From the IMG/VR virus record IMGVR_UViG_3300009154_000029: 64,000 bases of DNA; one strand, given 5' to 3'. A program made the translations under genes and the position numbers. Source of the stretch: a virus (lineage: Duplodnaviria > Heunggongvirae > Uroviricota > Caudoviricetes). Shown in pieces: positions 1-64,000 of this stretch (position 1 is the first letter of the stretch; each line of letters opens with the position of its first letter). The notes under the pieces are model-generated. The model had not been told where the DNA came from, did not search any database, and saw nothing but the letters and a program-made list of their open reading frames with translations.

Positions 1-33
1 AAGCCTTACATTTGGATTCTAAAACAAATAATT

Positions 34-411
34 ATGAAAATCTTATTAACACCAGAGGAATCAGAAAAATTCTTTTACAATTCACTTTGTAATGGCTTAG
101 GCTATGTTGAAGGGTATGGCTTGGAGCTCGACTTCAAGGAGAAAGATTATTTAGCCGCCCGTAAGAAGCTTAATTCACCCTGCTTTGAGGACGTGCTTAT
201 GCAGATACTCAAAGATGGCAAGCCACTTAAGATGATAGATCATGATTGTGATGGCGAGTACACCAGAAAGATCACATTAAAAGATGTGCACGAGAAGGTG
301 CAGACCACAGACGCTAAATGGCTGCTTCAAATGGAGCACGAAGAGGACGACGCCACCACAGCAGACTGCATCTTGCAAACTGTCTTCTTCGGAGAAATCG
401 TCTTTGGATAA
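34..411 (+). CDS. Hypothetical early protein
   Basis: 125 aa ORF behind an early promoter copy. Confidence 0.85.
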   Translation: MKILLTPEESEKFFYNSLCNGLGYVEGYGLELDFKEKDYLAARKKLNSPCFEDVLMQILKDGKPLKMIDHDCDGEYTRKITLKDVHEKVQTTDAKWLLQMEHEEDDATTADCILQTVFFGEIVFG

Positions 412-463
412 TTTTTTTATCTGGAAAGGATTCATTATCTTTACTTTCTAAAACAAAACAACT

Positions 464-1111
464 ATGCGTACAGTAACTCTCTACAAATTCGATGAACTTC
501 TGCCAGAGGCCAAGCCCAAGGCCATAGAAGAGGTCAGAGACGACCTCATGCAGTCTCAGGGCCACGAAGCCCTCCAATGGTCTATAGATGACTGCTCACT
601 GTTCGAGCCACCACACAAAGAGATGGCGGATCTGCTCGGTGAAGACTACTATGACAGGAACCTCACCCCAGATGGCAAGTATGGCCAGTTCGTCTTCAAG
701 AACAAACGCAAAGGGATTATGGTTGATCTGGATAGCAGCGACCTTTGTATAGCCGAGCCCTTGGAGATAACTAATGAGAAGATGTTTCTGAAGTGGCTCG
801 GTATACCTGAAGCAATGCAAGACAAGGTTAGCTGGTTCATTCAAGACGGCACCTTCGGTACCCAACTGAATATAGAGTACGCCGACTGGGTCTTAGAGGA
901 TGAGGAATTATCGGTTGATCCAGACGATCCCGTCTTCCAAGCCGCCAGGGATAAATTCGAAGACCACCTGAGTTCGATCCTACACCGCATACAAACCGGT
1001 TATGATGAATACTTCTCGGACGAAAACATTGCCGAGATCCTCTCAGAGTCAAACTTCGAGTTTAGCGAAGATGGAACCTTGATAGAGAACTCAAACAATT
1101 TAAACTTTTAA
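464..1111 (+). CDS. Hypothetical acidic early protein
   Basis: 215 aa ORF behind an early promoter copy. Confidence 0.85.
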   Translation: MRTVTLYKFDELLPEAKPKAIEEVRDDLMQSQGHEALQWSIDDCSLFEPPHKEMADLLGEDYYDRNLTPDGKYGQFVFKNKRKGIMVDLDSSDLCIAEPLEITNEKMFLKWLGIPEAMQDKVSWFIQDGTFGTQLNIEYADWVLEDEELSVDPDDPVFQAARDKFEDHLSSILHRIQTGYDEYFSDENIAEILSESNFEFSEDGTLIENSNNLNF

Positions 1112-1128
1112 ACCCAAAAACCAAGTAT

Positions 1129-1344
1129 ATGTCAAACGAAGAAAAAGCCCCTCGCACTTTAGAAGAGTTAATCGCAGACTTTAATGCCAGCTCTGGCGAG
1201 TTTGCCAAATTCCATAAAGAGCTAGGCGAAAGAGAAAAGATCCTCTTCAAAGGCTGGTTGCACCAGATGAGAGCCATGCCTCCATCTTTTTCAGCGGACC
1301 CAAATATAGGGATGGTCGGGGGATTAATAGATCGAAAACTTTAG
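1129..1344 (+). CDS. Hypothetical protein
   Basis: 71 aa ORF with A/C-rich leader. Confidence 0.7.
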   Translation: MSNEEKAPRTLEELIADFNASSGEFAKFHKELGEREKILFKGWLHQMRAMPPSFSADPNIGMVGGLIDRKL

Positions 1345-1374
1345 GTGGATTTGCTGTAGAATATATAAACGGAA

Positions 1375-1599
1375 ATGGCAGCAGTTAAGTTTATTTGCAA
1401 GACGAACAGCAAGAAAAACCACGAAGCTATCAAGAGTAAAGTTTATATGGCAGGTGGAGCTCTTCTAAGGGAAAAGATCTACAGAGACACCTCAACAGCT
1501 TTTGAAAGCGAATTGGAAGTTATTTCAGAAGGCGGAACAGTCTATAGAGAGGTTAAAGAGACGGGACTATCCACTTCGATTAATATTATAAATAATTAG
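1375..1599 (+). CDS. Hypothetical protein
   Basis: 74 aa ORF; AATATATA at 1360. Confidence 0.75.
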   Translation: MAAVKFICKTNSKKNHEAIKSKVYMAGGALLREKIYRDTSTAFESELEVISEGGTVYREVKETGLSTSINIINN

Positions 1600-1601
1600 T
1601 T

Positions 1602-1910
1602 ATGTTCGAAGATGACGATGACGAAATTAGTTCCTCAGAGGAACGAATGAGACAATACAGAGAAAAATCCAAACAGGAGTTTATCGAAGGTTGTTACGAA
1701 GCTTACGATCTTTTGGTTAAGAGTGGAAAGAAAGCCCTCGACGAAGCGGAGGTCTCATCGATCCAAAAGGCTATCAATCGGATGACAACATTCTTTATTC
1801 TTAGGGAGGAGTACGAGAAGTGCCAGTTCCTTAAGAGCTTTGTTAAAGACCATATGCCAGAGTTTCAAATAACTCCTGACGAATCAATTAAAGAAGATCT
1901 AAACTTTTAA
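1602..1910 (+). CDS. Hypothetical protein
   Basis: 102 aa ORF, tightly packed in operon. Confidence 0.8.
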   Translation: MFEDDDDEISSSEERMRQYREKSKQEFIEGCYEAYDLLVKSGKKALDEAEVSSIQKAINRMTTFFILREEYEKCQFLKSFVKDHMPEFQITPDESIKEDLNF

Positions 1911-1912
1911 GC

Positions 1913-2107
1913 ATGAGCAACAAAAAGGATAGCAAAGTCTCCTTTGAGAGCAAAGTTATGAACTGTAAAGGATGTCAAGAGAAAGTCAAGAATGTTGATA
2001 AGAATGCAGTTTCAGTTCTCTGCTGGAGGTGCTCCAGCGGAATGACCCAAAATAAAACCCAAGAATCTTATGGATCCAAGATCGGAGACACTCCTAAAGG
2101 AGTATAA
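1913..2107 (+). CDS. Small zinc-finger protein
   Basis: CKGC...CWRC motif pair. Confidence 0.7.
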   Translation: MSNKKDSKVSFESKVMNCKGCQEKVKNVDKNAVSVLCWRCSSGMTQNKTQESYGSKIGDTPKGV

Positions 2108-2285
2108 TAAAAGCGTAGAGAAATTAGCCCGCGGTATTTACCTGCAGATTATATCTATCAGAAGAGATATAGACTTATCTGCTATTAACCCGGAAGACAA
2201 GTACGCTATCGTATTAAATTCAATTCACCTTCTTACCAAACCAGTAACCACTGAAATGCTTTCTCAATCTATGAATCAAAAATGA
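2070..2285 (+). CDS. Hypothetical protein
   Basis: 71 aa ORF; ATGA overlap with next gene. Confidence 0.65.
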   Translation: MDPRSETLLKEYNKSVEKLARGIYLQIISIRRDIDLSAINPEDKYAIVLNSIHLLTKPVTTEMLSQSMNQK

Positions 2286-2572
2286 GATTGATAGACCATC
2301 TGAAAAAGAAATACCGGATTCTGAAAAAGGAGAAAGGTATTAAAAAAGAAACAGAGAGGAGAGGAGGTGTATCGGGGAGGTTAGAGGCAAGGAGAAAGAG
2401 ACAAGATGATATCAGAAAACACAAGGCGGTGATCATTCAAGGTCTGATCCGAAGCTGGGATCTCGGAGAAATCCGAAAGCCTTCGAGAGAGGAATATGAA
2501 ACCCTAAGGTGGTTCTATCGGGGGCTTACGTTAAAGTATTTACAAGACCTTGAAAAGAGATCATGGAGTTGA
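2282..2572 (+). CDS. Basic hypothetical protein
   Basis: 96 aa K/R-rich ORF. Confidence 0.7.
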   Translation: MRLIDHLKKKYRILKKEKGIKKETERRGGVSGRLEARRKRQDDIRKHKAVIIQGLIRSWDLGEIRKPSREEYETLRWFYRGLTLKYLQDLEKRSWS

Positions 2573-2606
2573 TATATAAACCCGTACGCCCAATTTTTTC
2601 ATACGT

Positions 2607-2645
2607 AAGGAGTCTTCTCTGTTAATGAAAGACTCCTTATTTTTG
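2607..2645 (+). terminator. Rho-independent terminator
   Basis: AAGGAGTCTT...AAAGACTCCTT hairpin followed by T-tract. Confidence 0.7.
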
Positions 2646-2732
2646 AAAAAGATTCTCCGAAATTTTTTATCTTCGATTTCTTATTCTATATTTGCTTTGT
2701 GATTCATTAATATATAGAATAAAACAACCACT

Positions 2733-3068
2733 ATGATAGTTTACGGTATAGCAGATGCACACGGATTAGAAAGCTTTAAACCAGCCGAGATCAATACTGA
2801 GTTAGAAAGATTCCAGATTGATCCAAGAGAGTTAAGCTTCATGTCTCTTAGAGTCAACGCCAACAGACATCGTCACGCAGTCATTTATCAAGCCGACGTT
2901 TCCGGCAAAGACGCAGTGGAGATTTTCAAACTGATAGACGAAGGCGAATATACCGGAGCTTTACTGAAACTAAAAGAGTGCGCCAAGGCTATAAGCTTAG
3001 GTAGAATGCCAGGAGCAGAGAAGAGCTGGAATCTTATCCCAAATCCAGATTTAGATCCGTATTCATAA
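2733..3068 (+). CDS. Hypothetical protein
   Basis: 111 aa ORF; TATATTTG promoter upstream. Confidence 0.85.
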   Translation: MIVYGIADAHGLESFKPAEINTELERFQIDPRELSFMSLRVNANRHRHAVIYQADVSGKDAVEIFKLIDEGEYTGALLKLKECAKAISLGRMPGAEKSWNLIPNPDLDPYS

Positions 3069-3086
3069 ACCCCAAAATAAATTTCG

Positions 3087-3332
3087 ATGAGTGTATTAAA
3101 AGTTGGAGACGAATTCAGAACTAACGACCTCAGCCTTATCCCCGGCGGTAAAACCGTCACAGTCATTTACCAGAACGGTAAGAAGCTTATCTATGACAAG
3201 GTAAAAAGTCCGGGTAAGTATATCAAATCAATATCCGAGAAAGTCTCGACTGACGGTAAAATTGTTGAGATCCTAGTAAACGGAAAACAAGTTTGGACCG
3301 ACAGTGAAACAAGATCGCCTTGGGACATATAA
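3087..3332 (+). CDS. Hypothetical protein
   Basis: 81 aa ORF. Confidence 0.8.
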   Translation: MSVLKVGDEFRTNDLSLIPGGKTVTVIYQNGKKLIYDKVKSPGKYIKSISEKVSTDGKIVEILVNGKQVWTDSETRSPWDI

Positions 3333-3345
3333 TATAAAAATAGTT

Positions 3346-3564
3346 ATGCAAAATTTTCTTAAAAACAATCAATCAGCTATCAAGATTTTTACAACAATTA
3401 TCGGAATCGGCCTTTTTGTTATGTTCCCTCTTTTATTAATCTGGGGATTAATGTTAATAGGTCTTCCGGTTAAAGTTACCCTAGGATCTTGGTTCGGAGG
3501 ACTACTAATTCTTTTCTTTATTATTCTGGCAAGCCGCATTGCTCAAGGAGTTAAAACCAAATAA
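3346..3564 (+). CDS. Small membrane protein (2 TM)
   Basis: Two hydrophobic segments; start moved to the in-frame ATG that avoids overlap. Confidence 0.7.
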   Translation: MQNFLKNNQSAIKIFTTIIGIGLFVMFPLLLIWGLMLIGLPVKVTLGSWFGGLLILFFIILASRIAQGVKTK

Positions 3565-3565
3565 T

Positions 3566-3826
3566 ATGTTCAATCAAAACACAGGCAGAGCAGTAGATCT
3601 TATCTTCATCAAAAATGAAGTGAGTAAGTATATCCCAACAGCCGACGCTAGGATCCTAAGCCAATTAGGTTATCTTATGCTAAACAAAGAGATTCCAAAA
3701 GAAAGCATTGAAGAGAATATGGGATCCGACGTTATCGAGGCTCTTCTAGATGAAATCGAATTTGCCAGTTATGATAGACTAAAAGAGATACACACAGCTT
3801 TAAAGACTCAAGGTCTTATAAAATAA
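3566..3826 (+). CDS. Hypothetical protein
   Basis: ORF starting 2 nt after previous stop. Confidence 0.75.
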   Translation: MFNQNTGRAVDLIFIKNEVSKYIPTADARILSQLGYLMLNKEIPKESIEENMGSDVIEALLDEIEFASYDRLKEIHTALKTQGLIK

Positions 3827-3856
3827 ATTTTTTATTTAAACCCAAAAATCAGAAAA

Positions 3857-4099
3857 ATGCAAGAAGCAACAAATGCAGGACAAAGTCCTAGAAAGAACAA
3901 CCGTTTGACAATGGATCAAAAAAGAGCAATCGCAAATCGTGCTCGTCGCCGTGGAGACGTTACCCGCGTTTCTCGTAAGACAGGATTCGCTATCAGTACA
4001 GTTAGTGAAGTTCTTTCAGGTAAGTACAACAATGCTCGTATCGTAAACGTTGCTTACGAAATGAGTCGTGGACGTAAGAACGCAAAGGTAGCTGCTTAA
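3857..4099 (+). CDS. Small basic HTH DNA-binding protein
   Basis: GDVTRVSRKTGFAISTVSEVLSG is an XRE/LacI-like HTH; strongly biased codons (CGT, GCT); terminator hairpin at about 4123-4148. Confidence 0.7.
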   Translation: MQEATNAGQSPRKNNRLTMDQKRAIANRARRRGDVTRVSRKTGFAISTVSEVLSGKYNNARIVNVAYEMSRGRKNAKVAA

Positions 4100-4209
4100 T
4101 CAGAAACCTATTCTTAGAAGAAGCCCAGAAATTTCTGGGATTTTTTTTGTGATAAATTTTTTTATTCGGAAAAGATGCTGTACATTTGGATTCTAAAAAC
4201 AAAACGACT

Positions 4210-4491
4210 ATGGAAAATGAAAAATTTGAAGTTGCAGTCTTTGATAGCTTTGATGACTCCGTCGCTATTACAGTTGAAGGGGATCTAAGCTATGAAGATG
4301 CCTTAGAGAAGGCAACCAATCTCTTTGAAACCGGAGACCACTATGGTGTGGAAATCATAGACCAAGATCCGGATAACATGGAACCTATTGTTTGGATAAT
4401 GACCAGAGACGATGATGACAACTTTGACGATTTCATAGACCCGGATTTCATAGACCCTGCGGGTGGTAGAGGCTTACATTCTCACATTTAA
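4210..4491 (+). CDS. Hypothetical acidic protein
   Basis: Start reassigned behind promoter; 15-bp internal duplication (DFIDP x2). Confidence 0.8.
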   Translation: MENEKFEVAVFDSFDDSVAITVEGDLSYEDALEKATNLFETGDHYGVEIIDQDPDNMEPIVWIMTRDDDDNFDDFIDPDFIDPAGGRGLHSHI

Positions 4492-4514
4492 TCTTAAACT
4501 AAAACAAAACAAAT

Positions 4515-4913
4515 ATGGGACGTTATTATTCAGGAGACATCGAAGGTAAATTCTGGTTCGCAGTTCAAAGCTCGGACGACGCATCTTTCTTTGGAGGATC
4601 TGATGAAGAGATCATAGACGAAGAGAGTGGAGAAGCCTTTGAATTGGAGTACTTCTTTCAGACTGGGGATCTTGAGGAAATAGACCACGGTATCGAAGAG
4701 TGTCTAAACCAACTTGGAGATCGAAAAGGTCAGCTCGATGCTTTCTTTGCACGCTTGGATGGTTATAACAACACTATGGTTTCAGAGTCTCTAGGGATTG
4801 AGCTAATAGAGGTTAGACCTCTTCTTGAGTGGTATGCCCGTTTGGAGCTTGGTGTTAAAATCCGTGACTGTGTAAAGGAAAAAGGACAATGTTCATTTAA
4901 TGCAGAACTCTAA
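4515..4913 (+). CDS. Hypothetical phage protein (MGRYYSGDIEGKFWF family)
   Basis: 132 aa ORF with AAAACAAAAC leader. Confidence 0.85.
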   Translation: MGRYYSGDIEGKFWFAVQSSDDASFFGGSDEEIIDEESGEAFELEYFFQTGDLEEIDHGIEECLNQLGDRKGQLDAFFARLDGYNNTMVSESLGIELIEVRPLLEWYARLELGVKIRDCVKEKGQCSFNAEL

Positions 4914-4922
4914 ATCACAACA

Positions 4923-5159
4923 ATGAAAACAACTATCCAGGAATTCAAAGCTTTATTGAAAAAGGATTACAAGGAGTATATGGATAATATTCCCCATGAC
5001 GACGATGCTATGCCAATGAGTGAGTATCATTCTAATAATGCAGACGTCTATGAAAGGCAGTGTGGTGTAATATGGGATGACCATAATGAGGAATGGTCCT
5101 ACACATTTGAAAATGAGAATTATAAGGATGAGGAAGACGATGATGAATTTTTCTACTAA
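4923..5159 (+). CDS. Hypothetical acidic protein
   Basis: 78 aa ORF. Confidence 0.75.
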   Translation: MKTTIQEFKALLKKDYKEYMDNIPHDDDAMPMSEYHSNNADVYERQCGVIWDDHNEEWSYTFENENYKDEEDDDEFFY

Positions 5160-5218
5160 TAATTTTTTTATCTGGGAATAAGTTGTTACTTTTACATTCT
5201 AAACCAAAAAACAAAATT

Positions 5219-5653
5219 ATGTCAACACGCTCAAGAATCGCTATTGAAAATCAAGACGGTACAGTTCGTTCAATCTATTGCCACTTTGATGGCTACCCTG
5301 AACATAACGGGGAAGTCTTATTTAAGAATTACAGGACACAAGAGAAAGTTGAATCTCTTATTTCACTTGGAGCTCTTTCGTCGCTTAGTGAGGAGATTGA
5401 AATTCCGGAAGGGGTAACACACAATTTCAATAATAGAGTGAAAGGTATAACGGTGGCTTACCATCGAGACAGAGGCGAAGATCTAAGTATCGAAGAACAT
5501 GAGAATGCAGAGGAATTTATGCTCGGCGATGTTGAAGAGTATGGTTATCTTTTCACCGCAGCTGGAGAATGGTTATTTGTTGATGGACACGTTAAAGCGT
5601 CAGGAAGAGAATTTCAAACTTTGGAATCTGTGTTAAGTAAACAGATAAATTAA
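5219..5653 (+). CDS. Conserved phage protein (TRS...SIYCHxDGYP family)
   Basis: N-terminal motif common in phages; start reassigned behind promoter. Confidence 0.85.
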   Translation: MSTRSRIAIENQDGTVRSIYCHFDGYPEHNGEVLFKNYRTQEKVESLISLGALSSLSEEIEIPEGVTHNFNNRVKGITVAYHRDRGEDLSIEEHENAEEFMLGDVEEYGYLFTAAGEWLFVDGHVKASGREFQTLESVLSKQIN

Positions 5654-5677
5654 AATAGTTTTTGGTTAGGTGGATAA

Positions 5678-5707
5678 AGTCTAAGCCCCGTAAGGCTTAG
5701 GCTTTTT
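5678..5707. terminator. Bidirectional terminator
   Basis: AAGTCTAAGCC-CCGTAA-GGCTTAGGCTTT between convergent genes. Confidence 0.8.
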
Positions 5708-6642
5708 TATGCGTACTTGGCCCAATTGCTAACTTTAAGGTTAGAGGTAAGTGAAGGACCCATATACTTGATAAATTCACGAATATTTCTTTTTAGACAC
5801 TGAACTCCTGCGTTAGCATTGTCTTCTATATTAAAAATGTCACCACCTGGAACATATTTAGTAAACTCTTCTTTGCTAAGAGCGAATAGTCCCCTATATC
5901 TTTTGTTTCCAACTTTTGGATTCAGCCCAGATTCTGTAGTAGCTACAGTGATAGCAAAATCGAAAGGCACGTTATACTTATTGCAATATTTAGTAATAGC
6001 ATTCTTTACCAGCTGGTTCTTTGGCTGGTTTATCAAACTCTGAGCTTCTTTTTGCTTGTAATTCCATTTCTCTTTCCACATAGTCATAAATAGATAAGCC
6101 GCAGATTTTTGATCTCCTGCATCTAAAGATTTTATTATTCCACTCTTAACTTTCGGCCTATCCGAAGGCACATTCATTATTAGGTTAGCGTATTTTACTC
6201 CCGCTTTAGTTTTAATTGTATCTGGATGCATAGTACCAATCCCCATAAAAGCTCTAAGAATACCCGTGGCTCCCGCAATACCTTGTTGATGCTGCATATA
6301 CAACATGAAGTCGTCATTTCCTGGAACCTGTGATATTCCCGAAACCGTTGACGACGGTTTTTGTGACGGCTCGTCTTTTAGGTCTGATGCACTGACGGTT
6401 CCAATTCTAGATTCACCGCTATCAACTACTGAATTTGATGTGCTTGTCCCTGGAGTTGTTCCCGGGGTGGTGGTTTGACCCACTCCATAGTTCTTAGCTA
6501 ATGCTTTTAGATATTCCACGTCTCCAGAAAGAAGAGCGGGTAGGGCTTTAGCTAGATCTTTTTTAAGTCCCTCATTTCCGTAGAATTCCTCATTGAGGTG
6601 ATTACCAGATTTTTCGAAGTCTTCAAAGTTTTTTATTGTCAT
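5707..6642 (-). CDS. Lytic transglycosylase (SLT-like), apparently permuted, with N-terminal tag
   Basis: TTESGLNP catalytic Glu motif, YRGLFAL, NANAGVQCL; GATATATA upstream. Confidence 0.75.
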   Translation of the reverse strand: MTIKNFEDFEKSGNHLNEEFYGNEGLKKDLAKALPALLSGDVEYLKALAKNYGVGQTTTPGTTPGTSTSNSVVDSGESRIGTVSASDLKDEPSQKPSSTVSGISQVPGNDDFMLYMQHQQGIAGATGILRAFMGIGTMHPDTIKTKAGVKYANLIMNVPSDRPKVKSGIIKSLDAGDQKSAAYLFMTMWKEKWNYKQKEAQSLINQPKNQLVKNAITKYCNKYNVPFDFAITVATTESGLNPKVGNKRYRGLFALSKEEFTKYVPGGDIFNIEDNANAGVQCLKRNIREFIKYMGPSLTSNLKVSNWAKYA

Positions 6643-6715
6643 ATCCTATATATCTCCATAATAATTTTTTTATCTCAAGAAGATGTCGTATATTTGTGTT
6701 CTAAAACTTAAAACT

Positions 6716-6928
6716 ATGTTCAATCCAGTCTTCGAAAAATTCGGTGTTATCAAAGTTGAAAATACCAGAATTAAAATCTACAAAGACAATTACAACCATC
6801 AAATGATTAACGTCAATGCTCCAGTCTCCCACGCACTATGGAACTCCGGCGTCCTTACCGTTTATCTTATGAACGGAGAAGTTAGAAGATATAGGGATCA
6901 TTACTACTATGACAATGTTAGGTTTTAG
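6716..6928 (+). CDS. Hypothetical protein
   Basis: ORF behind early promoter. Confidence 0.8.
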   Translation: MFNPVFEKFGVIKVENTRIKIYKDNYNHQMINVNAPVSHALWNSGVLTVYLMNGEVRRYRDHYYYDNVRF

Positions 6929-7009
6929 TCTGAAAAAGTTTTCAAATAAATTTTTTTATCTGAAAAGGTTTCTTTACTTTTACATCCTAAACCAAAAACA
7001 ATACATACT

Positions 7010-8035
7010 ATGGCATTCAAAGAACCAACAGGACAAAGAAAACCAATGAGCGACGAAGCCAGGGCTCGCATCGCAGAAGCTGTTCGACTAGCAGCTATCC
7101 GCAAAAGAGAGGCGTTGGGACTACCCACCGCTTCATTCACCCCGGCACCACAAGCTATGCATACACAATTTACCGACAAGCCCATTGAGCTTGTCCGCAT
7201 GAAAGACCAACACTTCGCGGACGATCTATTCATCCCGATGAAAACTGGCAAGGCTATTGACTATGTCTTCACCGAGGAAGGCGGAATACCCAAAGCCTGT
7301 AACTTCATGCTTATAGGTGACCCGGGGGTAGGTAAGTCCACGGTTTCGCTCGACGTCATTTCCGATTTGGCTCTGGCTGGTTATAAGGTTTTATTCATAT
7401 GCGCCGAAATGACACGTATAGATTTATATGGATACGTTAAGCGTTACCCAAAGTTTGGAGAAATTGATATTCTCTTCACCGGCGAATATTGCGACAGTAA
7501 CCCCAGGACAATTATAGAGAACGCACTCAAGCCGGGATATGACGTGGTTCTGATAGACTCCTTTGCAGAGGTTCAAGAGGATATCAAAGAGGCGTTAAAG
7601 GTTAGCAGTTCAAGTTCAGAAAAGTGGTTGATAGATCTTATGATCTCCAACAACCTCGGCGAAAATGACGCCCAGAAAAATACCACATTCATTGCCATTC
7701 AGCAGGTAACCAAAGGTGGTGTGTTCGTCGGTTCTAACAAACTCAAGCATAACACTACGGGAATGTTAGAGTTACGTTTCGATCCAGACTCTGGCACACA
7801 GTATCTTGTCTTCTCTAAAAATCGTAGAGGCACAGTTGGCAAACGTATGTTCTATTCCTTGTCCGCAACTGGAGACGTTCAATACGACCAAAGACGTTAC
7901 CACAACGACGAGAACGCAAGGGAAGCGTTAACTAACGAAAGGACCCTGATCGAGACAGAGGCCACAGCCTTCGATAAGCTCATCTTCGGCGATGAAATTC
8001 CTAAGATTCTTCAAAGCGAGAACGAAAATATATAA
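7010..8035 (+). CDS. RadA/Sms-like RecA-fold ATPase
   Basis: Walker A GDPGVGKS, Walker B VVLIDS, KNRRG (cf. RadA KNRFG); no Zn finger or Lon domain. Confidence 0.8.
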   Translation: MAFKEPTGQRKPMSDEARARIAEAVRLAAIRKREALGLPTASFTPAPQAMHTQFTDKPIELVRMKDQHFADDLFIPMKTGKAIDYVFTEEGGIPKACNFMLIGDPGVGKSTVSLDVISDLALAGYKVLFICAEMTRIDLYGYVKRYPKFGEIDILFTGEYCDSNPRTIIENALKPGYDVVLIDSFAEVQEDIKEALKVSSSSSEKWLIDLMISNNLGENDAQKNTTFIAIQQVTKGGVFVGSNKLKHNTTGMLELRFDPDSGTQYLVFSKNRRGTVGKRMFYSLSATGDVQYDQRRYHNDENAREALTNERTLIETEATAFDKLIFGDEIPKILQSENENI

Positions 8036-8103
8036 ACTATCAAAAAGATTTTTTTATCTCGTGGAATAATCTTAAATTTGCCATCTAAAATAAAATAAAC
8101 ACT

Positions 8104-9198
8104 ATGCCAAAATTTGAAACGATTTCTCAGCAGTTGTTCGACGCCAAGGCCAAAGAGGCTATGGACAGGACCCCAATCCGAAGGGAGTTCGGACTCAAGG
8201 ACATTGAGGTTATCAACAATGAGACCTTAGCCTTGGACGGAAGACACGTGCCGATGAACGGCGAGGCTTTTAAAGGACTCTGTAAGATTATCGGTTTGCC
8301 TGTTGGGTTTGACCGTACCTTCTCAGAAGCCTTCGGAGACAAAGCTCGTCAGCAACTCGTTAATAGGCTAAAGATTGCCAGTCAGGCCAAGGGTAACACC
8401 ACGGTTTCGTTGGTGCTTAACCCGGACACCAAAAAGATTGTTGGAGTTCAAGCAGACCCAAAGGATCTTATCTCAAATCAAACTTTCGTCAGCACTGCTA
8501 GCGATATCATTAATAAGTATGATTTGGAAGTCAATAACTTCTCAGTCAACAGCGATGGTGGGGTAGCTATCAACGCCTCATCTCCCAAGAACGTTTGGGG
8601 ATTGCAAGGGTTAAAGGACGAAGAGTTCTACGGTGGTATCTCTTTCACCAACTCACCTAACAGCGGGTTTCAAGTTAGTCCTTACCTTCAGCGTTTGGTT
8701 TGCGCCAACGGTATGATTGGTAGAAGCTTTGAGGAGTCAATGAAGCTCGGACAAATGGACGGGAAATCAATGGAGAAATTCTGGAAGGGACTTAACGAAT
8801 TAGCAGACAGAGGCTTTCGTCCGGAGTCGTTCGAGAATAAAGTGAGATTGGCTATGGAGACGAGAGCCTCATTGGCCGAAATGGAAAGTGCCATTTATGA
8901 CCTTAAGGCTTACTCCGACGCCGACACCAAGGAGTTGGAAGCTTGGATCCCTTTGGTTTCAACAAAGGCTAAATTCCACTTGGCAGGTATCGACACCAAC
9001 ACCTTCACGGGTAATCAAAGGAAGGGAGCTAAGACCGGAACTTCGGTTTGGGACTTAATCAACGGCATCACTCACTTCGCAACACACGACAACGGTTTCA
9101 AGATCGAAGACTATGACCGTCGTAAATTGCAGGTTGAAGCTTCAAGATTGTTGACTAAGAATTATGATATGGCGAACTTTGTAAAAAGTCCATTCTAA
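8104..9198 (+). CDS. DUF932-like protein
   Basis: QRLVCANGMI signature. Confidence 0.7.
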   Translation: MPKFETISQQLFDAKAKEAMDRTPIRREFGLKDIEVINNETLALDGRHVPMNGEAFKGLCKIIGLPVGFDRTFSEAFGDKARQQLVNRLKIASQAKGNTTVSLVLNPDTKKIVGVQADPKDLISNQTFVSTASDIINKYDLEVNNFSVNSDGGVAINASSPKNVWGLQGLKDEEFYGGISFTNSPNSGFQVSPYLQRLVCANGMIGRSFEESMKLGQMDGKSMEKFWKGLNELADRGFRPESFENKVRLAMETRASLAEMESAIYDLKAYSDADTKELEAWIPLVSTKAKFHLAGIDTNTFTGNQRKGAKTGTSVWDLINGITHFATHDNGFKIEDYDRRKLQVEASRLLTKNYDMANFVKSPF

Positions 9199-9220
9199 TA
9201 TTCCTCCCCTACATATACAG

Positions 9221-9246
9221 GTCCAGGTTATACTGGACTTTTTTTA
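9221..9246 (+). terminator. Rho-independent terminator
   Basis: GTCCAG-GTTATA-CTGGAC followed by T-tract; near-identical stems at 36570 and 41060. Confidence 0.8.
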
Positions 9247-9351
9247 TGCCCCCTGACATAGTATGATGGTAAGATAGTGTGCGTACGTGAGCCCGCAGGG
9301 AAAGTTCCAAATTTATTTTTTTATCCCAGCATTGGTTATTATATTTGGGAT

Positions 9352-9567
9352 ATGAAAAAGAATAAACCAGAATTTACAAAGGAGAAAATCTTAGACGTAG
9401 CCCAGCATTTGGGTGCAGCTAAGTTTATGACATGGGCAAACGATAACGATCTCCGTCCTGTAATAGAGAATTACGATGACGTGTTTGATCTTAATAGAGA
9501 CCGTGCTCTTATAGATGTTGATGGACATAAGCTTGAGTTCGAAGAGGGAAAGATAAAAATGGAATAA
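9352..9567 (+). CDS. Hypothetical protein, near-leaderless
   Basis: ATG 4 nt after TATATTTG. Confidence 0.75.
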   Translation: MKKNKPEFTKEKILDVAQHLGAAKFMTWANDNDLRPVIENYDDVFDLNRDRALIDVDGHKLEFEEGKIKME

Positions 9568-9627
9568 ACATTTTTATTCCTCGGGAAGATTTTCTACATT
9601 TGTCTTCTAAACCTAAAACACAGAACA

Positions 9628-10253
9628 TGAAAAAGATCTTTTTATTATCCTTGTTGGTCTCCGCCGGTTTCGGAGCACGCTCTCAGACACCGCAAGACAC
9701 CACACGCATTTCCCGTGACACCCTTACAGTTTCGGCCATCTTATATAATGGAGAAATCATTCCAATGGCATACCTGTCCACGGTTACCGTTACCTGCACT
9801 ATGACCGAGGAGCAAAGAAAAAGAATGGCAGAGTACACCGGACTTCGTAATGCAGTCTACCTAGTTTATCCATATGCTAGAACCGCCGGGGTTCTCTTAA
9901 ATGATATTAACCAGAAGTCAGAGGGTATGAGTAGAAGGGAAAGAAAATCATATGTAAGAAGTAGGGAAGCTGAGTTAAGAAAGGAATTCACCAGACCAAT
10001 TACAAAAATGTCTACGTTCCAGGGTAAAGTGTTAATGAAGCTTATAGCCAGAGAGACTGGGAATAGCTGCTTTGAGATCATAAAGGACTATAAAGGCGGC
10101 TTTATGGCAACCACTTATCAAACCGTTGCTTTCTTTTTTAAGACAAGCTTAAAGCAAGAATACGATGCTAGTGACGAGGATTCGGTTATGGAGAGATTGG
10201 TTAAAGAGGTACAACACTTATATGGTTATCAAGAAATAGCTAAAAAATCATAA
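9628..10253 (+). CDS. DUF4294-like secreted protein
   Basis: Signal peptide; VYPYA and FQGKVLMKLIARETG motifs typical of this Bacteroidota family. Confidence 0.7.
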
Positions 10254-10469
10254 ATGAAACATATACTCATAGCACTAGGCATAATGGCTGCAAGCCACTG
10301 TAAATGCCCAAAGCATTACAACAACCCATCCTTAGTAAGCGGGTACACCATTAAAATGGGCAGAACACCCTCACATAGAGATATAAAAAGATCAATGGAA
10401 GAGGCTGATAGAATATTTATAGTAAGCTCAGGGCCTGTCCGCATTACCGATTCATTGAATAGAAGATAA
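10254..10469 (+). CDS. Small secreted or lipoprotein-like protein
   Basis: Hydrophobic N-terminus followed by Cys. Confidence 0.6.
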   Translation: MKHILIALGIMAASHCKCPKHYNNPSLVSGYTIKMGRTPSHRDIKRSMEEADRIFIVSSGPVRITDSLNRR

Positions 10470-10716
10470 TTGTTTATAGGTGTTTGTTTTAGGTTCAGAG
10501 ACTTCCTTTTGGAAGTCTCTTTCTGTTTGCCCTAGCCAAAACTTAATCCGTGCAGCAGACCGGAACCGTTGGCAACGGTTTTCTGGATGTTCGAATTCTT
10601 GGACGTTTTAGATAGTATCATGGTAAGGTAGTATGCGCCCGCGGGCGAAAACTGGAATCGAAAAAATTGTTTTTCTCGAAAAGATGTATTATATTTGCTA
10701 TCTAAAACAAAACATC

Positions 10717-11013
10717 ATGCAAATAGCTTACACCTCACCAATTGGATTAGAAGTCTCTAAAGGAGACTGGGACGATTCAGAATGGACCGTTACTGGCAAT
10801 GCCCGTAAGGAGTTAACCATCAAAGAGTTTGACTCTGCTTACGAGTTTGAAGAGTTTATCCAGGAAAAGATTAATTGCAAAGGGATTACATTTGACAGCG
10901 AGTCTTGCCAGTTCTTTGCATATGCAAAGACCAAAGCCAGAGCAGTTAAGTTTGCAAAGGATATAGATAAGTACTTTGAAAAGGTCAGAACGACTATGGC
11001 CAAACTTTTATAA
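10717..11013 (+). CDS. Hypothetical protein
   Basis: ORF behind early promoter. Confidence 0.8.
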   Translation: MQIAYTSPIGLEVSKGDWDDSEWTVTGNARKELTIKEFDSAYEFEEFIQEKINCKGITFDSESCQFFAYAKTKARAVKFAKDIDKYFEKVRTTMAKLL

Positions 11014-11259
11014 TATTCGAAAAACCAAATGTGCGGGTGTGTTTAAGAGACTCTAATAAGAGTCTCTTTTTTTGTGTGGTAAGCAGGAAATAAAATTCCT
11101 GTTGGCCGCTTCAGAAACCGTCGCCAACGGTTCCGCGTGACGGCTCGATTCTCAGCGACACGTCTTCCAGACGTCTTTTGATGCTAACGAATCTTTTCCG
11201 GGCATAATAATTTTTTTCTACGGTAAATGCCTTACATTTGGATTCTAAAACAAAACACT

Positions 11260-11577
11260 ATGAGCCCAAATTCACAGATCTTCAACAGAACAGTAGAGAT
11301 GGTAACCACTCTAAGAGAAGCCAGATTCTTTGATGAGAATCCCTTAATTGACGAGGATCTTCTTATTAAAAAGATGATCATCACTATGCAAGAGAATTAC
11401 GCCAACACAGAGGAGATCGGCATTACCGAGAGGGACTTTCTAAAAATCGTAGATGAAGTTGCAGGGGAGTCATTAGAAAGTACTCTTATTAGTCTTTCTG
11501 AAAAAGGAGCTCTTGTTATGTCAGTGAACGAGAAGGGGGAGTTAGCTTACGGAAGAAATCCTAACTTTGAGTTCTAA
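11260..11577 (+). CDS. Hypothetical protein
   Basis: ORF behind early promoter. Confidence 0.8.
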   Translation: MSPNSQIFNRTVEMVTTLREARFFDENPLIDEDLLIKKMIITMQENYANTEEIGITERDFLKIVDEVAGESLESTLISLSEKGALVMSVNEKGELAYGRNPNFEF

Positions 11578-11649
11578 CGAATCTTTTCATCCGAAAATTT
11601 TTTTTACTGGAAATGGTTGTTTAATTTTACATTCTAAAACAAATACACC

Positions 11650-11808
11650 ATGTCAGAAGAAACAAACGAATTTCAAAAACAAATGAAAGAATTTATCGAC
11701 AAGCTTCAGGAAGCAATCAAGCAAGCCGAAATAGAAGCCAGAAGAGAAGCCCAAGTAACTCAAGTTATCGATGGCCAATACGGTAAGTATCTAATTCACC
11801 TAAACTAA
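11650..11808 (+). CDS. Small hypothetical protein (52 aa, not in ORF track)
   Basis: MSEETNEFQKQMKEF... behind early promoter. Confidence 0.7.
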   Translation: MSEETNEFQKQMKEFIDKLQEAIKQAEIEARREAQVTQVIDGQYGKYLIHLN

Positions 11809-11813
11809 ACCAC

Positions 11814-12185
11814 ATGAGATCATTCAAAGTTCGTTTCAATCTCGGACGCGGGGCCAACTACATGAAGTGGAAGGTTCAGCACCCCGACGGTAAGGTTGAG
11901 TACTTTAATCCTTCAGAGGTTCAGTTGATCCTGGAGGAGTGTACGCTTAAGAATCAAAAGGGCACGGCCACAAAGATCTTCAACGGCGGTACCAAAACCG
12001 TTTGCGCCTGGGTCTTGTGTAAGAGCTTCGAAATCAAAAGGAATAAGTTCATCAAGGACAAGCAGGAGAAAAGAGTCAGATATAACCCTCGCGTTTGCCC
12101 CCAATGGACCTACCAGGGTAACGTAGCTGATGGGCACTTCTTCGAAAGAATTTACAGTGTGGACTTCGGTCTATATGTTTTATAA
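11814..12185 (+). CDS. Conserved phage protein (KVRFNLGRG family)
   Basis: 123 aa ORF. Confidence 0.85.
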   Translation: MRSFKVRFNLGRGANYMKWKVQHPDGKVEYFNPSEVQLILEECTLKNQKGTATKIFNGGTKTVCAWVLCKSFEIKRNKFIKDKQEKRVRYNPRVCPQWTYQGNVADGHFFERIYSVDFGLYVL

Positions 12186-12435
12186 AATCTTCCCAAGGGA
12201 GAATCTTGGCCGGGTAAAGGTGCCATCCCTCGCAATCAGATTCGCAGAAGCCTCTTCTTTCAGAAGAGGTTTTTTGTTGGGCATCAAATTGGATTCGCCA
12301 CAGAGTAATACCGCTGCCAACGGTTCCGCGGCTGACATCCAGGTTTCTCCTCCTGGTTTCTGCTGGGAAGAATTTTAAAATTATTTTTTTATTTAAAAAG
12401 GTTGTTTTATATTTGCCTTCTAAAACAAACACACC

Positions 12436-12873
12436 ATGAAACCTAGATTCAAAGAAACCCGTAAATTCTTAAACTCAATTGGAACTATCAACTATGGCGG
12501 ATGTGGAGTTTCCGCTCTCGCGCTTTACGACTCTGCCAAAAGAGAAGGTCTTAAGCCCAAGATAGTTTATCTCTATTTTGCTTTTTTTGAAAGCAAGTCA
12601 ATGCTAAACAATAACAAATTCAAAGAGGGCAAAAGAAAAACAGCAGACGCATGCTCCCACATTCTCGTTAAAATCGGCAATCGTCTTTATGATTCATCAG
12701 GGGTTATTGGAAAATCAATGCTCTATATGTACAAGTTGGACGAGGAAATCACAAGGGAACACTTAGTTTCTTCAATCAACAATAAAGGGGTTTGGAACGA
12801 AACATTTGATAGAGAAAGATGGATCCCCCACATTCAAAAGTATTTCAAAAGAGGAACCACAATAAAAATCTAA
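12436..12873 (+). CDS. Hypothetical protein, possible papain-like fold
   Basis: GGCG...SHILV...LYDS Cys/His/Asp order; fold call is tentative. Confidence 0.6.
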   Translation: MKPRFKETRKFLNSIGTINYGGCGVSALALYDSAKREGLKPKIVYLYFAFFESKSMLNNNKFKEGKRKTADACSHILVKIGNRLYDSSGVIGKSMLYMYKLDEEITREHLVSSINNKGVWNETFDRERWIPHIQKYFKRGTTIKI

Positions 12874-12929
12874 AAGATTTTTTTATCCGGAAACAAAATC
12901 CTATATTTGCCTTCTAAAACAAAATAACC

Positions 12930-13139
12930 ATGAACACATTAGACATCAGTTACACCAAAAGACAACTCCAGAACATGGACACCATTGAACAGGCATGGGA
13001 CGGAGACGAATTAAAAGTTGATGACGGAGACGTTAGAATTTGGCTGGTCTTTCCAGAGAACAGACCTTACAACGGGGATTATGTAGTTGAAACCCGAATC
13101 AACGGAAGTTGGTATCAGAAAGCTTGCTACTTTGATTAA
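12930..13139 (+). CDS. Hypothetical protein
   Basis: ORF behind early promoter. Confidence 0.8.
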   Translation: MNTLDISYTKRQLQNMDTIEQAWDGDELKVDDGDVRIWLVFPENRPYNGDYVVETRINGSWYQKACYFD

Positions 13140-13359
13140 AAAGATTAGTTTGGTGGTTTGTTTTAAGAGTTCCATTTGGAACTCTTTTTTTTGCGTGCAA
13201 GTTTTTCCTCAAACTTTTCATACGTGCACGGAAATACCGTCGCCAACGGTTCGGTAGGGGTTTTAGGGTTTTTCAGCTGTTAGATTCCAAAACAGTATTC
13301 TGGAAAGATTTTTTTATCTCGTTGGCTTGTCTTATATTTGTAGACAAATAAACAAACCA

Positions 13360-13554
13360 ATGCCAGTTAAACTCTTACAAAAAGAAACAACCTATGAGGT
13401 TGAGTTCAACGATCAGAACTACAGTGTTACAGTAATGGAAGACTCTGTTAGTTTAGGGTATACCCAATACGACGTTTATGATGAGGAGGGAGAACTCGTC
13501 GAGGGTGACCTTGAGTTTGCTATTATAGAGTATTTAGAAACATCGTTACAGTAA
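13360..13554 (+). CDS. Hypothetical acidic protein
   Basis: Start reassigned behind promoter. Confidence 0.75.
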   Translation: MPVKLLQKETTYEVEFNDQNYSVTVMEDSVSLGYTQYDVYDEEGELVEGDLEFAIIEYLETSLQ

Positions 13555-13567
13555 TTAAAACCCCAGT

Positions 13568-14137
13568 ATGAAAAGAAGAGCAATCCTGTCGCTTAAAAAA
13601 ACGTTAATCATTTCTGCCATATGTGTCGTTGCCTTCTTATTGGCCACGGTTTACATGAATGTGACCGGAATAGATTCGCCAGCTATCATTTTAATGAACC
13701 CGTTTATTAGTGGATTTATTCATGTTAGCATAGAACACTTTGTTGGAAATATGTTAGGACTTTTCCTATTTCTCATTCCCGCGGTAAACGCAGGCTATAG
13801 AGTAAAAGAAATCTTCTGGATAACATTTCTTATCTCTATTGCGTATTTACCGATCTCCATTTTAGGTTTAACAGATCCTGCCGTCGGTATATCAGGGACT
13901 TGCATGTTTCTAACTAGTAGATCCTTGTTAAGTATTAAGAATAAGAAAATAGGGATTGTCCTGGTTTCATTAATAGCACTCAGCGAAATGCTACCTCTCT
14001 TTGATGCCGACGGTACCGCACATGGCGTGCATTTATTAGGTTTACTCTTAGGTTATCTCTCATTAAAATCTGGAGTAATGGAAAAGATCTTCCCAAAGTT
14101 TATCACTTCAAGAATAGCATGTCCAACGTTTAATTAA
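13568..14137 (+). CDS. Rhomboid-family intramembrane serine protease
   Basis: FIHVSIEHFVGNM, VGISG (catalytic Ser), AHGVHLLG (catalytic His), multiple TMs. Confidence 0.85.
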   Translation: MKRRAILSLKKTLIISAICVVAFLLATVYMNVTGIDSPAIILMNPFISGFIHVSIEHFVGNMLGLFLFLIPAVNAGYRVKEIFWITFLISIAYLPISILGLTDPAVGISGTCMFLTSRSLLSIKNKKIGIVLVSLIALSEMLPLFDADGTAHGVHLLGLLLGYLSLKSGVMEKIFPKFITSRIACPTFN

Positions 14138-14198
14138 CAAAAAGAATTTTTTTATCTAGACCAAAGTTTTTACATTTGTGTTAATAAAATAAAACAAG

Positions 14199-14339
14199 AT
14201 GAAAACTCTAAACCCCACTAAAGCCAAACGCAAGGATATGATCCAGGCTGGAGCCTATGATGGGAGATTCCGTCAAAGGATGGTTAAGGATAAAAAGAAA
14301 GAATCTAATAAAAGATGGGCGAGAATTAACTCATACTAA
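14199..14339 (+). CDS. Small basic protein (46 aa; YDGRFR...KDKKK)
   Basis: Hand-translated; behind early promoter. Confidence 0.7.
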   Translation: MKTLNPTKAKRKDMIQAGAYDGRFRQRMVKDKKKESNKRWARINSY

Positions 14340-14350
14340 AATTAAACACC

Positions 14351-14509
14351 ATGTCTATACTAAAATTTTCAGATGGCATTTCAATTGACACTTCAGGACC
14401 TCTTAGAGTTCTAGAATTATATGATGGTTTCTATGTTGTTGGAGAAGGTGTTTTAATTCCCGTTGAGTCAGAAGAGAGAGCGTTAGAGTTCATAGAAAAA
14501 AGAAAATAA
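14351..14509 (+). CDS. Small hypothetical protein (52 aa)
   Basis: Hand-translated; ACACC leader. Confidence 0.7.
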   Translation: MSILKFSDGISIDTSGPLRVLELYDGFYVVGEGVLIPVESEERALEFIEKRK

Positions 14510-14561
14510 TTTTTTTATCTGGAATCTATACATTACTTTTACCTTCTAAAACAAAACATCT

Positions 14562-14711
14562 ATGTCAAACTTAAATCACATCCAGGAGTTACAGTCAGCA
14601 ATTTCAAAATTGAAAAGAGAACCAGCCCAAAAATGGCACGGTAAGATCTCAAAGTCTTCAAAGGTTAGAATGATTGAGAAAAAGATCCAATCGTTAGTCA
14701 AGGGACACTAA
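14562..14711 (+). CDS. Small basic protein (49 aa)
   Basis: Hand-translated; behind early promoter. Confidence 0.7.
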   Translation: MSNLNHIQELQSAISKLKREPAQKWHGKISKSSKVRMIEKKIQSLVKGH

Positions 14712-14915
14712 AAATTAAAAAAACAAATTCAGGAAACCCAAACCAAAGTGTTTGGGTTTTTTGTTGCAGCTAATTGTAGAATTTTATAGTAGCACTAGTT
14801 AAAACCGTTGCCAACGGTTTCGCGACAGCCGCAGCGGAAAAGGTTTTTTCCTGTAGGATTTTTTTATCTGGAAAAGATTCCCTACTTTTACATTCTAAAC
14901 CAAAAACAATCTATT

Positions 14916-15143
14916 ATGAAACTATTTGAAATTTTAGTAAGCGGAAACGATCAAACCATCGCATTAGTAGTTGCAGCCGAAACCGAAGAGCGAGCTGAGG
15001 AACTTGTAACACAAGAGTATAGTCTCGATGACGAAGAGGCAAGGGAAGAGGATGAATTACACATCCATCGTTCGAGCGAGATTAGTAAAGCCTCTGCCAC
15101 TGAAGAGTTTGTACGTGAGATTTTCAACACAAACGAACTCTAA
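14916..15143 (+). CDS. Hypothetical acidic protein
   Basis: Start reassigned behind promoter. Confidence 0.8.
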   Translation: MKLFEILVSGNDQTIALVVAAETEERAEELVTQEYSLDDEEAREEDELHIHRSSEISKASATEEFVREIFNTNEL

Positions 15144-15226
15144 AAATTTCTAAAAAAGTTTAGCCTAGATTTTTTTATCTGGAAAAGGTTCTCTACTTTT
15201 ACATTCTAAACCAAAAACAATAAACT

Positions 15227-15673
15227 ATGGGCTGGTGGTCAAAAACAATTATGGGTGGAGACACCCCTCTCGATTTCAAATCCGAATTCTTTGACTTGGC
15301 TGGAGTAGACCAATTCAACGACAAAGGGTCAAAGGTCAAAAAATCCTTTGAGGAATCTCAGGATAAATTTATTAAAGGAATAGACAAAGTCCTGAAACGT
15401 TGGGGATGTGGTAAAACCGGTAGTGATTACTATAACGATCAGAAGAGTATTGGGTTTCAGGTTCTCGCGGTTCAGATGATGGCTCATGGCTGTGTTATCA
15501 AGGAGGAACTAAAGGACCTTATGTTAAAATGGATCGTTAAGGATGTTTGGGCAAGTCAAGACACCGAACGTGAGCAGAGAATTAAAGAATTAGAGGAAGC
15601 CCTTAAGAATTACAATAGCAAACCCACATCAATCAAGTCCGAGGGTCTACTTCAAAAAATGTTTGGAGAATAA
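15227..15673 (+). CDS. Conserved phage protein (MGWW..IMGGDTPLD family)
   Basis: 148 aa ORF behind promoter. Confidence 0.85.
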   Translation: MGWWSKTIMGGDTPLDFKSEFFDLAGVDQFNDKGSKVKKSFEESQDKFIKGIDKVLKRWGCGKTGSDYYNDQKSIGFQVLAVQMMAHGCVIKEELKDLMLKWIVKDVWASQDTEREQRIKELEEALKNYNSKPTSIKSEGLLQKMFGE

Positions 15674-15724
15674 TTTTTTATCCGGAAAGGGTTTATTAAA
15701 TTTGCCTTCTAAAACAATCAAACT

Positions 15725-15880
15725 ATGTTTACACTAGACTGCAACTACTACAACAAGACCTTTAATTCATTTGAGGATCTTATGAATGACGTTGTCGATT
15801 CCGGTATGGATCCCAATGTTGAAATCGTTTATAACGGAGAACCTTCAGGAGAATTTCCTATAGACTATATAGTCTTCTAG
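15725..15880 (+). CDS. Small acidic protein (51 aa)
   Basis: Hand-translated; behind promoter; repeat B follows the stop. Confidence 0.7.
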   Translation: MFTLDCNYYNKTFNSFEDLMNDVVDSGMDPNVEIVYNGEPSGEFPIDYIVF

Positions 15881-16134
15881 AATAGTATAGTACTAAGGTA
15901 CTCCCGCGCGAAGGGGTTTTTGTTAAAATTTAAAAAATCTATCTATGGATATACCAATCTTTAATTACGCAACCATCTCAGAAAACCTTGTATCATTTAC
16001 ATTTAGTCTTTCTACCGAAAGATATTGTACCGAGGGGTATAATGAACCTGACGTAACGTTAACAGATTTTTATTGGGAATAATTTTTTTATCTTGACTGG
16101 ATCTATTACTTTTACATTCTAAAACAAATACACC

Positions 16135-16524
16135 ATGGCAAAAAAAGTAGCTAAAAAAGCAGCACCCAAAAAAGTAAACAAATTTAGCCAGATGATGCTG
16201 GCGACAGAAACCGTTCAAAAGATGGACGGAATTCTAAAGGATGTTAAAGATTCAAAAAGCAGTGTCTTCTCAAAGGATGATGTGATAAAAATCATATCCG
16301 AGATAAAGGGCACGTTCAATCAGGAGTCTCCCACAGTATTGATTGACATGGAGGAGTTTATCGATGAAGTGGCTGAGAACATAGTTGATAATATCACGGA
16401 GATGGATTTAGATGATTTTGATCTGAGTCTGGATGGAACAGCGATTTGCATTGACCGGATAAAACTTGATTCTGACAGAGTAAGGGAGCTGGTTGAGGAA
16501 ATAACATCAAGCTATTTCGCTTAG
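16135..16524 (+). CDS. Hypothetical protein (basic N-terminus, acidic C-terminus)
   Basis: 129 aa ORF behind promoter. Confidence 0.85.
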   Translation: MAKKVAKKAAPKKVNKFSQMMLATETVQKMDGILKDVKDSKSSVFSKDDVIKIISEIKGTFNQESPTVLIDMEEFIDEVAENIVDNITEMDLDDFDLSLDGTAICIDRIKLDSDRVRELVEEITSSYFA

Positions 16525-16601
16525 CATTAACGAAAATAAATCCCCTAGGATTTTTTTATCTTAGGGGATTTCCTTATTTTTGGATTCTAAAACAAACTAA
16601 C

Positions 16602-16877
16602 ATGAAACTTTGCCACTTACACTTAAAAGATTCAATGGGTAACCCCAAAACTCTTATTTGCCGCGTTGAAGACGGGTCTGTCCATTATAATCTCTATGGA
16701 GGCCACGGTTCCAGCGGTATGGGATTATCGCTCAGCAATCTCCAATGCACGCTTCCCATAGAGAAACTATCCAAGAAAGAAACCAAAGAGGAATTCGTTA
16801 AGAGAATTGTTAGAGTGATTAACTACGAAAGTGTTTGTCGTGTGGTTAAACAAGTTGATTGCAATGTCACATTCTAA
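16602..16877 (+). CDS. Hypothetical protein
   Basis: 91 aa ORF behind promoter. Confidence 0.8.
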   Translation: MKLCHLHLKDSMGNPKTLICRVEDGSVHYNLYGGHGSSGMGLSLSNLQCTLPIEKLSKKETKEEFVKRIVRVINYESVCRVVKQVDCNVTF

Positions 16878-16896
16878 TCCTAAAAATAAAAAAAAT

Positions 16897-17043
16897 ATGG
16901 TACTAAGCAAATGCTGCGACGCAGAAGTAAAATTTGGAATGGTTGATGATCGTGTAGGTCATGGTATGCACGAGGAAACTGAATGCTCAAATTGTGGACA
17001 GCTTTTTCCAGATGTTTATGATGACGAAGAAGATGAAGAATAA
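16897..17043 (+). CDS. Small Cys-rich (Zn-ribbon) protein
   Basis: SKCC...CSNC. Confidence 0.65.
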   Translation: MVLSKCCDAEVKFGMVDDRVGHGMHEETECSNCGQLFPDVYDDEEDEE

Positions 17044-17100
17044 TTTTTTTTCCTCAACCAAATTCCTTACTTTTATAACCTAAACCTAAAAACAAAACAA

Positions 17101-17196
17101 ATGAAAAAAATCAAAGTTTTCTTTGCCAAACTGAACAGAAGCATTTTCGGAACTCAAGATGGGTATGTAATTCTGCCCACTAACTTTCCGCTGTAA
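17101..17196 (+). CDS. Mini-protein (31 aa)
   Basis: Hand-translated; own promoter and terminator. Confidence 0.55.
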   Translation: MKKIKVFFAKLNRSIFGTQDGYVILPTNFPL

Positions 17197-17401
17197 AACT
17201 CTTTATGGTGTGTTGTTAGAAAGGAACTCTTCGGAGTTCCTTTTTTGTTTCCCAGAGAATTTCCGTGTACGAATCCATAAACCGTCGCCAACGGTTCCGC
17301 GACAGCCGAATCGGAAAAGTTTTTTCCACTGTAGGATTTTTTCCAAAAAGATTTTTTTCTTTGGGAAAGATGTTTTACATTTGGATTCTAAACAACAAAC
17401 T

Positions 17402-17863
17402 ATGTCAAAAACAAACACTATTCCTGGAGCATTAAAGATTAAGGATAATCTTTGGATCAAGGGAAATAAGATAATCAGCTACGAAACAGTGGTTGGAAAA
17501 ATTGAGAATGATAGGATTCTGGAGTATGGGAAGTATAGCAGAACTACGACCAAACACATTTATGCAGTCTCAAGAATTATGGGACTTCCTGTTGTGTTTA
17601 AACCAACAAAACAGTTATTCTGGAAATTTGAAGTGGGTGTTAAATGCTCTTCTCCGTCTCCAAGAGTTTTCTCTAAGAATGCGTCAGAGGCAATTCTAAA
17701 GAGCATGAAAGAAGGGGAGGATATCGTTATGACTTTTGCTGCCATGAAATCCATTGGGAAAAAAGATATGGACCTGCTTAAGAAGTATATGGAGGATAAC
17801 GAAATTCCTTTCAACGTTTTCGAACTCGCTAAAAAATTCCACAAATTCAAAAACTTTGCATAG
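17402..17863 (+). CDS. Hypothetical protein
   Basis: Start reassigned behind promoter. Confidence 0.8.
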   Translation: MSKTNTIPGALKIKDNLWIKGNKIISYETVVGKIENDRILEYGKYSRTTTKHIYAVSRIMGLPVVFKPTKQLFWKFEVGVKCSSPSPRVFSKNASEAILKSMKEGEDIVMTFAAMKSIGKKDMDLLKKYMEDNEIPFNVFELAKKFHKFKNFA

Positions 17864-18135
17864 CAAAAACTCGGTGGTTGTTTTAAGAGTCCTGTTTTTC
17901 AGGACTCTTTTTTTGTGTGCGTGGTAAATCCTCAAGTAATCCAAGAAACCACCAGGAACCGTTGGCGACGGTATTGCCCGGAGACAGCATCGAAATATGT
18001 CAACTGGAATCTTCGGAAAGTGTAAAGCCTTGGATAGTATAGTACTAAGGTACTCCCGCGCGAAGGGATTTTTTGGTGTTTTTATTTTTTTATCCTAGGA
18101 AGAATCCTTAATTTTAACCTATAAAACAAAACACC

Positions 18136-18273
18136 ATGAAACAGTTATCAAAATTATTCATTGTCTCGTTAATCAAAGCCTTTTTAGCCTTTCAGGTTCT
18201 GACTGCAGTTGTTAGCATGTATTACATAACAAAGTTCTTTATTATGGTGCTCTCCTTTTTTCATTCCAATTAA
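18136..18273 (+). CDS. Small membrane peptide (45 aa)
   Basis: Hand-translated; hydrophobic; behind promoter. Confidence 0.6.
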   Translation: MKQLSKLFIVSLIKAFLAFQVLTAVVSMYYITKFFIMVLSFFHSN

Positions 18274-18324
18274 TTTTTTTATCCGGATAGGATTCTTTAT
18301 ATTTGTAATCTAAACCAAACCATC

Positions 18325-18672
18325 ATGAAATTCGAAATTGAAGAAATCCAGGTTAGAGCCTACGAAAGAAGATCTGGCGAAAAGTATAAGCATCTTCCTA
18401 AGATCTATATCTTCCCCGAGGGAGAGAGTGTATTGGAAGGACTTTATAATCGTCGTCAACGTCCATATAAATTCTTCAAACAGGAAATCGTTCCGCTGGT
18501 TATTGAAGACCTTAGTAAGAATCACAAAGGTATATTTGACCGGATTGGTGGGGACAAATGGGGATGGCGTCAAGACTGCGGATGTTCAATGTGTCCTTGT
18601 TCCCCCGGTTTCGTAGGTAGCAGCGAGTACGAACCCCACAACATTTACGTCACGGTTAGATTCTCAGAATAA
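18325..18672 (+). CDS. Phage protein with CGC..CPCSPGF motif
   Basis: 115 aa ORF behind promoter. Confidence 0.85.
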   Translation: MKFEIEEIQVRAYERRSGEKYKHLPKIYIFPEGESVLEGLYNRRQRPYKFFKQEIVPLVIEDLSKNHKGIFDRIGGDKWGWRQDCGCSMCPCSPGFVGSSEYEPHNIYVTVRFSE

Positions 18673-18723
18673 TTTTTTTATCCGGAGGGGATACCCTATA
18701 TTTGCATTCTAAAAATCAGCAGC

Positions 18724-18963
18724 ATGCTTAACTATAAAGTGCTGGGCGGAGACGTCCTCATCTTCAAGAACACCAACGATACTCTAACGATCTGTCGGGG
18801 CTCGCTCGGTAGTCCTATCATAGATCAGATAGAGATCAACGGCGAGGCCTTGGATTGGTTCCACGAGGTTCACCCCTTCGATAGGGAAGAGAACACCTTC
18901 ACCGAAGAGGAGCTTGATTATTTCATAGCTCACTATAACGAGATCGTTGGTCCAAGCTACTAA
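18724..18963 (+). CDS. Hypothetical protein
   Basis: 79 aa ORF behind promoter. Confidence 0.8.
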   Translation: MLNYKVLGGDVLIFKNTNDTLTICRGSLGSPIIDQIEINGEALDWFHEVHPFDREENTFTEEELDYFIAHYNEIVGPSY

Positions 18964-19034
18964 CGAATCTTTTAGTGAAAATATTTTTTTATTTGGTGGG
19001 AGAGCTGTATATTTGCCTTCTAAAACACACCACC

Positions 19035-19535
19035 ATGAAAAAGCAAATCGTTCGTTCTAATGTCAACCCCCTCCGTCTCCGCGAACTTTTCTTCGCCGGT
19101 AATTCAACCCTTACTTTTCAGAACACTGCGTCGGGCACTCACATGACCGTTAAGGTTAAGCAAGCCCGCGACAGACAAGACCGCAAGAAGAAGTTGCCCA
19201 TCTTCTTCGTTAACGTTTCGTTATTGGGCGACCAGACCACCGGTTTCATCTTCGGTGGCACTTTCTTTACCGACACCATGACTTTGAAGCTGAGCAAGCA
19301 CGCTCCCTCTAATTCTCAGCTCGGTCGAGTTATGGCTTGGTTATTCCACTCAGTGCAAAACCCCACGGTCCTAAGAGAGAAGCGAGTTTCACTTCTTCAC
19401 GAAGGTCGTTGCTGCCGTTGCGCACTTCCTCTCACTCACCCCGAGTCAATCAACAGCGGTTTCGGACCCGATTGCTTGGAAATGGTTTTAGCCCAAACCA
19501 AACTGAACGTTAAAGACTTCTTCGAGAAAATATAG
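19035..19535 (+). CDS. DUF6011-like Zn-finger protein
   Basis: GRCCRCALPLTHPESINSGFGPDC. Confidence 0.8.
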   Translation: MKKQIVRSNVNPLRLRELFFAGNSTLTFQNTASGTHMTVKVKQARDRQDRKKKLPIFFVNVSLLGDQTTGFIFGGTFFTDTMTLKLSKHAPSNSQLGRVMAWLFHSVQNPTVLREKRVSLLHEGRCCRCALPLTHPESINSGFGPDCLEMVLAQTKLNVKDFFEKI

Positions 19536-19657
19536 TTTTATGGTTGGTGAATACACAAAGGTCCTTTTCCAAGGACCTTTTTTGTTGCTGTAGATTTTTG
19601 TAGACATTTCGAAGCTGTCTCTGGGTAATACCGTTGCCAACGGTTCCGCGGCTGCAA

Positions 19658-19720
19658 ATCCAGGATAATGCCTGGATCAAACCTGGATATCACTGGATAA
19701 AACCCTGGATTATTTTTCCA
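19658..19720 (+). repeat. Helically phased CTGGAT repeats
   Basis: CTGGAT at 19672, 19683, 19693, 19705 and inverted ATCCAG at 19658. Confidence 0.75.
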
Positions 19721-19784
19721 GATGCTCTATCGCTAAACCGTGGGTTTATTTTTTTACTCCGTAACAACGGTTTACATTAGCGTC

Positions 19785-20198
19785 ATGAGTATATCTTACC
19801 TAGAAAGATTAAGAGAATCGCACAAGAAGGAAGCCGCTTACTTGAGAGGCATATATGGATCCAGCGGTTTACTGAATGGCATTTCCAAGCTATCTGATTT
19901 CTTTTATGGATTGGATAAGGACGGAGGAATAGAATGCTACGAAGAGCATACAGGAAACGTGGAAAGACGATTTGAAATTCGAACAGAAAGTCTGTATCTA
20001 TCTGTCTTCTGTACACCCCAATCATATCCCACGTTTTCACTTCATAGTAGAATCTACGAAAAGACAATAAATAAATTCAAAAAAATTGGACATGAGCACA
20101 TCCTCGAAACCTCGGACGTTGACGCTCTTATCGCTTATATCTACTTTCTAATTGGCTCCGTCGATCCCGAGAGAGGCAAATGGATTAAGCTTAGATAG
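19785..20198 (+). CDS. Hypothetical protein with C-terminal DPxxGKW motif
   Basis: Ends SVDPERGKWIKLR; compare 22443. Confidence 0.8.
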   Translation: MSISYLERLRESHKKEAAYLRGIYGSSGLLNGISKLSDFFYGLDKDGGIECYEEHTGNVERRFEIRTESLYLSVFCTPQSYPTFSLHSRIYEKTINKFKKIGHEHILETSDVDALIAYIYFLIGSVDPERGKWIKLR

Positions 20199-20266
20199 TA
20201 TAGTAGTAACATACTGCGCACGCGAGCGAAACCGGGGGCTAATTGATAACACATTAAATCTATAAC

Positions 20267-20605
20267 ATGGAAAAGATCCCATTTGAAAAAGCTTTAGAGA
20301 TGACCCAGTACCCGGAATCGAGTGAATGGTATGATTTTGGAAAGGGATCGGATGTGGGAGCTGACCAAATAAATGAGTGGATAAGGGAGGGACTTGACCG
20401 GATTAGAATGGAATATTTAAAGGGTGATGAATCTCCTTCTACATACACTATGAGCGGTAATACGCTCGTTGCTATCTTTGGCTTTACAGATGATGACGGT
20501 TCACACAATGTGAGCATATTTGTCTCTAAATCACACAAGAAGATGGAAATAGACAACTTAGAAACCCTCGTGGACGTGGAGTTTGTGGAAATAGATAAAG
20601 GCTAA
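20267..20605 (+). CDS. Hypothetical acidic protein
   Basis: 112 aa ORF. Confidence 0.8.
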   Translation: MEKIPFEKALEMTQYPESSEWYDFGKGSDVGADQINEWIREGLDRIRMEYLKGDESPSTYTMSGNTLVAIFGFTDDDGSHNVSIFVSKSHKKMEIDNLETLVDVEFVEIDKG

Positions 20606-20709
20606 GAAAAAGATTCTGCTCTATCTCTATTCCGCCGCCGGCGGTTCCGATTCCCCTAAATCCAGATTCAATCTAAGGAATCCAAGAGAATCACAGGGAA
20701 TGTAAACTC

Positions 20710-20883
20710 CTACTTATTATTCTCCGTCGGTTCTACGGTATGACCAATCGCTTCGATTTCTTTCAGCTTCTTCTCATACATCATTTTATAATGCTCTTTT
20801 GTCCAACCATCGTTTCCGTCGTGGTTCATTTCAAACTTAAATTGAAGCAACAGCTTTTCGTGTGTTATTAAATTTTCTTCCAT
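20710..20883 (-). CDS. Small hypothetical protein (57 aa)
   Basis: Hand-translated MEENLITHEKLLLQFKF...; GATAAATA upstream on minus strand. Confidence 0.6.
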   Translation of the reverse strand: MEENLITHEKLLLQFKFEMNHDGNDGWTKEHYKMMYEKKLKEIEAIGHTVEPTENNK

Positions 20884-20987
20884 ATCTTATTTATCGTTAA
20901 GAATTTGAAAGATTCCCGAAAAAGCCTTAATAAGATTTTTTTATTTAACCCGGAAGCCCTACATTTGCCTTCTAAACCCAACCCACT

Positions 20988-21131
20988 ATGACCAACAGAC
21001 AGCTCACCATCTTTAGTCTTCTTATCTTTTACTTTATTGTCATCTGTTTCCTATTAACAAGTTGCTCGAGATCTATTACCCCGTTCGAGGCCGCCAACGG
21101 TAAGGCGAGGTGTGGCAGATCCCTCCGCTGA
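20988..21131 (+). CDS. Small lipoprotein (47 aa)
   Basis: Signal peptide with lipobox LTSC; behind promoter. Confidence 0.7.
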   Translation: MTNRQLTIFSLLIFYFIVICFLLTSCSRSITPFEAANGKARCGRSLR

Positions 21132-21222
21132 AGGGATAAGGTATTCTCTAACGAAACTTTTAGAGGGAAAATTTTTTTTCTATCAGGAAGGGCTGTATAT
21201 TTGCCTTCTAAACAACAACACC

Positions 21223-21501
21223 ATGAGAATTATCAAATTAACCTACCAGGCCCCAGAATCACAAAAAACCGCTTTCGCCAACGCTATCGACAAGGTGATC
21301 GCACAACTTCCCAAGAACTCGCCAGACACAGTGGTTGTGAGAAAATCAGACACTGTGGCGTGTTTCGACCTCCGCTATATTGCGCCCATGCTTTGGGAGC
21401 GCACGATCCAGAAACTTGGTCTCATCGACGCCAAGGAGATCGGGCAGACCACAACTTGGGAGGGTGAGGGGAAAAAAATAACAAACATGCGTGGGAGGTA
21501 A
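21223..21501 (+). CDS. Hypothetical protein
   Basis: Start reassigned behind promoter. Confidence 0.8.
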   Translation: MRIIKLTYQAPESQKTAFANAIDKVIAQLPKNSPDTVVVRKSDTVACFDLRYIAPMLWERTIQKLGLIDAKEIGQTTTWEGEGKKITNMRGR

Positions 21502-21750
21502 CCCCCGCGCTTTCAACAGCTTCTCGCTATATCCCATCCATTCAGCTCCAAAAAAGACCGACCCCTATTTCGATAGGGGTTTTTCTTGCTCCCATAAAAA
21601 GCGGAAAAAAGTGGTTGGAAAAAGTTTTGTAGTAACATCCTAATACCGTCGCCAACGGTTCCGCCGCCCTAAATCCAGAAAAGATTTCCGGCGTTTTCTG
21701 AATCGCACTTCAGGAACTTGATATATAGTGCTATACATAAGAATCACGAA

Positions 21751-22254
21751 ATGAAAAACCTAAAACTATTTGAACAATTCAGTGAGGAGCTATTTGAAGC
21801 CGACGCTATTCCACTGCTTAGTGTTCTTGCTACTCCAAAAAACATCAACTTCTTCTCTGATCCGAAAGATCCGAAATCAATTCTTTTAGCGCAAAGGGAT
21901 GCTAGAGGTGCGGTGATACCAGGCACAACTCACAAATACACAATCAAAGGGGATTATGGTCTGATGGGTTTTGATGTGGCGCTAAGAAATGTCAAAAGAA
22001 ATCGTGTTGGAGATTTGTTAGCAGAGGCAAAGCCAACGGGTTTACTTGCTGGAAAGCTGATGGGGTTTCTTCCTAATAAGACCAAAAAAGGAAACGATTT
22101 AAAGACCAAGGATGGTTGGCTATACATTCAAGTTCCTGTAGGCAAGCTAAACACGTCAATAGCTGACCTGGTTAAGAATCAAGGAAAGAAAGCCAAGATC
22201 GATGCAGGAAGCGGTGTTACAGTCACATTAAAGTATCAAGGTCCAGTTGCTTAG
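21751..22254 (+). CDS. N-tagged (MKNLKLFEQF) hypothetical protein
   Basis: GATATATA at 21720; shared N-terminal tag. Confidence 0.85.
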   Translation: MKNLKLFEQFSEELFEADAIPLLSVLATPKNINFFSDPKDPKSILLAQRDARGAVIPGTTHKYTIKGDYGLMGFDVALRNVKRNRVGDLLAEAKPTGLLAGKLMGFLPNKTKKGNDLKTKDGWLYIQVPVGKLNTSIADLVKNQGKKAKIDAGSGVTVTLKYQGPVA

Positions 22255-22442
22255 ATCCAGTTAAAATCATAACAGCCCACAGATTCTGTGGGTTTTTTGT
22301 GTGTAGTGGTTTATGGTATCCAGTGTCTAAACCGTGGGTCCTGACATAGTATGATGGTAACATAGTGCGCACGCGGGCGGGAACAGGGGGGTATCTGGAA
22401 TCTTTTTTATTCTTCGGGTATAATCTCTATATTTAACATGTC

Positions 22443-22859
22443 ATGAACGAATTCACGCTAACACAAATGTTTAAGGATAAGTCTTGGAAAGGTCGCTATA
22501 AAGGGGTTCAGCACATTGAGGCCTTAATAGATGAAATCTGTGAGACCCACGGTATAACCCCTGAGACGGAAAAACACAATATTGGCTCCTGGGCGCTCAC
22601 AGAGAAGAGAACCATGAAAACCATCGTTCCCGAGACAGCCGCACTAAAAGGACTTTGGCTCATGTTTACCTACAGTGTACCAATTGGCTCTAGTCCAGAA
22701 CCGATGACTCTGCATGCTTTATCGCCTATCTCCGGAAACGTTGAATTAAAAACTGAGGATCCTTCCGTTATCATCTCTGTGCTAGCCACTCTAATAAGCG
22801 CCCACGATCCCGACCATGGCAAATGGGTAAACTGGCACAACCCCTCGCCCGGAAAATAA
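22443..22859 (+). CDS. Hypothetical protein with C-terminal DPxxGKW motif
   Basis: Ends AHDPDHGKWVNW. Confidence 0.8.
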   Translation: MNEFTLTQMFKDKSWKGRYKGVQHIEALIDEICETHGITPETEKHNIGSWALTEKRTMKTIVPETAALKGLWLMFTYSVPIGSSPEPMTLHALSPISGNVELKTEDPSVIISVLATLISAHDPDHGKWVNWHNPSPGK

Positions 22860-22939
22860 ATCTCCGAAAAGATTTTTTACTTTGGGTTTTTTCCCTTACA
22901 TTTGTGAAACAAATGCACATAACCCCTAAATCATCTACT

Positions 22940-23206
22940 ATGAGACTAATCCTCTTTATGCTACTCGTCCTCGGTTTCACGGCTTGCACTGTGACCAACC
23001 ACCCACACAACCCAGAAGGACACGGCTTCCTGGTAAGGGCCGGAAAGATCACACCTACGAGAATAAAGGGTGTCTTTATTGTGCAAGGCATGGACGTGAA
23101 CGGCAGGATCCTCGGTCCTCGCTTCAGAGCTAGATTCAAGGTTACACCACATGTTGGGGATTGTGTAATGGTCTGCAGGGATCAAATTATGGAACCAAAA
23201 TTCTAA
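22940..23206 (+). CDS. Lipoprotein
   Basis: MRLILFMLLVLGFTAC lipobox. Confidence 0.65.
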   Translation: MRLILFMLLVLGFTACTVTNHPHNPEGHGFLVRAGKITPTRIKGVFIVQGMDVNGRILGPRFRARFKVTPHVGDCVMVCRDQIMEPKF

Positions 23207-23377
23207 ACCAAAAACTCACCTATATGCAAACCGTCGCCGGCCTAGCCATTCTCGTCCTTTATCTGATATGTGGGCTTAGTCTCATACATCTAGTCATTGA
23301 GGACCTGAAAAAATAACACCAAAAGAATTTTTTTATTTCACGGGAAGGCTGTATATTTGCCTTCTAAACCACTTATC

Positions 23378-23677
23378 ATGAAATCAACTCTCTTCATTCT
23401 CGCTACGTTCTTCTTCGGCCTTGCGGGCCTGCTTTTCACTGGGACCCTCCAGGAGCTTATCCACTTCGGCGGTTCGGCCAGCGAGATAGCTTGCTTCTCC
23501 CTGGCTTTTGTGGGTGGTGCTATCTGTCTGGTAGGGGCCTTCCAAAAGGAGATCATAACCCCTCGCACAGTGGCGAATCCCTCACCCTCGTTCCACGCCC
23601 AGGACATAGAGATTGAGGCTGATCGCTGGGAGGAGAGAGAAGCCATAGTCAGGGAGATGCTGGAGATGGAGAACTAG
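23378..23677 (+). CDS. Membrane protein (2 TM)
   Basis: Last gene behind an early promoter. Confidence 0.8.
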   Translation: MKSTLFILATFFFGLAGLLFTGTLQELIHFGGSASEIACFSLAFVGGAICLVGAFQKEIITPRTVANPSPSFHAQDIEIEADRWEEREAIVREMLEMEN

Positions 23678-23832
23678 GAGTTTAACACCTTTCTAACGGA
23701 GTCCCTTTGATAGGGGCTTTTTTTGTGGGGAGGAGTTGGGAAGGGAAAAAGATTTTGCTCTAGCTCTATACCGCCGCCAGCGGTTCCGCTTCCAAATCTA
23801 TTTCTTGGTTTTATTGGCTTTCCTGAGAAATA

Positions 23833-23988
23833 GGGGCCCTCCAAAAAGATGGAGGGGGGTTAAAACAGGGTCCCTGGTAGGGGGGTTAAAGGCCCCTCGT
23901 GTATAGGGGGCTTCTAGGGGAGGGATCCGCTTAGGGGACCCCTAAATGGGCATTTTGGGGGAGGGGCTTTAGGGGTAAATCTAAGGGG
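23833..23988 (+). other. G-run tract with G-quadruplex potential
   Basis: 13 runs of 3-6 G; TAGGGG recurs about 6 times; non-coding. Confidence 0.8.
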
Positions 23989-24026
23989 CCTCGCGTATGA
24001 GGAACTTTAACGTTTCACTAAACGCC

Positions 24027-24136
24027 AGGTCCGAGTTCTTATCAGTCTTTTAGGTCTTATCAGTCTTCTAGTTCTTATCAGTCTTTTAGGTCTTATCAGT
24101 AGGTCTTATCAATAGGTCCGAGTTCTTATCAGTCTT
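24027..24136 (+). repeat. Tandem iteron-like repeat TCTTATCAGT (6 copies, 18-bp period)
   Basis: Copies at 24037, 24055, 24073, 24091, 24104 (TCTTATCAAT), 24124; AGGTCCGAGTTCTTATCAGTCTT duplicated at 24027 and 24114. Confidence 0.92.
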
Positions 24137-24185
24137 CTATATCCCAATCTCGCCCTTCTTATAGGTAACCTATAATATATAGCAT

Positions 24186-24773
24186 ATGAGACCTTTTGTT
24201 CTGTTCCTCCTTCTTTCTGTCTGTGCCTTCTCTCAGGATCCCAAAATCGCCAAGTATAATCGGGAGATAGACTCCCTAAAGGGTGTGTATGGCATTCCAA
24301 CCACTATGGGCTACACCAAGACCGTTATTAGAGACGAGGATGGTATCAGGGAGACCATGGTCCTGTTCTATAGAAAGGGTGGTGAGACCGAGGAGGTGAT
24401 ACTATGGACCAAGCAACTCGGCAGCAAGGACTCCATTATTATTCTTGGCCAGCTCTCCTTCCCTGTCGTGGATCTACCCAAGGGCACTGTCATGCCCAAG
24501 CCCAAGTTGGACTGTGACTTCTATCATACCGGCAGTGCGATCTACTCTGACAACCGGCTCTTCGGTGTTCTCTTTGACTCCCGGTGTCGTAAACGCAAGT
24601 ACTTTCTGTTGAAGGAAGCCGTTCCCAATCAGAGCCTCTTAGGTGTCATAGACGAGCACGGCATCTATATAGGCCAGTACCTCATTCCCATTGAGTGGTG
24701 GAACTCTCATGTCCAGGGGGCCCTTTCAAAGGCGCAGATCCTGTGGATCCGGGATTATTTCAAGCTGGATTAG
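24186..24773 (+). CDS. Secreted hypothetical protein
   Basis: Signal peptide; AATATATA upstream. Confidence 0.8.
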   Translation: MRPFVLFLLLSVCAFSQDPKIAKYNREIDSLKGVYGIPTTMGYTKTVIRDEDGIRETMVLFYRKGGETEEVILWTKQLGSKDSIIILGQLSFPVVDLPKGTVMPKPKLDCDFYHTGSAIYSDNRLFGVLFDSRCRKRKYFLLKEAVPNQSLLGVIDEHGIYIGQYLIPIEWWNSHVQGALSKAQILWIRDYFKLD

Positions 24774-24806
24774 AATATATAAGGCAGATTAAAAAAAATT
24801 GAATTT

Positions 24807-25304
24807 ATGAAGCACATTCAAATCTACGAAAACTTTGATCTTGAGTTCAACTCAGAAGATTTCGTTTTCGAAGGAGACGTTACTAAAACACCAGACGCCC
24901 TATTTAATAAGGCTGTTGACTCCCTGCCTAAGGGAAAGGATCCATATAAAGTAACAAAAAACCTCTTTTCAAAGCGAAATTTTCAAACCTCGCAAAAACT
25001 CGCGAAGGCTGTAGGTAAGGGTCTACTATATGCAACCCCTGTAGTAGGTCAGGTTTATGCTCTTGGTCAGATATTGACCTCAGAGGTTGGTAAAAAATCA
25101 ATCAAGGCTATAATAGACGTAACCCCATTCGGTCTTCTTAAGAATATGGCTTTGGCTGCTGCTAATGGTGACGCCAAAACATTCGGTGAAGCATATGACA
25201 AAGCCTCAGTTTATAGGAAGAAGGATTTCGAAGAGCTTAAAGGCGCCATCTTTAATGACCTGAAAGGATTTGGATCTCTTTTGAAAAAAATGGGGGTTCG
25301 TTAA
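24807..25304 (+). CDS. N-tagged (MKHIQIYENF) protein
   Basis: Shared N-terminal tag. Confidence 0.85.
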   Translation: MKHIQIYENFDLEFNSEDFVFEGDVTKTPDALFNKAVDSLPKGKDPYKVTKNLFSKRNFQTSQKLAKAVGKGLLYATPVVGQVYALGQILTSEVGKKSIKAIIDVTPFGLLKNMALAAANGDAKTFGEAYDKASVYRKKDFEELKGAIFNDLKGFGSLLKKMGVR

Positions 25305-25305
25305 T

Positions 25306-25818
25306 TTGAAGCACCTTAAATACTATAACATTTTCGAGAGCGAGCCCTCTGACTACACCATTATTGGAGTTTATAGTTCACCTGGTAAAGAGGCTGCCTT
25401 AGCTAAGCTTAGAGAGGTTGGCATGCAGTGGCTAGCCGGTCAACTTTCATCAGAAGCAGCTTGGGATAGCTACTTCCGTGAGAATAGCAAATTTGTTATT
25501 CTGCAGGGTCCCTCAGGTGAATACCTCACCACCATCTTGCCCGGCAATTTTTCAAAGAATCTTCAAAATCTGGCGACTGCAAGATACTTCACGGTGGATG
25601 CAAATAATCGTAGAATCACAGATCCTGAAGAGCTTAAAAAAATCACACAAGCCCTATCAAATATCACCCCAGACGATGACATAGTTTCTTATCTTAAAGC
25701 AAATCCCATGGATCAGGACCTTATAGATGAGCATCCGAGAAGGGATGAGCTGATTCAGAAGACCGGAGCAAAAGACATTTCCACCCTAGCTCGTGCCATG
25801 AGAAAGGGCATGATCTAA
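25306..25818 (+). CDS. N-tagged protein with conserved C-terminal module
   Basis: TTG start MKHLKYYNIFE; ends YLKANP...KDISTLARAMRKGMI. Confidence 0.85.
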   Translation: MKHLKYYNIFESEPSDYTIIGVYSSPGKEAALAKLREVGMQWLAGQLSSEAAWDSYFRENSKFVILQGPSGEYLTTILPGNFSKNLQNLATARYFTVDANNRRITDPEELKKITQALSNITPDDDIVSYLKANPMDQDLIDEHPRRDELIQKTGAKDISTLARAMRKGMI

Positions 25819-25832
25819 GAATATATAAGAGC

Positions 25833-26216
25833 ATGAAACACCTCACATCATACCATTTATACGAGTCCGCACCATTGGGTGTGCAGGGCGCCAACTTCGT
25901 TATATCCCCTGCCTATAAAAAACTTGCCGATCTCTTAAAACCTAAAGGGTTTATCGAAGACATCTTCAATATCAAGAAGTCCATGTATTTTATTCTCAAG
26001 AAGGGCAATGATTACGATGGCATCATTCTGAACTACAGCGCCAAGGCCGGAGATTGGACTTGGGTGGTAACTCAAGGTGGTGTGGAGAAGCTTAGACAAG
26101 ATGAGGTGAAAGATTCGCCCGCCATCTATGATGAAATTCTAAAGGGCATTGCCCCTTATCTTAATATGGAGATTCGTGTTGATCCTGCTATTCTTAGAAA
26201 GCTAGGCATCAATTAA
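25833..26216 (+). CDS. N-tagged (MKHLTSYHLYE) protein
   Basis: AATATATA at 25820. Confidence 0.85.
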   Translation: MKHLTSYHLYESAPLGVQGANFVISPAYKKLADLLKPKGFIEDIFNIKKSMYFILKKGNDYDGIILNYSAKAGDWTWVVTQGGVEKLRQDEVKDSPAIYDEILKGIAPYLNMEIRVDPAILRKLGIN

Positions 26217-26742
26217 GTCTTCTGAGTGTTGCAAAGTGAGTGGGTGATTCGGCTATAACGTCCCTTGACTTCTTCCAGTCCTCTATATTGCCGAGACGCT
26301 TGTCTTGCACTCCCCACACATAGTCAAATCTGTGATCATTAAAGTACCAAGTTTTTAGCAGATTGCCATACCCTTGGGATCTCCACTCAGGCAGAAGGGA
26401 TAGCGCTATGCCTTGAAGGCCTTTATCCCCTAGTGGCTCGTTCAGGTAGATCTCTGTGGAGTCGGCCGGGAAATCCTTCAGCACACCCCTATGTATATCA
26501 TCGATAAACACATTAACGGATTTTTCGGCTAGCAGGTAGCAGCCCACTGTTTGGCCGTCTATAGAGAGCTTGAGTGATAAACCATTGAGCATCCTCGGTC
26601 TAAGCTTGGCGGCTATAGTATCCCTTGTGTCGATATGTCCAAATGAGGTGTAGAGCACCTCCACCACCTGTGGGATATCCTCCTCCTTGATAGTGGAAAT
26701 TGTGGGAATAGAGAATGTCTCATAGAGCATTAGATTGCGCAT
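26209..26742 (-). CDS. GNAT-like acetyltransferase with N-tag
   Basis: LLPEWRSQGYGNLL acetyl-CoA motif A; MRNLMLYETF. Confidence 0.75.
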   Translation of the reverse strand: MRNLMLYETFSIPTISTIKEEDIPQVVEVLYTSFGHIDTRDTIAAKLRPRMLNGLSLKLSIDGQTVGCYLLAEKSVNVFIDDIHRGVLKDFPADSTEIYLNEPLGDKGLQGIALSLLPEWRSQGYGNLLKTWYFNDHRFDYVWGVQDKRLGNIEDWKKSRDVIAESPTHFATLRRLN

Positions 26743-26799
26743 GGTTTATATATCATGTGTGCGGCAAAATCTTCTTGCCGGTGGTGAATATATAAGACA

Positions 26800-27525
26800 A
26801 TGAAGCACATACATAAATTTGTCAATTTAAACGAGGCTGGGAAATCTCCTGTTCCATCTGCTCCTTCTGCAGTGACTCCTATCGGATTTATCATCTACCT
26901 TAGAAACTGTTGGTACTATGGTGCCTTCCCCACCTTTCATGACTTTGCCTCTCTGGTGTATGAGGATTTCTCAGGCATGGATGTCGAGGGTGAATTCTTT
27001 GGTGAGATGGCATTGCTTAAGCAGAGTCTCTGGAAGACTTTGGATGATAGCGGTCAAGGTGGAGAGCTGGCTAGTGATGACGTTGATAGCTCGAGCCTCT
27101 GGTGGGGCATGACTCCCAAGTGTGCCCCCAACATTCTGCTTCAACACTACTTTCCAGGTAATCCCTACACAGCCTCCAAAGCGCTTGACCTAGCTTTTAG
27201 TGGCACTAAGACGATTATGGATAAGTGGACGAGCGGACGTGAGAGGGATCTCGGTTATATTGGGCTTTCCATTCAGAACGATCCCCTTCAATTCGACATG
27301 TATATTGAGAAGTACTCCAATAAAGATGATGACGATAAAGACTTCACCTTTTCAGATATCGTCAAGGTTACCCCCGTCTCGGCGATAGCATCATATATGA
27401 AAATGAATCCCATGAATCTGGATCTGCTGGATCCATTTCCAAAGATCAAGGGGGAAGTGATAAAAATCGCAGACATCAAAGACACATCAACTCTAGCTAG
27501 AGGTCTAAGAAGAGGCCTAATATAA
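26800..27525 (+). CDS. N-tagged protein with conserved C-terminal module
   Basis: MKHIHKFVNLNEA; ends YMKMNP...KDTSTLARGLRRGLI. Confidence 0.85.
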   Translation: MKHIHKFVNLNEAGKSPVPSAPSAVTPIGFIIYLRNCWYYGAFPTFHDFASLVYEDFSGMDVEGEFFGEMALLKQSLWKTLDDSGQGGELASDDVDSSSLWWGMTPKCAPNILLQHYFPGNPYTASKALDLAFSGTKTIMDKWTSGRERDLGYIGLSIQNDPLQFDMYIEKYSNKDDDDKDFTFSDIVKVTPVSAIASYMKMNPMNLDLLDPFPKIKGEVIKIADIKDTSTLARGLRRGLI

Positions 27526-27535
27526 AAACAAAACA

Positions 27536-28348
27536 ATGAAGCACGTTCAACTATTCGAAGCCTTTCTAAAAGGCATGGATAAAGGGATTTTTCTTAGACT
27601 GGCTAAAAGCGGTGAGGTTCCTCAAGTTTACCAAGGCGTAACCCTTACCAGCAATAAAAGGGTGAGTTCAAGACTCTATAAAGACACGTCAGTGGAAACC
27701 TCAAAAAGGGATCTCTATGAGTTTCCCAACAAGGAGAGCCTGATAGAGGACACCAAGTATATGCAGGGTTCAGTAACCCAAAAGGATATTAGATCTCTAA
27801 TAGAACTTGGGTTTATTAAAATGCACCCACAGGTGGATCTCACCGCCTATGATCTTATTCTTACCCCGCAGAGCACATCTCTAGTGCTGGATGAAATCAT
27901 GAACGTTCTGCTCAACGTTGAGCCTTCCAGTGCATATGGACCAGCCAAAACTTGGAACCCCCAAGTTATCAGAGGTGCTTTCACCAAAAGAACATGGAAC
28001 GAGGTTGAATGGGATACGGAGCTTATTGACAGACTCTCAAATAGTGGAACCAAGAATGAAGTGCTTAAACTCAAGGAGAGACTCACCACCACAAAGGGCG
28101 GAGAAAAAGCCAAGCTTAGTGGAAATGTGATTCCAAGATTCAGAAAGTTTCTAAAGCAGTTTATGGATATCACCCCAGAGGCTTTATCAGCTCTTGCGGG
28201 TCGCAAGGTGATTATCTTGGATGACTTTGTGACAGATGGTGCCACTAGAAGGCAAATGCAAAGGCTAGCAGTTCCAGGAGGACCACAGAAGATTCTAAAT
28301 CTGGCCCTATTCCATGTGGTTGGTTATAAACAAGAGGATGACGAGTAA
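27536..28348 (+). CDS. Type I phosphoribosyltransferase-like protein with N-tag
   Basis: KVIILDDFVTDGAT PRPP-binding motif; MKHVQLFEAF. Confidence 0.75.
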   Translation: MKHVQLFEAFLKGMDKGIFLRLAKSGEVPQVYQGVTLTSNKRVSSRLYKDTSVETSKRDLYEFPNKESLIEDTKYMQGSVTQKDIRSLIELGFIKMHPQVDLTAYDLILTPQSTSLVLDEIMNVLLNVEPSSAYGPAKTWNPQVIRGAFTKRTWNEVEWDTELIDRLSNSGTKNEVLKLKERLTTTKGGEKAKLSGNVIPRFRKFLKQFMDITPEALSALAGRKVIILDDFVTDGATRRQMQRLAVPGGPQKILNLALFHVVGYKQEDDE

Positions 28349-28423
28349 ATCGAATTAAGCCCCAATTTTTTTAGTAACGTCCAAGGCAAATATAATCCAA
28401 ACACTCAAAGAATATATATTCAT

Positions 28424-29089
28424 ATGAAAACATTCTATGGAGTTTTAACGGAGGCAGGAGAACCAGATCAGCAAAAGATGGTGGAAGAGCCTGAGAAAGT
28501 TCAAGCTCCAGAACCAGAACCGCTTAAGGGTTATATCATTTGGTCCCTAGTAGGCAGAGCAGCTTCAACCCCAGGGGCAAGCTTTATGACTGTCTGCTCC
28601 TCTAGTATTGTTTCCACATCTTTGCTTGACGCCATCCAAACGTTTATGGAAAAAAATCTGGAGATGACAAAAAAACTGTCTGATGAGGAAATGTTTGGGT
28701 TGTTAACAAATCCTTTAGGGGCACTTCCCGTAATTATAGACACACATCACCCAAATTCTTCAAAGTGTGGAGCTCTTAGAATCTGGACAGGAATGAAACC
28801 CAAAGAGCAAAAAGAGGTTTATAACAGGTTGCTTAGCTTTGATCCTTGGGGTTTAGTGTGGGATCTGGAAAGGCACTTTCAAGATGCAAGAACAGCGTTT
28901 ACTATACATGGGGATAGCAAAAAAGAGCTAGCAGAAAATGTGGGAGAGATCTACGCCTATTTCAAGGCCAATCCACTAAATCTCTATCTTCTGGATTCAG
29001 ATCCAGAGCTAAAGAAGAAAGTTATAGAGGCTACCGGCATTAAAGATATAGGTAAACTCGGAAAAGCCATGAGTAAAGGCATGATATAA
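28424..29089 (+). CDS. N-tagged protein with conserved C-terminal module
   Basis: MKTFYGVLTEA; ends YFKANP...KDIGKLGKAMSKGMI. Confidence 0.85.
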   Translation: MKTFYGVLTEAGEPDQQKMVEEPEKVQAPEPEPLKGYIIWSLVGRAASTPGASFMTVCSSSIVSTSLLDAIQTFMEKNLEMTKKLSDEEMFGLLTNPLGALPVIIDTHHPNSSKCGALRIWTGMKPKEQKEVYNRLLSFDPWGLVWDLERHFQDARTAFTIHGDSKKELAENVGEIYAYFKANPLNLYLLDSDPELKKKVIEATGIKDIGKLGKAMSKGMI

Positions 29090-29095
29090 TCATTT

Positions 29096-29752
29096 ATGAG
29101 ACACCTATTAACATACGAGATTTTTGAGTCCCAAGAGGAAACCGGTGAATTTGGCCTGGTGATTTTTCTGAAATGCGAAATTAAGGATGAAGGGGAGATT
29201 AAACCCGCAGTAGTGGTTCTAATGTCATCCGGTGAAAACTCTAGATCAGCTATTGAAAACATGCTATTAGGCATGAATTCAAAAATAGACGATATAGAGA
29301 CAACCAAAGATCTTATTGCTTCATTTCAAACCACCAGTTTTACTGATGGAATCCTAGGAGGAAAAATCTCTAAGGTTTATGCGGTTATTCCATACAAAGC
29401 GATCCCAAGAGGATCTCAATCTGATTTCGATTGGGTGTGGTGCACATACAAAGATGTAAAAGATTTTGATCCTACAGATATGGGGGATTCGGATGATGAG
29501 GATAGCATTGTTAGTAAGGGCTGGGACACCGATCGGATTATGTCCAAACTATATGGCATGTTTAAATCTGACAGAAAGCTATTTCACAAAATAGCTTTAG
29601 GTGAACTAAGCAATATGGAGGGCGGATCTGATAATAAATTTCCAGTAGAGCCGGGGGATGATCCAAAGGCTAAATCAAATAAAAAGGCTCTAAAGAGAGG
29701 GGCAGAGGATATCACACTATTACGCCGCTCACTTAATAGAGGAATGCTTTAA
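29096..29752 (+). CDS. N-tagged protein with partial C-terminal module
   Basis: MRHLLTYEIFE; ends GAEDITLLRRSLNRGML. Confidence 0.85.
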   Translation: MRHLLTYEIFESQEETGEFGLVIFLKCEIKDEGEIKPAVVVLMSSGENSRSAIENMLLGMNSKIDDIETTKDLIASFQTTSFTDGILGGKISKVYAVIPYKAIPRGSQSDFDWVWCTYKDVKDFDPTDMGDSDDEDSIVSKGWDTDRIMSKLYGMFKSDRKLFHKIALGELSNMEGGSDNKFPVEPGDDPKAKSNKKALKRGAEDITLLRRSLNRGML

Positions 29753-29753
29753 T

Positions 29754-30068
29754 ATGAAAAATCTAGAGCTATATGAGAACTTTGGACGTGAGAGAATAAC
29801 AACACTCACATCGAGAAGAGGTAAGGACATCATTATCACGTTATTAGGAGCTCGTATTCAATCGATCGATAATCAGTCAGGGGTAAACTTCCCTTTCTCC
29901 GTTGGACAGAGTTATACGCAATCTATTGAGACGTGGGCATGTAATAATGGCTTTACGATTGATGGCAAATCACCATGCCCAGAGGAGAAGATCTTCGGAA
30001 TCAGAAAGAAGGATATCCCACAGGGGCATGAGCTTAGGTTTTTATTTCCTCATAAATTCAGAGACTAA
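29754..30068 (+). CDS. N-tagged (MKNLELYENF) protein
   Basis: 104 aa ORF. Confidence 0.8.
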   Translation: MKNLELYENFGRERITTLTSRRGKDIIITLLGARIQSIDNQSGVNFPFSVGQSYTQSIETWACNNGFTIDGKSPCPEEKIFGIRKKDIPQGHELRFLFPHKFRD

Positions 30069-30091
30069 TATATAAAGAAAACAACTATCAG

Positions 30092-30625
30092 ATGGAAGAA
30101 ATTGAAATGTCTATAGAGCCAAACACAGTTACGGTTAAAACACCAAAGGGCTTACCCGAAGAGATTGTGGCTATGTTAGAGGCTAGAATTGGAGACGAAT
30201 ATAAAGCTCACTACACCTATAGGAGTGCAGCCAATTGGTGTAAAAATGCCAACTACAAAAAAGCGGCTTCCTATTTTGAAAGCGAAGCAAACTCAGAACT
30301 TGAACATGCCAAGGGTCTTCAGGACTACCTCACTCAATGGAACATAATGCCACAGATTCCTGCGGTAGATCCAACTAGAGAGTTTAAAGGTCTAGTTGAT
30401 ATAGTGAACCAAGCTTATGCTATGGAGTATGCTCTTTTAGAGTCTTATTCAGATCAGCAAATTGAGCTAATAGATATGCATCCGGCAACACATAACTTTA
30501 TACAGAAGTACGTGGATATTCAGAACGAAGCGGTAGGCGAGTATTCAGATTTATTGAATGCTTTATGCTTGATCAATCCAGATAATAAATTGGATCTGCT
30601 TTACTTTGAGAAAAGATACTTCTAA
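30092..30625 (+). CDS. Ferritin-like protein (non-haem ferritin)
   Basis: EYKAHYTY, EANSELEHA (ExxH), QNE ferroxidase-type residues. Confidence 0.8.
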   Translation: MEEIEMSIEPNTVTVKTPKGLPEEIVAMLEARIGDEYKAHYTYRSAANWCKNANYKKAASYFESEANSELEHAKGLQDYLTQWNIMPQIPAVDPTREFKGLVDIVNQAYAMEYALLESYSDQQIELIDMHPATHNFIQKYVDIQNEAVGEYSDLLNALCLINPDNKLDLLYFEKRYF

Positions 30626-30704
30626 AGATACCCCAGGTTTGAAGACCTGGCTTAGGACCGGAAAGTTATTTCCGCAAAGGACAGAATTCGCTACTCTGTC
30701 CTTT

Positions 30705-31280
30705 TTATTTGTCTTTGCCTTCTGATGCGTATTTAACCCCCATAATGGTACCAACAATACTGAATGCGTTGGTTAGAAGAATACCAAACATGTTGCTCCA
30801 TGTTGATCCTATAATCTGGGTATCCTTTCCAGTAAACATTGAAATGATATACATGATAGTGGTAACAACCCCAACACTTAGAATAACTAGCAAAGCCACT
30901 TTAACGATGGTGCTGATTAACTCGGTCTGCGATTTCTTCTGGAGAACGTCAAGATCGTTTAGAGCCAGATCCTTGGCTTTCTCAGCTTCAGCCTTAGCAC
31001 ATTCTGCATTATCTAAGGCTTCTTTAAGATCAACCAAAAGTTTTTGATTCTCCTCCTGAGAGGACAATAGATTCCTATTTTGGTCTTGAACATGTTTAGT
31101 AACGTCAAGTCTTCTCCTTCTAGAATCCTTATCTTTTTCCAAAGCGTCTGCTAAATATTTGGAGAATTCAGTATCTTCTGGATCCGCTTCCAATAATTTG
31201 AGAATGTTTCCTTCTAGTAAGACCCTTTTACTTTTTTGTATTTCAAGAAGGAGGTCTCTCGTGGATTTATCTACTTTCAT
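30705..31280 (-). CDS. Coiled-coil membrane protein of the two-component operon
   Basis: Coiled coil and 2 C-terminal TMs; overlaps the stop of the receiver gene. Confidence 0.8.
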   Translation of the reverse strand: MKVDKSTRDLLLEIQKSKRVLLEGNILKLLEADPEDTEFSKYLADALEKDKDSRRRRLDVTKHVQDQNRNLLSSQEENQKLLVDLKEALDNAECAKAEAEKAKDLALNDLDVLQKKSQTELISTIVKVALLVILSVGVVTTIMYIISMFTGKDTQIIGSTWSNMFGILLTNAFSIVGTIMGVKYASEGKDK

Positions 31281-31711
31281 TATTTATATACTTTAAATGG
31301 TAAAGTCTTGTTTTTATAACCTTGGAAATCTTTCTTGAATTCTTCAAGTCTTGGCTCAATCTCGTCAGACTTGATAATCCAGAATTGAGCACCTGCAGCT
31401 TTTGCTTTATCCTGCTCTGCTGGTTCGTTTGATGAAGATATAATTCCTATCACCACTCCGTTTCCATAGTCATTATTTACCTTACGAATAAGTTCAATAC
31501 CATCAAAAGATGAACCTATTATATTAAGATCTACAAAAACACATTCAGGTCTTCCTGCTGGTGTTTTTTGCCATCCCTCGAATAATTTTGCTGCTTCGTC
31601 TGAGCTGTCCAAACCCTCAAGAGATAGTGAGATGTCAAGAAGACTGCAAGCGTCTTCGAACACAAGATGAAATAAGCTTTCATCATCTACTAATAAAATT
31701 GAATCGATCAT
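31280..31711 (-). CDS. Single-domain response regulator (receiver)
   Basis: ILLVDDE, CVFVDLNI (phospho-Asp), IISSS, WIIK. Confidence 0.9.
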   Translation of the reverse strand: MIDSILLVDDESLFHLVFEDACSLLDISLSLEGLDSSDEAAKLFEGWQKTPAGRPECVFVDLNIIGSSFDGIELIRKVNNDYGNGVVIGIISSSNEPAEQDKAKAAGAQFWIIKSDEIEPRLEEFKKDFQGYKNKTLPFKVYK

Positions 31712-31729
31712 TGTTTATGTTTTTATTTT

Positions 31730-32251
31730 TTATTTGCGTGCCTGTTGGTTTAATATTGAAATAGCTAAAGCAGTCCAGGCTACGAAAATCCCAATTATAG
31801 CAGGGTCAACGTGAGTCCTAGTTCTTTTTTCAATCTGCTCAATCTTTTCTATTCTTTTTATCTCATTTTGATAGAATTCAATTTTTTTATCCATCAATTC
31901 TAAATTAGAATTAGCAATAATTAAGCTTTCACTCTTATTTTTAAGATTTCTTTTTAGATATGCTTGGTTAACTGATAAGTCCCATTTTAACAGAAGATTC
32001 TCGAATAACAAATTTTTTACTGTGTCTTTCAAATTAGATATTCTCTCAACATATTTTTTTACATATAGATCTTCACCCTCTATAATTAAATTTTTTTGAC
32101 TCAGAAGATCGCTAATCTTTGCATTTTGATTATACTTTAAGATAATAACAGAATCCCTCTTAAATAGAGTTCCTATTGGATATTTTTGTTGAGCAAATGT
32201 AGACATAAAAATCATTGCACAAAATAAAAATAGAATGGCTTTACTTTTCAT
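31730..32251 (-). CDS. Exported coiled-coil protein with C-terminal TM
   Basis: Signal peptide and C-terminal hydrophobic helix. Confidence 0.75.
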   Translation of the reverse strand: MKSKAILFLFCAMIFMSTFAQQKYPIGTLFKRDSVIILKYNQNAKISDLLSQKNLIIEGEDLYVKKYVERISNLKDTVKNLLFENLLLKWDLSVNQAYLKRNLKNKSESLIIANSNLELMDKKIEFYQNEIKRIEKIEQIEKRTRTHVDPAIIGIFVAWTALAISILNQQARK

Positions 32252-32253
32252 TT

Positions 32254-33876
32254 TTACTTTAATGTTATTTTCATTTGCGTTCCTATTTCTGGAAGTTTAC
32301 AACATGTTATTGAGAATCCATGTTCTTCTAGTATTGCAATACAGATATTAAGACCCAAACCAGTTCCCGATTCCTTCTGTCCTTCCTTACGTGTATATGG
32401 CTGCGAAAGATATTTAAAATCTTCAGAGCTTAATCCTCTTCCGTTATCTTCGATAAAAATCTCATTCTCTACTCTATAGATTTTAACAAATTTAGAATCG
32501 CTATCGTTGTATTTTAATCCATTTCTAATAAGATTATCTATTGAGGTGCAGAACAATGCTTCATTAACCTCAAACTCCCCAAGCGGTTCAAGAATTACTT
32601 GAGATCTATAAGCGGTAGCAGACAAATAATCTTCTAGAATTAAGTTTAAATCACATAGTGATTTGTTAAGTACCACGTCTTTCTTTACTAGGTTAGTAAA
32701 CTCATAAACCCCTTTATAAACTTTCTGGGTGTGTCTTAAACCCTCCTTAATCATTTTTAGTGGAGCTTCTATTTTTAAGTCTTTCATCTGCTGCTCACTT
32801 AGTCTTCTTTCTAAAGACGATAAACCTCTAGGCATATACGTGTTTATTCCACTGTGCATATCATGTCTAAGAATTTTTGCCGAATGCTCTAGATATGTGT
32901 TTTTCTTTTCAATTTCCTTTTTCTGATCCACCATGTTAGTAATATCAGTAGCAATTTTCATAACTCTATAAACTTTACCGTCAGTGTCTATAATTGGATT
33001 GTAAGTTGCTTGTAAATGTATTAATGATCCATCTTTGCGAACCCTTATAATCTCTCCGCTAAAAAATTCACCGGATCTAAGTGTTTTCCAGAAATCATTA
33101 TACTCCTTAGATTTTTCATATTCGTCCTCAATAAATATTTTGTGATGTTTTCCTATAATTTCAGAATCTGAAGAATATCCCATTGCTTCTACAAATAGCG
33201 GATTAGCAAACATTATGTTACCATTAAGATCAAATTCAATTACCGCATTTGATTTGTTTATCGCATTCATTCTATTTCGAATCTCAACTTCCTTTTTCTT
33301 TAGCTCCGTAATATCCTGACGAATTGACATAAATCCTAAAAAATTATCTTCTGTATCAAATTGCCCTTTAATAAAAGTATCAACGTAATAAAGTTCCCCG
33401 TTTTTTGCTTTATTTGTACAAACTGCGTTCCATACAAGTTTATCCTTGATAACAGTTTTATACATATCTGTCCAGAATTCTTTTGGATGATATCCTGAAT
33501 TAACTATATTATGATCATTTCCTACTGCTTCATCTAAGGTATACCCTGAGATCTCTGTAAACTTTTTATTGATGTGTGTAATTTTTCCTTTTGAATCTGC
33601 TTTAGAGACTATCGCCGAAGCTTCTATAAAATCATCAAGCTCTTTAAAATTTGCAGCCTGCTCTCCGGATATTGAAGATTTCAGCAGATGCGAATAATCT
33701 TTAATTATAAAATAAAAGCAGGGGATAAAACAGAGGAAACAAGAAAATTCTGACCATCTGGTTAATTGGGTAGAAGGTATAAATTCAAATAGAACTCGAA
33801 GCTTTATCACTAAAAAAATCAACATAATGATAGCGGAAAGATAGATTGCTATTCTTGTTCTCAGTTTAAGCTTCAT
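32254..33876 (-). CDS. PAS-PAS sensor histidine kinase
   Basis: 2 N-terminal TMs, two PAS/PAC domains, H-box LRHDM, N-box NLIRNGLKYN, DNGRG, GTGLGL. Confidence 0.92.
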   Translation of the reverse strand: MKLKLRTRIAIYLSAIIMLIFLVIKLRVLFEFIPSTQLTRWSEFSCFLCFIPCFYFIIKDYSHLLKSSISGEQAANFKELDDFIEASAIVSKADSKGKITHINKKFTEISGYTLDEAVGNDHNIVNSGYHPKEFWTDMYKTVIKDKLVWNAVCTNKAKNGELYYVDTFIKGQFDTEDNFLGFMSIRQDITELKKKEVEIRNRMNAINKSNAVIEFDLNGNIMFANPLFVEAMGYSSDSEIIGKHHKIFIEDEYEKSKEYNDFWKTLRSGEFFSGEIIRVRKDGSLIHLQATYNPIIDTDGKVYRVMKIATDITNMVDQKKEIEKKNTYLEHSAKILRHDMHSGINTYMPRGLSSLERRLSEQQMKDLKIEAPLKMIKEGLRHTQKVYKGVYEFTNLVKKDVVLNKSLCDLNLILEDYLSATAYRSQVILEPLGEFEVNEALFCTSIDNLIRNGLKYNDSDSKFVKIYRVENEIFIEDNGRGLSSEDFKYLSQPYTRKEGQKESGTGLGLNICIAILEEHGFSITCCKLPEIGTQMKITLK

Positions 33877-33976
33877 TTACCATTTTAAATATTTTAATTA
33901 TATATTCAAAATTTAATTAAAAATCAGGGTAAATAGGAAACATTAGAAATTGACGAGCTATAAAATAAAAAAAATC

Positions 33977-34360
33977 ATGAATAGCACAGATACAAATTCA
34001 AAAAATCACGTAAGTGATGAAGCTTTATTAGATCTAGGAGTTACTAGGGAACTTTGGGAATCATGGTATGAGGTAATGGACAATCTTTATATTGTTGGTC
34101 AACATCTTTACCCTGGTGAAATCTCAAACGTTGAGAATGATCTAATAATAGGAGATCTAACAATATCAGGTTCTTTTTCAAACGAGGAGTTTATAGAGGT
34201 TGCAGTAACTAAAAATGATATTGATTATTTGTTGATCAGATATAATGAGAACATTCCAACCATGGTTTCTGCAGTTTATGCGGTGGTTCAGGATCATGTT
34301 GGACCAGGAAAGGATTTCAATCCAGAGACTATTTTAGATATAGAAAACTTACCTATCTAA
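33977..34360 (+). CDS. Hypothetical acidic protein
   Basis: ORF divergent from the kinase operon. Confidence 0.75.
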   Translation: MNSTDTNSKNHVSDEALLDLGVTRELWESWYEVMDNLYIVGQHLYPGEISNVENDLIIGDLTISGSFSNEEFIEVAVTKNDIDYLLIRYNENIPTMVSAVYAVVQDHVGPGKDFNPETILDIENLPI

Positions 34361-34368
34361 ACATCATA

Positions 34369-34398
34369 AAAAAAGGAGATCTTTCGATCTCCTTTTTT
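34369..34398. terminator. Bidirectional terminator
   Basis: AAAAAAGGAGATC-TTTC-GATCTCCTTTTTT. Confidence 0.85.
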
Positions 34399-34411
34399 AA
34401 TACGCCCTAAA

Positions 34412-34726
34412 TTAAGCTTTTTTCGCACTCAATTTAGCTTTGAGTAATTCAAGAATCTTCTGAATTACATCGATTGTGTAAAGACCGTTGGCAATTAGAC
34501 CTACGGCAACAGCATTAAGAACTGTCCATAGAATCGTTGAATCGGCAAAAATCCCAAGACCCTGCCATTTCCCAACAAATGCAATAACACCAGACACCAC
34601 CCAAGATAATAGGTGTGCCTTCCATCCGTCTACTTTTACTAAGTGAGTTTTTACCCACCCTGTTACAAGCAACACTAAAGCTGCAACTGCAGTTAGCGTT
34701 CCGAAGTAAGGACTAAGATCAATCAT
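34412..34726 (-). CDS. Holin-like membrane protein (3 TM)
   Basis: Three TMs and a basic C-terminus. Confidence 0.55.
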   Translation of the reverse strand: MIDLSPYFGTLTAVAALVLLVTGWVKTHLVKVDGWKAHLLSWVVSGVIAFVGKWQGLGIFADSTILWTVLNAVAVGLIANGLYTIDVIQKILELLKAKLSAKKA

Positions 34727-34913
34727 AAAGCACTTTATTTTTTTTAACCATCAGGATTATCTCCCGGGCAATTATATATCTTTGGATGCACATTTTATTA
34801 GCAAAATGCGGTCAGACAAGCATTGCTAACACAAAAAGATATTTCTTTTATTTGTTATTTTTACTATTTTCTGTACCCTTTGGGATATATAGGATGTCAA
34901 AAAAAGATTAAAT

Positions 34914-35270
34914 ATGGAACAAGTATTAAATTTCTCAAACTATCTTAACGAAAGCGATCTAGATCAAGATTTAGATCTATTTGAAGAATCTAACGATGGA
35001 CAATTCGACGAGTTTGAAACGTCAGATTTCTACGAGAACCTAGACGAGTGGTATACCGGTTATGATGAATATGACAATATTCTCGAATCAGATGACTCTG
35101 ATGATAGTTTTGAAGAGTACGATGACTTAGATGAGGATGAATATCAAGATTTCGAAGAAAGCGATGATTATGAAATGGAGGAGGGGTATCCTGAAGAAAA
35201 CTATGGCTTAGAAGAAGAACTGGACGAGTATGACGGAGACAATTATCAGGATTTTGATGATGATTTTTAA
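34914..35270 (+). CDS. Extremely acidic N-tagged protein
   Basis: MEQVLNFSNYLNE followed by D/E/Y-rich body. Confidence 0.8.
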   Translation: MEQVLNFSNYLNESDLDQDLDLFEESNDGQFDEFETSDFYENLDEWYTGYDEYDNILESDDSDDSFEEYDDLDEDEYQDFEESDDYEMEEGYPEENYGLEEELDEYDGDNYQDFDDDF

Positions 35271-35287
35271 TTAAAAAAAAATCTGTA

Positions 35288-36541
35288 ATGAAGAAACTTC
35301 TAAAATTTTCGGAATTTTTAAAAGAAAGCCTCTTTATAAACGAGGGTAAGGGCCAACAGATTCAAAAAAACGGTGTAGTTGCTTATAAAGCTTCAACATC
35401 AAAAACTAGGGTTACCCCGAAATTAGCTACTGAGCTAGGAGTAGAGAAAGATGCTATTTATCAAATTGATATGAATAGCATTGGATATATTTTAGATATT
35501 ACAGGGGGAATACCTGAAGGTACAAAGGGTGCAAACTGGGCAAGTTTAATTCAAACCCCAAAATTCGGCTACACTATAAAAAAAGTAGGTAAAACAGCCA
35601 AACCTGGTTTGGATGTTTTGACAATAAACGGTAATCCTGTTATTCCTGGTCCTGATGGATTACTTATCAGTCCATCAGATTTTAAAGAAGGAGGAAAAAA
35701 TACTATAAGTGCAGCAAATAATGGTATCCTAGCACTTACTAGGCTTTCAAGAGCAATGAATGCTGCATTAAGAACCTCTACTTTAAAAGGTGGTAAAATA
35801 TCAACAGGTCTTTCTAAAGATTGGTCTATCCAGCTATCAATAGGAGGGAATCAGCAAAGCACTGAATCTAGAGGGTATAAATATTTTTATGCAGTACCCG
35901 GATCTTTTGGTCCTGCAAGAAACACAATATTAAATTCAATAGCTGTTGCAGCAGTAAGAGCATACTACAATAAAGGTGAGAAACTTTCTATAACATTCCC
36001 AGATTATACTAAACAACCGCAATCTTGGTGGACCGATAAAATTTGTAAGGCTACAGAGGGAAAATCTTCAAGGGAAGAAATTGTCAATTTAGAGATCACC
36101 ACTTTAAATGAAATTATAGATCTAATTAGAAATATGCTATTAAAAGAGAATAACCTAGTTAATCAAACACCAATCGATATTTCTAATGAATGGAAAGGTT
36201 TTACATCCAACATAGATTCTTATATGACAAAAACGGGTGATCCAAAAGCGGGAAAATTTATAATGTCTTTAACTCCCTCTGGTGTTAAAGCAGTTTCAGA
36301 TTTAATGAAATCTATAGCAAATAAGATTTCTGATACTACAATGCCAAGCGATATTGAAATGACACAATCAGTATTAGCTACTTTAATTTCAACAACATTT
36401 TCGGAATTATCAATGGTTAGCAATATTCGTATTAACGAATCCGTAAAAGAGGCTCAAATTTTAAACAAATATGGTCCTACTTCTAGCATAGTAGCTCTTA
36501 GCGGAAGTTCTGCAGTTAGACAAGCAGAAGGAGGCTACTAA
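35288..36541 (+). CDS. N-tagged (MKKLLKFSEFLKE) virion-type protein
   Basis: 417 aa ORF. Confidence 0.85.
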   Translation: MKKLLKFSEFLKESLFINEGKGQQIQKNGVVAYKASTSKTRVTPKLATELGVEKDAIYQIDMNSIGYILDITGGIPEGTKGANWASLIQTPKFGYTIKKVGKTAKPGLDVLTINGNPVIPGPDGLLISPSDFKEGGKNTISAANNGILALTRLSRAMNAALRTSTLKGGKISTGLSKDWSIQLSIGGNQQSTESRGYKYFYAVPGSFGPARNTILNSIAVAAVRAYYNKGEKLSITFPDYTKQPQSWWTDKICKATEGKSSREEIVNLEITTLNEIIDLIRNMLLKENNLVNQTPIDISNEWKGFTSNIDSYMTKTGDPKAGKFIMSLTPSGVKAVSDLMKSIANKISDTTMPSDIEMTQSVLATLISTTFSELSMVSNIRINESVKEAQILNKYGPTSSIVALSGSSAVRQAEGGY

Positions 36542-36565
36542 TTCATAAATCATTTAAAGAGCATA

Positions 36566-36596
36566 AAAAAGTCCAGTATTATCTGGACTTTTTTTA
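36566..36596. terminator. Bidirectional terminator
   Basis: AAAAAAGTCCAG-TATTAT-CTGGACTTTTTT. Confidence 0.85.
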
Positions 36597-36613
36597 TTGT
36601 ATTAATTTATCTA

Positions 36614-37102
36614 TTAAAAATCTCTACTTCCACTCAATACGTTTAATGTTAACTGTGATCCCTCCATCTTCCAAGTATAGTAAATAAATGGTGATTTTTT
36701 AGGATTTTTCTCTTTCCCTATAAATTCGTTTGTTTCTAGATATACTATAGCATCTTTTATCGATTTTCTATCTGATGGATCTATTATAAATTTGTAGATC
36801 TGGTGATGATACTTAAAATTCTTACACTCAAGATCTTTCTTCTTTCTATTAAAATCTGAAATCGTTTTCATTTTAATAGGTTTAGCACCTTGGTTATATT
36901 CATCCATCGGATAAACGATATATTTAGGTGAATTACTATTAGTCGACTTCCCAGTTTGTATTTCTTCTATAGTTAGGTTCGTTACTATTGGGGTGATCAT
37001 AAAAGAAACGATCTTTCTTTCTACTAAAGAATCTTTAGGTGTCTGAGCATTTAAAGTTAATACTGATAATGAGATGATGAGGATTGAGATTAGCTTTTTC
37101 AT
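36614..37102 (-). CDS. Secreted hypothetical protein
   Basis: MKKLISILIISLSVLTLNAQ signal peptide. Confidence 0.8.
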   Translation of the reverse strand: MKKLISILIISLSVLTLNAQTPKDSLVERKIVSFMITPIVTNLTIEEIQTGKSTNSNSPKYIVYPMDEYNQGAKPIKMKTISDFNRKKKDLECKNFKYHHQIYKFIIDPSDRKSIKDAIVYLETNEFIGKEKNPKKSPFIYYTWKMEGSQLTLNVLSGSRDF

Positions 37103-37189
37103 AATTTTTGTTTTTAATTATAGACCAAATATATGGAACATTTTCGGGTAAAAAAATAAAAAGGTATTTTTTTTTAGAATATATAGGAT

Positions 37190-38395
37190 ATGAAAAGACT
37201 AAAAAGTTTCGACTCCTTTATTAACGAAAAAGCAATTATGCCATCGGATTTCAAGGGAATGCTCGACGAAATGAGGGATTTGGTTACTTTTAGACCCCTT
37301 ACAATAGAACAGGTTAATCCTATAACAGTTCCATATGGGGTTCATTTTGTTTCCTATGATACTTTCTATAATGATTTACCTGAGCATTTAAAATCTACAG
37401 CACCTCCAAGGGGAACACCTATTTTCGGTCATATTGATGCTAACAATAGAATAAAGATAGTAGTATCTATACCTTTTATTGGTATTAGAGAATTGCCTTT
37501 CTTAAATCATATGATACAGCACGAAAGTGTTCACGTTGGACAATGGGGAAGAAGAGCTGGAAATGTTGAATGGACACTCCCAGATGCAAAAGATAGAAAA
37601 AGCTACTTTTCAAACAAGGATGAGATAATGGCTTTTTCACAATCTGTAGTTGAAATGATGATTACAACTCAGAACATTAGGAGTCTTAATGACGTTCAAT
37701 CTGCTTTGAATACCAATAGACTTTGGAGCGATATAAAAAAACATGTTGATCCAGAGGTACAAAACAGGTATCTTAAATACATTTACGAATACGCTAAAAA
37801 CTACTTAGAGCCAGAATCAGAGGTTGATTTAGGGTTTAAACAAATAATGAGTAGTAGGAATCAAGGTTTAAGTGAGGGTCTATCATATCATTTAGATCGC
37901 GAAATCCCACTATCAGAGAGCGTGTACAGAATAGGATCAGAATCTTGGATATCTATTATAAAAGAGGCAAGATCGCTTTGGGAATCAGGTGAAATTGAAT
38001 TAGACCCTGATGATCTTTTTCTTATTAGCACAGACGCAGGCGAAAGAGGGATTTATGAGGGTAGTGACGTTCTTCTGGAGATTCCTTTTGAAAACGAGGA
38101 AGTCGACGAGGATGAATATAAGGGTAAATCTGTTGACTTAAATAAGCCATTCAGAACTCCAGGTGGACCTAGAAAATTCTCAGTATATGTTAAAGATGAT
38201 AAGGGGAAAGTGGTTAAGGTAAATTTCGGACAGCCTGGAATGAGGGTCAATAATGCAGATCCCGAAAAGGCAAGATCTTTCAGAAAAAGAATGGTTTGTG
38301 AAAAACCTGGACCTAAATGGAAGGCTAAGTATTGGGCTTGCAATGTTGGTAGATACGCTAAATTATTAGGACTTTCATCTAGTAGACCATGGTAA
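37190..38395 (+). CDS. N-tagged multidomain protein: HExxH zincin-like plus C-terminal phage domain (RxSF..R..C, DUF6321-like)
   Basis: QHESVH; KVNFG...ARSFRKRMVC...KYWAC. Confidence 0.7.
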   Translation: MKRLKSFDSFINEKAIMPSDFKGMLDEMRDLVTFRPLTIEQVNPITVPYGVHFVSYDTFYNDLPEHLKSTAPPRGTPIFGHIDANNRIKIVVSIPFIGIRELPFLNHMIQHESVHVGQWGRRAGNVEWTLPDAKDRKSYFSNKDEIMAFSQSVVEMMITTQNIRSLNDVQSALNTNRLWSDIKKHVDPEVQNRYLKYIYEYAKNYLEPESEVDLGFKQIMSSRNQGLSEGLSYHLDREIPLSESVYRIGSESWISIIKEARSLWESGEIELDPDDLFLISTDAGERGIYEGSDVLLEIPFENEEVDEDEYKGKSVDLNKPFRTPGGPRKFSVYVKDDKGKVVKVNFGQPGMRVNNADPEKARSFRKRMVCEKPGPKWKAKYWACNVGRYAKLLGLSSSRPW

Positions 38396-38661
38396 AATTT
38401 CCATTCAAAGAAAAGCATATAGAAAAATCGATCTATGAAAGATCTTTTAGTGAGAATCTAGAAGGAGAGGATCTTAAATGGCATTGGGATGAAGAAGATC
38501 GAATAATAACACCATTGCACGAAACCAATTGGATGTTTCAGTTTGATAACAAGCTTCCTCAAAAAATAGAGGGACCCATCGAAATCCCAAAAGGAGTTTG
38601 GCACCGTCTTTTAAAAGGAAATGGAGATTTAACTTTAGAAGTCAGAAAAATAAAAAAATAA
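38389..38661 (+). CDS. Small cupin-like protein
   Basis: LKWHWDEEDR...IPKGVWHRLLKG. Confidence 0.7.
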   Translation: MVKFPFKEKHIEKSIYERSFSENLEGEDLKWHWDEEDRIITPLHETNWMFQFDNKLPQKIEGPIEIPKGVWHRLLKGNGDLTLEVRKIKK

Positions 38662-38663
38662 AA

Positions 38664-38867
38664 ATGGAAAACTTAAAAAACTACAGCAATTTTCTTTTTG
38701 AAAGAGCAGGTATAAGCAGTGCAATATACAAGCCATTAAAAGATTACTTCGAAGAAACAGATTCACCTAACTTTTTTATAGCTAAAAAGTATGTTGCTAG
38801 TAAAGTTGACGGCTGGGAACTTAGCAAAGAGGATTTCAACGAAGCTAAGAAAAAATTTAAAAAGTAA
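38664..38867 (+). CDS. N-tagged (MENLKNYSNFLFE) small protein
   Basis: Start reassigned. Confidence 0.75.
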   Translation: MENLKNYSNFLFERAGISSAIYKPLKDYFEETDSPNFFIAKKYVASKVDGWELSKEDFNEAKKKFKK

Positions 38868-39449
38868 TTGAAGCACATTAGACTATTTGAAGACTTCGAC
38901 TTGGATAAATTTCTATCAGATCCAAATTCACAGTTCCATGATGATTCCGATCCAGTAATCGTGGAGGGCGATTGGATTAACTCATATAGAGGACCAGGCC
39001 AGGTCGTTTCCATCTCTGGTGACATGACTAAGGTTCAGCTTATTAGCGGATCCCAACAAATAGTTACAGTTCCATATGAATCATTGACAAAGATATCAAA
39101 AAGTCAAGCTATGGAGATCTATAAAAGGCTTCCAAATACCAAAAAAGAGTTGGAAGATATTTTAGCTCAAATGAGGGAATATAGTGAAATTTCAATATCT
39201 GACGATAATTCAGGTGATCCTGTTTTTTCAGGGGATCCTCAGAAAGCATCAGAATATATGGAGGATATATTAGTAGAACTTATAGATTTAAAAAACAAAG
39301 ACCCCTATGTTCCATATTACACCAATTACGGTGATATAATATCCACAGTTTCTATGCTATGCGATAGCATTCTCGATTCTATAGAAGATCCTAAATTAAG
39401 GGACAGGATCGAATTTATGCAGGATAAATACTACGAGATCTCGGTTTAA
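38868..39449 (+). CDS. N-tagged (MKHIRLFEDF) acidic protein
   Basis: TTG start directly after previous stop. Confidence 0.8.
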   Translation: MKHIRLFEDFDLDKFLSDPNSQFHDDSDPVIVEGDWINSYRGPGQVVSISGDMTKVQLISGSQQIVTVPYESLTKISKSQAMEIYKRLPNTKKELEDILAQMREYSEISISDDNSGDPVFSGDPQKASEYMEDILVELIDLKNKDPYVPYYTNYGDIISTVSMLCDSILDSIEDPKLRDRIEFMQDKYYEISV

Positions 39450-39485
39450 ATATATAGGGTGTAATTGTAATAAAATGCCGCCCTC

Positions 39486-39926
39486 TTGGAAAGAATTCAT
39501 AAAGATAGGATATTAAGGGTCTGGAGTTTAATAGTCTTTAGAAAGGGTAAATCCAAGTATAAAAAGGATATACCCAAACTTATTCTTATTACAGGCTCCA
39601 ATAAAACCCAGATCATTGGTAGATACCTACCATATGAAAACTCCATTCTTGTTTGGTGTAAATCCCATTATGACTTTAAAGAACTAACGTCAACCATATT
39701 ACACGAATATACTCACTATTTACAATTTTGGCCTTGGTATCAAAGGTATGCAAAAATCTACACATACAAAGAAAACCCATATGAGATTGAAGCTAATCTC
39801 TCTGAAGCTGAAGCCCCTAGCTTAATAAAGGAAATATCTGAAAATAGATGGGAAAAAAATGTAAAAAATCAGGGGATTAGAACGATATACGAGTCAGCTG
39901 ATGATTCTGTTATTGTTAAGTTTTAA
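39486..39926 (+). CDS. Zn metallopeptidase-like protein (HExxH)
   Basis: TILHEYTHYLQ...NPYEIEA. Confidence 0.75.
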   Translation: MERIHKDRILRVWSLIVFRKGKSKYKKDIPKLILITGSNKTQIIGRYLPYENSILVWCKSHYDFKELTSTILHEYTHYLQFWPWYQRYAKIYTYKENPYEIEANLSEAEAPSLIKEISENRWEKNVKNQGIRTIYESADDSVIVKF

Positions 39927-40190
39927 AGGGTCTCACTTGGATGCCATTCGTCATCCCGATTTTCAAAAGATTCCTTAATTTCTCTTACCTCTTTAATCCC
40001 AATTACAGCTTTATTTTTCTTACTAATTAACTTTTTTATTTTATCTATTACCTTAGATTTTGGTCTATCTTTGCATTTTAAAATCCTTTTCATGTTAGTA
40101 AATGTTCTATTTTCAAGACCTATATATTTTTTGATCCGTGATTTCTTTTTGTTTTAGATATATAAATAAGAAATAAATTAAAATTTATTA

Positions 40191-41036
40191 ATGGTAGAGG
40201 TAAAATATGGTTCTGAAATAACTGATATTAGTAGGTTCGTAGATGCCCTATCTAATCACGAGAAGGTAACCTTCGTTACAACTTCTTCAAGAAGTGAGTA
40301 CATTTTGAAGAAAGGCGAAGCCCCTAAATCCTCACAGTTAGCTAGAAATGTTGCAGAAGCTTTAGAAAGAAGAGGTGTTGAAGTTAATGTTATAGATGCA
40401 ACAAAATTAAACATACACAATTGCTTAGGTTGCGTTAGTGAACAACACGGGAATCATTGTGGTGCAAAAGAAGCTAGCGTTAAAGATAGCGAAAAGAATC
40501 CTAATGGACTTTTAAGATGCTGGGCATCTCATGACTATGAAGAAGATGAGCTATGGAAGATTTCGAAATCAATCTATGAAAGTCAGGCAGTTATATTCTT
40601 CGGATCACAGAGATGGGGGAGTGTTAATGCAATGTATCAGAAAATAATAGAAAGACTGGACTGGATCGAGAATATGCACACCACTCTAGGTGAGGAAAAT
40701 TCGGTACAGAAAATACAAGCAGGATTAGTCTTAATTGGGCAAAACTGGAGGGTTAAAGAAAGTATAGATCTACAGAAAAAAGTATTAGATTTTTTTGGGT
40801 TTGAAATAAACGATAGTCTTTTTATAGGATGGCAATATACGAGAGATAATCTTGACGAATCTAAAAACTCATACAAAAATACAACGGAGACGTTTGAAAA
40901 CTCCTTTAATATTCCACTTTATCATTGGGATAAAAAAGAGGGGGAAGAGCTTAGTTCAGAAAAAACATCAGTTTCAGAATCATATAAAAACATAGACTCT
41001 TTTGATTCTTTTTTAGAAAGAATAAAATACATTTAA
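40191..41036 (+). CDS. Flavodoxin-fold FMN reductase / iron-sulfur flavoprotein-like
   Basis: TTSSR FMN loop, CLGC...HC...RC cluster motif, FFGSQRWGS. Confidence 0.75.
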   Translation: MVEVKYGSEITDISRFVDALSNHEKVTFVTTSSRSEYILKKGEAPKSSQLARNVAEALERRGVEVNVIDATKLNIHNCLGCVSEQHGNHCGAKEASVKDSEKNPNGLLRCWASHDYEEDELWKISKSIYESQAVIFFGSQRWGSVNAMYQKIIERLDWIENMHTTLGEENSVQKIQAGLVLIGQNWRVKESIDLQKKVLDFFGFEINDSLFIGWQYTRDNLDESKNSYKNTTETFENSFNIPLYHWDKKEGEELSSEKTSVSESYKNIDSFDSFLERIKYI

Positions 41037-41053
41037 CATTTAGAATGCCCAAT

Positions 41054-41084
41054 AAAAAAAGTCCAGTAATACTGGACTTTTTTT
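41054..41084. terminator. Bidirectional terminator
   Basis: AAAAAAAGTCCAG-TAATA-CTGGACTTTTTTT. Confidence 0.85.
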
Positions 41085-41102
41085 ATAAGATCTAATTTAA
41101 TA

Positions 41103-43421
41103 TTATCTTCTTGCTGTAAGATTTGGATTAACTGCTTTACCCTTAGTTGTAGGAGTAGAAGCTGGTGCTGCCGGTTTAGCTGCTGCTGAAGGTGCTGCCG
41201 GTTTAGCTGCTGGTGCTGCTCCTGGTTTAGCTACTGGTGCTGCTCCTGGTTTAGCTGCTGGTGCTGCTCCTGGTTTAGCTACTGGTTTAACTCCTTTTTT
41301 AGTTCCTTTAATCGTTGTCCATTTAGCTAAATTTGTAAGATACAAGTTTGTTGATTTAAGTGCTGAAGAGATACCAGCTTTTGCACTTCCGCTAAATTTA
41401 GAAATTACATTTACTGATGCTTGTCCGCCTTTGATTGAATTAGTTTTAACTGTTTTATGGTTAGTGATGATTTGACTTAGAATCTTTTTAGATGCAGATT
41501 TGTCTTTTGCATTAAGAGCCTTCGATGCTATAATTTTAGCTTCGGCAGTATTTTTGGCCTTTTCCCAATTTAGTCCTAAGCTTTTTCCTAAAGGCTTTAA
41601 TATATTTAATGCTAAGTTAGATGCTACTTCACCAGCCTTTCCTGCAGGGGCTAGAGAAGCTCTCATAGAGCAAAGAAGTGTATACATTCCTTGTGCTGAT
41701 CCTTTTAATGCTTGAGAACATGAAGTAATATAGCCAGTCCAAAGTGCACCTGCATTAAGACTAGCAGTTGATAATTTCTTAGAAAGACCCTTGGCATTCC
41801 ATTTTTGAACTTGAGCAAGACCGTGGGCTACGCTAGATACGCAAGCCATTGTTCCAGGTTTTGCATATTTATAAGAAGATATAGCTATATTGTTCATTGC
41901 GTTTGCAGTTGGAACAGTAGCTAAAGCTACACCCTCTGTTGTATAGATCAGTGCTTTACCTGCTGCTTTTTCAGCTAGTGCTATCCAGCCATATCTCTTT
42001 GCGAAATTCTTACGCTTTTTAAGTATAGTTAATTTTGCAGCTGCATCTTTTCTTGGAAGAGCAACTACGTATTGAGCGCCATTTACATTAATAATAGTCA
42101 TGGTATCAAATACTCCATAAAGTGCTCCTGATTTTAGAATGCCACCTTGTGCTTTTTTACCACCCTTGATTGCTAAATACTTAGAGAAAGCTTCGTTCGG
42201 AGTTTTCCCTGCAATCTTTTTGCCGTCTGGGCTCTTTACATAAATGTCTTGAGCTTTCTTTAAAGATTCACCTTTAATCCCCTTCTTTATTAGCATTTGT
42301 TTAATGCCTTCCTGTCCTATTTGGTTCGTTGGCTTTATACCATATTTAGCTTGGAATGCTTTAAGTTTGGCTTCCGATTCTTTATCAAAAACACCAGTTG
42401 GTTTTGCACCAATCAAATTTTGAAGGATTTTTACAGGTTCACCCTTTGAACCCGGCTTTACCACAGCTGCTGTTTTAGCTCCAGATTTAGGATTTCCTAA
42501 AAGTTTTACGAATTCTGCTACTGCTTTTTTAAGCTTGCCTCTCTTCACACCTTTATCAATAAGCATTTTTTGATATGTAACAGGTCCAACTAAACCATCA
42601 ACTTTTTTAAACTTCATATCTTTCTTGAAGTCCATTACTTCTTGTTCCATTTCTTTATCGAAAGTTCCACTAGGGTTTAGATCTAGAGCAGATTGTACTT
42701 TTTTAACTGCTTCACCCTTATCATTAAGCTTTACAAATTTTTTCCCTGCTCCGGCTGCTCCTTGTTTTTTTGGAGTCTTTAAAGCAGCAATACCTTTAAC
42801 GAATTCTGCTACTGCTTTTCTAAGTTTTCTTCTTCTTAGTCCCTTAGCCATAAGCATTTTTTGATATGCAAATGCTCCAACAACTCCATCAGCTTTTTTA
42901 AACTTCTCATCCTTTTTAAAATCTATAACCTCTTGTTCTAGCTCTTTATCAAAAACATCAGTTTTTGAATCTAAATCTAAAGCAGCTTTTACCTTGCTAA
43001 CAATAGGTCCTTTATCACCCAATTTTAAATATAGCTTGCTTTTAGGCTCGTCAGCTTCTTCAATAAGGTCATGATCTAAATCTATTGAAAAATTAAAATC
43101 TTCTTCGTCCAGATCATCATAAGTATCATAATCCTCATCCAATTCATCTTCGTCCTCATAAATGTCATCATCTTCGTCTTCTAATACTTTAGGCTTAGCT
43201 GGGGCTGGAACTGCACCAGGCTTTAAAGGTTTCTTACCCCTTTTACTTCCACCAAAAGCTGAAAGCATGTCTGTAATTTTTTCTTTAGCTAGACCCGTTT
43301 TAGGATCCATAACAGATTCCTCAGGCTTAGAAGGTTTTGGGATAACTGAGTTTGCTTCAAACACAAATCCGTAGGTTTCATACATTTGCTCAAACCCCGA
43401 GAATTTTAATAATTTTTCCAT
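41103..43421 (-). CDS. Large basic protein with 3 PG-binding-like repeats, acidic linker and AKP(G)AAP tail
   Basis: LKLGDKG..V..V...L...DGVVG repeats; KPGAAPAA tandem repeats at C-terminus; N-tag MEKLLKFSGFE. Confidence 0.8.
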   Translation of the reverse strand: MEKLLKFSGFEQMYETYGFVFEANSVIPKPSKPEESVMDPKTGLAKEKITDMLSAFGGSKRGKKPLKPGAVPAPAKPKVLEDEDDDIYEDEDELDEDYDTYDDLDEEDFNFSIDLDHDLIEEADEPKSKLYLKLGDKGPIVSKVKAALDLDSKTDVFDKELEQEVIDFKKDEKFKKADGVVGAFAYQKMLMAKGLRRRKLRKAVAEFVKGIAALKTPKKQGAAGAGKKFVKLNDKGEAVKKVQSALDLNPSGTFDKEMEQEVMDFKKDMKFKKVDGLVGPVTYQKMLIDKGVKRGKLKKAVAEFVKLLGNPKSGAKTAAVVKPGSKGEPVKILQNLIGAKPTGVFDKESEAKLKAFQAKYGIKPTNQIGQEGIKQMLIKKGIKGESLKKAQDIYVKSPDGKKIAGKTPNEAFSKYLAIKGGKKAQGGILKSGALYGVFDTMTIINVNGAQYVVALPRKDAAAKLTILKKRKNFAKRYGWIALAEKAAGKALIYTTEGVALATVPTANAMNNIAISSYKYAKPGTMACVSSVAHGLAQVQKWNAKGLSKKLSTASLNAGALWTGYITSCSQALKGSAQGMYTLLCSMRASLAPAGKAGEVASNLALNILKPLGKSLGLNWEKAKNTAEAKIIASKALNAKDKSASKKILSQIITNHKTVKTNSIKGGQASVNVISKFSGSAKAGISSALKSTNLYLTNLAKWTTIKGTKKGVKPVAKPGAAPAAKPGAAPVAKPGAAPAAKPAAPSAAAKPAAPASTPTTKGKAVNPNLTARR

Positions 43422-43484
43422 ATTTTAGAAGTTGTTTTAATTTTTTATATATCTTCCTCGCTTATCTTTTTTTAAACTTTTGTA

Positions 43485-43958
43485 CTACTTTAGAGTGACT
43501 AGATATTGGTTCCGATCAACCAGACCTAATATCTCGTCTATTATATTAATAAGCTCTGGATCATCATCTTTATTAAATAAAGATTTACAGTTTACTGAAT
43601 AGCATTTAGTTAGGTGCTCGATAAATTCACTTAAATCCCCCTCTTTTGGATTCTCATAATTAAGGATATTTAAACTTCTATTATCCTTGCCCAAAACAGG
43701 CTTTCCGTATTTACCCATAACAGCCTCTGCTAATTTGTCACCAAGCTCCAAAAACTCTTCAAAGAATTGATCGAGCGTTTCGTGCTGTCCCTTATATTCA
43801 CATTGCCAGTGAAGAAGTTTTGCCTGAGCCAAATTCTGAAGGACCATCTTAAATATACTACCGTATTTGTCTTTATCCGAATTCTGCTTAATTTTACCAT
43901 ATCCAGAGGATCTTGGTATAACATCTCCAAAAGCACTAAGACTTAATATTCTATCCAT
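43485..43958 (-). CDS. Ferritin/Dps-like four-helix protein (DUF5856-like)
   Basis: LLHWQCEYKGQHETLDQFFEEF...LAEAVMGKYG. Confidence 0.65.
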   Translation of the reverse strand: MDRILSLSAFGDVIPRSSGYGKIKQNSDKDKYGSIFKMVLQNLAQAKLLHWQCEYKGQHETLDQFFEEFLELGDKLAEAVMGKYGKPVLGKDNRSLNILNYENPKEGDLSEFIEHLTKCYSVNCKSLFNKDDDPELINIIDEILGLVDRNQYLVTLK

Positions 43959-44142
43959 GGGGTGAAAACTTTTTTATATATATCTATAGGGGTTTAAACA
44001 AACCCTGCACATTTTAGATTTTAAATGGTCCTTTTGATATATAGGAAAGATCAATTAAAACAAATTTAAGAAATATTTTTAAAGTGGGATCGAAACCCAA
44101 ATTTGAAATATAACTATAAAATCAAACAAAAATTAAAAAAAC

Positions 44143-44322
44143 ATGAAAAAAACATTTGCATTGATTGCCTTATCAGCTATTTTAGGATTGACTTCTTGTG
44201 GCGGTGCTTCAACATCAACTCCTGCTACTACTGATAGCACTCACGTAGATTCTACTAAAGCTACTGTTGATACTGTTAAAGCTACAGTTGACACAACAGC
44301 AGTTGATAGTACTAAGAAGTAA
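44143..44322 (+). CDS. Small Thr-rich lipoprotein (59 aa, not in ORF track)
   Basis: MKKTFALIALSAILGLTSC lipobox; DST repeats; terminator at about 44346-44377. Confidence 0.8.
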   Translation: MKKTFALIALSAILGLTSCGGASTSTPATTDSTHVDSTKATVDTVKATVDTTAVDSTKK

Positions 44323-44424
44323 TCTTGGAAAAAATTAGGAAATCAGAAAAGCTTAGATAAATTCTAAGCTTTTTTTTATGGGATAATGAAATTTTAATAC
44401 ATATTAGCAATAATAGTATCACAC

Positions 44425-44555
44425 ACAGGAGTGGCGGAAGGGGATTAAGCCGGCTTAAGCCCTAATGTTAGACGTAGCCTTTTTAGATTTCCGGGATTTA
44501 ATTAGGTCAGTTGCAGAGTAATCGAACTGTGAAGGTGCGAGTCCTTCCTCCTGTA
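44425..44555 (+). ncRNA. tRNA-shaped RNA (131 nt) with D-loop and anticodon-loop insertions
   Basis: Acceptor ACAGGAG/CTCCTGT+A; T-arm GAAGG-TGCGAGT-CCTTC; Leu-type D elements separated by an inserted hairpin. Confidence 0.7.
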
Positions 44556-44560
44556 CAAAT

Positions 44561-44641
44561 GGCCCTCTGGTGGAACGGTAGACACTTAGGTCTTAGGAAC
44601 CTATGCCGAGAGGCGTGAGAGTTCGAATCTCTCGGGGGTCA
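44561..44641 (+). tRNA. tRNA-Leu(TAG), class II
   Basis: TAGGT-CTTAGGA-ACCTA, long variable arm, canonical T-arm. Confidence 0.92.
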
Positions 44642-44661
44642 CTTTAAAAAAATTCTACAGA

Positions 44662-45087
44662 ATGAGAAAGATCTCAATTTACCTCGACGATATCAGAATA
44701 CCTATCGAACACCCAGAAAACAAAATATGGGAGATAATTAGAAGCTATGAAGATTTTGTGGAAGTTGTAGAGTTAGTTGGTTTAGATAATATAGATATTA
44801 TTTCACTAGATCACGATCTAGATCCTTCTGCGACAAAGCACTTTCTCGATGAGGTTCTTCTAACTTATCAAATTGACTATTCTAAGATAGAAGAGAAAAC
44901 TGGATTGGATGTTGCCAAATGGTTAATAATGCATTCTATAGAGACCGGAAAGAAATTACCTCTCTGTTACGTTCACTCTGCAAATCCTATAGGTGCAGCA
45001 AATATAGAGGGCCACATAAATCTCTATTTGAAAAAATGCAGAATGCCAGAGAACTGTGTTAGAGCCAAATGGAAATGTGTCAGATAA
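44662..45087 (+). CDS. Cyclic-phosphate-processing receiver-like domain protein
   Basis: IYLDDIR, ISLDHDL, VHSANPIG motifs. Confidence 0.7.
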   Translation: MRKISIYLDDIRIPIEHPENKIWEIIRSYEDFVEVVELVGLDNIDIISLDHDLDPSATKHFLDEVLLTYQIDYSKIEEKTGLDVAKWLIMHSIETGKKLPLCYVHSANPIGAANIEGHINLYLKKCRMPENCVRAKWKCVR

Positions 45088-45105
45088 TTGATTTAATTTT
45101 AGAAC

Positions 45106-45324
45106 ATGCCATATACACTTTATTACCCAGCTTATGATATCAACGTCGATCCCATTGACGGTGAAATAAATTTACCTATTTGTAAATGCCCAGAGGAGGA
45201 TGGATGTATATTTATGAAGAATTGGATTAGCGACGGAAAGCCTACACATATACCAAAAGACGAGCTTGATACTCTAAATTCAGAGAAAAATATAACAGAT
45301 AGCGAGCCTTTTGTTTTCGAATAA
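45106..45324 (+). CDS. Hypothetical protein
   Basis: 72 aa ORF. Confidence 0.65.
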   Translation: MPYTLYYPAYDINVDPIDGEINLPICKCPEEDGCIFMKNWISDGKPTHIPKDELDTLNSEKNITDSEPFVFE

Positions 45325-45387
45325 TTCGCACTAATATTTTTTATTCCGTGATTACCCTTTAATTTTGTGTTCATAAAATATAAAAAT

Positions 45388-45582
45388 ATGGACAACCCAC
45401 TAAAACCGACGAATGAAGAATTCCAAAGAGCAGGTTTATTAGCTGTGCTAGCTCAATTTGCGACAAATCCAAACGTAGAGATCCACACACAATTATCTAT
45501 AAAGCAAGCAACGATGAATGTCTTAAACCAGCATCCAGTTAATGACAGAGTTGAAAATATAGTCAGAATTAAAATGAGATAA
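45388..45582 (+). CDS. Hypothetical protein
   Basis: 64 aa ORF. Confidence 0.65.
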   Translation: MDNPLKPTNEEFQRAGLLAVLAQFATNPNVEIHTQLSIKQATMNVLNQHPVNDRVENIVRIKMR

Positions 45583-45594
45583 ATAAAGCAATAC

Positions 45595-45668
45595 ACGGGT
45601 GTGGTGCAATGGTAGCATACAGGTCTCCAAAACCTTTGATGGGAGTTCGAATCTCTCCGCCCGTGCCA
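45595..45668 (+). tRNA. tRNA-Trp(CCA) with encoded CCA end
   Basis: CAGGT-CTCCAAA-ACCT; acceptor ACGGGTG/CGCCCGT. Confidence 0.92.
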
Positions 45669-45672
45669 GATT

Positions 45673-45745
45673 GCTCTTGTAGTTCAATGGATTAGAACAC
45701 TTGACTACGGATCAGGAGATAAGGGTTCGAATCCTTTCGAGAGCA
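45673..45745 (+). tRNA. tRNA-Arg(ACG)
   Basis: CTTGA-CTACGGA-TCAGG. Confidence 0.92.
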
Positions 45746-45786
45746 CAGCTCCAGATCTGGTTAAAACCAGTAGTTACCACATTTAT

Positions 45787-45858
45787 TGCCGCATGATGTA
45801 ATGGTTAGCATCACAGATTTTGATTCTGTTCGTATTGGTTCGAGTCCAGTTGCGGTAA
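45787..45858 (+). tRNA. tRNA-Gln(TTG)
   Basis: ACAGA-TTTTGAT-TCTGT. Confidence 0.9.
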
Positions 45859-45952
45859 CATAGAAATCTAAAATATTTTTTGACTGAACAGAAACATTAT
45901 CTTTGATCTGTTAGTACAAAAATTAAGGTCTTTGACATATTGGTTAAAAAAT

Positions 45953-46024
45953 GCCGCGTTGGTCAAGAGGTTAAGACGCCTCCCTTTCACGGAGGAATCA
46001 CGGGTTCGAGTCCCGTACGTGGTA
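45953..46024 (+). tRNA. tRNA-Glu(TTC)
   Basis: CCTCC-CTTTCAC-GGAGG. Confidence 0.93.
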
Positions 46025-46175
46025 CAGCCCGGATAAAATGCGTAGATAAAATAGCTGTGAGAGCAGTGACGCAAGGGTACACACTTAGGACAGGTAGAAA
46101 TGCCCATCTCTCTTATGGTGTGTGAAGCGGTTTAACAACCTCGGGATTCCTGATAAATTTTATCATCCGGTTTAA

Positions 46176-46249
46176 GGATCGGTAGTTCAGTTGGTTAGAA
46201 TGCTGCCCTGTCACGGCAGAGGTCGCGGGTTCGAGTCCCGTCCGTTCCG
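46176..46249 (+). tRNA. tRNA-Asp(GTC)
   Basis: CTGCC-CTGTCAC-GGCAG. Confidence 0.93.
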
Positions 46250-46507
46250 CAATCAGCCCCGTTGGCCAGGGGATCGAAATACAGGATAGACATCCCATAA
46301 GAACTGTCCGCATATATCCTCCTAATCGTTAGTAGGCACAGAGGCAACACTGGAGGTTTTTTTGTAAATGTTGTAGGTTTGCCCGTTTAAAACCAAATAA
46401 GGTGAAATAGAATGTAAACCCAACAAGTGTATGTTAGTAGTTTACTGACTAACTTAAACTAAATAGGAATATCTTTTTATCGTTGGTGTCCTTAAAAATG
46501 GGAACAT

Positions 46508-46590
46508 AGTCAGGTGGTGGAATTGGAAAGACACTAGGGAAACCTTCCCGAGAATGAAAGTTCATACAGGTTCGAATCCTGTCCTTACTA
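46508..46590 (+). ncRNA. tRNA-shaped RNA with collapsed anticodon loop
   Basis: Acceptor AGTCAGG/CCTTACT+A; T-arm ACAGG-TTCGAAT-CCTGT; anticodon arm GGGAA-ACC-TTCCC. Confidence 0.7.
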
Positions 46591-46602
46591 CAAAAATAAA
46601 AT

Positions 46603-46676
46603 GGACTCTTAGCTCAGTTGGTTAGAGCATCTGACTCATAATCAGAGGGTCGCTGGTTCGAGCCCAGCAGGGTCCA
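46603..46676 (+). tRNA. tRNA-CAT (elongator Met or Ile2)
   Basis: TCTGA-CTCATAA-TCAGA. Confidence 0.9.
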
Positions 46677-46704
46677 CACAAAGTTCTTTGGTAACTTATT
46701 AAAT

Positions 46705-46776
46705 AGTGGCGTAGAGCAGTGGTAGCTCACTAGGCTCATAACCTAGGGGTCGGTAGTTCGAATCTACCCGCCGCAA
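46705..46776 (+). tRNA. tRNA-CAT, initiator-like
   Basis: 1:72 mismatch, GAGC/GCTC D-stem, CTAGG-CTCATAA-CCTAG. Confidence 0.85.
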
Positions 46777-46781
46777 CACTT

Positions 46782-46853
46782 GGTCTCATAGTTCAACGGA
46801 TAGAACGCAGGTTTTCTAAACCTGATATCCAAGTTCGATTCTTGGTGAGACTA
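46782..46853 (+). tRNA. tRNA-Arg(TCT)
   Basis: CAGGT-TTTCTAA-ACCTG. Confidence 0.92.
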
Positions 46854-46974
46854 CATTGTAGGGAAATAATCTCAAGCAGCCCTAAATGGAGAATCGTTCA
46901 AATCTGTCCAGATATAAGAATGTGCTACCGCCGGTAAAGATTGCTAAGGTTGACGCGGGGAAAGTCCCGACCAT

Positions 46975-47121
46975 AGTCAGGTGGTGGAATGGTAAACGCA
47001 TTAAGATAACAGGACTGTATGTCTGTCTTGGAGTGGATATACAAAGTCAAGCTGTGTTACTCAGATTAACCAAGTGACGAGGGTATGCTTAATTTTACAG
47101 GTTCGATTCCTGTCCTGACTA
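46975..47121 (+). ncRNA. tRNA-shaped RNA (147 nt) with an approximately 80-nt structured domain replacing the anticodon loop
   Basis: Perfect acceptor AGTCAGG/CCTGACT+A; T-arm ACAGG-TTCGATT-CCTGT; closing stem ATTAAG/CTTAAT. Confidence 0.75.
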
Positions 47122-47138
47122 CAAAAAAAATAAAAGTT

Positions 47139-47285
47139 ATGGAAGAAGTAAATTACGAATGGGTTATCGGACAAGGATGGGTTGTAGAATCTAAAGATCA
47201 TCAACTTAAAACTACAGTGGAAGAGATGCTCAAAGAAGTAGATGCGGCAATAAATTTTCAAGAGTACATAGATAACAATTACTAA
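47139..47285 (+). CDS. Small hypothetical protein
   Basis: 48 aa ORF between RNAs. Confidence 0.6.
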   Translation: MEEVNYEWVIGQGWVVESKDHQLKTTVEEMLKEVDAAINFQEYIDNNY

Positions 47286-47294
47286 AAATAAATA

Positions 47295-47369
47295 GCTCTC
47301 GTAGCCCAATTGGCAGGAGGCAATAGACTTAGGATCTATCCAGTGTCGGTTCGAATCCGACCGAGAGTA
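47295..47369 (+). tRNA. tRNA with TAG anticodon (Leu) but short variable loop
   Basis: ATAGA-CTTAGGA-TCTAT; variable loop CCAGT. Confidence 0.85.
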
Positions 47370-47389
47370 CAATTAAAAAAACAAACAAT

Positions 47390-47629
47390 ATGAACCAGAA
47401 CGAACCAATGCAAATGAATCTCCAGTTGGAGCAAACAACACCGGTAGTTTGTGAAGAATGTGGAAACGACTCATTCACTCGAGTTATGTTTCTCAGAAGA
47501 GCTAGTAAATTTTTAACAGGTGCTCCACAGGACACAGTTACTCCGATTCCAACTTTTGCTTGCTCAAAATGTAAACACATCAACTCAGAGTTTCAATTAA
47601 AAACAGATAGCTCAGAAGACCCTGAATAA
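47390..47629 (+). CDS. Zn-ribbon protein
   Basis: CEEC...CSKC. Confidence 0.8.
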   Translation: MNQNEPMQMNLQLEQTTPVVCEECGNDSFTRVMFLRRASKFLTGAPQDTVTPIPTFACSKCKHINSEFQLKTDSSEDPE

Positions 47630-47634
47630 CCAAT

Positions 47635-47817
47635 ATGGAAAAGACAGATCCAAAAAGAAAGATTTGCATGAATTGCAAATACCTTATCTGGGCGGTAGGA
47701 GTAGGACAGGGTTTAAAATGTTCAAGAGTAAGAAAAGAGAATAGATACGAGGCAATACCTCATAGCGAGCACACGTGCGAATTGTTTGAGTTTAAGGAGG
47801 ATCAAAAAACAACATAA
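47635..47817 (+). CDS. Small Cys-rich protein
   Basis: CMNC...C...C. Confidence 0.7.
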   Translation: MEKTDPKRKICMNCKYLIWAVGVGQGLKCSRVRKENRYEAIPHSEHTCELFEFKEDQKTT

Positions 47818-47822
47818 CCCAA

Positions 47823-48281
47823 ATGGAAAGATCATTCAGAACGCTGGGCAATAATAAAAAGATAGATCTTTTTCCCTACATTAAGGAGTATTTAGAGCTT
47901 CATAGTGGAGTTCAGATCCTGATTGGATGTGATTCACAGAACAGAAAGAATGACACGATTTATGCAGTTGTAATCGGTCTATACACGCCAGGTAAAGGTG
48001 CTCATGTTCTTTATAGTAAATTTAATACAGTAAGGGAAAGAGATTACGTTAATAGACTTCTTAATGAGGTTTGGTTCTCGGTTGAAACTGCAGAAACTAT
48101 TAGAAAAGATGTTGGGGTTGTTGCTAAGTGGATAGATATTGATCTTAATCCAGATCCTAAGTATCGATCAAATCAAGCTCTTACAAGTGCGGTTGGAATT
48201 GTTACTGGCATGGGATATCAAGTGAGACATAAGGGTAACTCACCTGTTATGACCTATGCAGCAGATCATCTGGTTAAATAA
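47823..48281 (+). CDS. YkuK/DUF458 RNase H-like protein
   Basis: IGCDSQ, LLNEVWFS, IDIDLN, YAAD. Confidence 0.85.
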   Translation: MERSFRTLGNNKKIDLFPYIKEYLELHSGVQILIGCDSQNRKNDTIYAVVIGLYTPGKGAHVLYSKFNTVRERDYVNRLLNEVWFSVETAETIRKDVGVVAKWIDIDLNPDPKYRSNQALTSAVGIVTGMGYQVRHKGNSPVMTYAADHLVK

Positions 48282-48303
48282 AAAGGATATATAAGAAGTA
48301 AAC

Positions 48304-48460
48304 TGAAGGATGGTGAAAGCGTACGCATGGCAAACACACCCTCTCGTCTCGGGGGTGGGGATAAAGAAATAGATAGAATGTATGGGGTTGACCACCTGCT
48401 TGCAAGCACTAATGCATTTTATTGAATCTCCTCTTGAAGGTTCGACTCCTTCTCCTTCAG
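48304..48460 (+). ncRNA. tRNA-shaped RNA (157 nt) with D-loop hairpin and an approximately 77-nt branched variable arm
   Basis: Acceptor TGAAGGA/TCCTTCA+G; T-arm GAAGG-TTCGACT-CCTTC; GATATATA at 48286. Confidence 0.75.
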
Positions 48461-48504
48461 CAAATAAACGGGATTTCACATTTATAAAAATAAAAAAACT
48501 CAAC

Positions 48505-48696
48505 ATGAAAAAATTAACTCAAAAACAATGGTTTGGTGTTACTGCAGTTTTAGCTTTTGCTTCTGCAATTTCTTTCTTCAATATCGGAAGCTCTTGGGCT
48601 GATGATCACAATTTCAATGGACTTATAGGCTTTACTGGAACTGGAATTCTTGGAGCAGTCCTAGCAGTTTATGCACTTTACAAAAGCACAAAATAG
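48505..48696 (+). CDS. Small membrane protein (2 TM)
   Basis: Start reassigned downstream of the RNA. Confidence 0.75.
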   Translation: MKKLTQKQWFGVTAVLAFASAISFFNIGSSWADDHNFNGLIGFTGTGILGAVLAVYALYKSTK

Positions 48697-48702
48697 ATTT
48701 TT

Positions 48703-48951
48703 ATGAAAAGACTTATCATAATATCCATTCTTCTTTTTGTTATTATTCTATACTCTATTAGATGCACAGTTACCTCTAAGTGCAATGATGCAATCAAACT
48801 AAAATGCGAAGATCAATCAAGAGTCATAGACAGCTTAAATGCAGAGCTATCCATGAAAGAAATAGAGGTTGGTAGATATGAAATAATTCTAGACAGAATA
48901 AGGGGGAAAGACTCAGCTCTTGTTGATGAAGCCACTTCAAATACAGAGTAA
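48703..48951 (+). CDS. Small exported coiled-coil protein
   Basis: N-terminal TM or signal peptide. Confidence 0.7.
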   Translation: MKRLIIISILLFVIILYSIRCTVTSKCNDAIKLKCEDQSRVIDSLNAELSMKEIEVGRYEIILDRIRGKDSALVDEATSNTE

Positions 48952-49054
48952 TTCAATAATAAACGATTTAAACCAGGCGAAATCAAATTTCGCCTTTTTT
49001 TGTGGTTGTAGCTCTTGCTCCTATTGATATATACTAGGAAAATAAATTGTAAAA

Positions 49055-49654
49055 ATGGCATATAGAATACTTTTTAGGAGAGACACCGCAGCTAACTGGT
49101 CTACAAACAATCCTGTTCTAGCATCAGGTGAACCTGGATACGAAACAGATTCAGGTAAAATGAAAGTTGGCGATGGCACAACAGCTTGGAGCTCTCTCGA
49201 TTATTATGGCGTCCAATTCACAACACCTCAGGTTGGTAATCCTGTCGTAGGATATACAGGTAGCACTAATAGTAGTAATTATAAAACAGTTGCAACTAAG
49301 CTGGATCCAACCAAAAATGTTATTTATATAGATACAACAGGATGGAATGCTAATACAAGTTATCTGAATTATTATCTGCCAGCTTCTGATGTTGATGGAC
49401 ATAAAGTTGAATTTGTACTAAATCCTAGCGGATCTAATCTCTCTAGAAATCCGAATAAAATAAATATTTGGATGGACACACTTAGAGATCCTTCTAGGTA
49501 CGGCTCAACGGGGGCTACAGGTTCAACTGGATCTAGCTCTTTCTGGAACGCTTTTTCTAGGTATGATAGTACAACTAGTTGGAGGCCAGACAATCCTAGC
49601 GGGATTTGGATAGATGGATATTGGACTATCGATAATGGCCAATGGAATAATTAA
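49055..49654 (+). CDS. Tail fibre-type protein with [19 protein letters not shown]-terminal domain
   Basis: Mtd/hyaluronidase-type N-terminal motif. Confidence 0.75.
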
Positions 49655-49671
49655 AAAATAAAAAAGTAAAA

Positions 49672-51534
49672 ATGCCATATAGAATACTTCTTAGAAGGGA
49701 TAGTGCAATAAAATGGCTGGATAATAATCCGGTTTTAATGACCGGTGAACCTGGGGTTGAAACCGATACTGGTTTAATAAAAATAGGAGATGGACAATCT
49801 CCATGGAGTGATCTTCCGTATACAAGAGGTCCTATTGGACCTACCGGACATATAGGCCCTGTTGGACCAACCGGTCCTGCTGGAGGTCCTATTGGACCAA
49901 CCGGACCGACAGGAAATACAGGACCTACCGGATCAACAGGAAATACTGGGCCTACTGGAGAAACGGGAGCTACTGGAGCTACTGGACCTACATTTACTGG
50001 GTATGACTTTGAGATCCATGTTAGTACAGAAGACGGTGATGATACTACTGGTAATGGCGATTTACTTAATCCCGTTAAAACCATTACTCATGCATTGACG
50101 TTAGTAACAGGTGTAAGAAGAACAATTATTGTTCATCCAGGTGGGTATACAGAAAACCCATCAATAACAGTTCAATACACAACCATAACTGGCCCTGGAC
50201 TTATTGGCGGAAACATAGTAATTTCAGGAACACTTAGTACAAACACTGGTTGTACTATTTCAGGAATAAAAATGACAAACCTGACAATTACTACACCAAC
50301 AGCAACAGGAAATGTAAATATATTAAATTGTGAGATTTCTGGAACACTTACAAAGAGCGGTAATGCAGATTATACTGTTCTTCGTTTATGTGACTATAAT
50401 GCAGCAAGTATTACTGGCGCAGGTTTGATTGCAATCTTTGGTGGTAATCCAAATTTTACAACGGTTAACAATGCTAGTGCAAATGTAATTATTAAAAGTG
50501 CTGTAACCGTTGCCCCAGTATTAACTGCTGGAACCTTAAGTATTGTAGATTCAATAGTAGTAGCTGCTGTAACTAATGCATTCACTTCTGCCGCTGGAAC
50601 TTTTACTACATTAGCAAATAGTCAGTTCTTAACTTCTGCTTTAAATAATGTTGCTCCAGTTGTGTTAAATGGTTTTTACTCAATACTAAATTGTGTTTTT
50701 AATAAGCCTACTTCAACATTAGTTGCTTTGTCTGCAACAGGAGGTTCTACTAATTCAATAGATTATTTTCAATATATTAATGCAGATAAGTTTATTACAC
50801 AAGGAGGAACTGCTGGCCAATTTGTTAAAGGGGATGGGTCACTTGATTCTGTAGGTCCTGTAGGTCCTACAGGAGTAACAGGTCCAACTGGGGCTACAGG
50901 TTCTACAGGCTCAACAGGAGCTACAGGATCTACAGGAGCTACAGGAAGGACTGGTGCTACTGGCTCAACTGGTGCTATCGGACCAACAGGAGTCACGGGA
51001 CCTACTGGTACTTTTGTTCCCAGTTATAAAGTGTTTACAGCTTTAGTTACACAAAATGGTGATGGTGCTCAACCTGATTCTCTATCTAATGCTCCAATAG
51101 AAATAGGAGTAACTTACGAAATAACACAAGTTGGAGATGGGAATGATTGGACTGTTGTAGGAGCACCTAATAATAATTTAGGTACATTTTTTATAGCTAC
51201 AGGTACAAATCCTATATGGGGAACTGATGGAGAATTAAGTTTTGAAAATGGTGCTCCAGTGGTAACAGTCCTTGAAAATACATTAGGTAATGTATGGTTT
51301 GAATATTATGGTGAAGGAACCTATAGATTTGTTTCAAATAATCTTTTTACTGTTGGTAAAACTATGATAATAGGAAGTACTTTTTATAATGTTGATTATG
51401 ACGCTACTATAGTATTAAATAGTTTTTATGGAGAAAATTCAGATTATAGAATTTGGTTAAGATCGACATATTCAAATGCACTTTCTAATAGTGTTATTAA
51501 TCATACACCTTTAGAAATCAGAGTTTATAATTAA
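49672..51534 (+). CDS. Collagen-repeat tail fibre protein
   Basis: Same N-terminal domain as 49055; two G-x-T collagen tracts; [15 protein letters not shown] motif. Confidence 0.85.
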
Positions 51535-51625
51535 TTTAAAAATTCAATTAAATACAAAGCCATTATTTTTTAATCCGAAATTTTACCATATAATTGCGTA
51601 AAATCATAAACACAAATTTTAACTT

Positions 51626-53680
51626 ATGGCAGCATTCGAAGACGATAAAGATGACGATATGCCTAGCTACTCAGCTAAGCCAGGAGCAAAAACCCCGGTT
51701 CTTGATACTTTTTCTAGGGATCTTACCGATATGGCGGCTAGAGGGGAACTTGATCCTATCATAGGCAGAGATGCCGAGATAGAAAGGGTTTCGCAGATTC
51801 TCTCAAGGAGAAAGAAAAACAATCCAGTCCTAATCGGAGAACCAGGTGTCGGTAAATCTGCCATTGCGGAAGGCCTGGCTTTAAAGATAATTCAAAGGAA
51901 AGTTTCTAGAAGTCTTCTAAATAAAAAGCTGCTAAGTTTAGATATCGGTTCTATGGTAGCAGGAACAAAATATAGAGGTCAATTCGAGGAGAGGGTCAAA
52001 GCTATTCTTGAGGAACTTAGATCCAATAAAAATATTATTATCTTTATAGACGAGCTTCACACGATCGTGGGAGCGGGAGGAGCATCAGGATCACTTGATG
52101 CTGCTAACATGTTTAAGCCAGCATTAGCCAGAGGAGAGATTCAATGCATAGGAGCTACCACACTAAATGAATACAGGGAGAACATAGAGAAGGACGGAGC
52201 CTTGGAAAGAAGATTTCAAAAGGTTACTGTAGATCCACCTGATTCTGCAACAACCCTTAGGATTCTCAATAACGTTAAGTCTAAATATGAGGATCACCAT
52301 AATGTGAAGTACACCGATGAAGCTATTGAGAACTGTGTGAAGCTTACTGAAAGGTATATTACAGATCGAAATTTTCCAGATAAAGCTTTAGATGCCCTTG
52401 ACGAGGCAGGAAGTAGAACACAGCTAACCGATGTTAAAGTTCCAGAAACAATTCAAACACTAGAGAAGAACCTGGAGAAGGTTCAGGATGATAAGAAAGA
52501 AGCTGTTAACAAGCAAGACTACGAAGCTGCAGCAAAACACAGAGACAGTGAGAGAAAAATTAAAATCTCATTAGAGGTGGAAACTCTTGAGTGGGAGAGA
52601 AAAATGAAGGAGAAGAAAAAAGTTGTTGACGGCGAAAGAGTTGCAGAGGTCATTTCAATGATGTCCGGTGTTCCTCTTAAAAAAGTAACACAAACAGAAA
52701 ATGAGAAACTGGTTAATATTGAGGCAGATCTAAATTCTAAAGTTATCGGTCAGTCTCACGCTATTGAAAAGATCTCAAGAGCTATTAGAAGAAACCGAAT
52801 GGGATTAAAAGACCCGAATAAACCAATAGGATCTTTTATGTTTCTTGGACCTACTGGCGTTGGTAAAACCCAATTAGCTAAAGAGCTAGCCAAGCTTATG
52901 TTTGGCGATAAAGATGCTATCATTAGAGTTGATATGAGCGAGTTTAGCGAGAAGTTCGATGTAACTAAACTTACAGGTGCACCTCCGGGATACGTGGGAC
53001 ATGAAGAAGGAGGACAGCTAACTGAGAAGGTTAGAAGAAAGCCCTACTCGATAGTTCTATTTGATGAAGTTGAAAAAGCTCATCCCGAGATCTTTAATAG
53101 TCTTCTACAGATATTAGATGAAGGACATATTACTGATGGCTTAGGCAGAAAGATCAATTTTAAAAATACACTGATTATTTTAACATCAAATGTGGGTCAA
53201 AGAAAACTTCAGGAGTTTGGTGGCGGTGTTGGATTTGCAACAAAAGCAAGTTCAGATAGACTTGAAACCGAGAATGAAATAATGCTTAAGAAGGAGCTTC
53301 AGAAAATGTTCTCCCCTGAGTTCATTAATCGGGTGGATGATATCATCTATTTTAAAAATCTAGGAAAGCCAGAAATAATGAGCATCTTAGATGTTGAGCT
53401 AACTAAGGTTATCCCAAGAATAGAAACTCTAGGATATAAAGTAAAAGTTGCTGATGATCTTAAAGAGAAAATAGCAGAAACTGGGTTTGATCCTAAGTAT
53501 GGTGCTAGACCTCTGAAAAGAATTATTCAGAAATATATAGAGGACACACTGACTGATTTGATGATCATTGGTAAAATCGAAGAGGGTAGTACAATATTAC
53601 TCTCCTATGATAAAGATAAAGACGAGAGCATGCAAACACCAGTCAAATGTAAAATAACAAAGAAAAGAGGAAAAAAATGA
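51626..53680 (+). CDS. clpC: ClpC-like Hsp100 ATPase lacking the N-terminal Clp-repeat domain
   Basis: Two AAA+ domains (GEPGVGKS, GPTGVGKT), UVR-like middle domain, RIDMSE-type motif RVDMSE. Confidence 0.9.
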   Translation: MAAFEDDKDDDMPSYSAKPGAKTPVLDTFSRDLTDMAARGELDPIIGRDAEIERVSQILSRRKKNNPVLIGEPGVGKSAIAEGLALKIIQRKVSRSLLNKKLLSLDIGSMVAGTKYRGQFEERVKAILEELRSNKNIIIFIDELHTIVGAGGASGSLDAANMFKPALARGEIQCIGATTLNEYRENIEKDGALERRFQKVTVDPPDSATTLRILNNVKSKYEDHHNVKYTDEAIENCVKLTERYITDRNFPDKALDALDEAGSRTQLTDVKVPETIQTLEKNLEKVQDDKKEAVNKQDYEAAAKHRDSERKIKISLEVETLEWERKMKEKKKVVDGERVAEVISMMSGVPLKKVTQTENEKLVNIEADLNSKVIGQSHAIEKISRAIRRNRMGLKDPNKPIGSFMFLGPTGVGKTQLAKELAKLMFGDKDAIIRVDMSEFSEKFDVTKLTGAPPGYVGHEEGGQLTEKVRRKPYSIVLFDEVEKAHPEIFNSLLQILDEGHITDGLGRKINFKNTLIILTSNVGQRKLQEFGGGVGFATKASSDRLETENEIMLKKELQKMFSPEFINRVDDIIYFKNLGKPEIMSILDVELTKVIPRIETLGYKVKVADDLKEKIAETGFDPKYGARPLKRIIQKYIEDTLTDLMIIGKIEEGSTILLSYDKDKDESMQTPVKCKITKKRGKK

Positions 53681-53868
53681 TTATCGTAGAAATTAAAGGA
53701 AAGACAAGTTTAGACTCTGCTCTTAAGACTCTTAAAAACAAATTTATTAAATCCAAGACAGTTAAGGATCTTAATGAGAGAAAAACTTTCACAAAGAAAA
53801 GCGATAGGAAAAGAGCCGAAATTAAAAAGGCTAAATATAGAGAAACCCTAAGGAACACAGATCAGTAG
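53677..53868 (+). CDS. rpsU: Ribosomal protein bS21
   Basis: SLDSALKTLKNK...ERKTFTKKSDRKRAEIKKAKY. Confidence 0.85.
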   Translation: MIIVEIKGKTSLDSALKTLKNKFIKSKTVKDLNERKTFTKKSDRKRAEIKKAKYRETLRNTDQ

Positions 53869-53890
53869 AATCGAATCAAATTTAAAATAA

Positions 53891-53921
53891 AAAAATCTCG
53901 GGAATCATCCGAGATTTTTTT
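53891..53921 (+). terminator. Rho-independent terminator
   Basis: AAAAATCTCGG-GAATCAT-CCGAGATTTTT. Confidence 0.8.
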
Positions 53922-53949
53922 GTACATTTAGATTCTAAAAATTATCAAA

Positions 53950-54408
53950 ATGAAGAAATTAATTTACATCCCTCTAATTTTTATTTTATTAATCTGTTCA
54001 TCTTTTGCATTAATCACAAAGAACACAGGTATACCATTAGAAGGGATACAGGTTGTCAATCACTATATGTTTGGTAATGGAGAAGATCTAATTTTAAAAT
54101 CTGATTATTTACCAAATTCTCCCGTTATAAAGAGGAATTTAAAAACAATGAAAGTTGGGCAAACGAAAAGAATAGTTTTTAACCAAAAGGAAGACTGGAG
54201 ATTGTCTTATGCTTTAAACCCTTTTAATTTAAAGAAAACAAAGAATGGGTTTGAAATATATCAATATATTAAATTTGATAACACTGGTAATGTTTTCACC
54301 TATATAAAAACACCTTTCGGAAAAATAAAAGTTAATGATAATATAGTACACATTAAAAAGTGTAAACCATACATGGTTAGATATTATTATACAGGCTCTA
54401 CATTTTAA
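53950..54408 (+). CDS. Secreted hypothetical protein
   Basis: Signal peptide. Confidence 0.75.
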   Translation: MKKLIYIPLIFILLICSSFALITKNTGIPLEGIQVVNHYMFGNGEDLILKSDYLPNSPVIKRNLKTMKVGQTKRIVFNQKEDWRLSYALNPFNLKKTKNGFEIYQYIKFDNTGNVFTYIKTPFGKIKVNDNIVHIKKCKPYMVRYYYTGSTF

Positions 54409-55357
54409 TTTCTACCATAACAGCAAATCCCTTATATCCCATTTTTTCTAAATATGATGCTAGCTTCTCGATTCCCTGAACTAAATTTCCAGACAATACT
54501 TTTTTCAAAGAATCACCAACAGTTTTGGGAATGCTCGCTAATGTGTATTCCTCCGGATGATCGTAGTAGTTATTGAAATCGTACAAATCCCAGACTATAT
54601 AAGTTCCCTCTGATTTTTTAGTGACGTATGCATTTCCTATAGCTAAAGAGATTTTTGTATAATCACTCTTAAGATGAAACTGGTTAAGCCCTAAATTTTT
54701 TTTATTCCTAAAGTCTATTATCTCCTTATCCTTATTCATTCTATTTGCAATGTCATAAAAATTGGTGGTTTTAGTTCTACTCAATACCAGGATTTTTTTA
54801 TTTTTTGCATATGTTATCATTTCCTTGATCGCATTAATTTCCTTATCAGTTAGATCATTTTCAGTTACTGGAGGTTTTCTTAAACCAAGAAAATATGAAA
54901 AGAATCTAATATGGATTGGGGCTGTGAAGAAGTCAACAGTTGAATCGATGGATTTTTTTATCCTTCCCGAAACACGAGAGAAAAATCCACCTCCTTTTTT
55001 TTCTATGTCTTCTGCAGATGTTACAACGGCAGCTGTTCTTGGTTGTTCACTCTTATTTGGCTTAACACCGTTTGAAATATTCTCAGAATCACTTTTAAGC
55101 ATCTTCAGTAAAAATTGATCAACTTCACCTGTTACTGTCATTGATTTTTTTATCTGGTATTCACTTATTGCTTTTTTTGTGACATTTCCAAAATCATCAT
55201 CAACACCATCTCTATTTAAACCAGTCATACCTAAGTTATAACCTAAAGATTTAAGATATCTCTGAATTTCAGTAACCCTTATTCCCTTATCACCTATTCT
55301 AATCGGGGTATTAATTTGTCTATTAAAATCCTCAAATAATTTAATTCTTTTATTCAT
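54398..55357 (-). CDS. N-tagged PG-binding-domain protein
   Basis: MNKRIKLFEDF; GDKGIRVTEIQRYL...GEVD. Confidence 0.8.
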   Translation of the reverse strand: MNKRIKLFEDFNRQINTPIRIGDKGIRVTEIQRYLKSLGYNLGMTGLNRDGVDDDFGNVTKKAISEYQIKKSMTVTGEVDQFLLKMLKSDSENISNGVKPNKSEQPRTAAVVTSAEDIEKKGGGFFSRVSGRIKKSIDSTVDFFTAPIHIRFFSYFLGLRKPPVTENDLTDKEINAIKEMITYAKNKKILVLSRTKTTNFYDIANRMNKDKEIIDFRNKKNLGLNQFHLKSDYTKISLAIGNAYVTKKSEGTYIVWDLYDFNNYYDHPEEYTLASIPKTVGDSLKKVLSGNLVQGIEKLASYLEKMGYKGFAVMVEIKM

Positions 55358-55394
55358 AACATTCTTATGCTTTTTATTTCGTAATTAGCCAGTA

Positions 55395-56447
55395 CTAACT
55401 AATAAATCTTTTTAATTTATCCATCGTGGTAGCAAATATACCTCTCTTCTCTCCTGATTTAACCCAAAGTATTTTAACATTATTCATTTTGCTGAATGGA
55501 GTGGAATGAATTTTTTGGTGTATACTATGGAATATAATAGGCTCACCATCAACTATAGCTCCAACATATCCTAAGTGGGTGTTGAATGTAAATCCACCTC
55601 CGCTTTTTAAAGTGTTCCCTGGAACAAATTCAATTCTCTGCCCAAGATCTTCTGGGGTCCAAGGTGATCCTGTATCCTTCCTTCTAAAATATGTAGGCGT
55701 TACTTTACCGCCAGTTCCCATGTCTATTCTTCCAGTTGCACCTTCAAAGAAAGCTTTTGTGAAATTCTCAGAACTACCGTAATACATACCAACTATATCA
55801 TTAACATTTAGCATTTGTTTAATCTGAGCTTGCTGTGGAATTATTTTTTGTACAAGAGATTTAATTCTGCTTTCTGCTACCTTCTCTTTCGGGTTGGCGT
55901 TTATAAAGGTGAATATGCTAGCCATCTCAGATAATATAGGAGAAGAGAGATTTTGAAAAGCGTTAAATTCTATAAGTGACTCATCGATAGCTCTAGCATG
56001 CCAGGCATTTCCCTGTCTATTAACACCTAATGTACCAAGTTTATTTGAAACCCATTCAGCGCATCCTTCCTCTTTAACAGTGAAAAGAATATTTTCTTTA
56101 CTTGGATCAAGATTTATCTTATTACTTTTAAGAGTATCAGATATTTGAACCTGATTATATTTATTGTTATTCACAATCGGTGTGTCTTTAGTTACCCTTG
56201 GTTGAACACCGCCCAATAACTTAGGACTAGTGTTCACGCCTACGACGCCATCCGGATCTAATCCATTTTTACGTTGAAATGTCTGAACTGCTAGATTAGT
56301 CTGAGCCCCGAAATATCCTGTTGGCGATGGTATATCAAGTAGACCTAAATCTATTAGCTTCTGTTGAATAGCAGAAACCTCATTTCCTTGGTCTCCCATT
56401 TTGACATTTTCGTTGATGAACTGGGAAAAGGTTAAAGTCCTTTTCAT
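55395..56447 (-). CDS. N-tagged PG-binding plus CHAP/NlpC-like peptidoglycan hydrolase
   Basis: PG-binding DGVVG; GCAEWV...GNAWH and THLG (Cys/His). Confidence 0.7.
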   Translation of the reverse strand: MKRTLTFSQFINENVKMGDQGNEVSAIQQKLIDLGLLDIPSPTGYFGAQTNLAVQTFQRKNGLDPDGVVGVNTSPKLLGGVQPRVTKDTPIVNNNKYNQVQISDTLKSNKINLDPSKENILFTVKEEGCAEWVSNKLGTLGVNRQGNAWHARAIDESLIEFNAFQNLSSPILSEMASIFTFINANPKEKVAESRIKSLVQKIIPQQAQIKQMLNVNDIVGMYYGSSENFTKAFFEGATGRIDMGTGGKVTPTYFRRKDTGSPWTPEDLGQRIEFVPGNTLKSGGGFTFNTHLGYVGAIVDGEPIIFHSIHQKIHSTPFSKMNNVKILWVKSGEKRGIFATTMDKLKRFIS

Positions 56448-56501
56448 ATGATAATTTATGGTTTTTTGTCGTTTTGATTATATATCACAAAAATAATCTT
56501 T

Positions 56502-56711
56502 ATGGAATCTAAAACTAAGAAAGATAACCCAGAGGCAACCTTAATTAAAGAAAATATTATGCTAAAGAGTAAAATAGCTTACTCTCTAGGATCACTTGAA
56601 ACTATAAATTATTTGCTAAAAAATGACGATCCGATTATGCTTCATAAGAATTTAGAGCATTTAAGGAATACTGTGAATCGGGTATTGGATGATCTTAGAA
56701 AGGATATTTAA
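56502..56711 (+). CDS. Small hypothetical protein
   Basis: 69 aa ORF. Confidence 0.65.
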   Translation: MESKTKKDNPEATLIKENIMLKSKIAYSLGSLETINYLLKNDDPIMLHKNLEHLRNTVNRVLDDLRKDI

Positions 56712-57259
56712 ACCTTTATTATCTTGATTTTACAATCAATATGGTTTTCTACCTCTTTAGCTAACCTTAGGTTATCCTCGTCATCGTCGAAAAATATCAA
56801 ATCTGTGTACCCATCCTCAATAAAATCTTTGATTGCCTGCTGCTTTCTTTCTGGTATACTTCCCTCGTAAGGACAAGATGGATCATGTACTGCAACAACT
56901 AAAGATGGATGTATATCTATTCCATTCTCTAGAAAAAAATTCCTAACTAGATCTTTAGAACTTCTAGCTGTTAATATAGCGACAGGGACTGAATTTTTGT
57001 AATATCTAACAAGTTTTGAGAAAACACTTTTTATGATTTTCCCCTGTCTTAGAATTTCAGGAGATTCAAAGTCATCGTAATTTATAATATGCTTTCTTGT
57101 TTTTTTGAATTTGTTAAACTCCTCCGGTGTTAATTCCCTGATAACCTTCCCGGTTTTAGAATCAACTATCTTAGTCTTCGCATCTGTCTTAACTAGAGTA
57201 TCATCCAAGTCAAAAATGACCAGCTTATTTTTTTTAATATCTTTCAGCTTATTTGTCAT
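56708..57259 (-). CDS. HAD-superfamily phosphatase-like protein
   Basis: FDLDDTL, ILTAR, FFDDD. Confidence 0.8.
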   Translation of the reverse strand: MTNKLKDIKKNKLVIFDLDDTLVKTDAKTKIVDSKTGKVIRELTPEEFNKFKKTRKHIINYDDFESPEILRQGKIIKSVFSKLVRYYKNSVPVAILTARSSKDLVRNFFLENGIDIHPSLVVAVHDPSCPYEGSIPERKQQAIKDFIEDGYTDLIFFDDDEDNLRLAKEVENHIDCKIKIIKV

Positions 57260-57261
57260 AT

Positions 57262-57921
57262 CTATATCTTAACCTTGACAATCTTAGATCTTTCTGTTAT
57301 TTTCACCTCTTCTATTTTTTCGTATTCTAAGTTACTTAGGCCCTCTTTCTTTGAGATATCTATCGAATCCTTTGCGTTGGTAAAAACTCCAAGCTTACCT
57401 AGATTTCTAGTGTATAGAGATCGATCTATATCTCTATTGTGATCTAATGATCTGTAACGACATTGCTTTCTGTATGTGCTAATCTCGTTAATAGCACATC
57501 TCATTAGAACGTCATCATCCTCTGCTCCCCATCCCCAATACTCATTAGCATATCCATTTATTTTTAAGAAGCTCTCTTTGTCAAAAAGAGTAACCCCTCC
57601 GAAGTATCCATCATAGGGTAAACCCCATCCAAACTGTTCAACCTCTGAGGCCAAGTGGGTCGGTCCATCTGGATAGCTATAATCAGAGTCAAGCGGAAGC
57701 ATGTCAACGTCATGGAAGGCAAAGTAATCAAATCCTTCGGATTCTTTAAACCCTACATTCAAAAGCTTGGCTCTATTAAAAGGCTTATCATCAGATTGCT
57801 CTATGATAAATATTTCATAATCTATTCCTTCTTCGGATAGAAATTTTTCCATAAACGGAACGAATTCTTCTAGATGTGATTTCCTATCCCTGTACGGAAC
57901 AACTATAGAGAGCTTTTTCAT
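57262..57921 (-). CDS. GT7 beta-1,4-galactosyltransferase-like protein
   Basis: VVPYRDR, FNRAKLLNVG, FHDVD, YWGWGAEDDD. Confidence 0.9.
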   Translation of the reverse strand: MKKLSIVVPYRDRKSHLEEFVPFMEKFLSEEGIDYEIFIIEQSDDKPFNRAKLLNVGFKESEGFDYFAFHDVDMLPLDSDYSYPDGPTHLASEVEQFGWGLPYDGYFGGVTLFDKESFLKINGYANEYWGWGAEDDDVLMRCAINEISTYRKQCRYRSLDHNRDIDRSLYTRNLGKLGVFTNAKDSIDISKKEGLSNLEYEKIEEVKITERSKIVKVKI

Positions 57922-58018
57922 TTAAACACTTTTATTTTTCTACAACAATTATCATTTTTAGTTCCAATATACGAAACTAAAATACCATAAACAACTAAAA
58001 ATTTTTAAGATTATCTTT

Positions 58019-58870
58019 ATGATCACATTTCATCAAATTGGGTATTTGGGAAGACTTGGCAACCAAATGTTTCAGTTTGCTTCCACGATAGGAATTGGAG
58101 GTAAATTGGGGATTGGTGTTAAATTTCCAATAGAGAACTGCACAAAACTGGAAAAAGCTGGTCCCTTTATACCAGAGAAAAATGAAAACATGGAGGTTAA
58201 GTGTGATCTATTAGAATGCTTTGATATAGATCCATCTTATTTTACAGAACTAGATGGGATGGGAATATCATCATATTATCAGGAGGCTTCTTTTAAATAC
58301 GATCCTGGAATTTTAAATATCCGAGACAGTATGACTTTGATAGGTTATTTTCAAACCGAAAAATACTTCTTAGAACACAGAGATCTTATACTTTCTCAAT
58401 TCACATTTAAACCGCAGTATTTCAAGTCTGCTTCAGATTATGTGCAATCAATAAGAAGAAACAATATCGATAAAAGAATAGTTTCTATTCACATAAGAAG
58501 AGGTGATTATGTGATGTATCCAAACCATCACCCAGTTTGTTCTAAACTTTATTATAGAACAGCGATAGATCTGATTAAATCAGAGATACCAGATGTAAAA
58601 TTTTTGATATTTTCTGATGATCCTGAATGGTGTAAAACTGAGTTTTTTGGAGAAGATTATATAATATCAGATCTTGCTGATCAGTATCTAGAACTTTGTG
58701 CAATGAGTCTATGCGATCATCACATTATAGCAAATAGCTCATTTAGCTGGTGGGGCGCATGGCTAAATAAGAATTCAGATAAAAAAGTAATTGCTCCCTC
58801 TAAATGGTTTGGCCCAGCAATTGATCATGATACATCCGATCTATATTGTCAAAATTGGATAAAAATTTAA
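58019..58870 (+). CDS. GT11 alpha-1,2-fucosyltransferase-like protein
   Basis: GRLGNQMFQ, HIRRGDY, IANSSFSWWGAWL. Confidence 0.9.
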   Translation: MITFHQIGYLGRLGNQMFQFASTIGIGGKLGIGVKFPIENCTKLEKAGPFIPEKNENMEVKCDLLECFDIDPSYFTELDGMGISSYYQEASFKYDPGILNIRDSMTLIGYFQTEKYFLEHRDLILSQFTFKPQYFKSASDYVQSIRRNNIDKRIVSIHIRRGDYVMYPNHHPVCSKLYYRTAIDLIKSEIPDVKFLIFSDDPEWCKTEFFGEDYIISDLADQYLELCAMSLCDHHIIANSSFSWWGAWLNKNSDKKVIAPSKWFGPAIDHDTSDLYCQNWIKI

Positions 58871-58873
58871 AAA

Positions 58874-59620
58874 ATGAATAATTTTTTTAGTATAACAATA
58901 AACACTTTTAACCATGTTCAATGGATAGAGAGATGCCTCAGAAGTTGCGCAGAACAAGACTACCCAAACTTTGAGGTTATCGTACTTGATGACATTTCAA
59001 CAGATGGAACTTTTGATATCTGTAAAAAAATAGAATCAGAGTTTCCTGATAGAGTAAGAGCAATTCAAAACAATGAAAAGATGTACTCGCAGGTCAGAAA
59101 TATTTTTCTATTGACCAAAGAGTGTAAACCTAATTCTATTGTGGTTTCAATAGATGGAGATGATTGGTTAAAAGATAACAGCGTATTAAAAACAGTAGCT
59201 TCTGTGTATGAAAAAGAAGATATATGGATGACATACGGAAGATATGAGGAATATCCAACAGGTAATATCCCAGGGGATTATCGTTCATATCCACAAGAAA
59301 TAATAGAGGGAAATTATTTCAGAAATTATAATTGGCTTGCTTCACACTTAAGAACGTATAGAAGAGAACTTTTTCTAAAAATAAAGGAGGATGATTTTAA
59401 ATTTCCCAATGGAGAATGGTTAGACGTTACCGGAGATCAAGCTTTCATGTTTCCTATGCTGGAGATGTCTGGGCATAGAAGCAGATTTATAGATAAGGTT
59501 TTACTTGTTTATAATGTGGCAAATCCAACACGTGATGGAGCAACAAAGGTCAATCGTCAGGTTGAGGTAGCTAATTACATAAGAAGCAAAGAAAAATATC
59601 AAAAAATAGATTCTATATAA
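58874..59620 (+). CDS. GT2 glycosyltransferase
   Basis: EVIVLDDISTDGT, SIDGDDW. Confidence 0.88.
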   Translation: MNNFFSITINTFNHVQWIERCLRSCAEQDYPNFEVIVLDDISTDGTFDICKKIESEFPDRVRAIQNNEKMYSQVRNIFLLTKECKPNSIVVSIDGDDWLKDNSVLKTVASVYEKEDIWMTYGRYEEYPTGNIPGDYRSYPQEIIEGNYFRNYNWLASHLRTYRRELFLKIKEDDFKFPNGEWLDVTGDQAFMFPMLEMSGHRSRFIDKVLLVYNVANPTRDGATKVNRQVEVANYIRSKEKYQKIDSI

Positions 59621-59621
59621 T

Positions 59622-60251
59622 ATGGAGAATAAGTTTTTTATCGGGATCATCTCCCATAAGGGTAGCGTTAAAAGAGATCAGCAGGCAAAGGTCTGGAAAG
59701 AGACAAATATACAAGACATAGAGTATTATTATTTTATAGGGGATCCAAGGATAGAGGATGAATATAAGGTAGACGAAAAAGAAAGAATAGTTTACCTTAA
59801 GGTTCCCGATAATTATGAATCCCTCCCTCTAAAAACAAGAGGCATTTTGAAATTTTATCTTGAGAATTTTTCAGATTCAACAAGGGGTATTTTAAAGACA
59901 GATGATGATATTGAGGTAAATCCGCTTCTCATACATAAGATGCTGCTGGAAAACTTGGATAAAAATTATTATGGTCTGGAAGTTAATATAGTTAATGGAT
60001 ACGAATCAACGTATCATTGGGGAAAATGCGAATCTGAATATTGGAATCATAACAGTGCTACAGTACCGCAATCTAAATATTGTGCTGGCGGTGGATACTA
60101 TATAGGAAAAGAAAATGTAATCCTTATGGAGAATGAATTTGGAATTTACGAAACATCTATTTTCGAAGATGTTTTAACTGGGGTAATCTTAAATAGGGCC
60201 GGAATTTATCCAGAAAATATCGATATTAAAAATAAAGGATTAATTTGGTAA
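59622..60251 (+). CDS. GT31-like galactosyltransferase
   Basis: ESLPLKT, LKTDDD, YCAGGGY, EDV. Confidence 0.8.
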   Translation: MENKFFIGIISHKGSVKRDQQAKVWKETNIQDIEYYYFIGDPRIEDEYKVDEKERIVYLKVPDNYESLPLKTRGILKFYLENFSDSTRGILKTDDDIEVNPLLIHKMLLENLDKNYYGLEVNIVNGYESTYHWGKCESEYWNHNSATVPQSKYCAGGGYYIGKENVILMENEFGIYETSIFEDVLTGVILNRAGIYPENIDIKNKGLIW

Positions 60252-60961
60252 TTATGAAAGTTTCAATTTGCATACCTTGTTACGAAATGCATAATATAGG
60301 AGCAACATTTTTATACGTAAATTTGTCTAAAATTTTATATCAGACTTATAAAGATATAGAAGTTGTAATTTCTGATCACAGCAATGATGATTCTATATTA
60401 AAAATTTGCGATGAATTTTCAAAAAAAGGTTTGGAGATATCCTATATAAAAAATAAAAATATGAGGGGTAATTCCTCTGCTAATTTAAATGAAGCAATAA
60501 AATTAGCTAAGGGTGATATTATTAAAATTATATTTCAGGATGATTTTTTATACCACGAAAGAAGTATAGAGGATATAGTTAAAGTTTATAAAGAGAATGC
60601 AAAAATTAAATGGTTAGTTACCTCGTGTTGTCATACCAAAAATGGATCAGATTATTATGAATATATGGATCCAATGTACACTAAAAATATTCTCGAGGGT
60701 AATAATAGGATAAGCTCTCCTAGTGTTCTCTCTTTTATTAATTCGGAGGATAAGGAGCTATTTGACCCAAATTTTATTTGGCTAATGGACTGTGATTATT
60801 ACTATAGATTATATCAAAAATACGGAGAACCCTTTTATCTAAAGGAAACTAATGTTGCGAATCGTCACTGGGGGGGTCAACTGACTAAAACGGTCGATAA
60901 TATAACAGCGGAATTTGAACATCAATATATATTAAAAAAACACAATTATGGATTTAATTAA
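60245..60961 (+). CDS. GT2 glycosyltransferase
   Basis: SICIPCY, VVISDHS, FQDDF, MDCDYY. Confidence 0.88.
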   Translation: MVIMKVSICIPCYEMHNIGATFLYVNLSKILYQTYKDIEVVISDHSNDDSILKICDEFSKKGLEISYIKNKNMRGNSSANLNEAIKLAKGDIIKIIFQDDFLYHERSIEDIVKVYKENAKIKWLVTSCCHTKNGSDYYEYMDPMYTKNILEGNNRISSPSVLSFINSEDKELFDPNFIWLMDCDYYYRLYQKYGEPFYLKETNVANRHWGGQLTKTVDNITAEFEHQYILKKHNYGFN

Positions 60962-61511
60962 TCAGATTTACGAGAAAAAATGCAACACACCATCAGATAT
61001 ACATGAGCATTTACCAGTATTAAAAAAATATGCTGAGGAATGTGAGATAGTATTAGAAATGGGTGTGAGAAGTATAGTTTCTACCTGGGCATTTCTTTCT
61101 GCTAAGCCTAAGAAATTGATATCATTAGATATCATACACCCGAAGGATTATATAAATCACGATCCTGGAGGTTGCAATCTTAACCTAGTTGAGAAACTTT
61201 CAGAAGAGAATGGGATAGATTTTAAATTTATATTAGGTGATAGCTTAAAAACAAATCCTATAGAATGTGATCTTTTATTTATTGATACCCTCCACGATTA
61301 CGATCAGCTTAAGAAAGAACTCAATATACATTCTTCCTTGTGTAAAAAGTATATTATCCTTCATGACACTACACATTTCGCGGATAAGGGAGAAACTAAA
61401 GGTAAAGAAGGAATATGGAGGGCAGTAGAAGAATTCATAGATAATAAAGAATGGGTAATAAATGAAAGATTAACTAACAATAATGGTTTGACCATATTAA
61501 AAAAGATCTAA
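60948..61511 (+). CDS. Class I SAM methyltransferase (Methyltransf_24-like)
   Basis: LEMGVR, DLLFIDTLH, LHDT. Confidence 0.8.
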   Translation: MDLINQIYEKKCNTPSDIHEHLPVLKKYAEECEIVLEMGVRSIVSTWAFLSAKPKKLISLDIIHPKDYINHDPGGCNLNLVEKLSEENGIDFKFILGDSLKTNPIECDLLFIDTLHDYDQLKKELNIHSSLCKKYIILHDTTHFADKGETKGKEGIWRAVEEFIDNKEWVINERLTNNNGLTILKKI

Positions 61512-61513
61512 AT

Positions 61514-62170
61514 ATGCTCGAATTAAAAAATGTAACTTTAGTTTCTATGTCATCTGTTAGTTTAGATCTTACAATCAAAGCTATCGAAAAGTCATGTTCT
61601 AATATAAAATACGGGGCAGTAAAGCTAATCTCACACGAAAAACCAACCAATCTTCCGGATTTTATAGAATTTTGCTATATAGAAAGAATAAACAGCATAG
61701 ATGAGTATAGCTATAATATGATATACAATCTAGGGAAATACATAGAAACGGAATTTGCTTTAATAGTTCAAGCGGATGGATATGTTGTTAATTCAGAATC
61801 GTGGAGTGATAGTTTTTTAGAATATGACTATATAGGAGCACCGTTTACTTTACCTGAAGATAGCTTTTCGTATCGGGATATTTTTGGTAATATCTTCAGA
61901 GTCGGTAACGGTGGATTTTCATTAAGAAGTAAAAAATTAATAGATCTTCCAAACAATCTAAATTTAGAATGGAAATCTTTTCATGGGTTCTATAATGAAG
62001 ATGGATTTATATGTGCTATGTACAGGAACATATATGAAGAAAATGGGTGTAAATTCGCTCCATTAGAAGTTGCTAAATATTTCTCACACGAAAATACAAT
62101 ACCCGAGATATATGGGATTATCCCATTCGGGTTTCACGGTAAAAATTCAAAATGGATAAAAAATGGATAA
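61514..62170 (+). CDS. DUF5672-like glycosyltransferase-associated protein
   Basis: YDYIGAPF, VGNGGFSLRS, NED, FGFHG. Confidence 0.8.
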   Translation: MLELKNVTLVSMSSVSLDLTIKAIEKSCSNIKYGAVKLISHEKPTNLPDFIEFCYIERINSIDEYSYNMIYNLGKYIETEFALIVQADGYVVNSESWSDSFLEYDYIGAPFTLPEDSFSYRDIFGNIFRVGNGGFSLRSKKLIDLPNNLNLEWKSFHGFYNEDGFICAMYRNIYEENGCKFAPLEVAKYFSHENTIPEIYGIIPFGFHGKNSKWIKNG

Positions 62171-62282
62171 AACAAGAATCAAGGAACTAATCGGAAAAGA
62201 AAACCCGACAATCTTAGAAATAGGGTGCGCAGACGGGAGAGACACACAAGATTTCATTAACTTAAAAAATAAAAAATTATGA
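62163..62282 (+). pseudogene. 39-aa N-terminal remnant of an FkbM-like methyltransferase
   Basis: Hand-translated MDKTRIKELIGKENPTILEIGCADGRDT, then stop overlapping the next ATG. Confidence 0.55.
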
Positions 62283-63064
62283 TAGAAAAAAATAAAGGCA
62301 CTTTTGTTGTGCTACGTTCTGCCGGATTAGGTAATAGGTTAAAATCCTATATATCACATATGGCTAGATACGAAAGCATTTTAGTCGAAAAACCAAGTGA
62401 TGCAATTTTTTTTAAGAATTTCGGATTGGCTTCTGTAGATGATATTGCAAAATATCCACACACTGCAAGTGTTTGGCAATTGCTAGTTGATCCAGAAGAA
62501 GAATCTTTTATACAAGACTATAAAACTATTGACTTTCTATATAACGATACCCCAAAATATTTTATAGATAAATACCTACCGATTTGGGGATCGCTTGAGT
62601 TTAACGAAGATGTAATAAATAGAGTAAATGAAATATCAAAAACTTGGGATTTTGATAATTTAATTGGGTTAAATATTAGAAGTATGACACCTTGTTTTGG
62701 TAGAGATAAGTTTGTTGATTATGACGGATTTGAAAAAGAGATAAATGATAAAAATGATATTTTTTTTATTGCGTCAGATAGTTTAGGAATTAAAAATTAT
62801 TATAAAGAAAAATATGGTGATAGATGTTTTATGTATGAGAGAAATGAAATAATAGATAGTGGTGTTACTGATGACTATGAACAAAATCTACAAGCGTTAG
62901 TAGAAATAATATTATTATCAAAATGCCGTAAAAAATTAGTTGCATCATTAGGTAGTACATTTACTGAATGTGCTTGGTGGTTAGGTGGATGTAAAACAAA
63001 GGTTGTTTGTCCTGTTCATCAAATACCCGATGAATGGATTAAACTACACATGATAAAAAAATAA
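62279..63064 (+). CDS. O-fucosyltransferase/NodZ-like (GT-B) protein
   Basis: GLGNRL, GLNIR, FIASDS, LLSKC, GSTF. Confidence 0.7.
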   Translation: MIEKNKGTFVVLRSAGLGNRLKSYISHMARYESILVEKPSDAIFFKNFGLASVDDIAKYPHTASVWQLLVDPEEESFIQDYKTIDFLYNDTPKYFIDKYLPIWGSLEFNEDVINRVNEISKTWDFDNLIGLNIRSMTPCFGRDKFVDYDGFEKEINDKNDIFFIASDSLGIKNYYKEKYGDRCFMYERNEIIDSGVTDDYEQNLQALVEIILLSKCRKKLVASLGSTFTECAWWLGGCKTKVVCPVHQIPDEWIKLHMIKK

Positions 63065-63078
63065 TAAATATAATCTAA

Positions 63079-64000
63079 ATGATAGTAACTGAATTTTATA
63101 ATGGTCAAGGTTTAGGAAATCAATTATGGAATTATTTTGTTACTAAAATAGTGGCTCATAAAAAGGGACATCTACATGGCGTAATGTCTACTGAAAAATT
63201 TAAGGGTAAAGAATTTTTAGAAATAGATTTCGGTCAAAAAGTTTTTGGAGGGAATGGACCTGAAGGAGGACCACCTTATTCTTTACCTGAAGACATACTC
63301 CATTATTACAGAGAAAAACGCACTACACACCCAAACGGTCTAGATATTTCAAAATTCGATGAAGATCTATTTAAACTAAAGGATAACACTAAAATAGACG
63401 GGAATCTACAATCATTTGAGTATATCAAAGATAATAAAGAATTAATAAACTCTTGGATCGAAATAAAAAAAGGATTCTCAGTATATAATTATGCGGGGGA
63501 AAATATTTGTATTATACATATAAGAGGAGGCGATTTTTCTGGGAGTACAGCTATGCTGGGACATGATTATTATGTAAAAGGAGTGGAAAAAATGCTAGAA
63601 CGTAATAAAAATATGGAATTTTATATAATTACGGATGATGTGAATTACGCAAAATGGATTTTTCCCTCTATAGAAATCATAGGGGGTTCAGCTTCAGGAG
63701 AAAATGATCAGAATAAAGCTGGACATCATATAGGAGGACCAATATGGATGGATTGGTCAATTCTTTATAATTGTAAAAATGCCATAATTTCTGCTTCTAG
63801 CTTTAGTTTTTGGCCTATTTGGCTGAATGAAAATAATGTTAAAGTTATAGCACCTATGTACTGGGCTGATTATAAAAAAAGCGACGGGTATTGGTCCTGC
63901 TGGGATTCTTTAATACCTCAATGGGATTATCTGGATAGAAATGGGAATCTTCGTGACTATGAATTCTGCAAGAACGAGAGGGATGAATATGAAAAAAATA
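63079..64000 (+). CDS. GT11-like glycosyltransferase (3' truncated by window)
   Basis: Hand-translated MIVTEFYNGQGLGNQL, IHIRGGDF, ISASSFSFW. Confidence 0.8.
   Translation, partial: MIVTEFYNGQGLGNQLWNYFVTKIVAHKKGHLHGVMSTEKFKGKEFLEIDFGQKVFGGNGPEGGPPYSLPEDILHYYREKRTTHPNGLDISKFDEDLFKLKDNTKIDGNLQSFEYIKDNKELINSWIEIKKGFSVYNYAGENICIIHIRGGDFSGSTAMLGHDYYVKGVEKMLERNKNMEFYIITDDVNYAKWIFPSIEIIGGSASGENDQNKAGHHIGGPIWMDWSILYNCKNAIISASSFSFWPIWLNENNVKVIAPMYWADYKKSDGYWSCWDSLIPQWDYLDRNGNLRDYEFCKNERDEYEKN

Follow-up and report, generated by a model that had tools for sequence, protein, structure and literature searches.

The window analysed here, a 64,000-nucleotide stretch from an uncultured lake phage of ~330 kb, raises the question of what a short palindrome repeated between its genes is for. 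We observed nine exact matches to ACCGT-N5-ACGGT in the window, against 0 expected from 100 shuffles. Eight of these are intergenic and, together with two degenerate copies, form an array running from 10,560 to 23,789 (Table 1); the ninth, at 6344, lies within a minus-strand ORF, outside the 10565-23784 range of the array. The original prediction counted eleven copies, nine forward and two reverse. The array is real and oriented, with ten copies rather than eleven, and eight forward rather than nine when the TCCGC tail and centre are used to assign orientation; the sole further candidate is a lone half-site at 22330. All ten copies of the zone are non-coding, in agreement with the claim that every copy is intergenic and confined to 10.5-23.8 kb, and with 0.32 of the zone being non-coding, this corresponds to P ~1e-5.

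Table 1. Copies of the box, the lone half-site and the intrinsic-terminator-like stems of the zone (positions counted from the first nucleotide of the window).
Feature	Position	Strand	Core match	Sequence + tail	Terminator stem	Distance past stem	Remarks
Copy 1	10560..10579	-	exact, 10565	top strand ACCGTTGGCAACGGT; minus-strand tail TCCGG	10497-10520	45 bp	orthologue L002:670
Copy 2	11117..11136	+	exact, 11117	ACCGTCGCCAACGGT + TCCGC	11045-11068	49 bp	
Copy 3	12310..12329	+	degenerate, 12310 (ACCGC...ACGGT)	ACCGCTGCCAACGGT + TCCGC	12249-12271	39 bp	one arm change; orthologues L002:4908 and L011:60, flanks diverged there
Copy 4	13236..13255	+	exact, 13236	ACCGTCGCCAACGGT + TCGGT	13165-13186	50 bp	
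Copy 5	14804..14823	+	exact, 14804	ACCGTTGCCAACGGT + TTCGC	14735-14758	46 bp	perfect 7+1+7 palindrome
Copy 6	17281..17300	+	exact, 17281	ACCGTCGCCAACGGT + TCCGC	17220-17243	38-44 bp	
Copy 7	17953..17972	-	exact, 17958		17885-17909	49 bp	reverse
Copy 8	19630..19649	+	exact, 19630	ACCGTTGCCAACGGT + TCCGC	19558-19579	51 bp	orthologue L002:10667
Copy 9	21645..21664	+	exact, 21645	ACCGTCGCCAACGGT + TCCGC	21561-21580	64-65 bp	next promoter GATATATAG, late-type, not early
Copy 10	23770..23789	+	degenerate, 23770 (ACCGC...GCGGT)	ACCGCCGCCAGCGGT + TCCGC	23699-23719	51 bp	symmetric double change; last of array, upstream of G-rich hinge; orthologous to last G001 site, with GGGGCCCTCC...GGAGGGGGGTTAAAA after both
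Half-site AACCGT	22330..22335	+			22274-22294	36 bp	behind the sole zone terminator without a full box
Zone terminators (n = 11)	10497..23719	+			the eleven stems above		intrinsic-terminator-like hairpins; 10 followed by a box

The consensus, (A/T)-ACCGT-YGSCA-ACGGT-TCCGCG, is near-palindromic and 21-27 bp long, and its YGCCA centre and TCCGC tail are as first described, as is the compensatory change at 23770 (ACCGC/GCGGT) that preserves the symmetry. In architecture, it is a pair of AAC(S)GTT half-sites spaced by one helical turn, with a GC tail behind; the half-site centres are 9.5-10 bp apart, which places both half-sites on one face of the helix. The better conserved half-site is the one closer to the next gene, and it bears the GC-rich TCCGCG tail. 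The downstream motifs reported earlier, AAATCCAG or TAGGG, follow the copies at 12310, 13236, 19630 and 21645 and are not a general feature. In total, 24 of 28 sites point in the direction of the genes (P = 1.8e-4), a bias that may have been inherited through duplication of co-oriented cassettes rather than selected. The two reversed copies of the window (10565 and 17958) occur in a context equivalent to that of forward copies in the complete relative G001, and a strict orientation may not be needed.

The box is kept in close relatives while the DNA around it drifts. In the five sites that are orthologous between the window and the relative L002, the 21-mer is 71-95% identical and the 45-nt flanks 53-76%, random 45-mers giving a baseline of 55%; judged from this sequence comparison, the 21-mer is under purifying selection. 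Among ~30 copies (window, L002, L007, L008, L011, L014, L015), the arms are conserved in sequence, without covariation, and two positions are invariant, G7 and C9, which are symmetric about the dyad and inside any would-be hairpin loop. The clustering expected from a whole-genome scan was observed in G001 (348,582 bp, i.e. 348.6 kb), where 13 of 14 strict matches fall at 75,065-89,936, within 15 kb or ~4% of the genome (P = 2e-17; 0 matches for the reversed-motif control). We saw no link between the sites and a genome end, one of the two locations (end or origin) that had been suggested. The box of G001 is a shifted version, AACCG-NN-GTCAACGTTCCCGC, in which the right half and tail are fixed and the left half is degenerate, and therefore the pairing of the arms is broken. 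The sequence of the box has drifted in a lineage-specific manner.

In position, the box is coupled to terminators. In the window, a box lies 39-64 bp after the stem of 10 of the 11 plus-strand terminators of the zone and after none of the eight outside it (Fisher P = 1.2e-4), which bears out the claim that ten copies lie ~35-60 bp past a rho-independent terminator. The box centre is found 45-58 bp past the stem. From the end of the T-run to the start of the box there are ~30-40 bp, more than the reach of a polymerase footprint; this is a long spacing and counts against a simple roadblock. A box follows 8/8 terminators in L002, 3/3 in L008 and, at 39-50 bp, 9/15 in the G001 zone; the spacing is conserved across genomes and the spacer sequence is not. 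In G001, half of the sites (9/18) have no detected terminator within ~50 bp, and five are packed in one 600-bp non-coding stretch. The distance from the box to the next -7 box is widely variable (73-151 bp), the search between terminator and box revealed no promoter, and no conserved -10-like block is present at a fixed distance downstream. The strong Bacteroidota-type promoters located downstream are of early type, of late type (GATATATA/TATATAAATA) or of the repeat-B kind, so the box is independent of promoter class. This tight coupling to terminators, not to promoters, together with the strong promoters downstream, points to a role at the boundaries of transcription units. The original prediction overlooked both that the coupling is to terminators rather than to promoters and that such promoters follow the boxes.

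The reading that we prefer, and hold at about even confidence, is that the box represents an operator or "stoperator"-like boundary site for a putative phage factor, added to PeSL-like promoter/terminator cassettes. From the features described above, we infer binding of a protein, the kind of protein and an effect on transcription at the box. It would be a cis-acting double-stranded DNA site for a candidate sequence-specific protein, probably phage-encoded or delivered by the virion, that may read the box as a dimer or with two tandem subunits or domains. A dimer-binding site with a directional spacer had already been suggested; its orientation, conservation and dimer or tandem-subunit geometry (half-site centres ~10 bp apart) agree with our results, and the specific analogies, to recombinase and parS sites, are not supported by them. 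The regulon would comprise ~10 to 20 sites in a zone of small early-gene cassettes, one per operon boundary and mostly pointing with transcription. The bound protein could act in one or more of three ways: it may be a polar roadblock or insulator, stopping polymerases that have run past the terminator; it may switch off the entire early zone at a later stage of infection, much as the "stoperators" of mycobacteriophage L5 do; or it may be a bridge packing the early zone into one domain.

With regard to the factor, Pfam detected no DNA-binding domain in ~34 ORFs of the early zone, and searches of G001 for HTH_3, HU/IHF and ParB_N detected none; small phage regulators are frequently missed by Pfam. 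The box varies between related phages, and the palindrome is at background level in Bacteroidota, so a phage-specific factor fits best. A site of a host regulon was also considered and is not favoured: 401 Bacteroidota genomes gave 4 single matches, and the reversed control gave 6. A search of 185,579 species genomes with the 20-mer yielded 10 scattered single matches only. The one inspected is in a Spirosoma MAG contig (53% GC) that has no similarity to the window or G001, and the others are taken as chance, judging from their taxa. No Rfam family matches the box, and neither Rfam nor the literature searched contains a description of it, consistent with the earlier statement that it is not a recognised element.

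A tentative alternative, to which we give a rather low probability, is that the box is the protein half of a two-part terminator, in which an oriented site, recognised by a phage protein, comes one or two helical turns past the hairpin and T-run and in helical phase. Such a protein would make termination complete and switchable at every early-operon boundary. At the Reb1/TTF-I and mTERF terminators of eukaryotic and mitochondrial polymerases, an oriented protein-binding site stands at a set distance behind a T-rich release element, resulting in efficient, polar termination. The box is likewise oriented at a set distance past a T-run; in contrast, that distance is ~30-40 bp, compared with ~10-20 bp in those systems, which come from another domain of life and act on different polymerases. 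We know of no equivalent of roadblock-assisted terminators among bacterial or phage intrinsic terminators, and if this alternative were true, these would be the first factor-reinforced intrinsic terminators in a phage. They would then form a "stoperator" system of a lytic giant Bacteroidota phage, which could use these sites to close down its early zone in one step.

It is unlikely that the box acts in RNA, where a read-through transcript would carry a 5-bp stem with a 5-nt loop serving as a processing site or a boxB-like antitermination signal. RNase III sites between the T7 early genes provide a precedent for the former, and lambda boxB has a geometry resembling the 5+5+5 of the box. The bias of 24/28 sites towards the direction of the genes, the pair-preserving double change at 23770 and U-G-compatible changes in two copies are all in keeping with such a signal. 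However, the predicted hairpins are weak (-3 to -7.7 kcal/mol for the window type, -0.6 to -4 in G001) and none is better than shuffled sequence, two copies (12310 and L011:1009) have sense-strand C-A mismatches, and most G001 copies are unpaired even though their sequence blocks are fixed. In addition, the invariant, symmetric G7 and C9 would be inside the loop, and the box would rarely be transcribed, because it lies behind a strong terminator and ahead of the promoter. Two known hairpin systems do not fit either. A lambda-type nut site (boxA + boxB) lies in a transcribed leader, downstream of the promoter and upstream of the terminators that it overrides, whereas the boxes come after a terminator and upstream of recognisable promoters, not in a transcribed leader. 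The hairpin early promoters of the N4 type, used by a giant virion RNA polymerase, are stable extruded hairpins with a 5-7 bp stem and a 3-nt loop whose structure is conserved, whereas the boxes give -0.6 to -7.7 kcal/mol, not better than shuffled sequence, and their pairing is broken in G001.

We consider it improbable that the box is itself a promoter, either a single-block one used by the host polymerase with a phage sigma factor or one for an unrecognised phage RNA polymerase, so that every unit would possess, upstream of its host-type promoter, a further one specific to the phage. A contiguous, oriented, intergenic box of ~21-27 bp upstream of genes would suit this role; in T4, middle promoters are likewise located ahead of early genes. 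The motif also varies among related phages, as phage promoters do, and three proteins with a sigma-70 region 2, of which one is full length, are encoded in G001. Three large G001 proteins (1,344-1,848 aa) are uninformative, two belonging to PHROG families of unknown function and the 1,344-aa one being without a match; among all large proteins apart from the largest, three hit such families. Against a promoter, the spacing is set by the upstream terminator and not by the gene, there is no conserved -10-like block at a fixed distance downstream, two copies of the window and several in G001 aim backwards into a terminator, and near-palindromy would be unexpected. Likewise, the beta subunit of a multisubunit polymerase was undetected in G001, a T7-like polymerase (PF00940) was not found there in a search whose control was silent, and the longest ORF of G001, truncated by the contig end and at least 2,599 aa in length, corresponds to a collagen-like tail fibre.

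Nor do we think it probable that the boxes are crossover points for the shuffling, inversion or excision of cassettes, whether by a site-specific enzyme or by homologous recombination between short identical sequences in the style of PeSL mini-circles. The order of the cassettes is indeed heavily shuffled among the window, L002 and G001, a segment of L011 is bracketed by two box contexts of the 12310 type, and L002:6297 resembles its window counterpart in the right flank only. Furthermore, copies 7 and 8 share ~45 nt of flank and thus form an inverted repeat of ~60 bp around the four-gene 17958-19630 cassette. However, the only junction that could be mapped (window 11017 joined to 15169 in L002) is in a promoter/leader repeat of 50-85 nt and not in the box, the remaining intergenic regions being too diverged for breakpoint mapping, and this repeat is a far better substrate for homologous exchange than the box. 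Tyrosine (PF00589) and serine (PF00239) recombinases were undetected in G001, in searches whose controls responded, and the recombinase-site analogy is not supported. Recombination would also leave the fixed distance to the terminator and the selection on a specific 21-mer unexplained. Finally, a parS-type centromere or an array for compaction or ejection loading that organises DNA rather than transcription, the idea of the earlier reader, has in its favour palindromic, multi-copy sites in ~4% of the genome, the clustering of the G001 sites in one part of the replicon, as for a ~16-bp parS palindrome, and an array that in the window ends at a G-rich tract beside iteron-like repeats (a putative origin), but it is very improbable, given that no ParB N-terminal domain (PF02195) was detected in the complete relative G001 by a search to which control genomes responded, and that the boxes are confined to intergenic DNA and linked with terminators, which is not known of parS, matS and Noc-type sites.

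Returning to the operator or boundary site that we favour, several known systems resemble it in part. The KorB operators (OB) of plasmid RK2 and the C1 operators of P1 occur in about a dozen or more copies across a defined part of the replicon. Their distance to the promoter that follows is variable, and together they make up one global regulon. The box is similarly multi-copy in a defined part of the genome and at a variable distance from promoters; unlike these operators, it takes its position with respect to terminators. KorB belongs to the ParB family, whose N-terminal domain was not detected in G001, and the P1 operators are asymmetric 17-mers at promoters.

The surroundings of the box fit the PeSL definition, and the box itself lies outside it: a PeSL consists of a promoter and a stem-loop only and is known from T4-type phages (PMC2839356). 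Here too, the zone is plastic and its small ORFan genes are each bordered by a strong early promoter of the host type and by the stem-loop of a terminator (~23 distinct promoter/leader elements in 1-23 kb and 11 zone terminators), the stem-loops sometimes overlap the upstream T-run of the promoter (e.g. 16538-16571), and cassette order is shuffled between relatives (window versus L002 and G001). In contrast to PeSLs, the promoters are of the Bacteroidota type (TAnnTTTG), without a Shine-Dalgarno sequence, and an additional conserved palindromic box is present between terminator and promoter.

The stoperators of L5-type phages are oriented, intergenic, multi-copy sites that stop elongation; in cluster A mycobacteriophages, more than 20 copies are located in short intergenic spaces, away from promoters, with an orientation that correlates with transcription, and act on the elongating polymerase at gene boundaries (PMC9283540). 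The L5 sites are fully asymmetric 13-bp sequences, bound by a monomer, that are distributed over a whole temperate genome and silence the prophage, and their sequence drifts between related phages alongside the gp71-type repressor (PMC9283540). Unlike them, the box is a near-palindrome of 21-27 bp, placed at a set distance behind intrinsic terminators and found only in the early zone, and the phage is a large myovirus that is apparently lytic, no integrase having been detected in G001; no homologue of the repressor was identified. Like them, it is multi-copy, intergenic (10/10), gene-ward (24/28) and 73-151 bp from the next -7 box, and its sequence drifts between related phages.

A search of the 64-kb window for ACCGT-N5-ACGGT returned nine exact matches, and none was obtained in 100 dinucleotide-preserving shuffles. 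Eight of the nine are intergenic, spanning 10,565-21,659. The ninth falls within a minus-strand ORF (see the table) and was excluded from the box set because the homologous place in G001, a complete relative of this phage, does not preserve it; about 0.06 such matches are expected per window, and this one is probably due to chance or unrelated to the set. A mismatch-tolerant search added the copies at 12310 (ACCGC...ACGGT) and 23770 (ACCGC...GCGGT, a symmetric double change), the sole additional candidate being a lone AACCGT half-site at 22330. The boxes therefore number ten, not the eleven that the original prediction had counted in 10565-23784. The proposal that the box is oriented held, with altered counts: tail and centre assign the forward orientation to eight copies and the reverse orientation to two (10565 and 17958), instead of nine and two.

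Some 30 distinct copies, taken from the window and from close relatives, were aligned and gave the consensus (A/T)-ACCGT-Y-G-S-C-A-ACGGT-T-(C/T)-C-G-C-G. The outer four positions of each arm (ACCG/CGGT) are invariant, as are G7 and C9, which are symmetric around the central base; the innermost arm pair (5/11) differs in about 5 of 27 aligned copies, and no constraint is seen at positions 6 and 10. Of the flanks, the downstream one is conserved and GC-rich, the upstream one A/T-rich and only weakly symmetric to it. The box is best read as two small AAC(S)GTT palindromes with centres 10 bp apart, the stronger half being the one closer to the next gene.

Using our own finder, we called 19 terminators on the plus strand of the window. 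Ten of the 11 located at 10.4-23.8 kb are followed by a box, compared with none of the eight outside the zone (Fisher P = 1.2e-4), and all ten boxes have a terminator upstream. The stem-to-box distance is 39-64 bp, mostly 44-51 bp, whereas the interval between the box and the -7 box that follows varies widely (73-151 bp), and the promoter that follows may be early-type, late-type (GATATATAG at 21718) or the element that we call 'repeat B'. Since the distance varies little to the terminator and widely to the next promoter, the box is positioned relative to the former. The spacer between terminator and box is not conserved except for TTTTTGTKG directly after the hairpin and a loose T-patch. When the window and G001 were pooled, the distances from stem end to box centre fell into groups of 45-47 and 52-58 bp, with one at 72; these two groups hint at helical phasing of the boxes, although they do not prove it.

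Related contigs were found by a metagenome scan with the box 20-mer. L001 corresponds to the same phage as the window (99.8% identical), and L002 is a 12.3-kb fragment with about 73-77% identity and a different cassette order; shorter related fragments are L007, L008, L011, L014 and L015. A box follows all eight plus-strand terminators of L002, at 35-51 bp, and all three terminators of L008. Identity of the 21-mer at five orthologous sites amounts to 71-95%, versus 53-76% for the 45-nt flanks and 55% for random 45-mers. An IMG/VR protein search yielded G001 (348,582 bp), colinear with the window once one of the two is reversed. ACCGT-N5-ACGGT is absent near the homologous genes of G001, where a shifted version of the box, (A/G)A(A/C)CG-NN-GTCAACGTTCCCGC, was found; the box variants are CAACGGTTCCGC and CAACGTTCCCGC. 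The strict G001-type pattern has 14 matches in the whole genome, 13 of them clustered (P = 2e-17; see the table), and its reversed control has none. A looser scan gave about 18 forward sites at 74.2-96.9 kb, of which 15 are clearly intergenic; 9 of 18 lie 39-50 bp past a terminator, and half have no detected terminator within about 50 bp. The final array sites of the window and G001 are orthologous, and both lie upstream of the same G-rich hinge. In IMG/VR, the window-type 20-mer has no matches and the G001-type 18-mer occurs in multiple copies in G001 alone; a comparable box was not found in the more distant relatives L017 and L018; the 'palindrome' repeated in these two, ACAGG-N7-CCTGT, represents the T-arm of tRNA-like genes. 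The box is a real, conserved element, specific to one clade.

In addition, five G001 boxes in both orientations occupy a 600-bp non-coding, ATCTGGA-rich stretch, with CATCTGGA(A/T) and CTGTTGCTGT direct repeats between them; these five are among the sites without a detected terminator within about 50 bp. Its possible roles are those of a regulatory hub or of an origin-like region, and nothing corresponding to this stretch lies upstream of the orthologous 51-aa gene in the window.

Coordinates of the features discussed
Feature	Sequence	Strand	Position	Remark
Transglycosylase-like ORF	window	minus	5707-6642	contains the ninth exact match, 6344-6358
RecA/RadA-like ATPase	window		7010-8035	E = 6e-20 to RecA chains
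ORF	window		8104-9198	product without a relative of known structure
98-aa protein	window		10717-11013	most widely conserved early protein
51-aa gene	window		15725	orthologous to a G001 gene
Early promoter/leader elements	window		12408, 14883, 16575, 17376	examples
Stem-loop	window		16538-16571	14-bp stem, terminator-like, overlaps promoter T-run
'Repeat B' (CTGACATAGTATGATGGTAAGATAGTGTGCG...)	window		9252-9290, 10612-10660, 18030-18075, 22340-22385
Extended inverted repeat	window		17913-17972, 19585-19649	around boxes 17958 (reverse) and 19630 (forward)
Strict-pattern cluster	G001		75,065-89,936	13 matches
Five-box stretch	G001		272008-272620	within L016; reverse-complement coordinates
Full-length sigma-70 protein	G001		70285-71199	L056:10285-11199
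Other sigma-70 family proteins	G001		327870-328076, 320489-320668

The window carries tail-fibre genes, lysin genes and a tRNA array, and small plus-strand ORFan genes make up its first part (~1-23.7 kb), the early zone. Every one of them is preceded by a highly conserved promoter/leader, ATTTTTTTATC...TA(c/t)(a/t)TTTG...TCTAAAACAAAAC-ATG, of roughly 60 nt and without a Shine-Dalgarno sequence, of which about 23 distinct elements are present in window 1-23000. The Bacteroidota -7 promoter consensus is TAnnTTTG, and the fit of the early promoters to it suggests a host of this phylum. The upstream T-run is often flanked by a short gene-specific inverted repeat, and in some cases a terminator-like stem-loop overlaps it (see the table). 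Cassettes are strongly reshuffled, gained and lost among relatives (window 9200-24000 versus L002 and G001): homologues in G001 exist for only 6 of the 34 early ORFs, and L002 fuses homologues of window 10717-11013 and 15227-15673 directly, at a promoter repeat. The stem-loop/promoter overlap and the shuffled order match the promoter-early stem-loop (PeSL) cassettes of T4-type phages (PMC2839356).

Two further observations concern this zone. 'Repeat B' resembles a Proteobacteria-type sigma-70 promoter (TTGACA-N16/17-TAGTAT) and has a short GC hairpin plus a T-run behind it. In the window it follows both reversed boxes, and in G001 forward boxes. Possibly, the phage's own full-length sigma factor recognises it as a promoter, from which a tiny hairpin RNA would be transcribed. 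Boxes 17958 and 19630 share about 45 nt of additional flank, forming a roughly 60-bp inverted repeat (duplex -50 kcal/mol) that encloses a four-gene cassette, a candidate invertible segment.

Half-sites one helical turn apart, conservation at the sequence level, lineage-specific drift and regulon-like clustering suggest that the box is most likely the binding site of a phage-specific DNA-binding protein. Each operon boundary has one site, placed at a set distance past the terminator and in most cases facing the direction of transcription; this arrangement suggests that the protein acts at transcription-unit boundaries and not on initiation at promoters. The bound protein might block or insulate against read-through, silence the early zone as one block, or organise it into a domain. 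A weak point for this mechanism is that the box starts about 30-40 bp past the T-run, out of reach of the polymerase footprint; another is the half of the G001 sites that lack a detected terminator nearby. The orientation bias (24 of 28 sites) may have been inherited through duplication of co-oriented cassettes; the G001 copies in the same context as the two reversed window boxes are forward.

Concerning the possible binder, Pfam revealed no DNA-binding domain among about 34 early-zone ORFs, and HTH_3 and HU/IHF proteins were not detected in G001. Three conserved early proteins fall in the atlas into DUF6011, an unnamed phage family with a weak Imm51 lead, and DUF8033, none of which suggests DNA binding. 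The 98-aa early protein occurs in L002, L007, L011, L014, G001 and L018; unnamed phage clusters come closest to it, and its Imm51 immunity-protein lead is weak (28% of one cluster's members). The RecA/RadA-like ATPase and its 364-aa neighbour make up the best-conserved block of the zone, which over 2.2 kb shares about 68% of its nucleotides with G001.

Alternatively, though less probably, the box may be a single-block promoter directed by a phage sigma factor, given that G001 encodes three sigma-70 family proteins, one of which is full length (regions 1.2, 2, 3, 4) and adjoins the early zone. A tblastn search of the 64-kb window gave no homologue of this full-length sigma, and the syntenic place holds a two-component operon. 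In G001, a multisubunit RNA polymerase beta subunit was not detected, nor was a T7-like polymerase, in a search whose control was silent; the largest ORF, which runs into the contig end and encodes at least 2,599 aa, is a tail fibre. A standard two-block promoter was discarded, as conservation ends about 12 nt downstream and several copies face backwards, and no hidden Bacteroidota promoter, that is, a consistent TAnnTTTG at proper spacing, was found between terminator and box. An N4-like reading with template-strand G-T wobble fits positions 6/10 in the window and is contradicted by the L002 variants (G...A, T...C); an ECF-type AAC-N17-CGAC applies to two copies only, its left AAC being unconserved.

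A structural hairpin was also rejected: the arms are kept as sequence and not by covariation, predicted folds are weak and no better than those of shuffled sequence, and in most G001 copies arm pairing is lost while the sequence blocks remain fixed. Complementarity between leader and trailer of each cassette averages -22.4 kcal/mol for cognate pairs versus -19.5 +/- 4.4 for non-cognate ones; only two of nine pairs stand out, the strongest being the inverted repeat 17958/19630. Pairing across a single box site was no better than background, and no consistent structure indicating a small RNA or a second terminator was found after the boxes.

A host regulon site is disfavoured by the background level of the palindrome in 401 Bacteroidota genomes. 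Across 185,579 species (one genome each) the 20-mer gave only 10 single, scattered matches; the one inspected, in a Spirosoma MAG contig, is unrelated to the phage, and the others are taken for chance, judged by their taxa. The analogies originally drawn with recombinase, parS-type and ejection sites found no support, the first two because tyrosine and serine recombinases and the ParB N-terminal domain were undetected in G001.

To our knowledge, gene regulation in giant Bacteroidota phages is almost unstudied. The box provides a sharply defined cis-signal of 27 bp, in about 10-20 copies with conserved terminator spacing, that could be used directly as bait for a candidate phage regulator. In line with the first proposal, no description of the box was found in the literature searched or in Rfam, where no family matches it, and literature on palindromes behind terminators in phage early regions yielded nothing relevant. 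The closest documented mechanism is that of the stoperators of L5-like mycobacteriophages, more than 20 oriented intergenic sites at which the bound repressor stops the elongating polymerase and which lose function when inverted (PMC9283540). If a protein binds the box and acts on polymerases at terminators, the stoperator idea would extend from temperate actinophages to lytic giant phages, as a new mode of insulation for densely packed early cassettes; if the box is an ordinary operator only, it still defines this phage clade's early regulon and where that regulon ends. The box probably belongs among known kinds of element, the multi-copy phage operators and stoperators, set in PeSL-like cassettes.

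Follow-up and report, generated by a model that had tools for sequence, protein, structure and literature searches.

What do four neighbouring genes encode when their products begin alike and end alike but appear to have nothing in common in between? The genes, which come from a very large, uncultured phage of a lake, lie between positions 25306 and 29752 of a 64,000-nucleotide stretch of the virus record IMGVR_UViG_3300009154_000029 (Caudoviricetes), the whole of which is referred to here as the window. An earlier note on this DNA had described a paralogue family with a fixed N-terminal tag, a common C-terminal module and unrelated middles, and had proposed that it forms a polymorphic effector or anti-defence system. 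The genes of the locus, together with one gene from elsewhere in the window, are as follows.

24807 to 25304, plus strand: leader-tagged protein of no known family, 165 aa, with the basic end LLKKMGVR
25306 to 25818, plus strand: family member 1, 170 aa, with a TTG start and the leader MKHLKYYNIFE
25833 to 26216, plus strand: leader-tagged protein of no known family, 127 aa, ending ILRKLGIN
26209 to 26742, minus strand: leader-tagged GNAT-fold protein, 177 aa, situated among family members and lacking the C-terminal module
26800 to 27525, plus strand: family member 2, 241 aa, with the leader MKHIHKFVNLNE
27536 to 28348, plus strand: leader-tagged PRTase-like protein, 270 aa, with the PRPP-loop motif VIILDDFVTDGAT and lacking the C-terminal module
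28424 to 29089, plus strand: family member 3, 221 aa, with the T4-like leader MKTFYGVLTE
29096 to 29752, plus strand: family member 4, 218 aa, with the leader MRHLLTYEIFE
29754 to 30068, plus strand: leader-tagged anchor gene, 104 aa, 63-70% identical in 5 of 5 complete relatives
51626 to 53680: conserved two-ring Clp-type ATPase (AAA_2, ClpB_D2-small)

The C-terminal module

Pairwise BLASTP comparison of the ORFs at 25306-25818, 26800-27525 and 28424-29089 yielded matches confined to the last 47-52 residues, with 43-48% identity and E values of 1e-10 to 1e-13. Alignment of the module (A2) contained 14 invariant columns out of 52, and only these three genes scored in a six-frame scan of the window with an HMM built from the three sequences (E about 1e-30). 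The modules are encoded at 25666-25815, 27373-27522 and 28937-29086, respectively. Thus, the C-terminal module claimed for these neighbouring genes is genuine and significant. For the fourth gene the earlier note had recognized just the final part of the module, and this description was accurate: the 29096 product retains only the last 19 module residues, corresponding to the terminal basic helix (29693-29749), and its HMM scores were not significant (E 0.27 with the 3-sequence model and E 5.2 with a 126-sequence model). Because this protein aligned end to end with P0137 (39% identity, E 5e-19), in which the module is clean, it can be regarded as a member with a decayed module. The leader-tagged products of 24807-25304 and 25833-26216 gave no significant match to the module HMM.

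An exhaustive profile search with the module, which had been suggested as a check, identified about 135 protein clusters from related huge phages and returned 137 representatives. The resulting family is defined by alignment A5, and the counts given below rest on sets of 117, 123, 126 or 138 proteins. With the 126-sequence HMM, the 25306, 26800 and 28424 proteins scored at E 1e-19 to 5e-24, and a 12-row subset of the 126-row alignment was used to find loci in IMG/VR, where five complete relatives of 343-435 kb carried the module. Neither the module nor the four proteins matched a Pfam or PHROG family. The module region retrieved nothing but itself in a word-indexed homologue search, and the 28424 protein (p28424) gave no match in IMG/VR as a single-protein query. 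Further, tblastn with p28424 and the LRR-type protein P0018 detected no module match, and hence no cultured carrier of it, among 50,697 GenBank phage records, and cellular relatives were absent from 185,579 cellular genomes as searched with one peptide pattern of limited sensitivity. The module marks a large, uncatalogued superfamily of accessory proteins, all known cases of which so far come from T4-like phages of freshwater with huge genomes (about 340-435 kb).

The module ended no more than three residues from the end of the protein in 135 of 138 members, and exactly at the end in 119. Among 123 module proteins, the final residue was hydrophobic in 119 and glycine occupied position -3 in 109. 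The mean charge was -1.4 in the front half of the module and +3.2 in the rear half. AlphaFold2 (AF2) modelling with the 126 sequences predicted four helices (pLDDT 85). The first three form an acidic core (NPLxLxLLDxxPxxKxxVLxRTG), and the last, which is basic and amphipathic (IKDxSxLGRxLKxGLI-stop), ends in glycine and two hydrophobic residues. As modelled, the module of about 50 residues is an autonomous fold in a strictly terminal position. Five proteins contained the three-helix core a second time, at an internal position and in each case without the last helix. Since the 29096 protein has the last helix without the core, the two sub-elements are separable. A complex prediction with two copies of the module scored 0.01, a value that is uninformative either way on self-association.

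The strict terminal position and conserved end residues suggest that a free C-terminus matters, and the absence of the last helix from the internal copies points in the same direction. These features would fit proteins that act inside the infected cell rather than as head cargo, with the basic helix and its free Gly-hydrophobic-hydrophobic end serving as a recognition handle, either as a signal for an AAA+ unfoldase such as the phage Clp-type ATPase or as a membrane-targeting amphipathic helix. Precedents exist for both variants: MuA carries a basic C-terminal ClpX signal, and MinD and FtsA have membrane-targeting amphipathic helices. The ATPase gene lies within the window, and 4 of 5 relatives encode a counterpart with 75-79% identity. 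However, in the AF2 model the last helix is part of the bundle (pLDDT about 75-87) and does not form a free tail, and a handle gives no account of the N-terminal [LI]xE leader or the prohead protease described below. We consider this explanation improbable.

The basic rear half of the module also raised the possibility that it is a small domain of the helix-turn-helix or SAM type that binds nucleic acids. The proteins would then coat or accompany packaged DNA in the manner of the T4 internal proteins, which are basic and whose lysines contact DNA (PMC3012670). Weak fold matches at Z 2.2-2.7 included the helix-turn-helix proteins Mu C, DeoR, Fis and sigma domain 4. However, all fold matches were at noise level: the best VIA Z in the PDB was 3.9, which is not a convincing match, and Foldseek returned none for the module model. 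No Pfam helix-turn-helix family matched any of the 126 modules, even at E up to 10, and SAM domains (PF00536, SAM_1; PF07647, SAM_2) matched only 2-3 of the 126 modules (E about 0.008-0.01), which amounts to a lead but does not place the family among them. In addition, the whole proteins are acidic (pI 5.0-5.7). A nucleic-acid-binding role is judged improbable.

Bodies and turnover of the locus

The middles of the window proteins gave no match to one another by direct BLAST. However, the bodies of the 26800 and 28424 proteins were linked through the intermediates P0079 and P0028, and the two proteins formed a whole-length alignment with common motifs (A3/A7). Both belong to family c3, an alpha/beta body that in the 28424 protein is accompanied by a Pro/Glu-rich linker. 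The 25306 protein has a body of about 110 aa from family c5, with relatives P0010 and P0012, and the 29096 protein has a third type of body in common with P0137. Given the homology of the 26800 and 28424 bodies, the four genes represent three body families and not four; the description of the middles as unrelated fails for this pair and, at the level of sequence, holds for the 25306 and 29096 proteins. A word-indexed search with the c3 alignment gained one further protein.

The full-length model of p28424 had a pTM of 0.78, and its body was predicted as an alpha/beta sandwich. On this model, the sandwich common to the 26800 and 28424 proteins is new: fold searches with full-length p28424 gave Foldseek E values above 0.1, ESM Atlas TM scores of 0.30 or less, and a best VIA Z of 4.7 to generic ferredoxin-like ribosomal and PurS chains, so that no fold was assigned. 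The same pTM is compatible with a module that merely packs onto the body.

Across the family, the bodies fell into at least 18 groups (BLAST components). The largest group is LRR-like and accounts for 68 of 123 module proteins; the unit LxxLxGxPxxVxGxF was found in 41 of these 68 but was absent from the other 55 proteins. The four window proteins are among those 55 and have no LRR match in Pfam, which shows that the module is a portable domain and not an LRR cap. When p28424 and P0018 were used in tblastn searches, LRR parts alone were matched, in Vibrio phages and in the LR7565xx huge phages.

These data bear on the simplest alternative, that the family consists of ordinary paralogues diverging from one ancestral gene, whose bodies have drifted while the C-terminal helices were kept as a constrained cap with no separate function. 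The 26800 and 28424 bodies seemed unrelated and yet proved homologous once intermediates were included, and three c3-body proteins of the relatives whose C-terminal ends are beyond the range of the HMM could still be aligned. The tree of the modules follows the grouping of the bodies, and the pTM of the whole p28424 model would fit one compact unit. In contrast, LRR solenoids and the predicted sandwich of p28424 cannot share one fold, and the three-helix core is also found as a second, internal copy. Profile-profile comparison (hhalign) of the three window body families gave probabilities below 3%, a value obtained with shallow profiles. Moreover, a second, different C-terminal module was found in relative G001, on an LRR body as well as on a c4 body. 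We consider simple divergence unlikely; if true, it would make this merely another uncharacterized phage paralogue family.

Whether middles swap between strains had also been posed as a check. The G001 proteins are evidence of recombination between bodies and C-terminal ends, but body labels changed 33 times on the module tree compared with 52 when labels were shuffled. The module mostly co-diverges with its body and is not freshly swapped, and most architectures are therefore old. Turnover of the locus between relatives was evident. Relatives with a Clp-type ATPase 75-79% identical to that of the window had no orthologues of the window genes at 21-30 kb, and the variable island upstream of the anchor gene (29754-30068) differed in every relative. 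The relatives carry other module genes at this position, and the anchor gene, which is the only gene conserved at the island, forms its downstream edge. An ATATATA(A/G) motif, which may be a late promoter, stands upstream of the family genes.

The two enzyme-like genes that had been reported as interleaved cargo were supported at the level of fold. For the product of 26209-26742, most of the 30 nearest clusters by ESM Atlas features (0.97) carried PF00583, and TM scores to GNAT clusters were 0.66-0.77; no Pfam family matched at E up to 0.1, and the GNAT reading applies at fold level only. The product of 27536-28348 had a TM of 0.72 to a viral PRTase-domain cluster in the ESM Atlas, and its match to PF00156 (E 0.0023, 17.7 bits) lay below the cut-off of 26.3 bits and covered the PRPP loop only. 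The PRTase-like gene had no counterpart in the five relatives, and phmmer comparison of both candidates with PDB sequences gave no useful match. Among the 126 members, Pfam and PHROG revealed no domain typical of toxins, effectors or anti-defence proteins, and the proposal of an effector or anti-defence system was not borne out in this respect.

N-terminal leaders and a proposed role

The four proteins and their tagged neighbours begin with MK/MR-x-(L/I)-x-x-(F/Y)-x-x-(F/L)-E or with MKTF. An [LI]xE motif starts at residue 8-10 in all four window family proteins and was present within residues 6-17 in 86 of 117 members (about 74% of full-length proteins), compared with 3-7% at internal control positions. 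A strict form of the leader pattern was found in 60% of the family, as against 14% of the ORFs in the window and 7% of N-termini after shuffling; about one-quarter of the members lack a clear leader. The fixed N-terminal tag described earlier is thus present in the window proteins, and the architecture of constant leader, variable body and constant C-terminal module holds across the approximately 135 clusters. PF03420, the gp21-type prohead protease, scored above its curated threshold in each of the five complete relatives that carry the module. Together with the enrichment of [LI]xE, this finding makes the tag a candidate head-targeting signal of the T4 type, as its reading as a packaging tag had anticipated.

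From these features we infer packaging and docking, and we put the chance at about one-half that the four genes encode accessory proteins that are packaged in the head, are injected and dock through a domain common to them. The leader of 10-13 residues, which resembles the T4 capsid-targeting sequence, would load the proteins into the prohead. The prohead protease would then clip the leader at [LI]xE, the type of site at which the T4 enzyme cleaves, and the proteins would be delivered together with the DNA. The bodies, over half of them LRR solenoids, may then bind different targets. The C-terminal domain would provide a step common to the members. This step is most likely docking to a single partner, for which packaged DNA, a component of the head interior and a surface of the host, for example its membrane, are candidates, and contact would be made by the free terminal helix. 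It counts against this reading that the T4 leader alone is sufficient for packaging (PMC3012670), so that packaging does not account for a second constant domain.

A more specific version of the head-cargo proposal, which we regard as speculative and improbable, is that the head cargo of huge T4-like phages bears two labels: the N-terminal leader loads the protein and is clipped, and the C-terminal domain, which is retained and has a free basic helix, is a second address that is read later. The domain could dock cargo on the DNA or head interior and so order its ejection, could bring the proteins after injection to a single site in the host, or could be a handle for the phage's own Clp-type unfoldase. 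If two labels are indeed used, these body-swapping proteins, LRR and other, would constitute a programmable platform for the delivery of binders.

Comparison with known systems

Polymorphic toxins such as Rhs and CDI have a variable C-terminal toxin part followed by an immunity gene. The present family resembles them in combining a constant trafficking part with swappable functional parts and in forming arrays of paralogues in variable loci. A polymorphic toxin system was nevertheless rejected, as the centre is variable here and the C-terminal end constant, and no toxin family was found in 126 members. Immunity pairing was not seen either; the neighbours are further tagged genes and not small immunity-like genes.

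Host defences encounter the injected internal proteins of a phage before any of its other products, and to our knowledge their repertoires have hardly been described beyond T4 and a few giant phages. If the leader is read correctly, sequence alone flags a large, fast-turning set of cargo in a clade of 340-435 kb phages. To this is added a portable domain of about 50 residues that is common to most of the set and absent from family libraries, and the module may be useful as a search handle for such cargo in metagenomes.

Giant phages of the SPN3US and phiKZ group are described as having many head-internal proteins that depend on N-terminal propeptides for loading, are processed by the prohead protease and reach the host cell (PMC5694885, PMC7411985). 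These phages belong to another lineage and use another cleavage motif, the likeness is one of description only, and the parts of these accounts consulted describe no common C-terminal module (PMC5694885, PMC7411985). The T-even internal proteins are likewise a diverse set, with the capsid-targeting sequence as the sole common part (PMC3012670). Like the window family, the T4 proteins IPI, IPII, IPIII and Alt (MKTYQEFIAE) have a short N-terminal leader with a terminal [LI]xE, a gp21-type prohead protease (found here in the relatives), otherwise unrelated bodies and a hypervariable locus. Unlike them, most members of the present family also share the folded domain at the extreme C-terminus, and the putative cargo repertoire is far larger and dominated by LRR bodies. 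In p28424 and P0016 the likeness to the T4 leader extends to a start of the form MKTF..(L/I)xE.

The C-terminal module

A C-terminal module common to three genes of the window, with its last part kept in a fourth, had been described in the earlier note:

25306-25818 (+), module-bearing, TTG start
26800-27525 (+), module-bearing
28424-29089 (+), module-bearing
29096-29752 (+), last part of the module

Both observations held. Mutual matches among 25306, 26800 and 28424 were restricted to the last 47-52 residues (43-48% identity, pairwise E 1e-10 to 1e-13), and alignment of the three tails gave 14 invariant columns and one single-residue gap. When the six-frame translation of the window was searched with a tail HMM, exactly these three genes were matched (E ~1e-30). 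Protein 29096 kept the final 19 residues alone, and its score against a 126-sequence HMM was not significant (E 5.2). It aligned with its relative P0137, in which a clean module is present, from residue 67 through to the C-terminus (39% identity, E 5e-19). Because it is aligned to its end with a module-bearing relative, 29096 is read as a family member in which only the last helix of the module has escaped decay.

A profile search had been proposed in the earlier note, and a profile of the three window tails was run here against 1.84 billion representative proteins. With an E limit of 0.001, this search recovered 137 proteins, two of which look spurious. On re-scoring with a larger model, the module ended within 3 residues of the stop in 135 of 138 proteins and exactly at the stop in 119. 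The final residue was I, L, F, V, Y or M in 119/123 proteins, and Gly occupied position -3 in 109/123. Mean charge was -1.4 across the acidic front half of the module and +3.2 across its basic rear half. Its hosts were IMG/VR phage genomes of 343-435 kb carrying 1 to 8 copies, frequently in tandem arrays. No family corresponding to the module was found in Pfam or PHROGs. The proteins form a genuine, large family that has not been catalogued.

AlphaFold2 modelling of the module with 126 sequences predicted a confident four-helix domain (pLDDT 85). Foldseek returned no PDB match for it, and the best hit by exhaustive structural alignment reached Z 3.9, a noise-level value for so small a helical domain. 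Some long members had an additional copy of helices 1-3 inside the protein, without the last helix; five such proteins were detected.

Internal copies of the three-helix core
P0009, 229-273
P0017, 100-139
P0008, 68-108
P0021, 105-143
P0048, 102-139
G001:C1:168681-169925 (complete relative genome G001)

Protein 29096 is the converse, with the last helix and no core. Thus, the module consists of a core of three helices and a basic last helix seen only at the free C-terminus.

Bodies and domain exchange

The earlier note had also regarded the middles of the four proteins as unrelated, and direct BLAST comparison among them gave no matches. The relatives P0079 and P0028, however, each matched both 26800 and 28424 (E 1.8e-6 to 5e-4), and full-length alignment of these two revealed common motifs (G-Y/F at the first strand, W-x-G-L-x-P-K, N-P-Y and L-E-R-x-F). 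They are paralogues diverged across their full length. Protein 25306 belongs to a separate body family with P0010 and P0012 (36-40% identity), and 29096 to a third with P0137; hhalign among the three families, whose profiles are shallow, gave probabilities below 3%. Unrelatedness would thus apply to three families, not to four proteins, since 26800 and 28424 are linked and the others separate.

The full-length model of 28424 (pLDDT 82.8, pTM 0.78) contained a disordered leader and linker, then a four-stranded alpha/beta sandwich, then four helices, and matched no known fold in fold searches. The bodies of 123 module proteins fell into 18 BLAST components. The largest, an LRR-like group, held 68 proteins, 41 of them with the unit LxxLxGxPxxVxGxF, which was present in none of the 55 proteins outside it. 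One module-bearing metagenomic protein of 204 residues, P0088, carried an N-terminal class-II glutamine amidotransferase domain (GATase_7, E 1e-10), which is a rare enzymatic body unless the gene call is chimeric.

On the module tree, body labels required 33 changes, compared with 52 when shuffled and a possible minimum of 17, and the modules nearest to each window module were those on the same body family. This pattern is evidence for co-divergence of module and body, and the four window genes showed no sign of recent swapping among them. A plain paralogue family with the module as a structural cap would accommodate these results. LRR solenoids and the alpha/beta sandwich, as modelled, cannot be a single fold, and we consider a plain paralogue family unlikely. 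Among five complete relative genomes, a second C-terminal module (~75 residues, ending ...DMxxLGDLGF) was found in G001 only, on one LRR and one c4 (another body family) tagged protein.

L015:6076-6780 (-), second C-terminal module
L019:3877-4470 (+), second C-terminal module

Relatives of these two bodies have the usual module. From the LRR and sandwich bodies, the internal core copies and the second module on LRR and c4 bodies, we conclude that the architectures originated by domain exchange and that most of them are old.

Leader, variable locus and proposed role

The window appears to come from a very large phage. Among its genes are those for a two-ring Clp-type ATPase and a collagen/Mtd_N fibre protein as well as glycosyltransferase-like genes, with peptidoglycan-binding or SLT domains in several proteins, and contigs from lake metagenomes (JGI, Logan; up to 88 kb) carry identical copies of it. 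Nine closely spaced genes, all but one of them on the plus strand, occupy 24.8-30.1 kb, and all nine begin with the leader form MK/MR-x-(L/I)-x-x-(F/Y)-x-x-(F/L)-E or MKTF... The interleaved GNAT and PRTase genes reported previously were both supported by ESM Atlas folds: the former by features of 0.97 and TM 0.66-0.77 to GNAT clusters, with Pfam silent, and the latter by TM 0.72 to a viral PRTase cluster, with Pfam below cut-off. Among full-length members, 86/117 had [LI]xE within residues 6-17, compared with 3-7% at internal control positions. The strict leader pattern matched 60% of members, as against 14% of all ORFs in the window and 7% of N-termini after shuffling; judged by eye, the share of members was nearer three quarters.

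The tagged anchor gene at the downstream edge of the island (29754-30068 (+), 104 aa) was kept in all five complete genomes at 63-70% identity, and almost nothing else in window 20-34 kb had a counterpart in the relatives' stretches compared. On its 5' side, G001 and G004 carried further module genes, whose body (c4) is a different one, and G002 a gene with the body family of 26800 and 28424 (c3) and a drifted C-end. G+C was 0.42-0.47 in the island (18000-30000) versus 0.30-0.37 across most of 30000-64000, which suggests that the island was acquired recently or has another origin. Three genes adjoining the island had no counterpart at the same place in the relatives compared:

30092-30625, ferritin-like protein
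31280-31711 (-), response-regulator receiver
32254-33876 (-), multi-PAS histidine kinase

T-even internal proteins are a diverse set whose sole common part is the capsid-targeting sequence (PMC3012670). The present family resembles T4 in its leader, [LI]xE site and hypervariable locus, and in the prohead protease of its relatives (T4 gp21-type, above the Pfam cut-off in 5/5 complete genomes). Since these features fit the T4 picture, we favour, by analogy, head-packaged accessory proteins that would be loaded into the head and injected. Leader-tagged variable phage proteins are already known from T4; the new element is a portable, strictly C-terminal domain on both LRR and non-LRR bodies.

The terminal position, conserved free end and separable last helix point to the C-domain as a putative contact element common to all members, which might engage a common partner, DNA or membrane. 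The window's Clp-type ATPase has a counterpart of 75-79% identity in 4/5 complete genomes. A role as a handle for this ATPase or as a membrane anchor is rather improbable, and a DNA-binding domain, for all the basic rear half, somewhat less probable still.

Other leader-tagged proteins carry PG_binding_1 or SLT lytic transglycosylase domains, as would be expected of enzymes that the particle delivers to degrade the wall:

41103-43421 (-)
54398-55357 (-)
55395-56447 (-)
5707-6642 (-)

Upstream motifs and repeats

Many leader-tagged genes had the motif (G)AATATATAAG or GATATATA(A/G)G 4-30 nt 5' of the ATG, often leaving nearly no untranslated leader. It may serve these related phages as a late promoter (cf. 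T4 TATAAATA).

24774-24784, 25820-25830, 26787-26797, motif
28410-28419, 26745-26754 (-), 37170-37185, 6645-6660 (-), similar sites

An intergenic array at 24034-24151, 5' of gene 24186, contained four overlapping 31-nt copies in which 18-nt units AGTTCTTATCAGTCTTTT and AGGTCTTATCAGTCTTCT alternate (start spacing 18, 18 and 51 nt). A 47-nt element lay 5' of genes 21223 and 23378 (21170-21216 and 23326-23372; 81% identical), and a 22-nt near-palindrome, ATACCG(T/C)CGCCA(A/G)CGGTTCCGC, occurred at 21643-21664 and 23768-23789, behind terminator-like hairpins.

Follow-up and report, generated by a model that had tools for sequence, protein, structure and literature searches.

Results

A tRNALeu-like RNA gene heads the tRNA cluster

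The window analyzed here, a 64,000-nt stretch of viral DNA, looks like part of a large phage; judged by neighboring genes, its closest relatives are viral contigs as long as 430 kb. We infer a Bacteroidota host from an excess of promoter boxes and from a cellular sister branch of the RNA described below in Flavobacterium-type DNA; TATATTTG, the Bacteroidetes −7 promoter box, occurs 19 times in the window against 6.5 expected. A promoter scan of the window gave a signal no higher than chance. The tRNA cluster of the window begins with a plus-strand RNA gene of 131 nt with a tRNALeu-type body (44425..44555; 97 bits with the family model, by construction). Behind the lipoprotein-like gene upstream of it (44143-44322) lies a terminator-like hairpin with a U run (44347..44377, plus strand), read by eye and not called by software, which is the same in L182 and L191, the nearest two relatives. 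CCA is not encoded at 44425-44555; CAA comes next, as with most neighboring tRNAs. A canonical tRNALeu(UAG) (44561..44641, plus strand) lies 5 nt downstream, and the two RNAs probably share one precursor transcript. The gene that follows (44662..45087, plus strand) encodes cREC, a cyclic-phosphate-processing receiver for which a role in healing RNA ends with a cyclic phosphate has been predicted (PMC7824862); it is a local neighbor, present at 6 of 61 family loci. Both cREC (44662-45087) and an RNase H-like (YkuK) gene (47823-48281) lie within the tRNA cluster.

The RNA, whose parts all lie on the plus strand, can be laid out as a cloverleaf with two enlarged elements. The 5′ strand of the acceptor stem (44425..44431) forms seven of seven pairs with 44548-44554, and discriminator A73 is 44555. 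Then come U8, G9, the D stem 5′ strand G10-C11-G12 (paired with 44473-44475), G13, A14, and A15 (44432..44439), the invariance of which is partly by construction because our search patterns imposed the U8–A15 segment. A hairpin is inserted in the D-loop (44440..44463; insert size in the family, 27–32 nt). It contains a 14-nt palindrome (44445-44458) and ends in a self-complementary tip, GCCGGC (44449..44454), the predicted site of an intermolecular kissing interaction. The remainder of the D-loop and the D stem 3′ strand follow (44464..44475); position 18 is U here and A in most relatives, and G19, at 44467, is conserved. At the anticodon position is an extended arm without a 7-nt loop (44477..44507), identical in L182 and L191; a second CCGG at its tip (44491-44494) is confined to the window lineage. 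The variable arm (44508..44529) has 22 nt, an internal bulge, and a GNRA cap, GTAA (44518-44521). The T arm (44531..44547) has 5 bp and the loop TGCGAGT, in which G55 (44537) replaces U55 and C56 and A58 are kept; its A51–U63 pair is weak.

The original prediction had read the perfect 7-bp acceptor, A73, the T arm with its TGCGAGT loop, and the long variable arm from the sequence, and each is where it was placed. It also described an insert of about 27 nt between GGCGGAA and TAGACG; an insert is present, but the gap is 29 nt, about 26 nt of it in excess of the neighboring tRNALeu, and it forms a hairpin. The palindrome had been noticed as well, but not the trait that is conserved, a self-complementary hairpin tip. 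A 23-nt stretch does occupy the anticodon position, but it had been taken for an open loop; because a 4-bp stem encloses eight further pairs and a 3-nt loop, the element is an extended arm. As had been argued, the inserts are too short for group I or II introns (14–32 nt versus a catalytic core of at least 200 nt) and match no Rfam model. The RNA at 44425-44555 was also, as expected, not called by ARAGORN, and Rfam models gave no match there even at an E value of 10.

The tRNA-shaped core covaries across a family

Homologs were sought with gapped core patterns (33 members) and a later G55 pattern (26), and two more came from Bacteroidota bins. The resulting 61 distinct members, 98 to 131 nt long, occur in large phages, metagenome contigs, and these two bins. 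The patterns imposed D-arm motifs and part of the T-loop, and in the first set also the acceptor; they left free the insert, the anticodon region, the variable arm, A73, U48, and the 51–63 pair. L182 and L191 are syntenic with the window and 95% and 98% identical to its RNA, and all other members are at most 68% identical to it. The members fall into 14 clusters, and because they are related, member counts overstate their independence.

In the core helices, 93.7% of cells are paired, versus 85.3% in shuffled and 37 to 48% in slid controls, and 14 of 25 core pairs have changed on both sides. Acceptor cells are 100% paired, in part because the patterns imposed them; A73 (60/61) and U48 (61/61) were not imposed. 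The acceptor sequence differs between subgroups, with AU, UA, UG, or CG at 3–70. The family is characterized by a covarying acceptor, D, and T core of tRNALeu type, A73, G55, and a GNRA-capped variable arm. By itself, the window RNA folds no better than its shuffles (z −0.87), so the claim of more-than-chance structure is made from covariation among homologs. That covariation demonstrates selection on the tRNA-shaped core, and on this comparative evidence the element at 44425-44555 is a member of a real RNA family that is absent from ARAGORN and Rfam calls.

These absences and the weak folding score would suit a decayed tRNA pseudogene. This explanation has next to no chance of being right: random decay of the stems, which would have spoken for it, was not found in the relatives, which instead carry compensatory changes in all variable helices, and the 61 members are spread over several phage groups. 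The covariation, with the palindromes described below, largely refutes it.

For most members, a tRNA gene lies no more than 400 nt away. No phage protein family is linked to the RNA, the best reaching 15 of 61 loci, and none of the loci retrieved through the cREC neighbor held a family member. An exact search with the T arm gave zero matches in IMG/VR, and no cultured carrier was found, because BLASTN against 50,697 phage records returned ordinary tRNAs or nothing. Among 185,579 species genomes a strict pattern had no match, and a loose pattern found two family members, both in the genomic islands described below; in 150 genomes of the same family as the Flavobacterium bin, only tRNALeu was matched. 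We found no description of this tRNA-mimic family in the open literature.

The anticodon arm is not that of a decoding tRNA

The region bounded by positions 25 and 48 is 26 to 56 nt long among the 61 members. Arms at the anticodon position have loops of 3 to 8 nt, and in 13 of 61 members a single hairpin stands there. The combination of a 5-bp anticodon stem, a 7-nt loop, U33, and a conserved anticodon is not found in the family, and once the D insert had been removed, ARAGORN made scattered calls with no shared anticodon and left more than half of the members uncalled. Because the anticodon arm varies freely or is absent, the family is not one of decoding tRNAs. The spans, loop sizes, and one-hairpin members bear out the suggestion of a non-decoding tRNA mimic made in the original prediction.

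The other suggestion made there, a pre-tRNA spliced by proteins, fares poorly. Removal of the D insert and of 14 nt after position 37 would leave tRNALeu(UAG); one register does give a 7-nt loop with U33, UAG, and A37, and ARAGORN accepts many excision variants. However, the anticodon depends on the register (TTA in 189, TAG in 78, and TAA in 39 of 392), and without the D insert there is no common anticodon. In relatives the insert or the whole arm is missing. A lenient scan found a BHB-like motif in 14 of 61 members, and neither a splicing endonuclease nor RtcB was found in two carrier phage records (83% and 93% complete). Moreover, a normal tRNALeu(UAG) lies 5 nt away, and a covarying tip would be useless in a discarded intron. 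We therefore consider splicing very improbable. The tRNALeu at L162:9055-9336 contains what is probably a group I intron, an insertion of about 200 nt in its anticodon loop.

UAA is kept in the shortened arm of six members, and the arm of the window RNA ends in the same TTTAAT. In its core, the RNA matches a Flavobacteriaceae tRNALeu(UAA) at 31 of 41 positions versus 20 of 41 for the adjacent phage tRNALeu. Both observations fit descent from tRNALeu(UAA), which the sequences make likely.

The elbow is retained in part. The family has a 7/5 acceptor–T domain with a discriminator, and G19 and C56 are kept; A18/G55 replaces G18/U55 in 50 of 61 members, and the window RNA has U18/G55. Where the pattern allowed either base, G55 was found in 32 of 33 members, against 15 of the 941 ordinary tRNAs at these loci. 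The variable arm carries a GNRA cap closed by two pairs in 58 of 61 members. The 51–63 pair is A–U or U–A in 58 of 61, versus 19% of tRNALeu in the same loci; it is such a pair in 68% of ordinary tRNATyr as well. An A–U or U–A pair at 51–63 costs about 1 kcal/mol of EF-Tu affinity (PMC3239215).

A tRNALeu-type body that avoids the ribosome might be an aminoacyl donor, charged by host LeuRS and feeding or titrating a transferase, comparable with the staphylococcal cell-wall tRNAGly. LeuRS reads A73 and the shape of the D and variable arms rather than the anticodon, and the RNA has Leu-type identity elements and a core nearer to a Flavobacteriaceae tRNALeu(UAA) than to the adjacent phage tRNALeu. 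LeuRS also contacts the tRNA elbow, however, which the 26-nt insert and A18/G55 remodel. The weak EF-Tu pair is likewise present in the staphylococcal donor tRNA (PMC3239215), but no transferase is linked to the RNA and the class I synthetase family was unmatched in two carrier records, leaving this role unlikely.

The D-hairpin tip is a switching palindrome

The D insert forms a hairpin with a tip that is self-complementary in 53 of 54 distinct inserts. A Watson–Crick palindrome of at least 4 nt is present in all 54 (off the tip in L197), and one of at least 6 nt in 47. When the arms were kept and the loop was redrawn, 19 and 8 of 54 were expected, respectively, with maxima of 30 and 20 in 3000 draws; in a related scaffold family with U55, the counts are 16/60 and 7/60. 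The first set of members gave the prediction, which was then applied to a held-out set fetched with the insert unconstrained, where palindromes of at least 4 nt occur in 24 of 24 inserts and of at least 6 nt in 22 of 24, against 12.1 and 3.8 expected. No palindrome as long as 6 nt occurs in the loops of these RNAs at the anticodon position or in the variable arm.

The identity of the palindrome is not conserved. Fifteen perfect hexamers are built on eight central tetramers, and a ninth tetramer, AGCT, is found in a single member, which lacks a full hexamer. The hexamers switch inside alignable flanks, a single cluster containing CCATGG, TTGCAA, ATGCAT, CCGCGG, and CTGCAG, and the palindrome center lies 12 to 14 nt after A15 in 57 of 61 members. 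Adjacent loop positions thus covary as palindromes, a trait of kissing-loop oligomers. Because the tip tetramer rarely recurs within the same RNA (3/61, window lineage only), its pairing partner would be another copy; because adjacent tip bases cannot pair within one strand, a homodimer formed through a kissing loop is most likely. We computed dimer energies with ViennaRNA, which models an extended duplex and no kiss. The window RNA gave −20 kcal/mol, versus −11 with the tip randomized and −7 to −12 for the neighboring tRNAs, and randomizing the tip cost computed stability in 32 of 33 members. Together, these data make it probable that the RNA homodimerizes through a kissing loop at the tip of its D hairpin. 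The same palindrome signature marks cross-chain bridges that cryo-EM has confirmed in OLE (L9.3) and GOLLD (L21a) (10.1101/2024.12.08.627333).

A palindrome could instead act as DNA, as an operator or nuclease site, or be the product of a template-switch mutation. GTGCAC is indeed invariant in the bacterial island branch, beside a divergent WYL regulator. This reading is nevertheless quite improbable: 15 hexamers switch within near-identical flanks at a fixed distance from A15, and neither the remaining hairpins of these RNAs nor the U55 family have palindromic tips.

Other tRNA-shaped RNAs of the window and of related loci carry comparable elements. One at 48304-48460 has a short palindromic D-loop insert, GCGTACGC, that switches among relatives (TAGCCTAGGCTA in L131, GTCTAGAC in L162, and AAGCTT in L147), and its computed dimer energy is raised (−15). 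Self-pairing of the D-loop may thus be a reusable module. The RNA at 46508-46590 has a normal D-loop, and its variable arm is the module that family members L249, L283, and L288 carry, which would suggest that modules are swapped between scaffold RNAs. A member of the much larger U55 scaffold family lies at 46975-47121; the acceptor of this family, which has more than 100 loci among the matches listed (L011–L128), is mostly AGTCAGG, and its D-loop hairpins and anticodon and variable modules appear shuffled (L022, L025, L047, and L114). Some U55 scaffold RNAs have palindromic D-hairpin tips, TCTAGA, TCCGGA, and CATATG (L082:3908-4049, L083:7901-8022, L100:6107-6234, and L137:9714-9819). A sister group with an 8-nt T-loop and an encoded ACC(T) end comprises L153:10907-11022, L155:9848-9961, and L161:10129-10247; L153 and L155 lack a palindromic tip. 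In further G55 tRNA-like RNAs from gut phages and Clostridia bins (L215, L233, and L350–L359), palindromic tips are found on an extended anticodon arm (CTGCAG and GTGCAC) or on the variable arm (GACGTC and GTGCAC).

A sister branch precedes an AAA+ ATPase gene in Bacteroidota

The two members from Bacteroidota bins lie about 20 nt before a gene for a 550-aa AAA+ ATPase. This arrangement recurs in eight of eight listed loci (six distinct groups) with an ATPase identity of at least 41%; homologs 41 to 77% identical all have the RNA upstream (60–72 bits), and those at 39%, 31%, and 29% identity have none. The divergent gene encodes a WYL-domain regulator in five of the eight loci. The RNA is retained where the WYL gene has been replaced, and WYL loci without the ATPase have no RNA. 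GTGCAC is the loop sequence of all island RNAs, with a stem that varies. Genes near the RNA in various islands include GIY-YIG, YaaA-like, Sir2, HipA, and restriction genes. A Flavobacterium-type island (L226, L236, and L317–L326) has the WYL gene divergent from the tRNA-like RNA, a gene for the winged-helix AAA+ ATPase, one for a small membrane protein, and GIY-YIG and YaaA-like genes.

From its gene content, the island reads as a defense-type locus; PADLOC returned generic ATPase matches only for the Flavobacterium-type island. Fold prediction for the ATPase suggests a generic Cdc48/proteasome-type AAA+ domain after two winged-helix-like units, the latter read from predicted secondary structure, and gave no functional lead. 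The candidate IetA was rejected, its match being far under the cut-off. The island was found in none of 400 other Bacteroidia genomes, and no island-type RNA was found in viral contigs. A search for the island ATPase in five phage records, of which two were carriers, gave no match; it was run without a positive control.

Phage copies might jam or imitate a bacterial partner, with the island RNA acting as a ligand or antitoxin-like partner of the ATPase. The constant position of the RNA before the ATPase gene, its persistence through WYL replacement, and its absence from WYL loci without the ATPase argue for such a partnership, whereas its absence at ATPase homologs of 39%, 31%, and 29% identity argues against it. 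Islands are also rare and the phage RNA common, phage tips are mostly unable to pair with the island GTGCAC, and the island may merely have captured a phage RNA. We regard this mimicry as improbable. A broader conjecture, which we hold to be doubtful, is that a dimeric two-armed tRNA mimic would be the RNA part of an undescribed WYL-regulated AAA+ ATPase defense module in Bacteroidota and that large phages would carry versions with a private kissing code to imitate or jam such tRNA-sensing immunity.

Discussion

The family combines traits of RNAs that are otherwise separate. With class II tRNALeu (RF00005) it shares the 7-bp acceptor, A73, a 3-bp D stem with G13/A22, A15–U48, G19–C56, a long variable arm, and a 5-bp T stem; it differs in having no conserved anticodon arm, in A18/G55, and in the 27–32-nt D-loop insert with its palindromic tip. 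Like GOLLD, ROOL, and OLE, it has a switching sequence and, by prediction, palindromic kissing-loop homo-oligomerization (10.1101/2024.12.08.627333; PMC12990946). Those RNAs are large (577 nt for OLE and >800 nt for many GOLLD) and not tRNA-shaped, whereas the family has 98 to 131 nt, a tRNA body, and no Rfam match. YrlA-type Y RNAs (RF02553) are also tRNA mimics of about 100 to 130 nt, occur in phages too, and are substrates of tRNA enzymes (PMC4201824). In contrast to them, the ends of our family form a normal acceptor stem and no Ro60-binding motif was seen; three carrier records (83%, 93%, and 40% complete) contained no TROVE (Ro60) gene, and RF02553 was unmatched at the locus. RNA C and RNA D of phage T4 (species 1 and 2) are likewise small, stable transcripts encoded among phage tRNA genes; neither has an annotated function, and RNA C has a T arm and a tRNA-like 3′ end as here. 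They have no Leu-type D arm, however, and the family model matches only the T4 tRNALeu in that region. In tmRNA, which has a tag reading frame and no D stem, the 3–70 pair is G–U, versus A–U here, and ARAGORN called no tmRNA.

The self-complementary 6-nt loop of the HIV-1 dimerization initiation signal mediates homodimers, and GUGCAC of the island branch is one of its sequences; the molecules are unrelated and the likeness is an analogy only. The T-loop of the staphylococcal cell-wall tRNAGly also has G55. That tRNA shares a T stem weak for EF-Tu and an altered D-loop GG but is of normal size, with a Gly anticodon loop and no dimer hairpin (PMC3239215). Allo-tRNAs and tRNASec-like RNAs are noncanonical cloverleaves too, some of them not used in translation (PMC7609411), but they are 8/4, 9/3, or 8/5 with anticodons, whereas the family is 7/5 and has none. 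The RNA thus fails to qualify as YrlA, T4 RNA C or D, a canonical tRNA, an allo-tRNA, or tmRNA; by analogy, it would work like a tRNA mimic (YrlA and T4 RNA C) joined to a kissing-loop oligomer (OLE and GOLLD).

As a tentative account of the whole, we propose that a tRNALeu-derived dimer without anticodons acts off the ribosome as a decoy or ligand with two arms, directed at host proteins that recognize the ends of tRNAs. The RNA would be cotranscribed with the phage tRNAs and, because its acceptor, T arm, and G19–C56 elbow are intact, would mature like a tRNA through RNase P and CCA addition. The missing anticodon, G55, and the weak EF-Tu pair at 51–63 would keep it off the ribosome. Two copies would then join elbow to elbow through the self-complementary tips of their D hairpins, a step strongly suggested because the palindrome switches. 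Such a dimer would display two acceptor ends and, more speculatively, could engage host proteins that recognize the top half of tRNA, the likeliest class of target being tRNA-targeting defense enzymes or sensors. Phage tRNAs are known agents of counter-defense (PMC11455837, PMC7824862). The cellular sister branch in WYL/AAA+/GIY-YIG islands speaks for this account; the phage RNA without an accompanying protein family and the weak 51–63 pairs of tRNATyr speak against it.

The evidence for dimerization would equally serve a scaffold RNA, in which the tRNA body provides only excision and stability while the kissing hairpin and the GNRA arm build a dimer or larger assembly, in the manner of a small-scale GOLLD or ROOL. 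The second CCGG of the window lineage could give chains or rings; a search for more long-arm members with a second CCGG found none. The GNRA cap in 58 of 61 members and acceptor sequences that differ between subgroups agree with a scaffold, and GOLLD and ROOL, whose function is unknown, reside in phage tRNA arrays and oligomerize through kissing loops (10.1101/2024.12.08.627333; PMC12990946). In contrast, the near-constant A73 (60/61) and U48 (61/61), with the biased T stem, point to a tRNA end that proteins read for more than processing, which leaves a scaffold possible but rather unlikely next to the decoy or ligand that we favor.

Natural RNA homodimers are rare (PMC12990946), and we found no description in the open literature of a tRNA body built to dimerize. 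Because ARAGORN and Rfam miss the family, it points to a hidden layer of non-decoding RNAs in phage tRNA arrays. The RNA is 100 to 130 nt long and comes with natural compensatory tip variants, so the predicted dimer can be tested cheaply, and the bacterial island branch offers a genetic handle on function. Whichever way such a test comes out, it would inform the question, dating back to T4 RNA C and D, of why tRNA-like genes are carried by large phages.

Follow-up and report, generated by a model that had tools for sequence, protein, structure and literature searches.

A phage RNA with a tRNA-Leu-like body and a sealed anticodon arm: a probable non-decoding tRNA mimic whose core is found on three acceptor stems

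Phage tRNA genes are usually read as aids to translation or as replacements for host tRNAs that have been cut. The viral DNA analyzed here (64,000 nucleotides, hereafter the window) contains an 83-nt gene, RNA 2 (46508-46590, + strand), that is built like a tRNA and ends its anticodon arm in a loop of 3 nt. What kind of RNA is this, is it maintained by selection, and what might it do for the phage that carries it?

The RNA 2 gene and its setting

RNA 2 is a cloverleaf resembling tRNA-Leu(UAA). A first, sequence-only reading of this locus had described a D arm, a GAAA-capped arm, a T arm, and the hairpin GGGAA-ACC-UUCCC lacking U33, and all of these are in place (all features on the + strand). 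The 7-bp acceptor is formed by AGUCAGG (46508-46514), which is common to a second RNA of the window, RNA 3, and defines what we call chassis A (this strand is present in 163 of the approximately 185 chassis elements listed), and by 46583-46589; its single mismatch opposes C4 (46511) to U69 (46586), a position that is G in the family and U in the window copy. The 3' segment (46583-46591) continues with the discriminator A73 (46590) and C74 (46591). The flank after A73 reads CAA, and only C74 of CCA is encoded, such that the mature form would need CCA to be completed. The class II, leucine-type D arm (46517-46534) has A14, A15, G18, and G19 and one extra base in its loop, where the position in the A20a register is A or U among homologues. 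The sealed arm (46535-46551) consists of UA, three G-C pairs, two co-varying pairs, a 3-nt loop, and RA; its hairpin (46537-46549, loop 46542-46544) has 5 bp and no U33, and the distance from the D stem to the variable stem is 17 nt, compared with 19 nt in a canonical class II tRNA. The variable arm (46552-46565) has 4 bp capped by GAAA (46552-46563), then one unpaired A and U48, which pairs with A15, and it is followed by a canonical T arm (46566-46582) with a 5-bp stem and a T loop.

The program ARAGORN calls RNA 2 a tRNA-Gly(ACC), which is a mis-call. The Rfam tRNA model (RF00005) matches it with 30.3 bits (E 0.002) in permissive mode and misses it in gathering mode, and no other Rfam family matches RNA 2 or its homologues at cut-off. 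The folding energy of RNA 2 is not above that of shuffled sequences (z -0.13), so the case for this RNA rests on comparison. Its single-sequence ensemble does not favor the D-stem/acceptor register, and a generic scan for promoters and terminators gave a result not above chance.

The window is part of a large phage with tail-fibre-like genes, a ClpB/C-type ATPase, an RNase H-like gene, and a cREC gene. RNA 2 lies inside the tRNA cluster (about 44.4-48.5 kb) and shares the strand of its other genes; a Met(CAU)-type tRNA follows 12 nt downstream. The relatives of the window are IMG/VR contigs from uncultured viruses, with lengths reaching 274 kb, and the presence of RNA 2-type elements among them is patchy. 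The host is probably a member of the Bacteroidota, because the motif TATMTTTG, which fits the -7 consensus of Bacteroidota promoters, is present in 25 copies where 10.2 ± 3.2 would be expected and because 12 of the 22 chassis matches among species genomes fall in Bacteroidota MAGs. All 22 sit in MAGs and are probably binned phage DNA. The cREC gene is in the same cluster as RNA 2, and cREC has been proposed to act in RNA end repair (PMC7824862). RtcB was not found in five carriers, and clustering of the neighboring proteins revealed no family common to the carriers' neighborhoods.

Other RNAs and RNA-like segments lie on the + strand of this cluster. A structured intergenic RNA with paired ends (46029-46170), between tRNA-Glu and tRNA-Asp, has homologues at 72-86% in L002, L004, L006, and L107 and no Rfam match. 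Upstream of RNA 2, an intergenic segment with a GGAGG stem and a T run at its end (46255-46365) has homologues at about 75% in L060, L152, and L068. The 120-nt non-coding stretch directly 5' of RNA 3 (46855-46974) ends in a small GC hairpin and has no homologue among the loci compared. A 157-nt tRNA-like RNA with a giant conserved variable arm (48304-48460) belongs to a family other than that of RNA 2 and has homologues in about 20 loci. There is also a tRNA-Leu(UAG) of class I size that has no long variable arm (47295-47369), and a normal class II Leu(UAG) is present at 44561.

A shared chassis and a core with its own distribution

The sequence-only reading had found RNA 2 almost identical at both ends to RNA 3 (46975-47121, +) and had proposed that one chassis carries different payloads. 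The identity is 16 of 17 positions at the 5' end and 23 of 25 at the 3' end, and the middle of RNA 3 is unrelated and much longer. The C4-U69 mismatch in the acceptor of RNA 2 was passed over at the time. The idea of one chassis with many payloads is borne out on a far larger scale. Using a T-arm/acceptor pattern, at least 184 distinct elements with the AGUCAGG/CCUGACU-A73 chassis were found in viral contigs; those listed form about 150 payload clusters, and the 182 under 200 nt are 69-191 nt long. A15-U48 is present in 135 of the elements listed, only 34 of 116 payloads start with UA, and canonical-looking anticodon arms occur in 7 of 182, which is the chance level (7.8 ± 2.9 by shuffling). 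One 162-kb phage contig (G058; L292, L312-L321) has at least 14 chassis-A elements, with one payload present twice. RNA 2 has the AGUCAGG/CCUGACU acceptor, the Leu D arm, the ACAGG T arm, and the lack of a canonical anticodon arm that characterize this very large phage RNA family, and it is among its smallest and most tRNA-like members. A literature search, mostly outside subscription journals, found no description of the chassis family or of the RNA 2 core; RNA 2 is a conserved and apparently unpublished RNA.

Payloads of the G058 contig recur in L050, L064, and L078. Two chassis-A elements with canonical-looking anticodon arms, in L122 near 4958 (+, Ile-UAU) and in L087 near 13101 (-, Lys-UUU), may be true tRNAs. 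In addition, tRNA-Cys(GCA) genes at L001:3664-3734, L003:1998-2069, and in L233 start with GGUCAGG-UG, one base off the chassis acceptor. An isoleucine origin of the chassis was considered on account of a tRNA-Ile(GAU) from a Flavobacterium relative (L248) with the same first four pairs and A73; it is disfavored by three other Bacteroidota Ile(GAU) loci without such a match and by the D arm, the variable arm, and the whole-body alignment, all of which lead to Leu.

Homologues of the RNA 2 core were sought with patterns based on its middle, in metagenome contigs (two matches) and then in further viral contigs. The last pattern fixed only the 3' strand of the D stem and the variable arm and left the short arm free. 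With the window copy, alignment A2 contains 13 distinct sequences from independent assemblies; five chance pattern matches (L256, L296, L299, L302, and L304) were excluded, as were most of the matches to another of the patterns, which were likewise due to chance. Where the pattern left it free, the short arm was 17 nt in all true matches but one (16 nt); its length is kept in 12 of 13 sequences, and L294 has lost a base and has a 4-nt loop. A model built on the core (R1) gives its training members 86-101 bits, the window copy, itself a training member, 101 bits, and all other tRNAs and chassis elements at most 58 bits. When R1 was run on 151 Bacteroidota genomes, no cellular member was found: all matches scored 52-58 bits, and the best five, read individually, were ordinary tRNA-Leu. 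No exact matches to the window's own 5' end and variable-arm/T-arm junction were found in viral contigs.

The 13 sequences present the core on three unrelated acceptor stems. Group A (the window, L185, L186, L267, L272, and L294) has either the AGUCAGG chassis or a worn version, and in L255 the core is mounted on an acceptor that is unrelated to it and pairs perfectly. Group B (L293, L295, L297, L298, L300, and L303) has a third acceptor and a D-loop hairpin, the architecture of RNA 1 in the window (44425-44555, +), an element of chassis-B type with a D-loop hairpin and G55; this chassis carries the RNA 2 core in other phages. The copies in group B are orthologous and syntenic, located behind tRNA-Leu(UAA). 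The seven copies of group A and L255 have no flanking homology to one another, and in L267 the RNase H-like protein is only 31% identical to that of the window, whereas the RNA is identical at 76 of 83 positions. From the three acceptors and the seven unrelated flanks, we conclude that the core is a portable module. Thus the view of the middle as a payload stands for the family, with its many unrelated middles, and has to be modified for RNA 2, the middle of which is more conserved than its acceptor and is found on three of them.

The acceptor itself is less carefully kept. A mismatch or bulge is present in 5 of the 6 group A copies, the window included, and in 2 of the 15 other chassis-A elements compared. 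A73 is found in 11 of 13 homologues (G73 in L186, C73 in L303). C74 is present in all 13 and U at -1 in 12, neither being fixed by the search patterns, as expected if these RNAs are substrates of tRNA processing. Directly upstream of the group B copy in L295 is a second chassis-B element (L295:1453-1551, -), the middle of which looks similar, by eye, to the payload of a chassis-A element in L050; this is a possible second case of one payload on two chassis.

Comparison of the anticodon arm across relatives, as the sequence-only reading had suggested, revealed an arm that is fully paired throughout and changes by compensation. In alignment A2, 96.8% of the cells are paired and 12 of 24 pairs have double changes, with a covariation score of 0.506 compared with 0.207 for shuffled alignments and at most 0.067 for slid partners, although this signal amounts to few independent events, group B being one lineage. 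Outside the acceptor, every helix is 100% paired, and the D stem, the short arm, and the T stem have double changes. In the short arm, the three G-C pairs are invariant, the fourth pair is A-U, U-A, or U-G, the fifth is A-U or G-U, and the loop is ACC, AUC, GCA, or UCA. D-stem pair 11-24 is U-A in 4 sequences and C-G in 9, double changes occur in 4 of the 5 T-stem pairs, and the closing pair of the variable arm, which is partly fixed by the search pattern, is U-G in 7 and C-G in 6. RNAalifold independently gives the same cloverleaf from the homologues; the extra pairs it adds, U8-A and G9-U, are invariant and uninformative. A14, A15, and G19 are invariant, and positions 18 and 55 co-vary (G18/U55 in 10 homologues, A18/G55 in 3), although U55 is found in 776 of 779 tRNAs called by ARAGORN; this co-change points to selection on the elbow. 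The L-shape, described earlier as intact, is best taken as a predicted one, for which conserved and co-varying tertiary bases speak.

Two other views of the short arm were set aside: a rival AGG-GAAA-CCU tetraloop fold is broken in 3 of 13 sequences, and a likeness of its 3' half to an anti-Shine-Dalgarno sequence is in a stretch that group B changes. The D loop of the elements with G55 (RNA 1, L293, L297, and L303) has a palindromic hairpin tip in 4 of 4 cases, and the three group B copies with U55 have no such tip.

Because 13 homologues share the core and its pairs co-vary, RNA 2 is more than a chance resemblance. The sequence-only reading had taken it for a tRNA-shaped RNA that does not decode and had named an assembly deletion or a decaying pseudogene as what would speak against this. 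The one acceptor mismatch would fit a misassembled or one-off pseudogene of tRNA-Leu, yet the identical short arm recurs in seven other contigs, from different samples and two collections, and the arm is kept by covariation, such that this explanation is hardly credible for the window copy; for the core family, assembly error and simple decay are excluded by these comparisons. Taken together, RNA 2 is very probably a real, selected, non-decoding tRNA mimic.

Relation to tRNA-Leu(UAA) and to other known RNAs

When the body of RNA 2 (positions 8-65) was aligned with 792 canonical tRNAs, the best matches were tRNA-Leu, with Leu(UAA) first; the top match has an AGGGA/UCCCU anticodon stem and the same 3' strand of the variable arm as RNA 2. 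The core is most simply explained as a shortened lower half of a Leu(UAA) tRNA that lost two nt from its anticodon arm, and not as foreign cargo. Like tRNA-Leu(UAA) (RF00005), RNA 2 has a 7/5 cloverleaf, a Leu-type D arm, A15-U48, G18/G19, A73, and a variable arm that is capped by a tetraloop and leaves one base unpaired before U48. It differs in that the anticodon arm is 2 nt shorter, with a 3-nt loop of free sequence and without U33 or purine 37, and, compared with the Leu tRNAs sampled, in its A1-U72 acceptor and the extra D-loop base. Judged from sequence, then, the smallest type of payload, that of RNA 2, is a module of tRNA origin that co-varies and is found in more than one chassis family.

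Could RNA 2 nonetheless decode, as a tRNA-Gly(ACC) or, in the UCA variants, as a suppressor, with its loop opening on the ribosome? A 7-nt segment with the triplet at its center does lie between GGG and CCC, and ARAGORN accepts the RNA as a tRNA. However, the arm of a decoding tRNA (5 bp, a 7-nt loop, Y32-U33, purine 37) is absent: the RNA 2 family has A or G at 33 and U at 37, with no U33 or purine 37 in any homologue, and double changes preserve the complementarity of 32-38 and 33-37. Two nt are missing from the arm, the L294 loop has 4 nt, the leucine anticodon base A35 is absent from all the loops, and a varying triplet on an unchanged Leu-type body would mistranslate. A decoding role is thus very unlikely.

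The aminoacylation determinants of leucyl-tRNA synthetase (LeuRS) are a different matter. The determinants A73, A15-U48, G18-U55, G19-C56, and U54-A58 are all in the window copy, and G18 is present in 10 of 13 homologues; LeuRS from E. coli or Aquifex charges tRNA lacking the anticodon arm (PMC9976931, PMC2377443). Because bacterial LeuRS needs A73 and the D/T-loop core and not the anticodon arm, RNA 2 is probably leucylated. By sequence, it is probably processed and charged without decoding.

Three G-C pairs around a 7-nt segment are found, within the canonical set, only in Met(CAU) tRNAs (13 of 13). RNA 2 shares with initiator tRNA-fMet three consecutive G-C pairs flanking such a segment, and its stem agrees with the UCGGG/CCCGA stem of Bacteroidota initiators at 9 of 10 bases; unlike tRNA-fMet, it has a class II Leu body, no CAU, no C1-A72 mismatch, and an arm one step shorter, and its G-C triplet lies one step nearer the elbow. 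The triplet may be initiator mimicry or inheritance from a Leu(UAA) ancestor with an AGGGA/UCCCU stem.

Among RNAs already described, species 1 RNA of phage T4, a stable tRNA-like RNA from a phage tRNA cluster, is the nearest precedent; it is not a homologue. T4 rnaC, like rnaD, is a small stable RNA gene of this kind (AF158101), and rnaC has paired ends, a perfect T arm, a CAA 3' flank, and no anticodon arm. At 139 nt, it differs from RNA 2 by a long, unrelated middle and by the lack of a recognizable Leu D arm or variable arm. A blastn search of annotated phages returned only T-arm fragments and no T4 match, comparison with rnaC and rnaD by eye gave no similarity, and our literature search found no modular exchange described for T4 species 1 RNA. 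We know of no function for that RNA.

The YrlA Y RNA (RF02553) likewise has a tRNA-like elbow without a working anticodon, and TROVE genes lie near some carriers; the ends of RNA 2 are a tRNA acceptor with discriminator and C74 and not a Ro60-binding stem, RNA 2 scores 19.4 bits against a cut-off of 69, and its homologues do not match either. TROVE/Ro60-like genes (about 545 aa) are present at L322:5150-6781 (-) and L323:1902-3548 (+), in or beside the tRNA clusters of group B carriers, and distant tblastn matches to TROVE occur in the tRNA clusters of relatives of the window phage (L003-L006 and L018). Allo-tRNA, selC*, and tRNA-Sec are non-canonical tRNAs with a long variable arm and an 8/4, 9/3, or 8/5 branch that are known from metagenomes, and some are not chargeable or are unusable in translation (PMC5389517, PMC7609411). 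RNA 2 shares with them the long variable arm and the metagenomic source, whereas its branch is 7/5, as double changes support, and its oddity is the sealed anticodon arm. The 8/4, 9/3, and 8/5 branches were ruled out, as A is retained at 73 where base -1 is other than U; an intron-containing tRNA was rejected because the arm is shorter than canonical and not longer.

Possible roles of the RNA 2 core

The reading we prefer is that RNA 2 is a conserved mimic that descends from tRNA-Leu(UAA) and does not decode, that its core is a transferable module, and that it serves as a decoy; for this statement as a whole we put the probability at about 0.4. An ancestral tRNA-Leu(UAA) would have lost two nucleotides from its anticodon arm, as the alignment suggests, leaving a 5-bp stem and a 3-nt loop. 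RNA 2 would be co-transcribed with the tRNAs of the phage cluster; host RNase P and 3' nucleases would trim its ends, and the CCA-adding enzyme would finish it. The RNA would fold as an L with a normal elbow, be leucylated, if the literature on LeuRS applies, and read no codon. The selected unit, to judge from its distribution, would be the lower half with the elbow; this unit passes from one acceptor frame, and from one phage, to another, and the likeliest route is recombination within the D and T arms, which are conserved. In the host, RNA 2 might occupy a tRNA-recognizing protein, an anticodon nuclease or another tRNA-targeting defense effector, as a competing tRNA shape that would offer no cleavable 7-nt loop. 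VapC, colicins D and E5, and PrrC attack tRNA, with VapC and the colicins acting in the anticodon stem-loop, and several VapC toxins cut tRNA-fMet there (PMC4705866). Support for the decoy step is circumstantial and comes from the Met(CAU)-like G-C triplet, this VapC cleavage of tRNA-fMet, and the neighboring cREC gene. The blemished acceptors and the lost A73 weaken charging as an essential function, and the window allele may be slightly degenerate. It would take the proposal further, and into rather unlikely territory, to see in RNA 2 a mobile anti-defense module, a nuclease-proof decoy that phages trade and re-mount on frames from an exchangeable library of chassis RNAs; on this view, the decoy would jam a tRNA-attacking effector, for example an initiator-cutting one of PIN/VapC type, by its G-C triplet and sealed loop.

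Other roles would also account for parts of these data. The tRNA frame could provide processing and stability to a carrier or assembly module in which the GGG/CCC helix and the GAAA arm are the functional parts. Docking of a GNRA loop on tandem G-C pairs is a common RNA contact, which counts in favor of such a module, and helix and arm could dock on a phage protein (e.g. Ro60/TROVE), on another RNA, or possibly on a second copy. A conserved core with an exchanged acceptor, the TROVE gene 2-5 kb upstream in group B carriers, and the palindromic D-loop hairpin tip in 3 of 6 group B copies fit this possibility; we nevertheless consider it doubtful, since no TROVE match was found in the 64-kb window, G057, G058 (84% complete), or G212, all of them incomplete, TROVE also occurs in relatives' tRNA clusters that yielded no RNA 2-type element, the YrlA score is far below its cut-off, and the core is tRNA-derived. 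A role as an off-ribosome leucine carrier or modulator of translation, in which the leucylated RNA feeds a transferase or ties up LeuRS or EF-Tu, would suit a window copy that has every LeuRS determinant tested (PMC9976931). This, too, we hold to be quite improbable: A73 is not invariant, the acceptor sequence is free and often mispaired, and the invariant G-C pairs and the GAAA arm, both dispensable for LeuRS, would go unexplained.

Finally, the chassis-A copies could be selfish or nearly neutral sequences that spread by recombination among tRNA clusters and have only to come through processing, with the window copy a passenger at the start of decay. Near-identical cores in unrelated flanks, blemished group A acceptors, the phage with at least 14 chassis-A elements and one payload twice, and the patchy presence among relatives are what such spread would produce. 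Against it, changes that break a helix are nearly confined to the acceptor (about 7 of 8 events counted by hand; rough P 0.01, allowing for pattern-fixed positions), the group B orthologues diverge yet keep their pairing and tertiary covariation, and neither a transposase nor a reverse transcriptase was noticed next to the window copy, making this explanation improbable.

RNA 2 thus appears to be a tRNA that has stayed under structural selection, down to a tertiary contact, after the loss of decoding and that is swapped between frames and phages as a module. Its size of 83 nt makes it an easy member of the chassis family to test and a way into the question of the anticodon-less stable RNAs of T4 type. 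If the decoy reading is true, RNA 2 would represent a new kind of RNA-based counter-defense.
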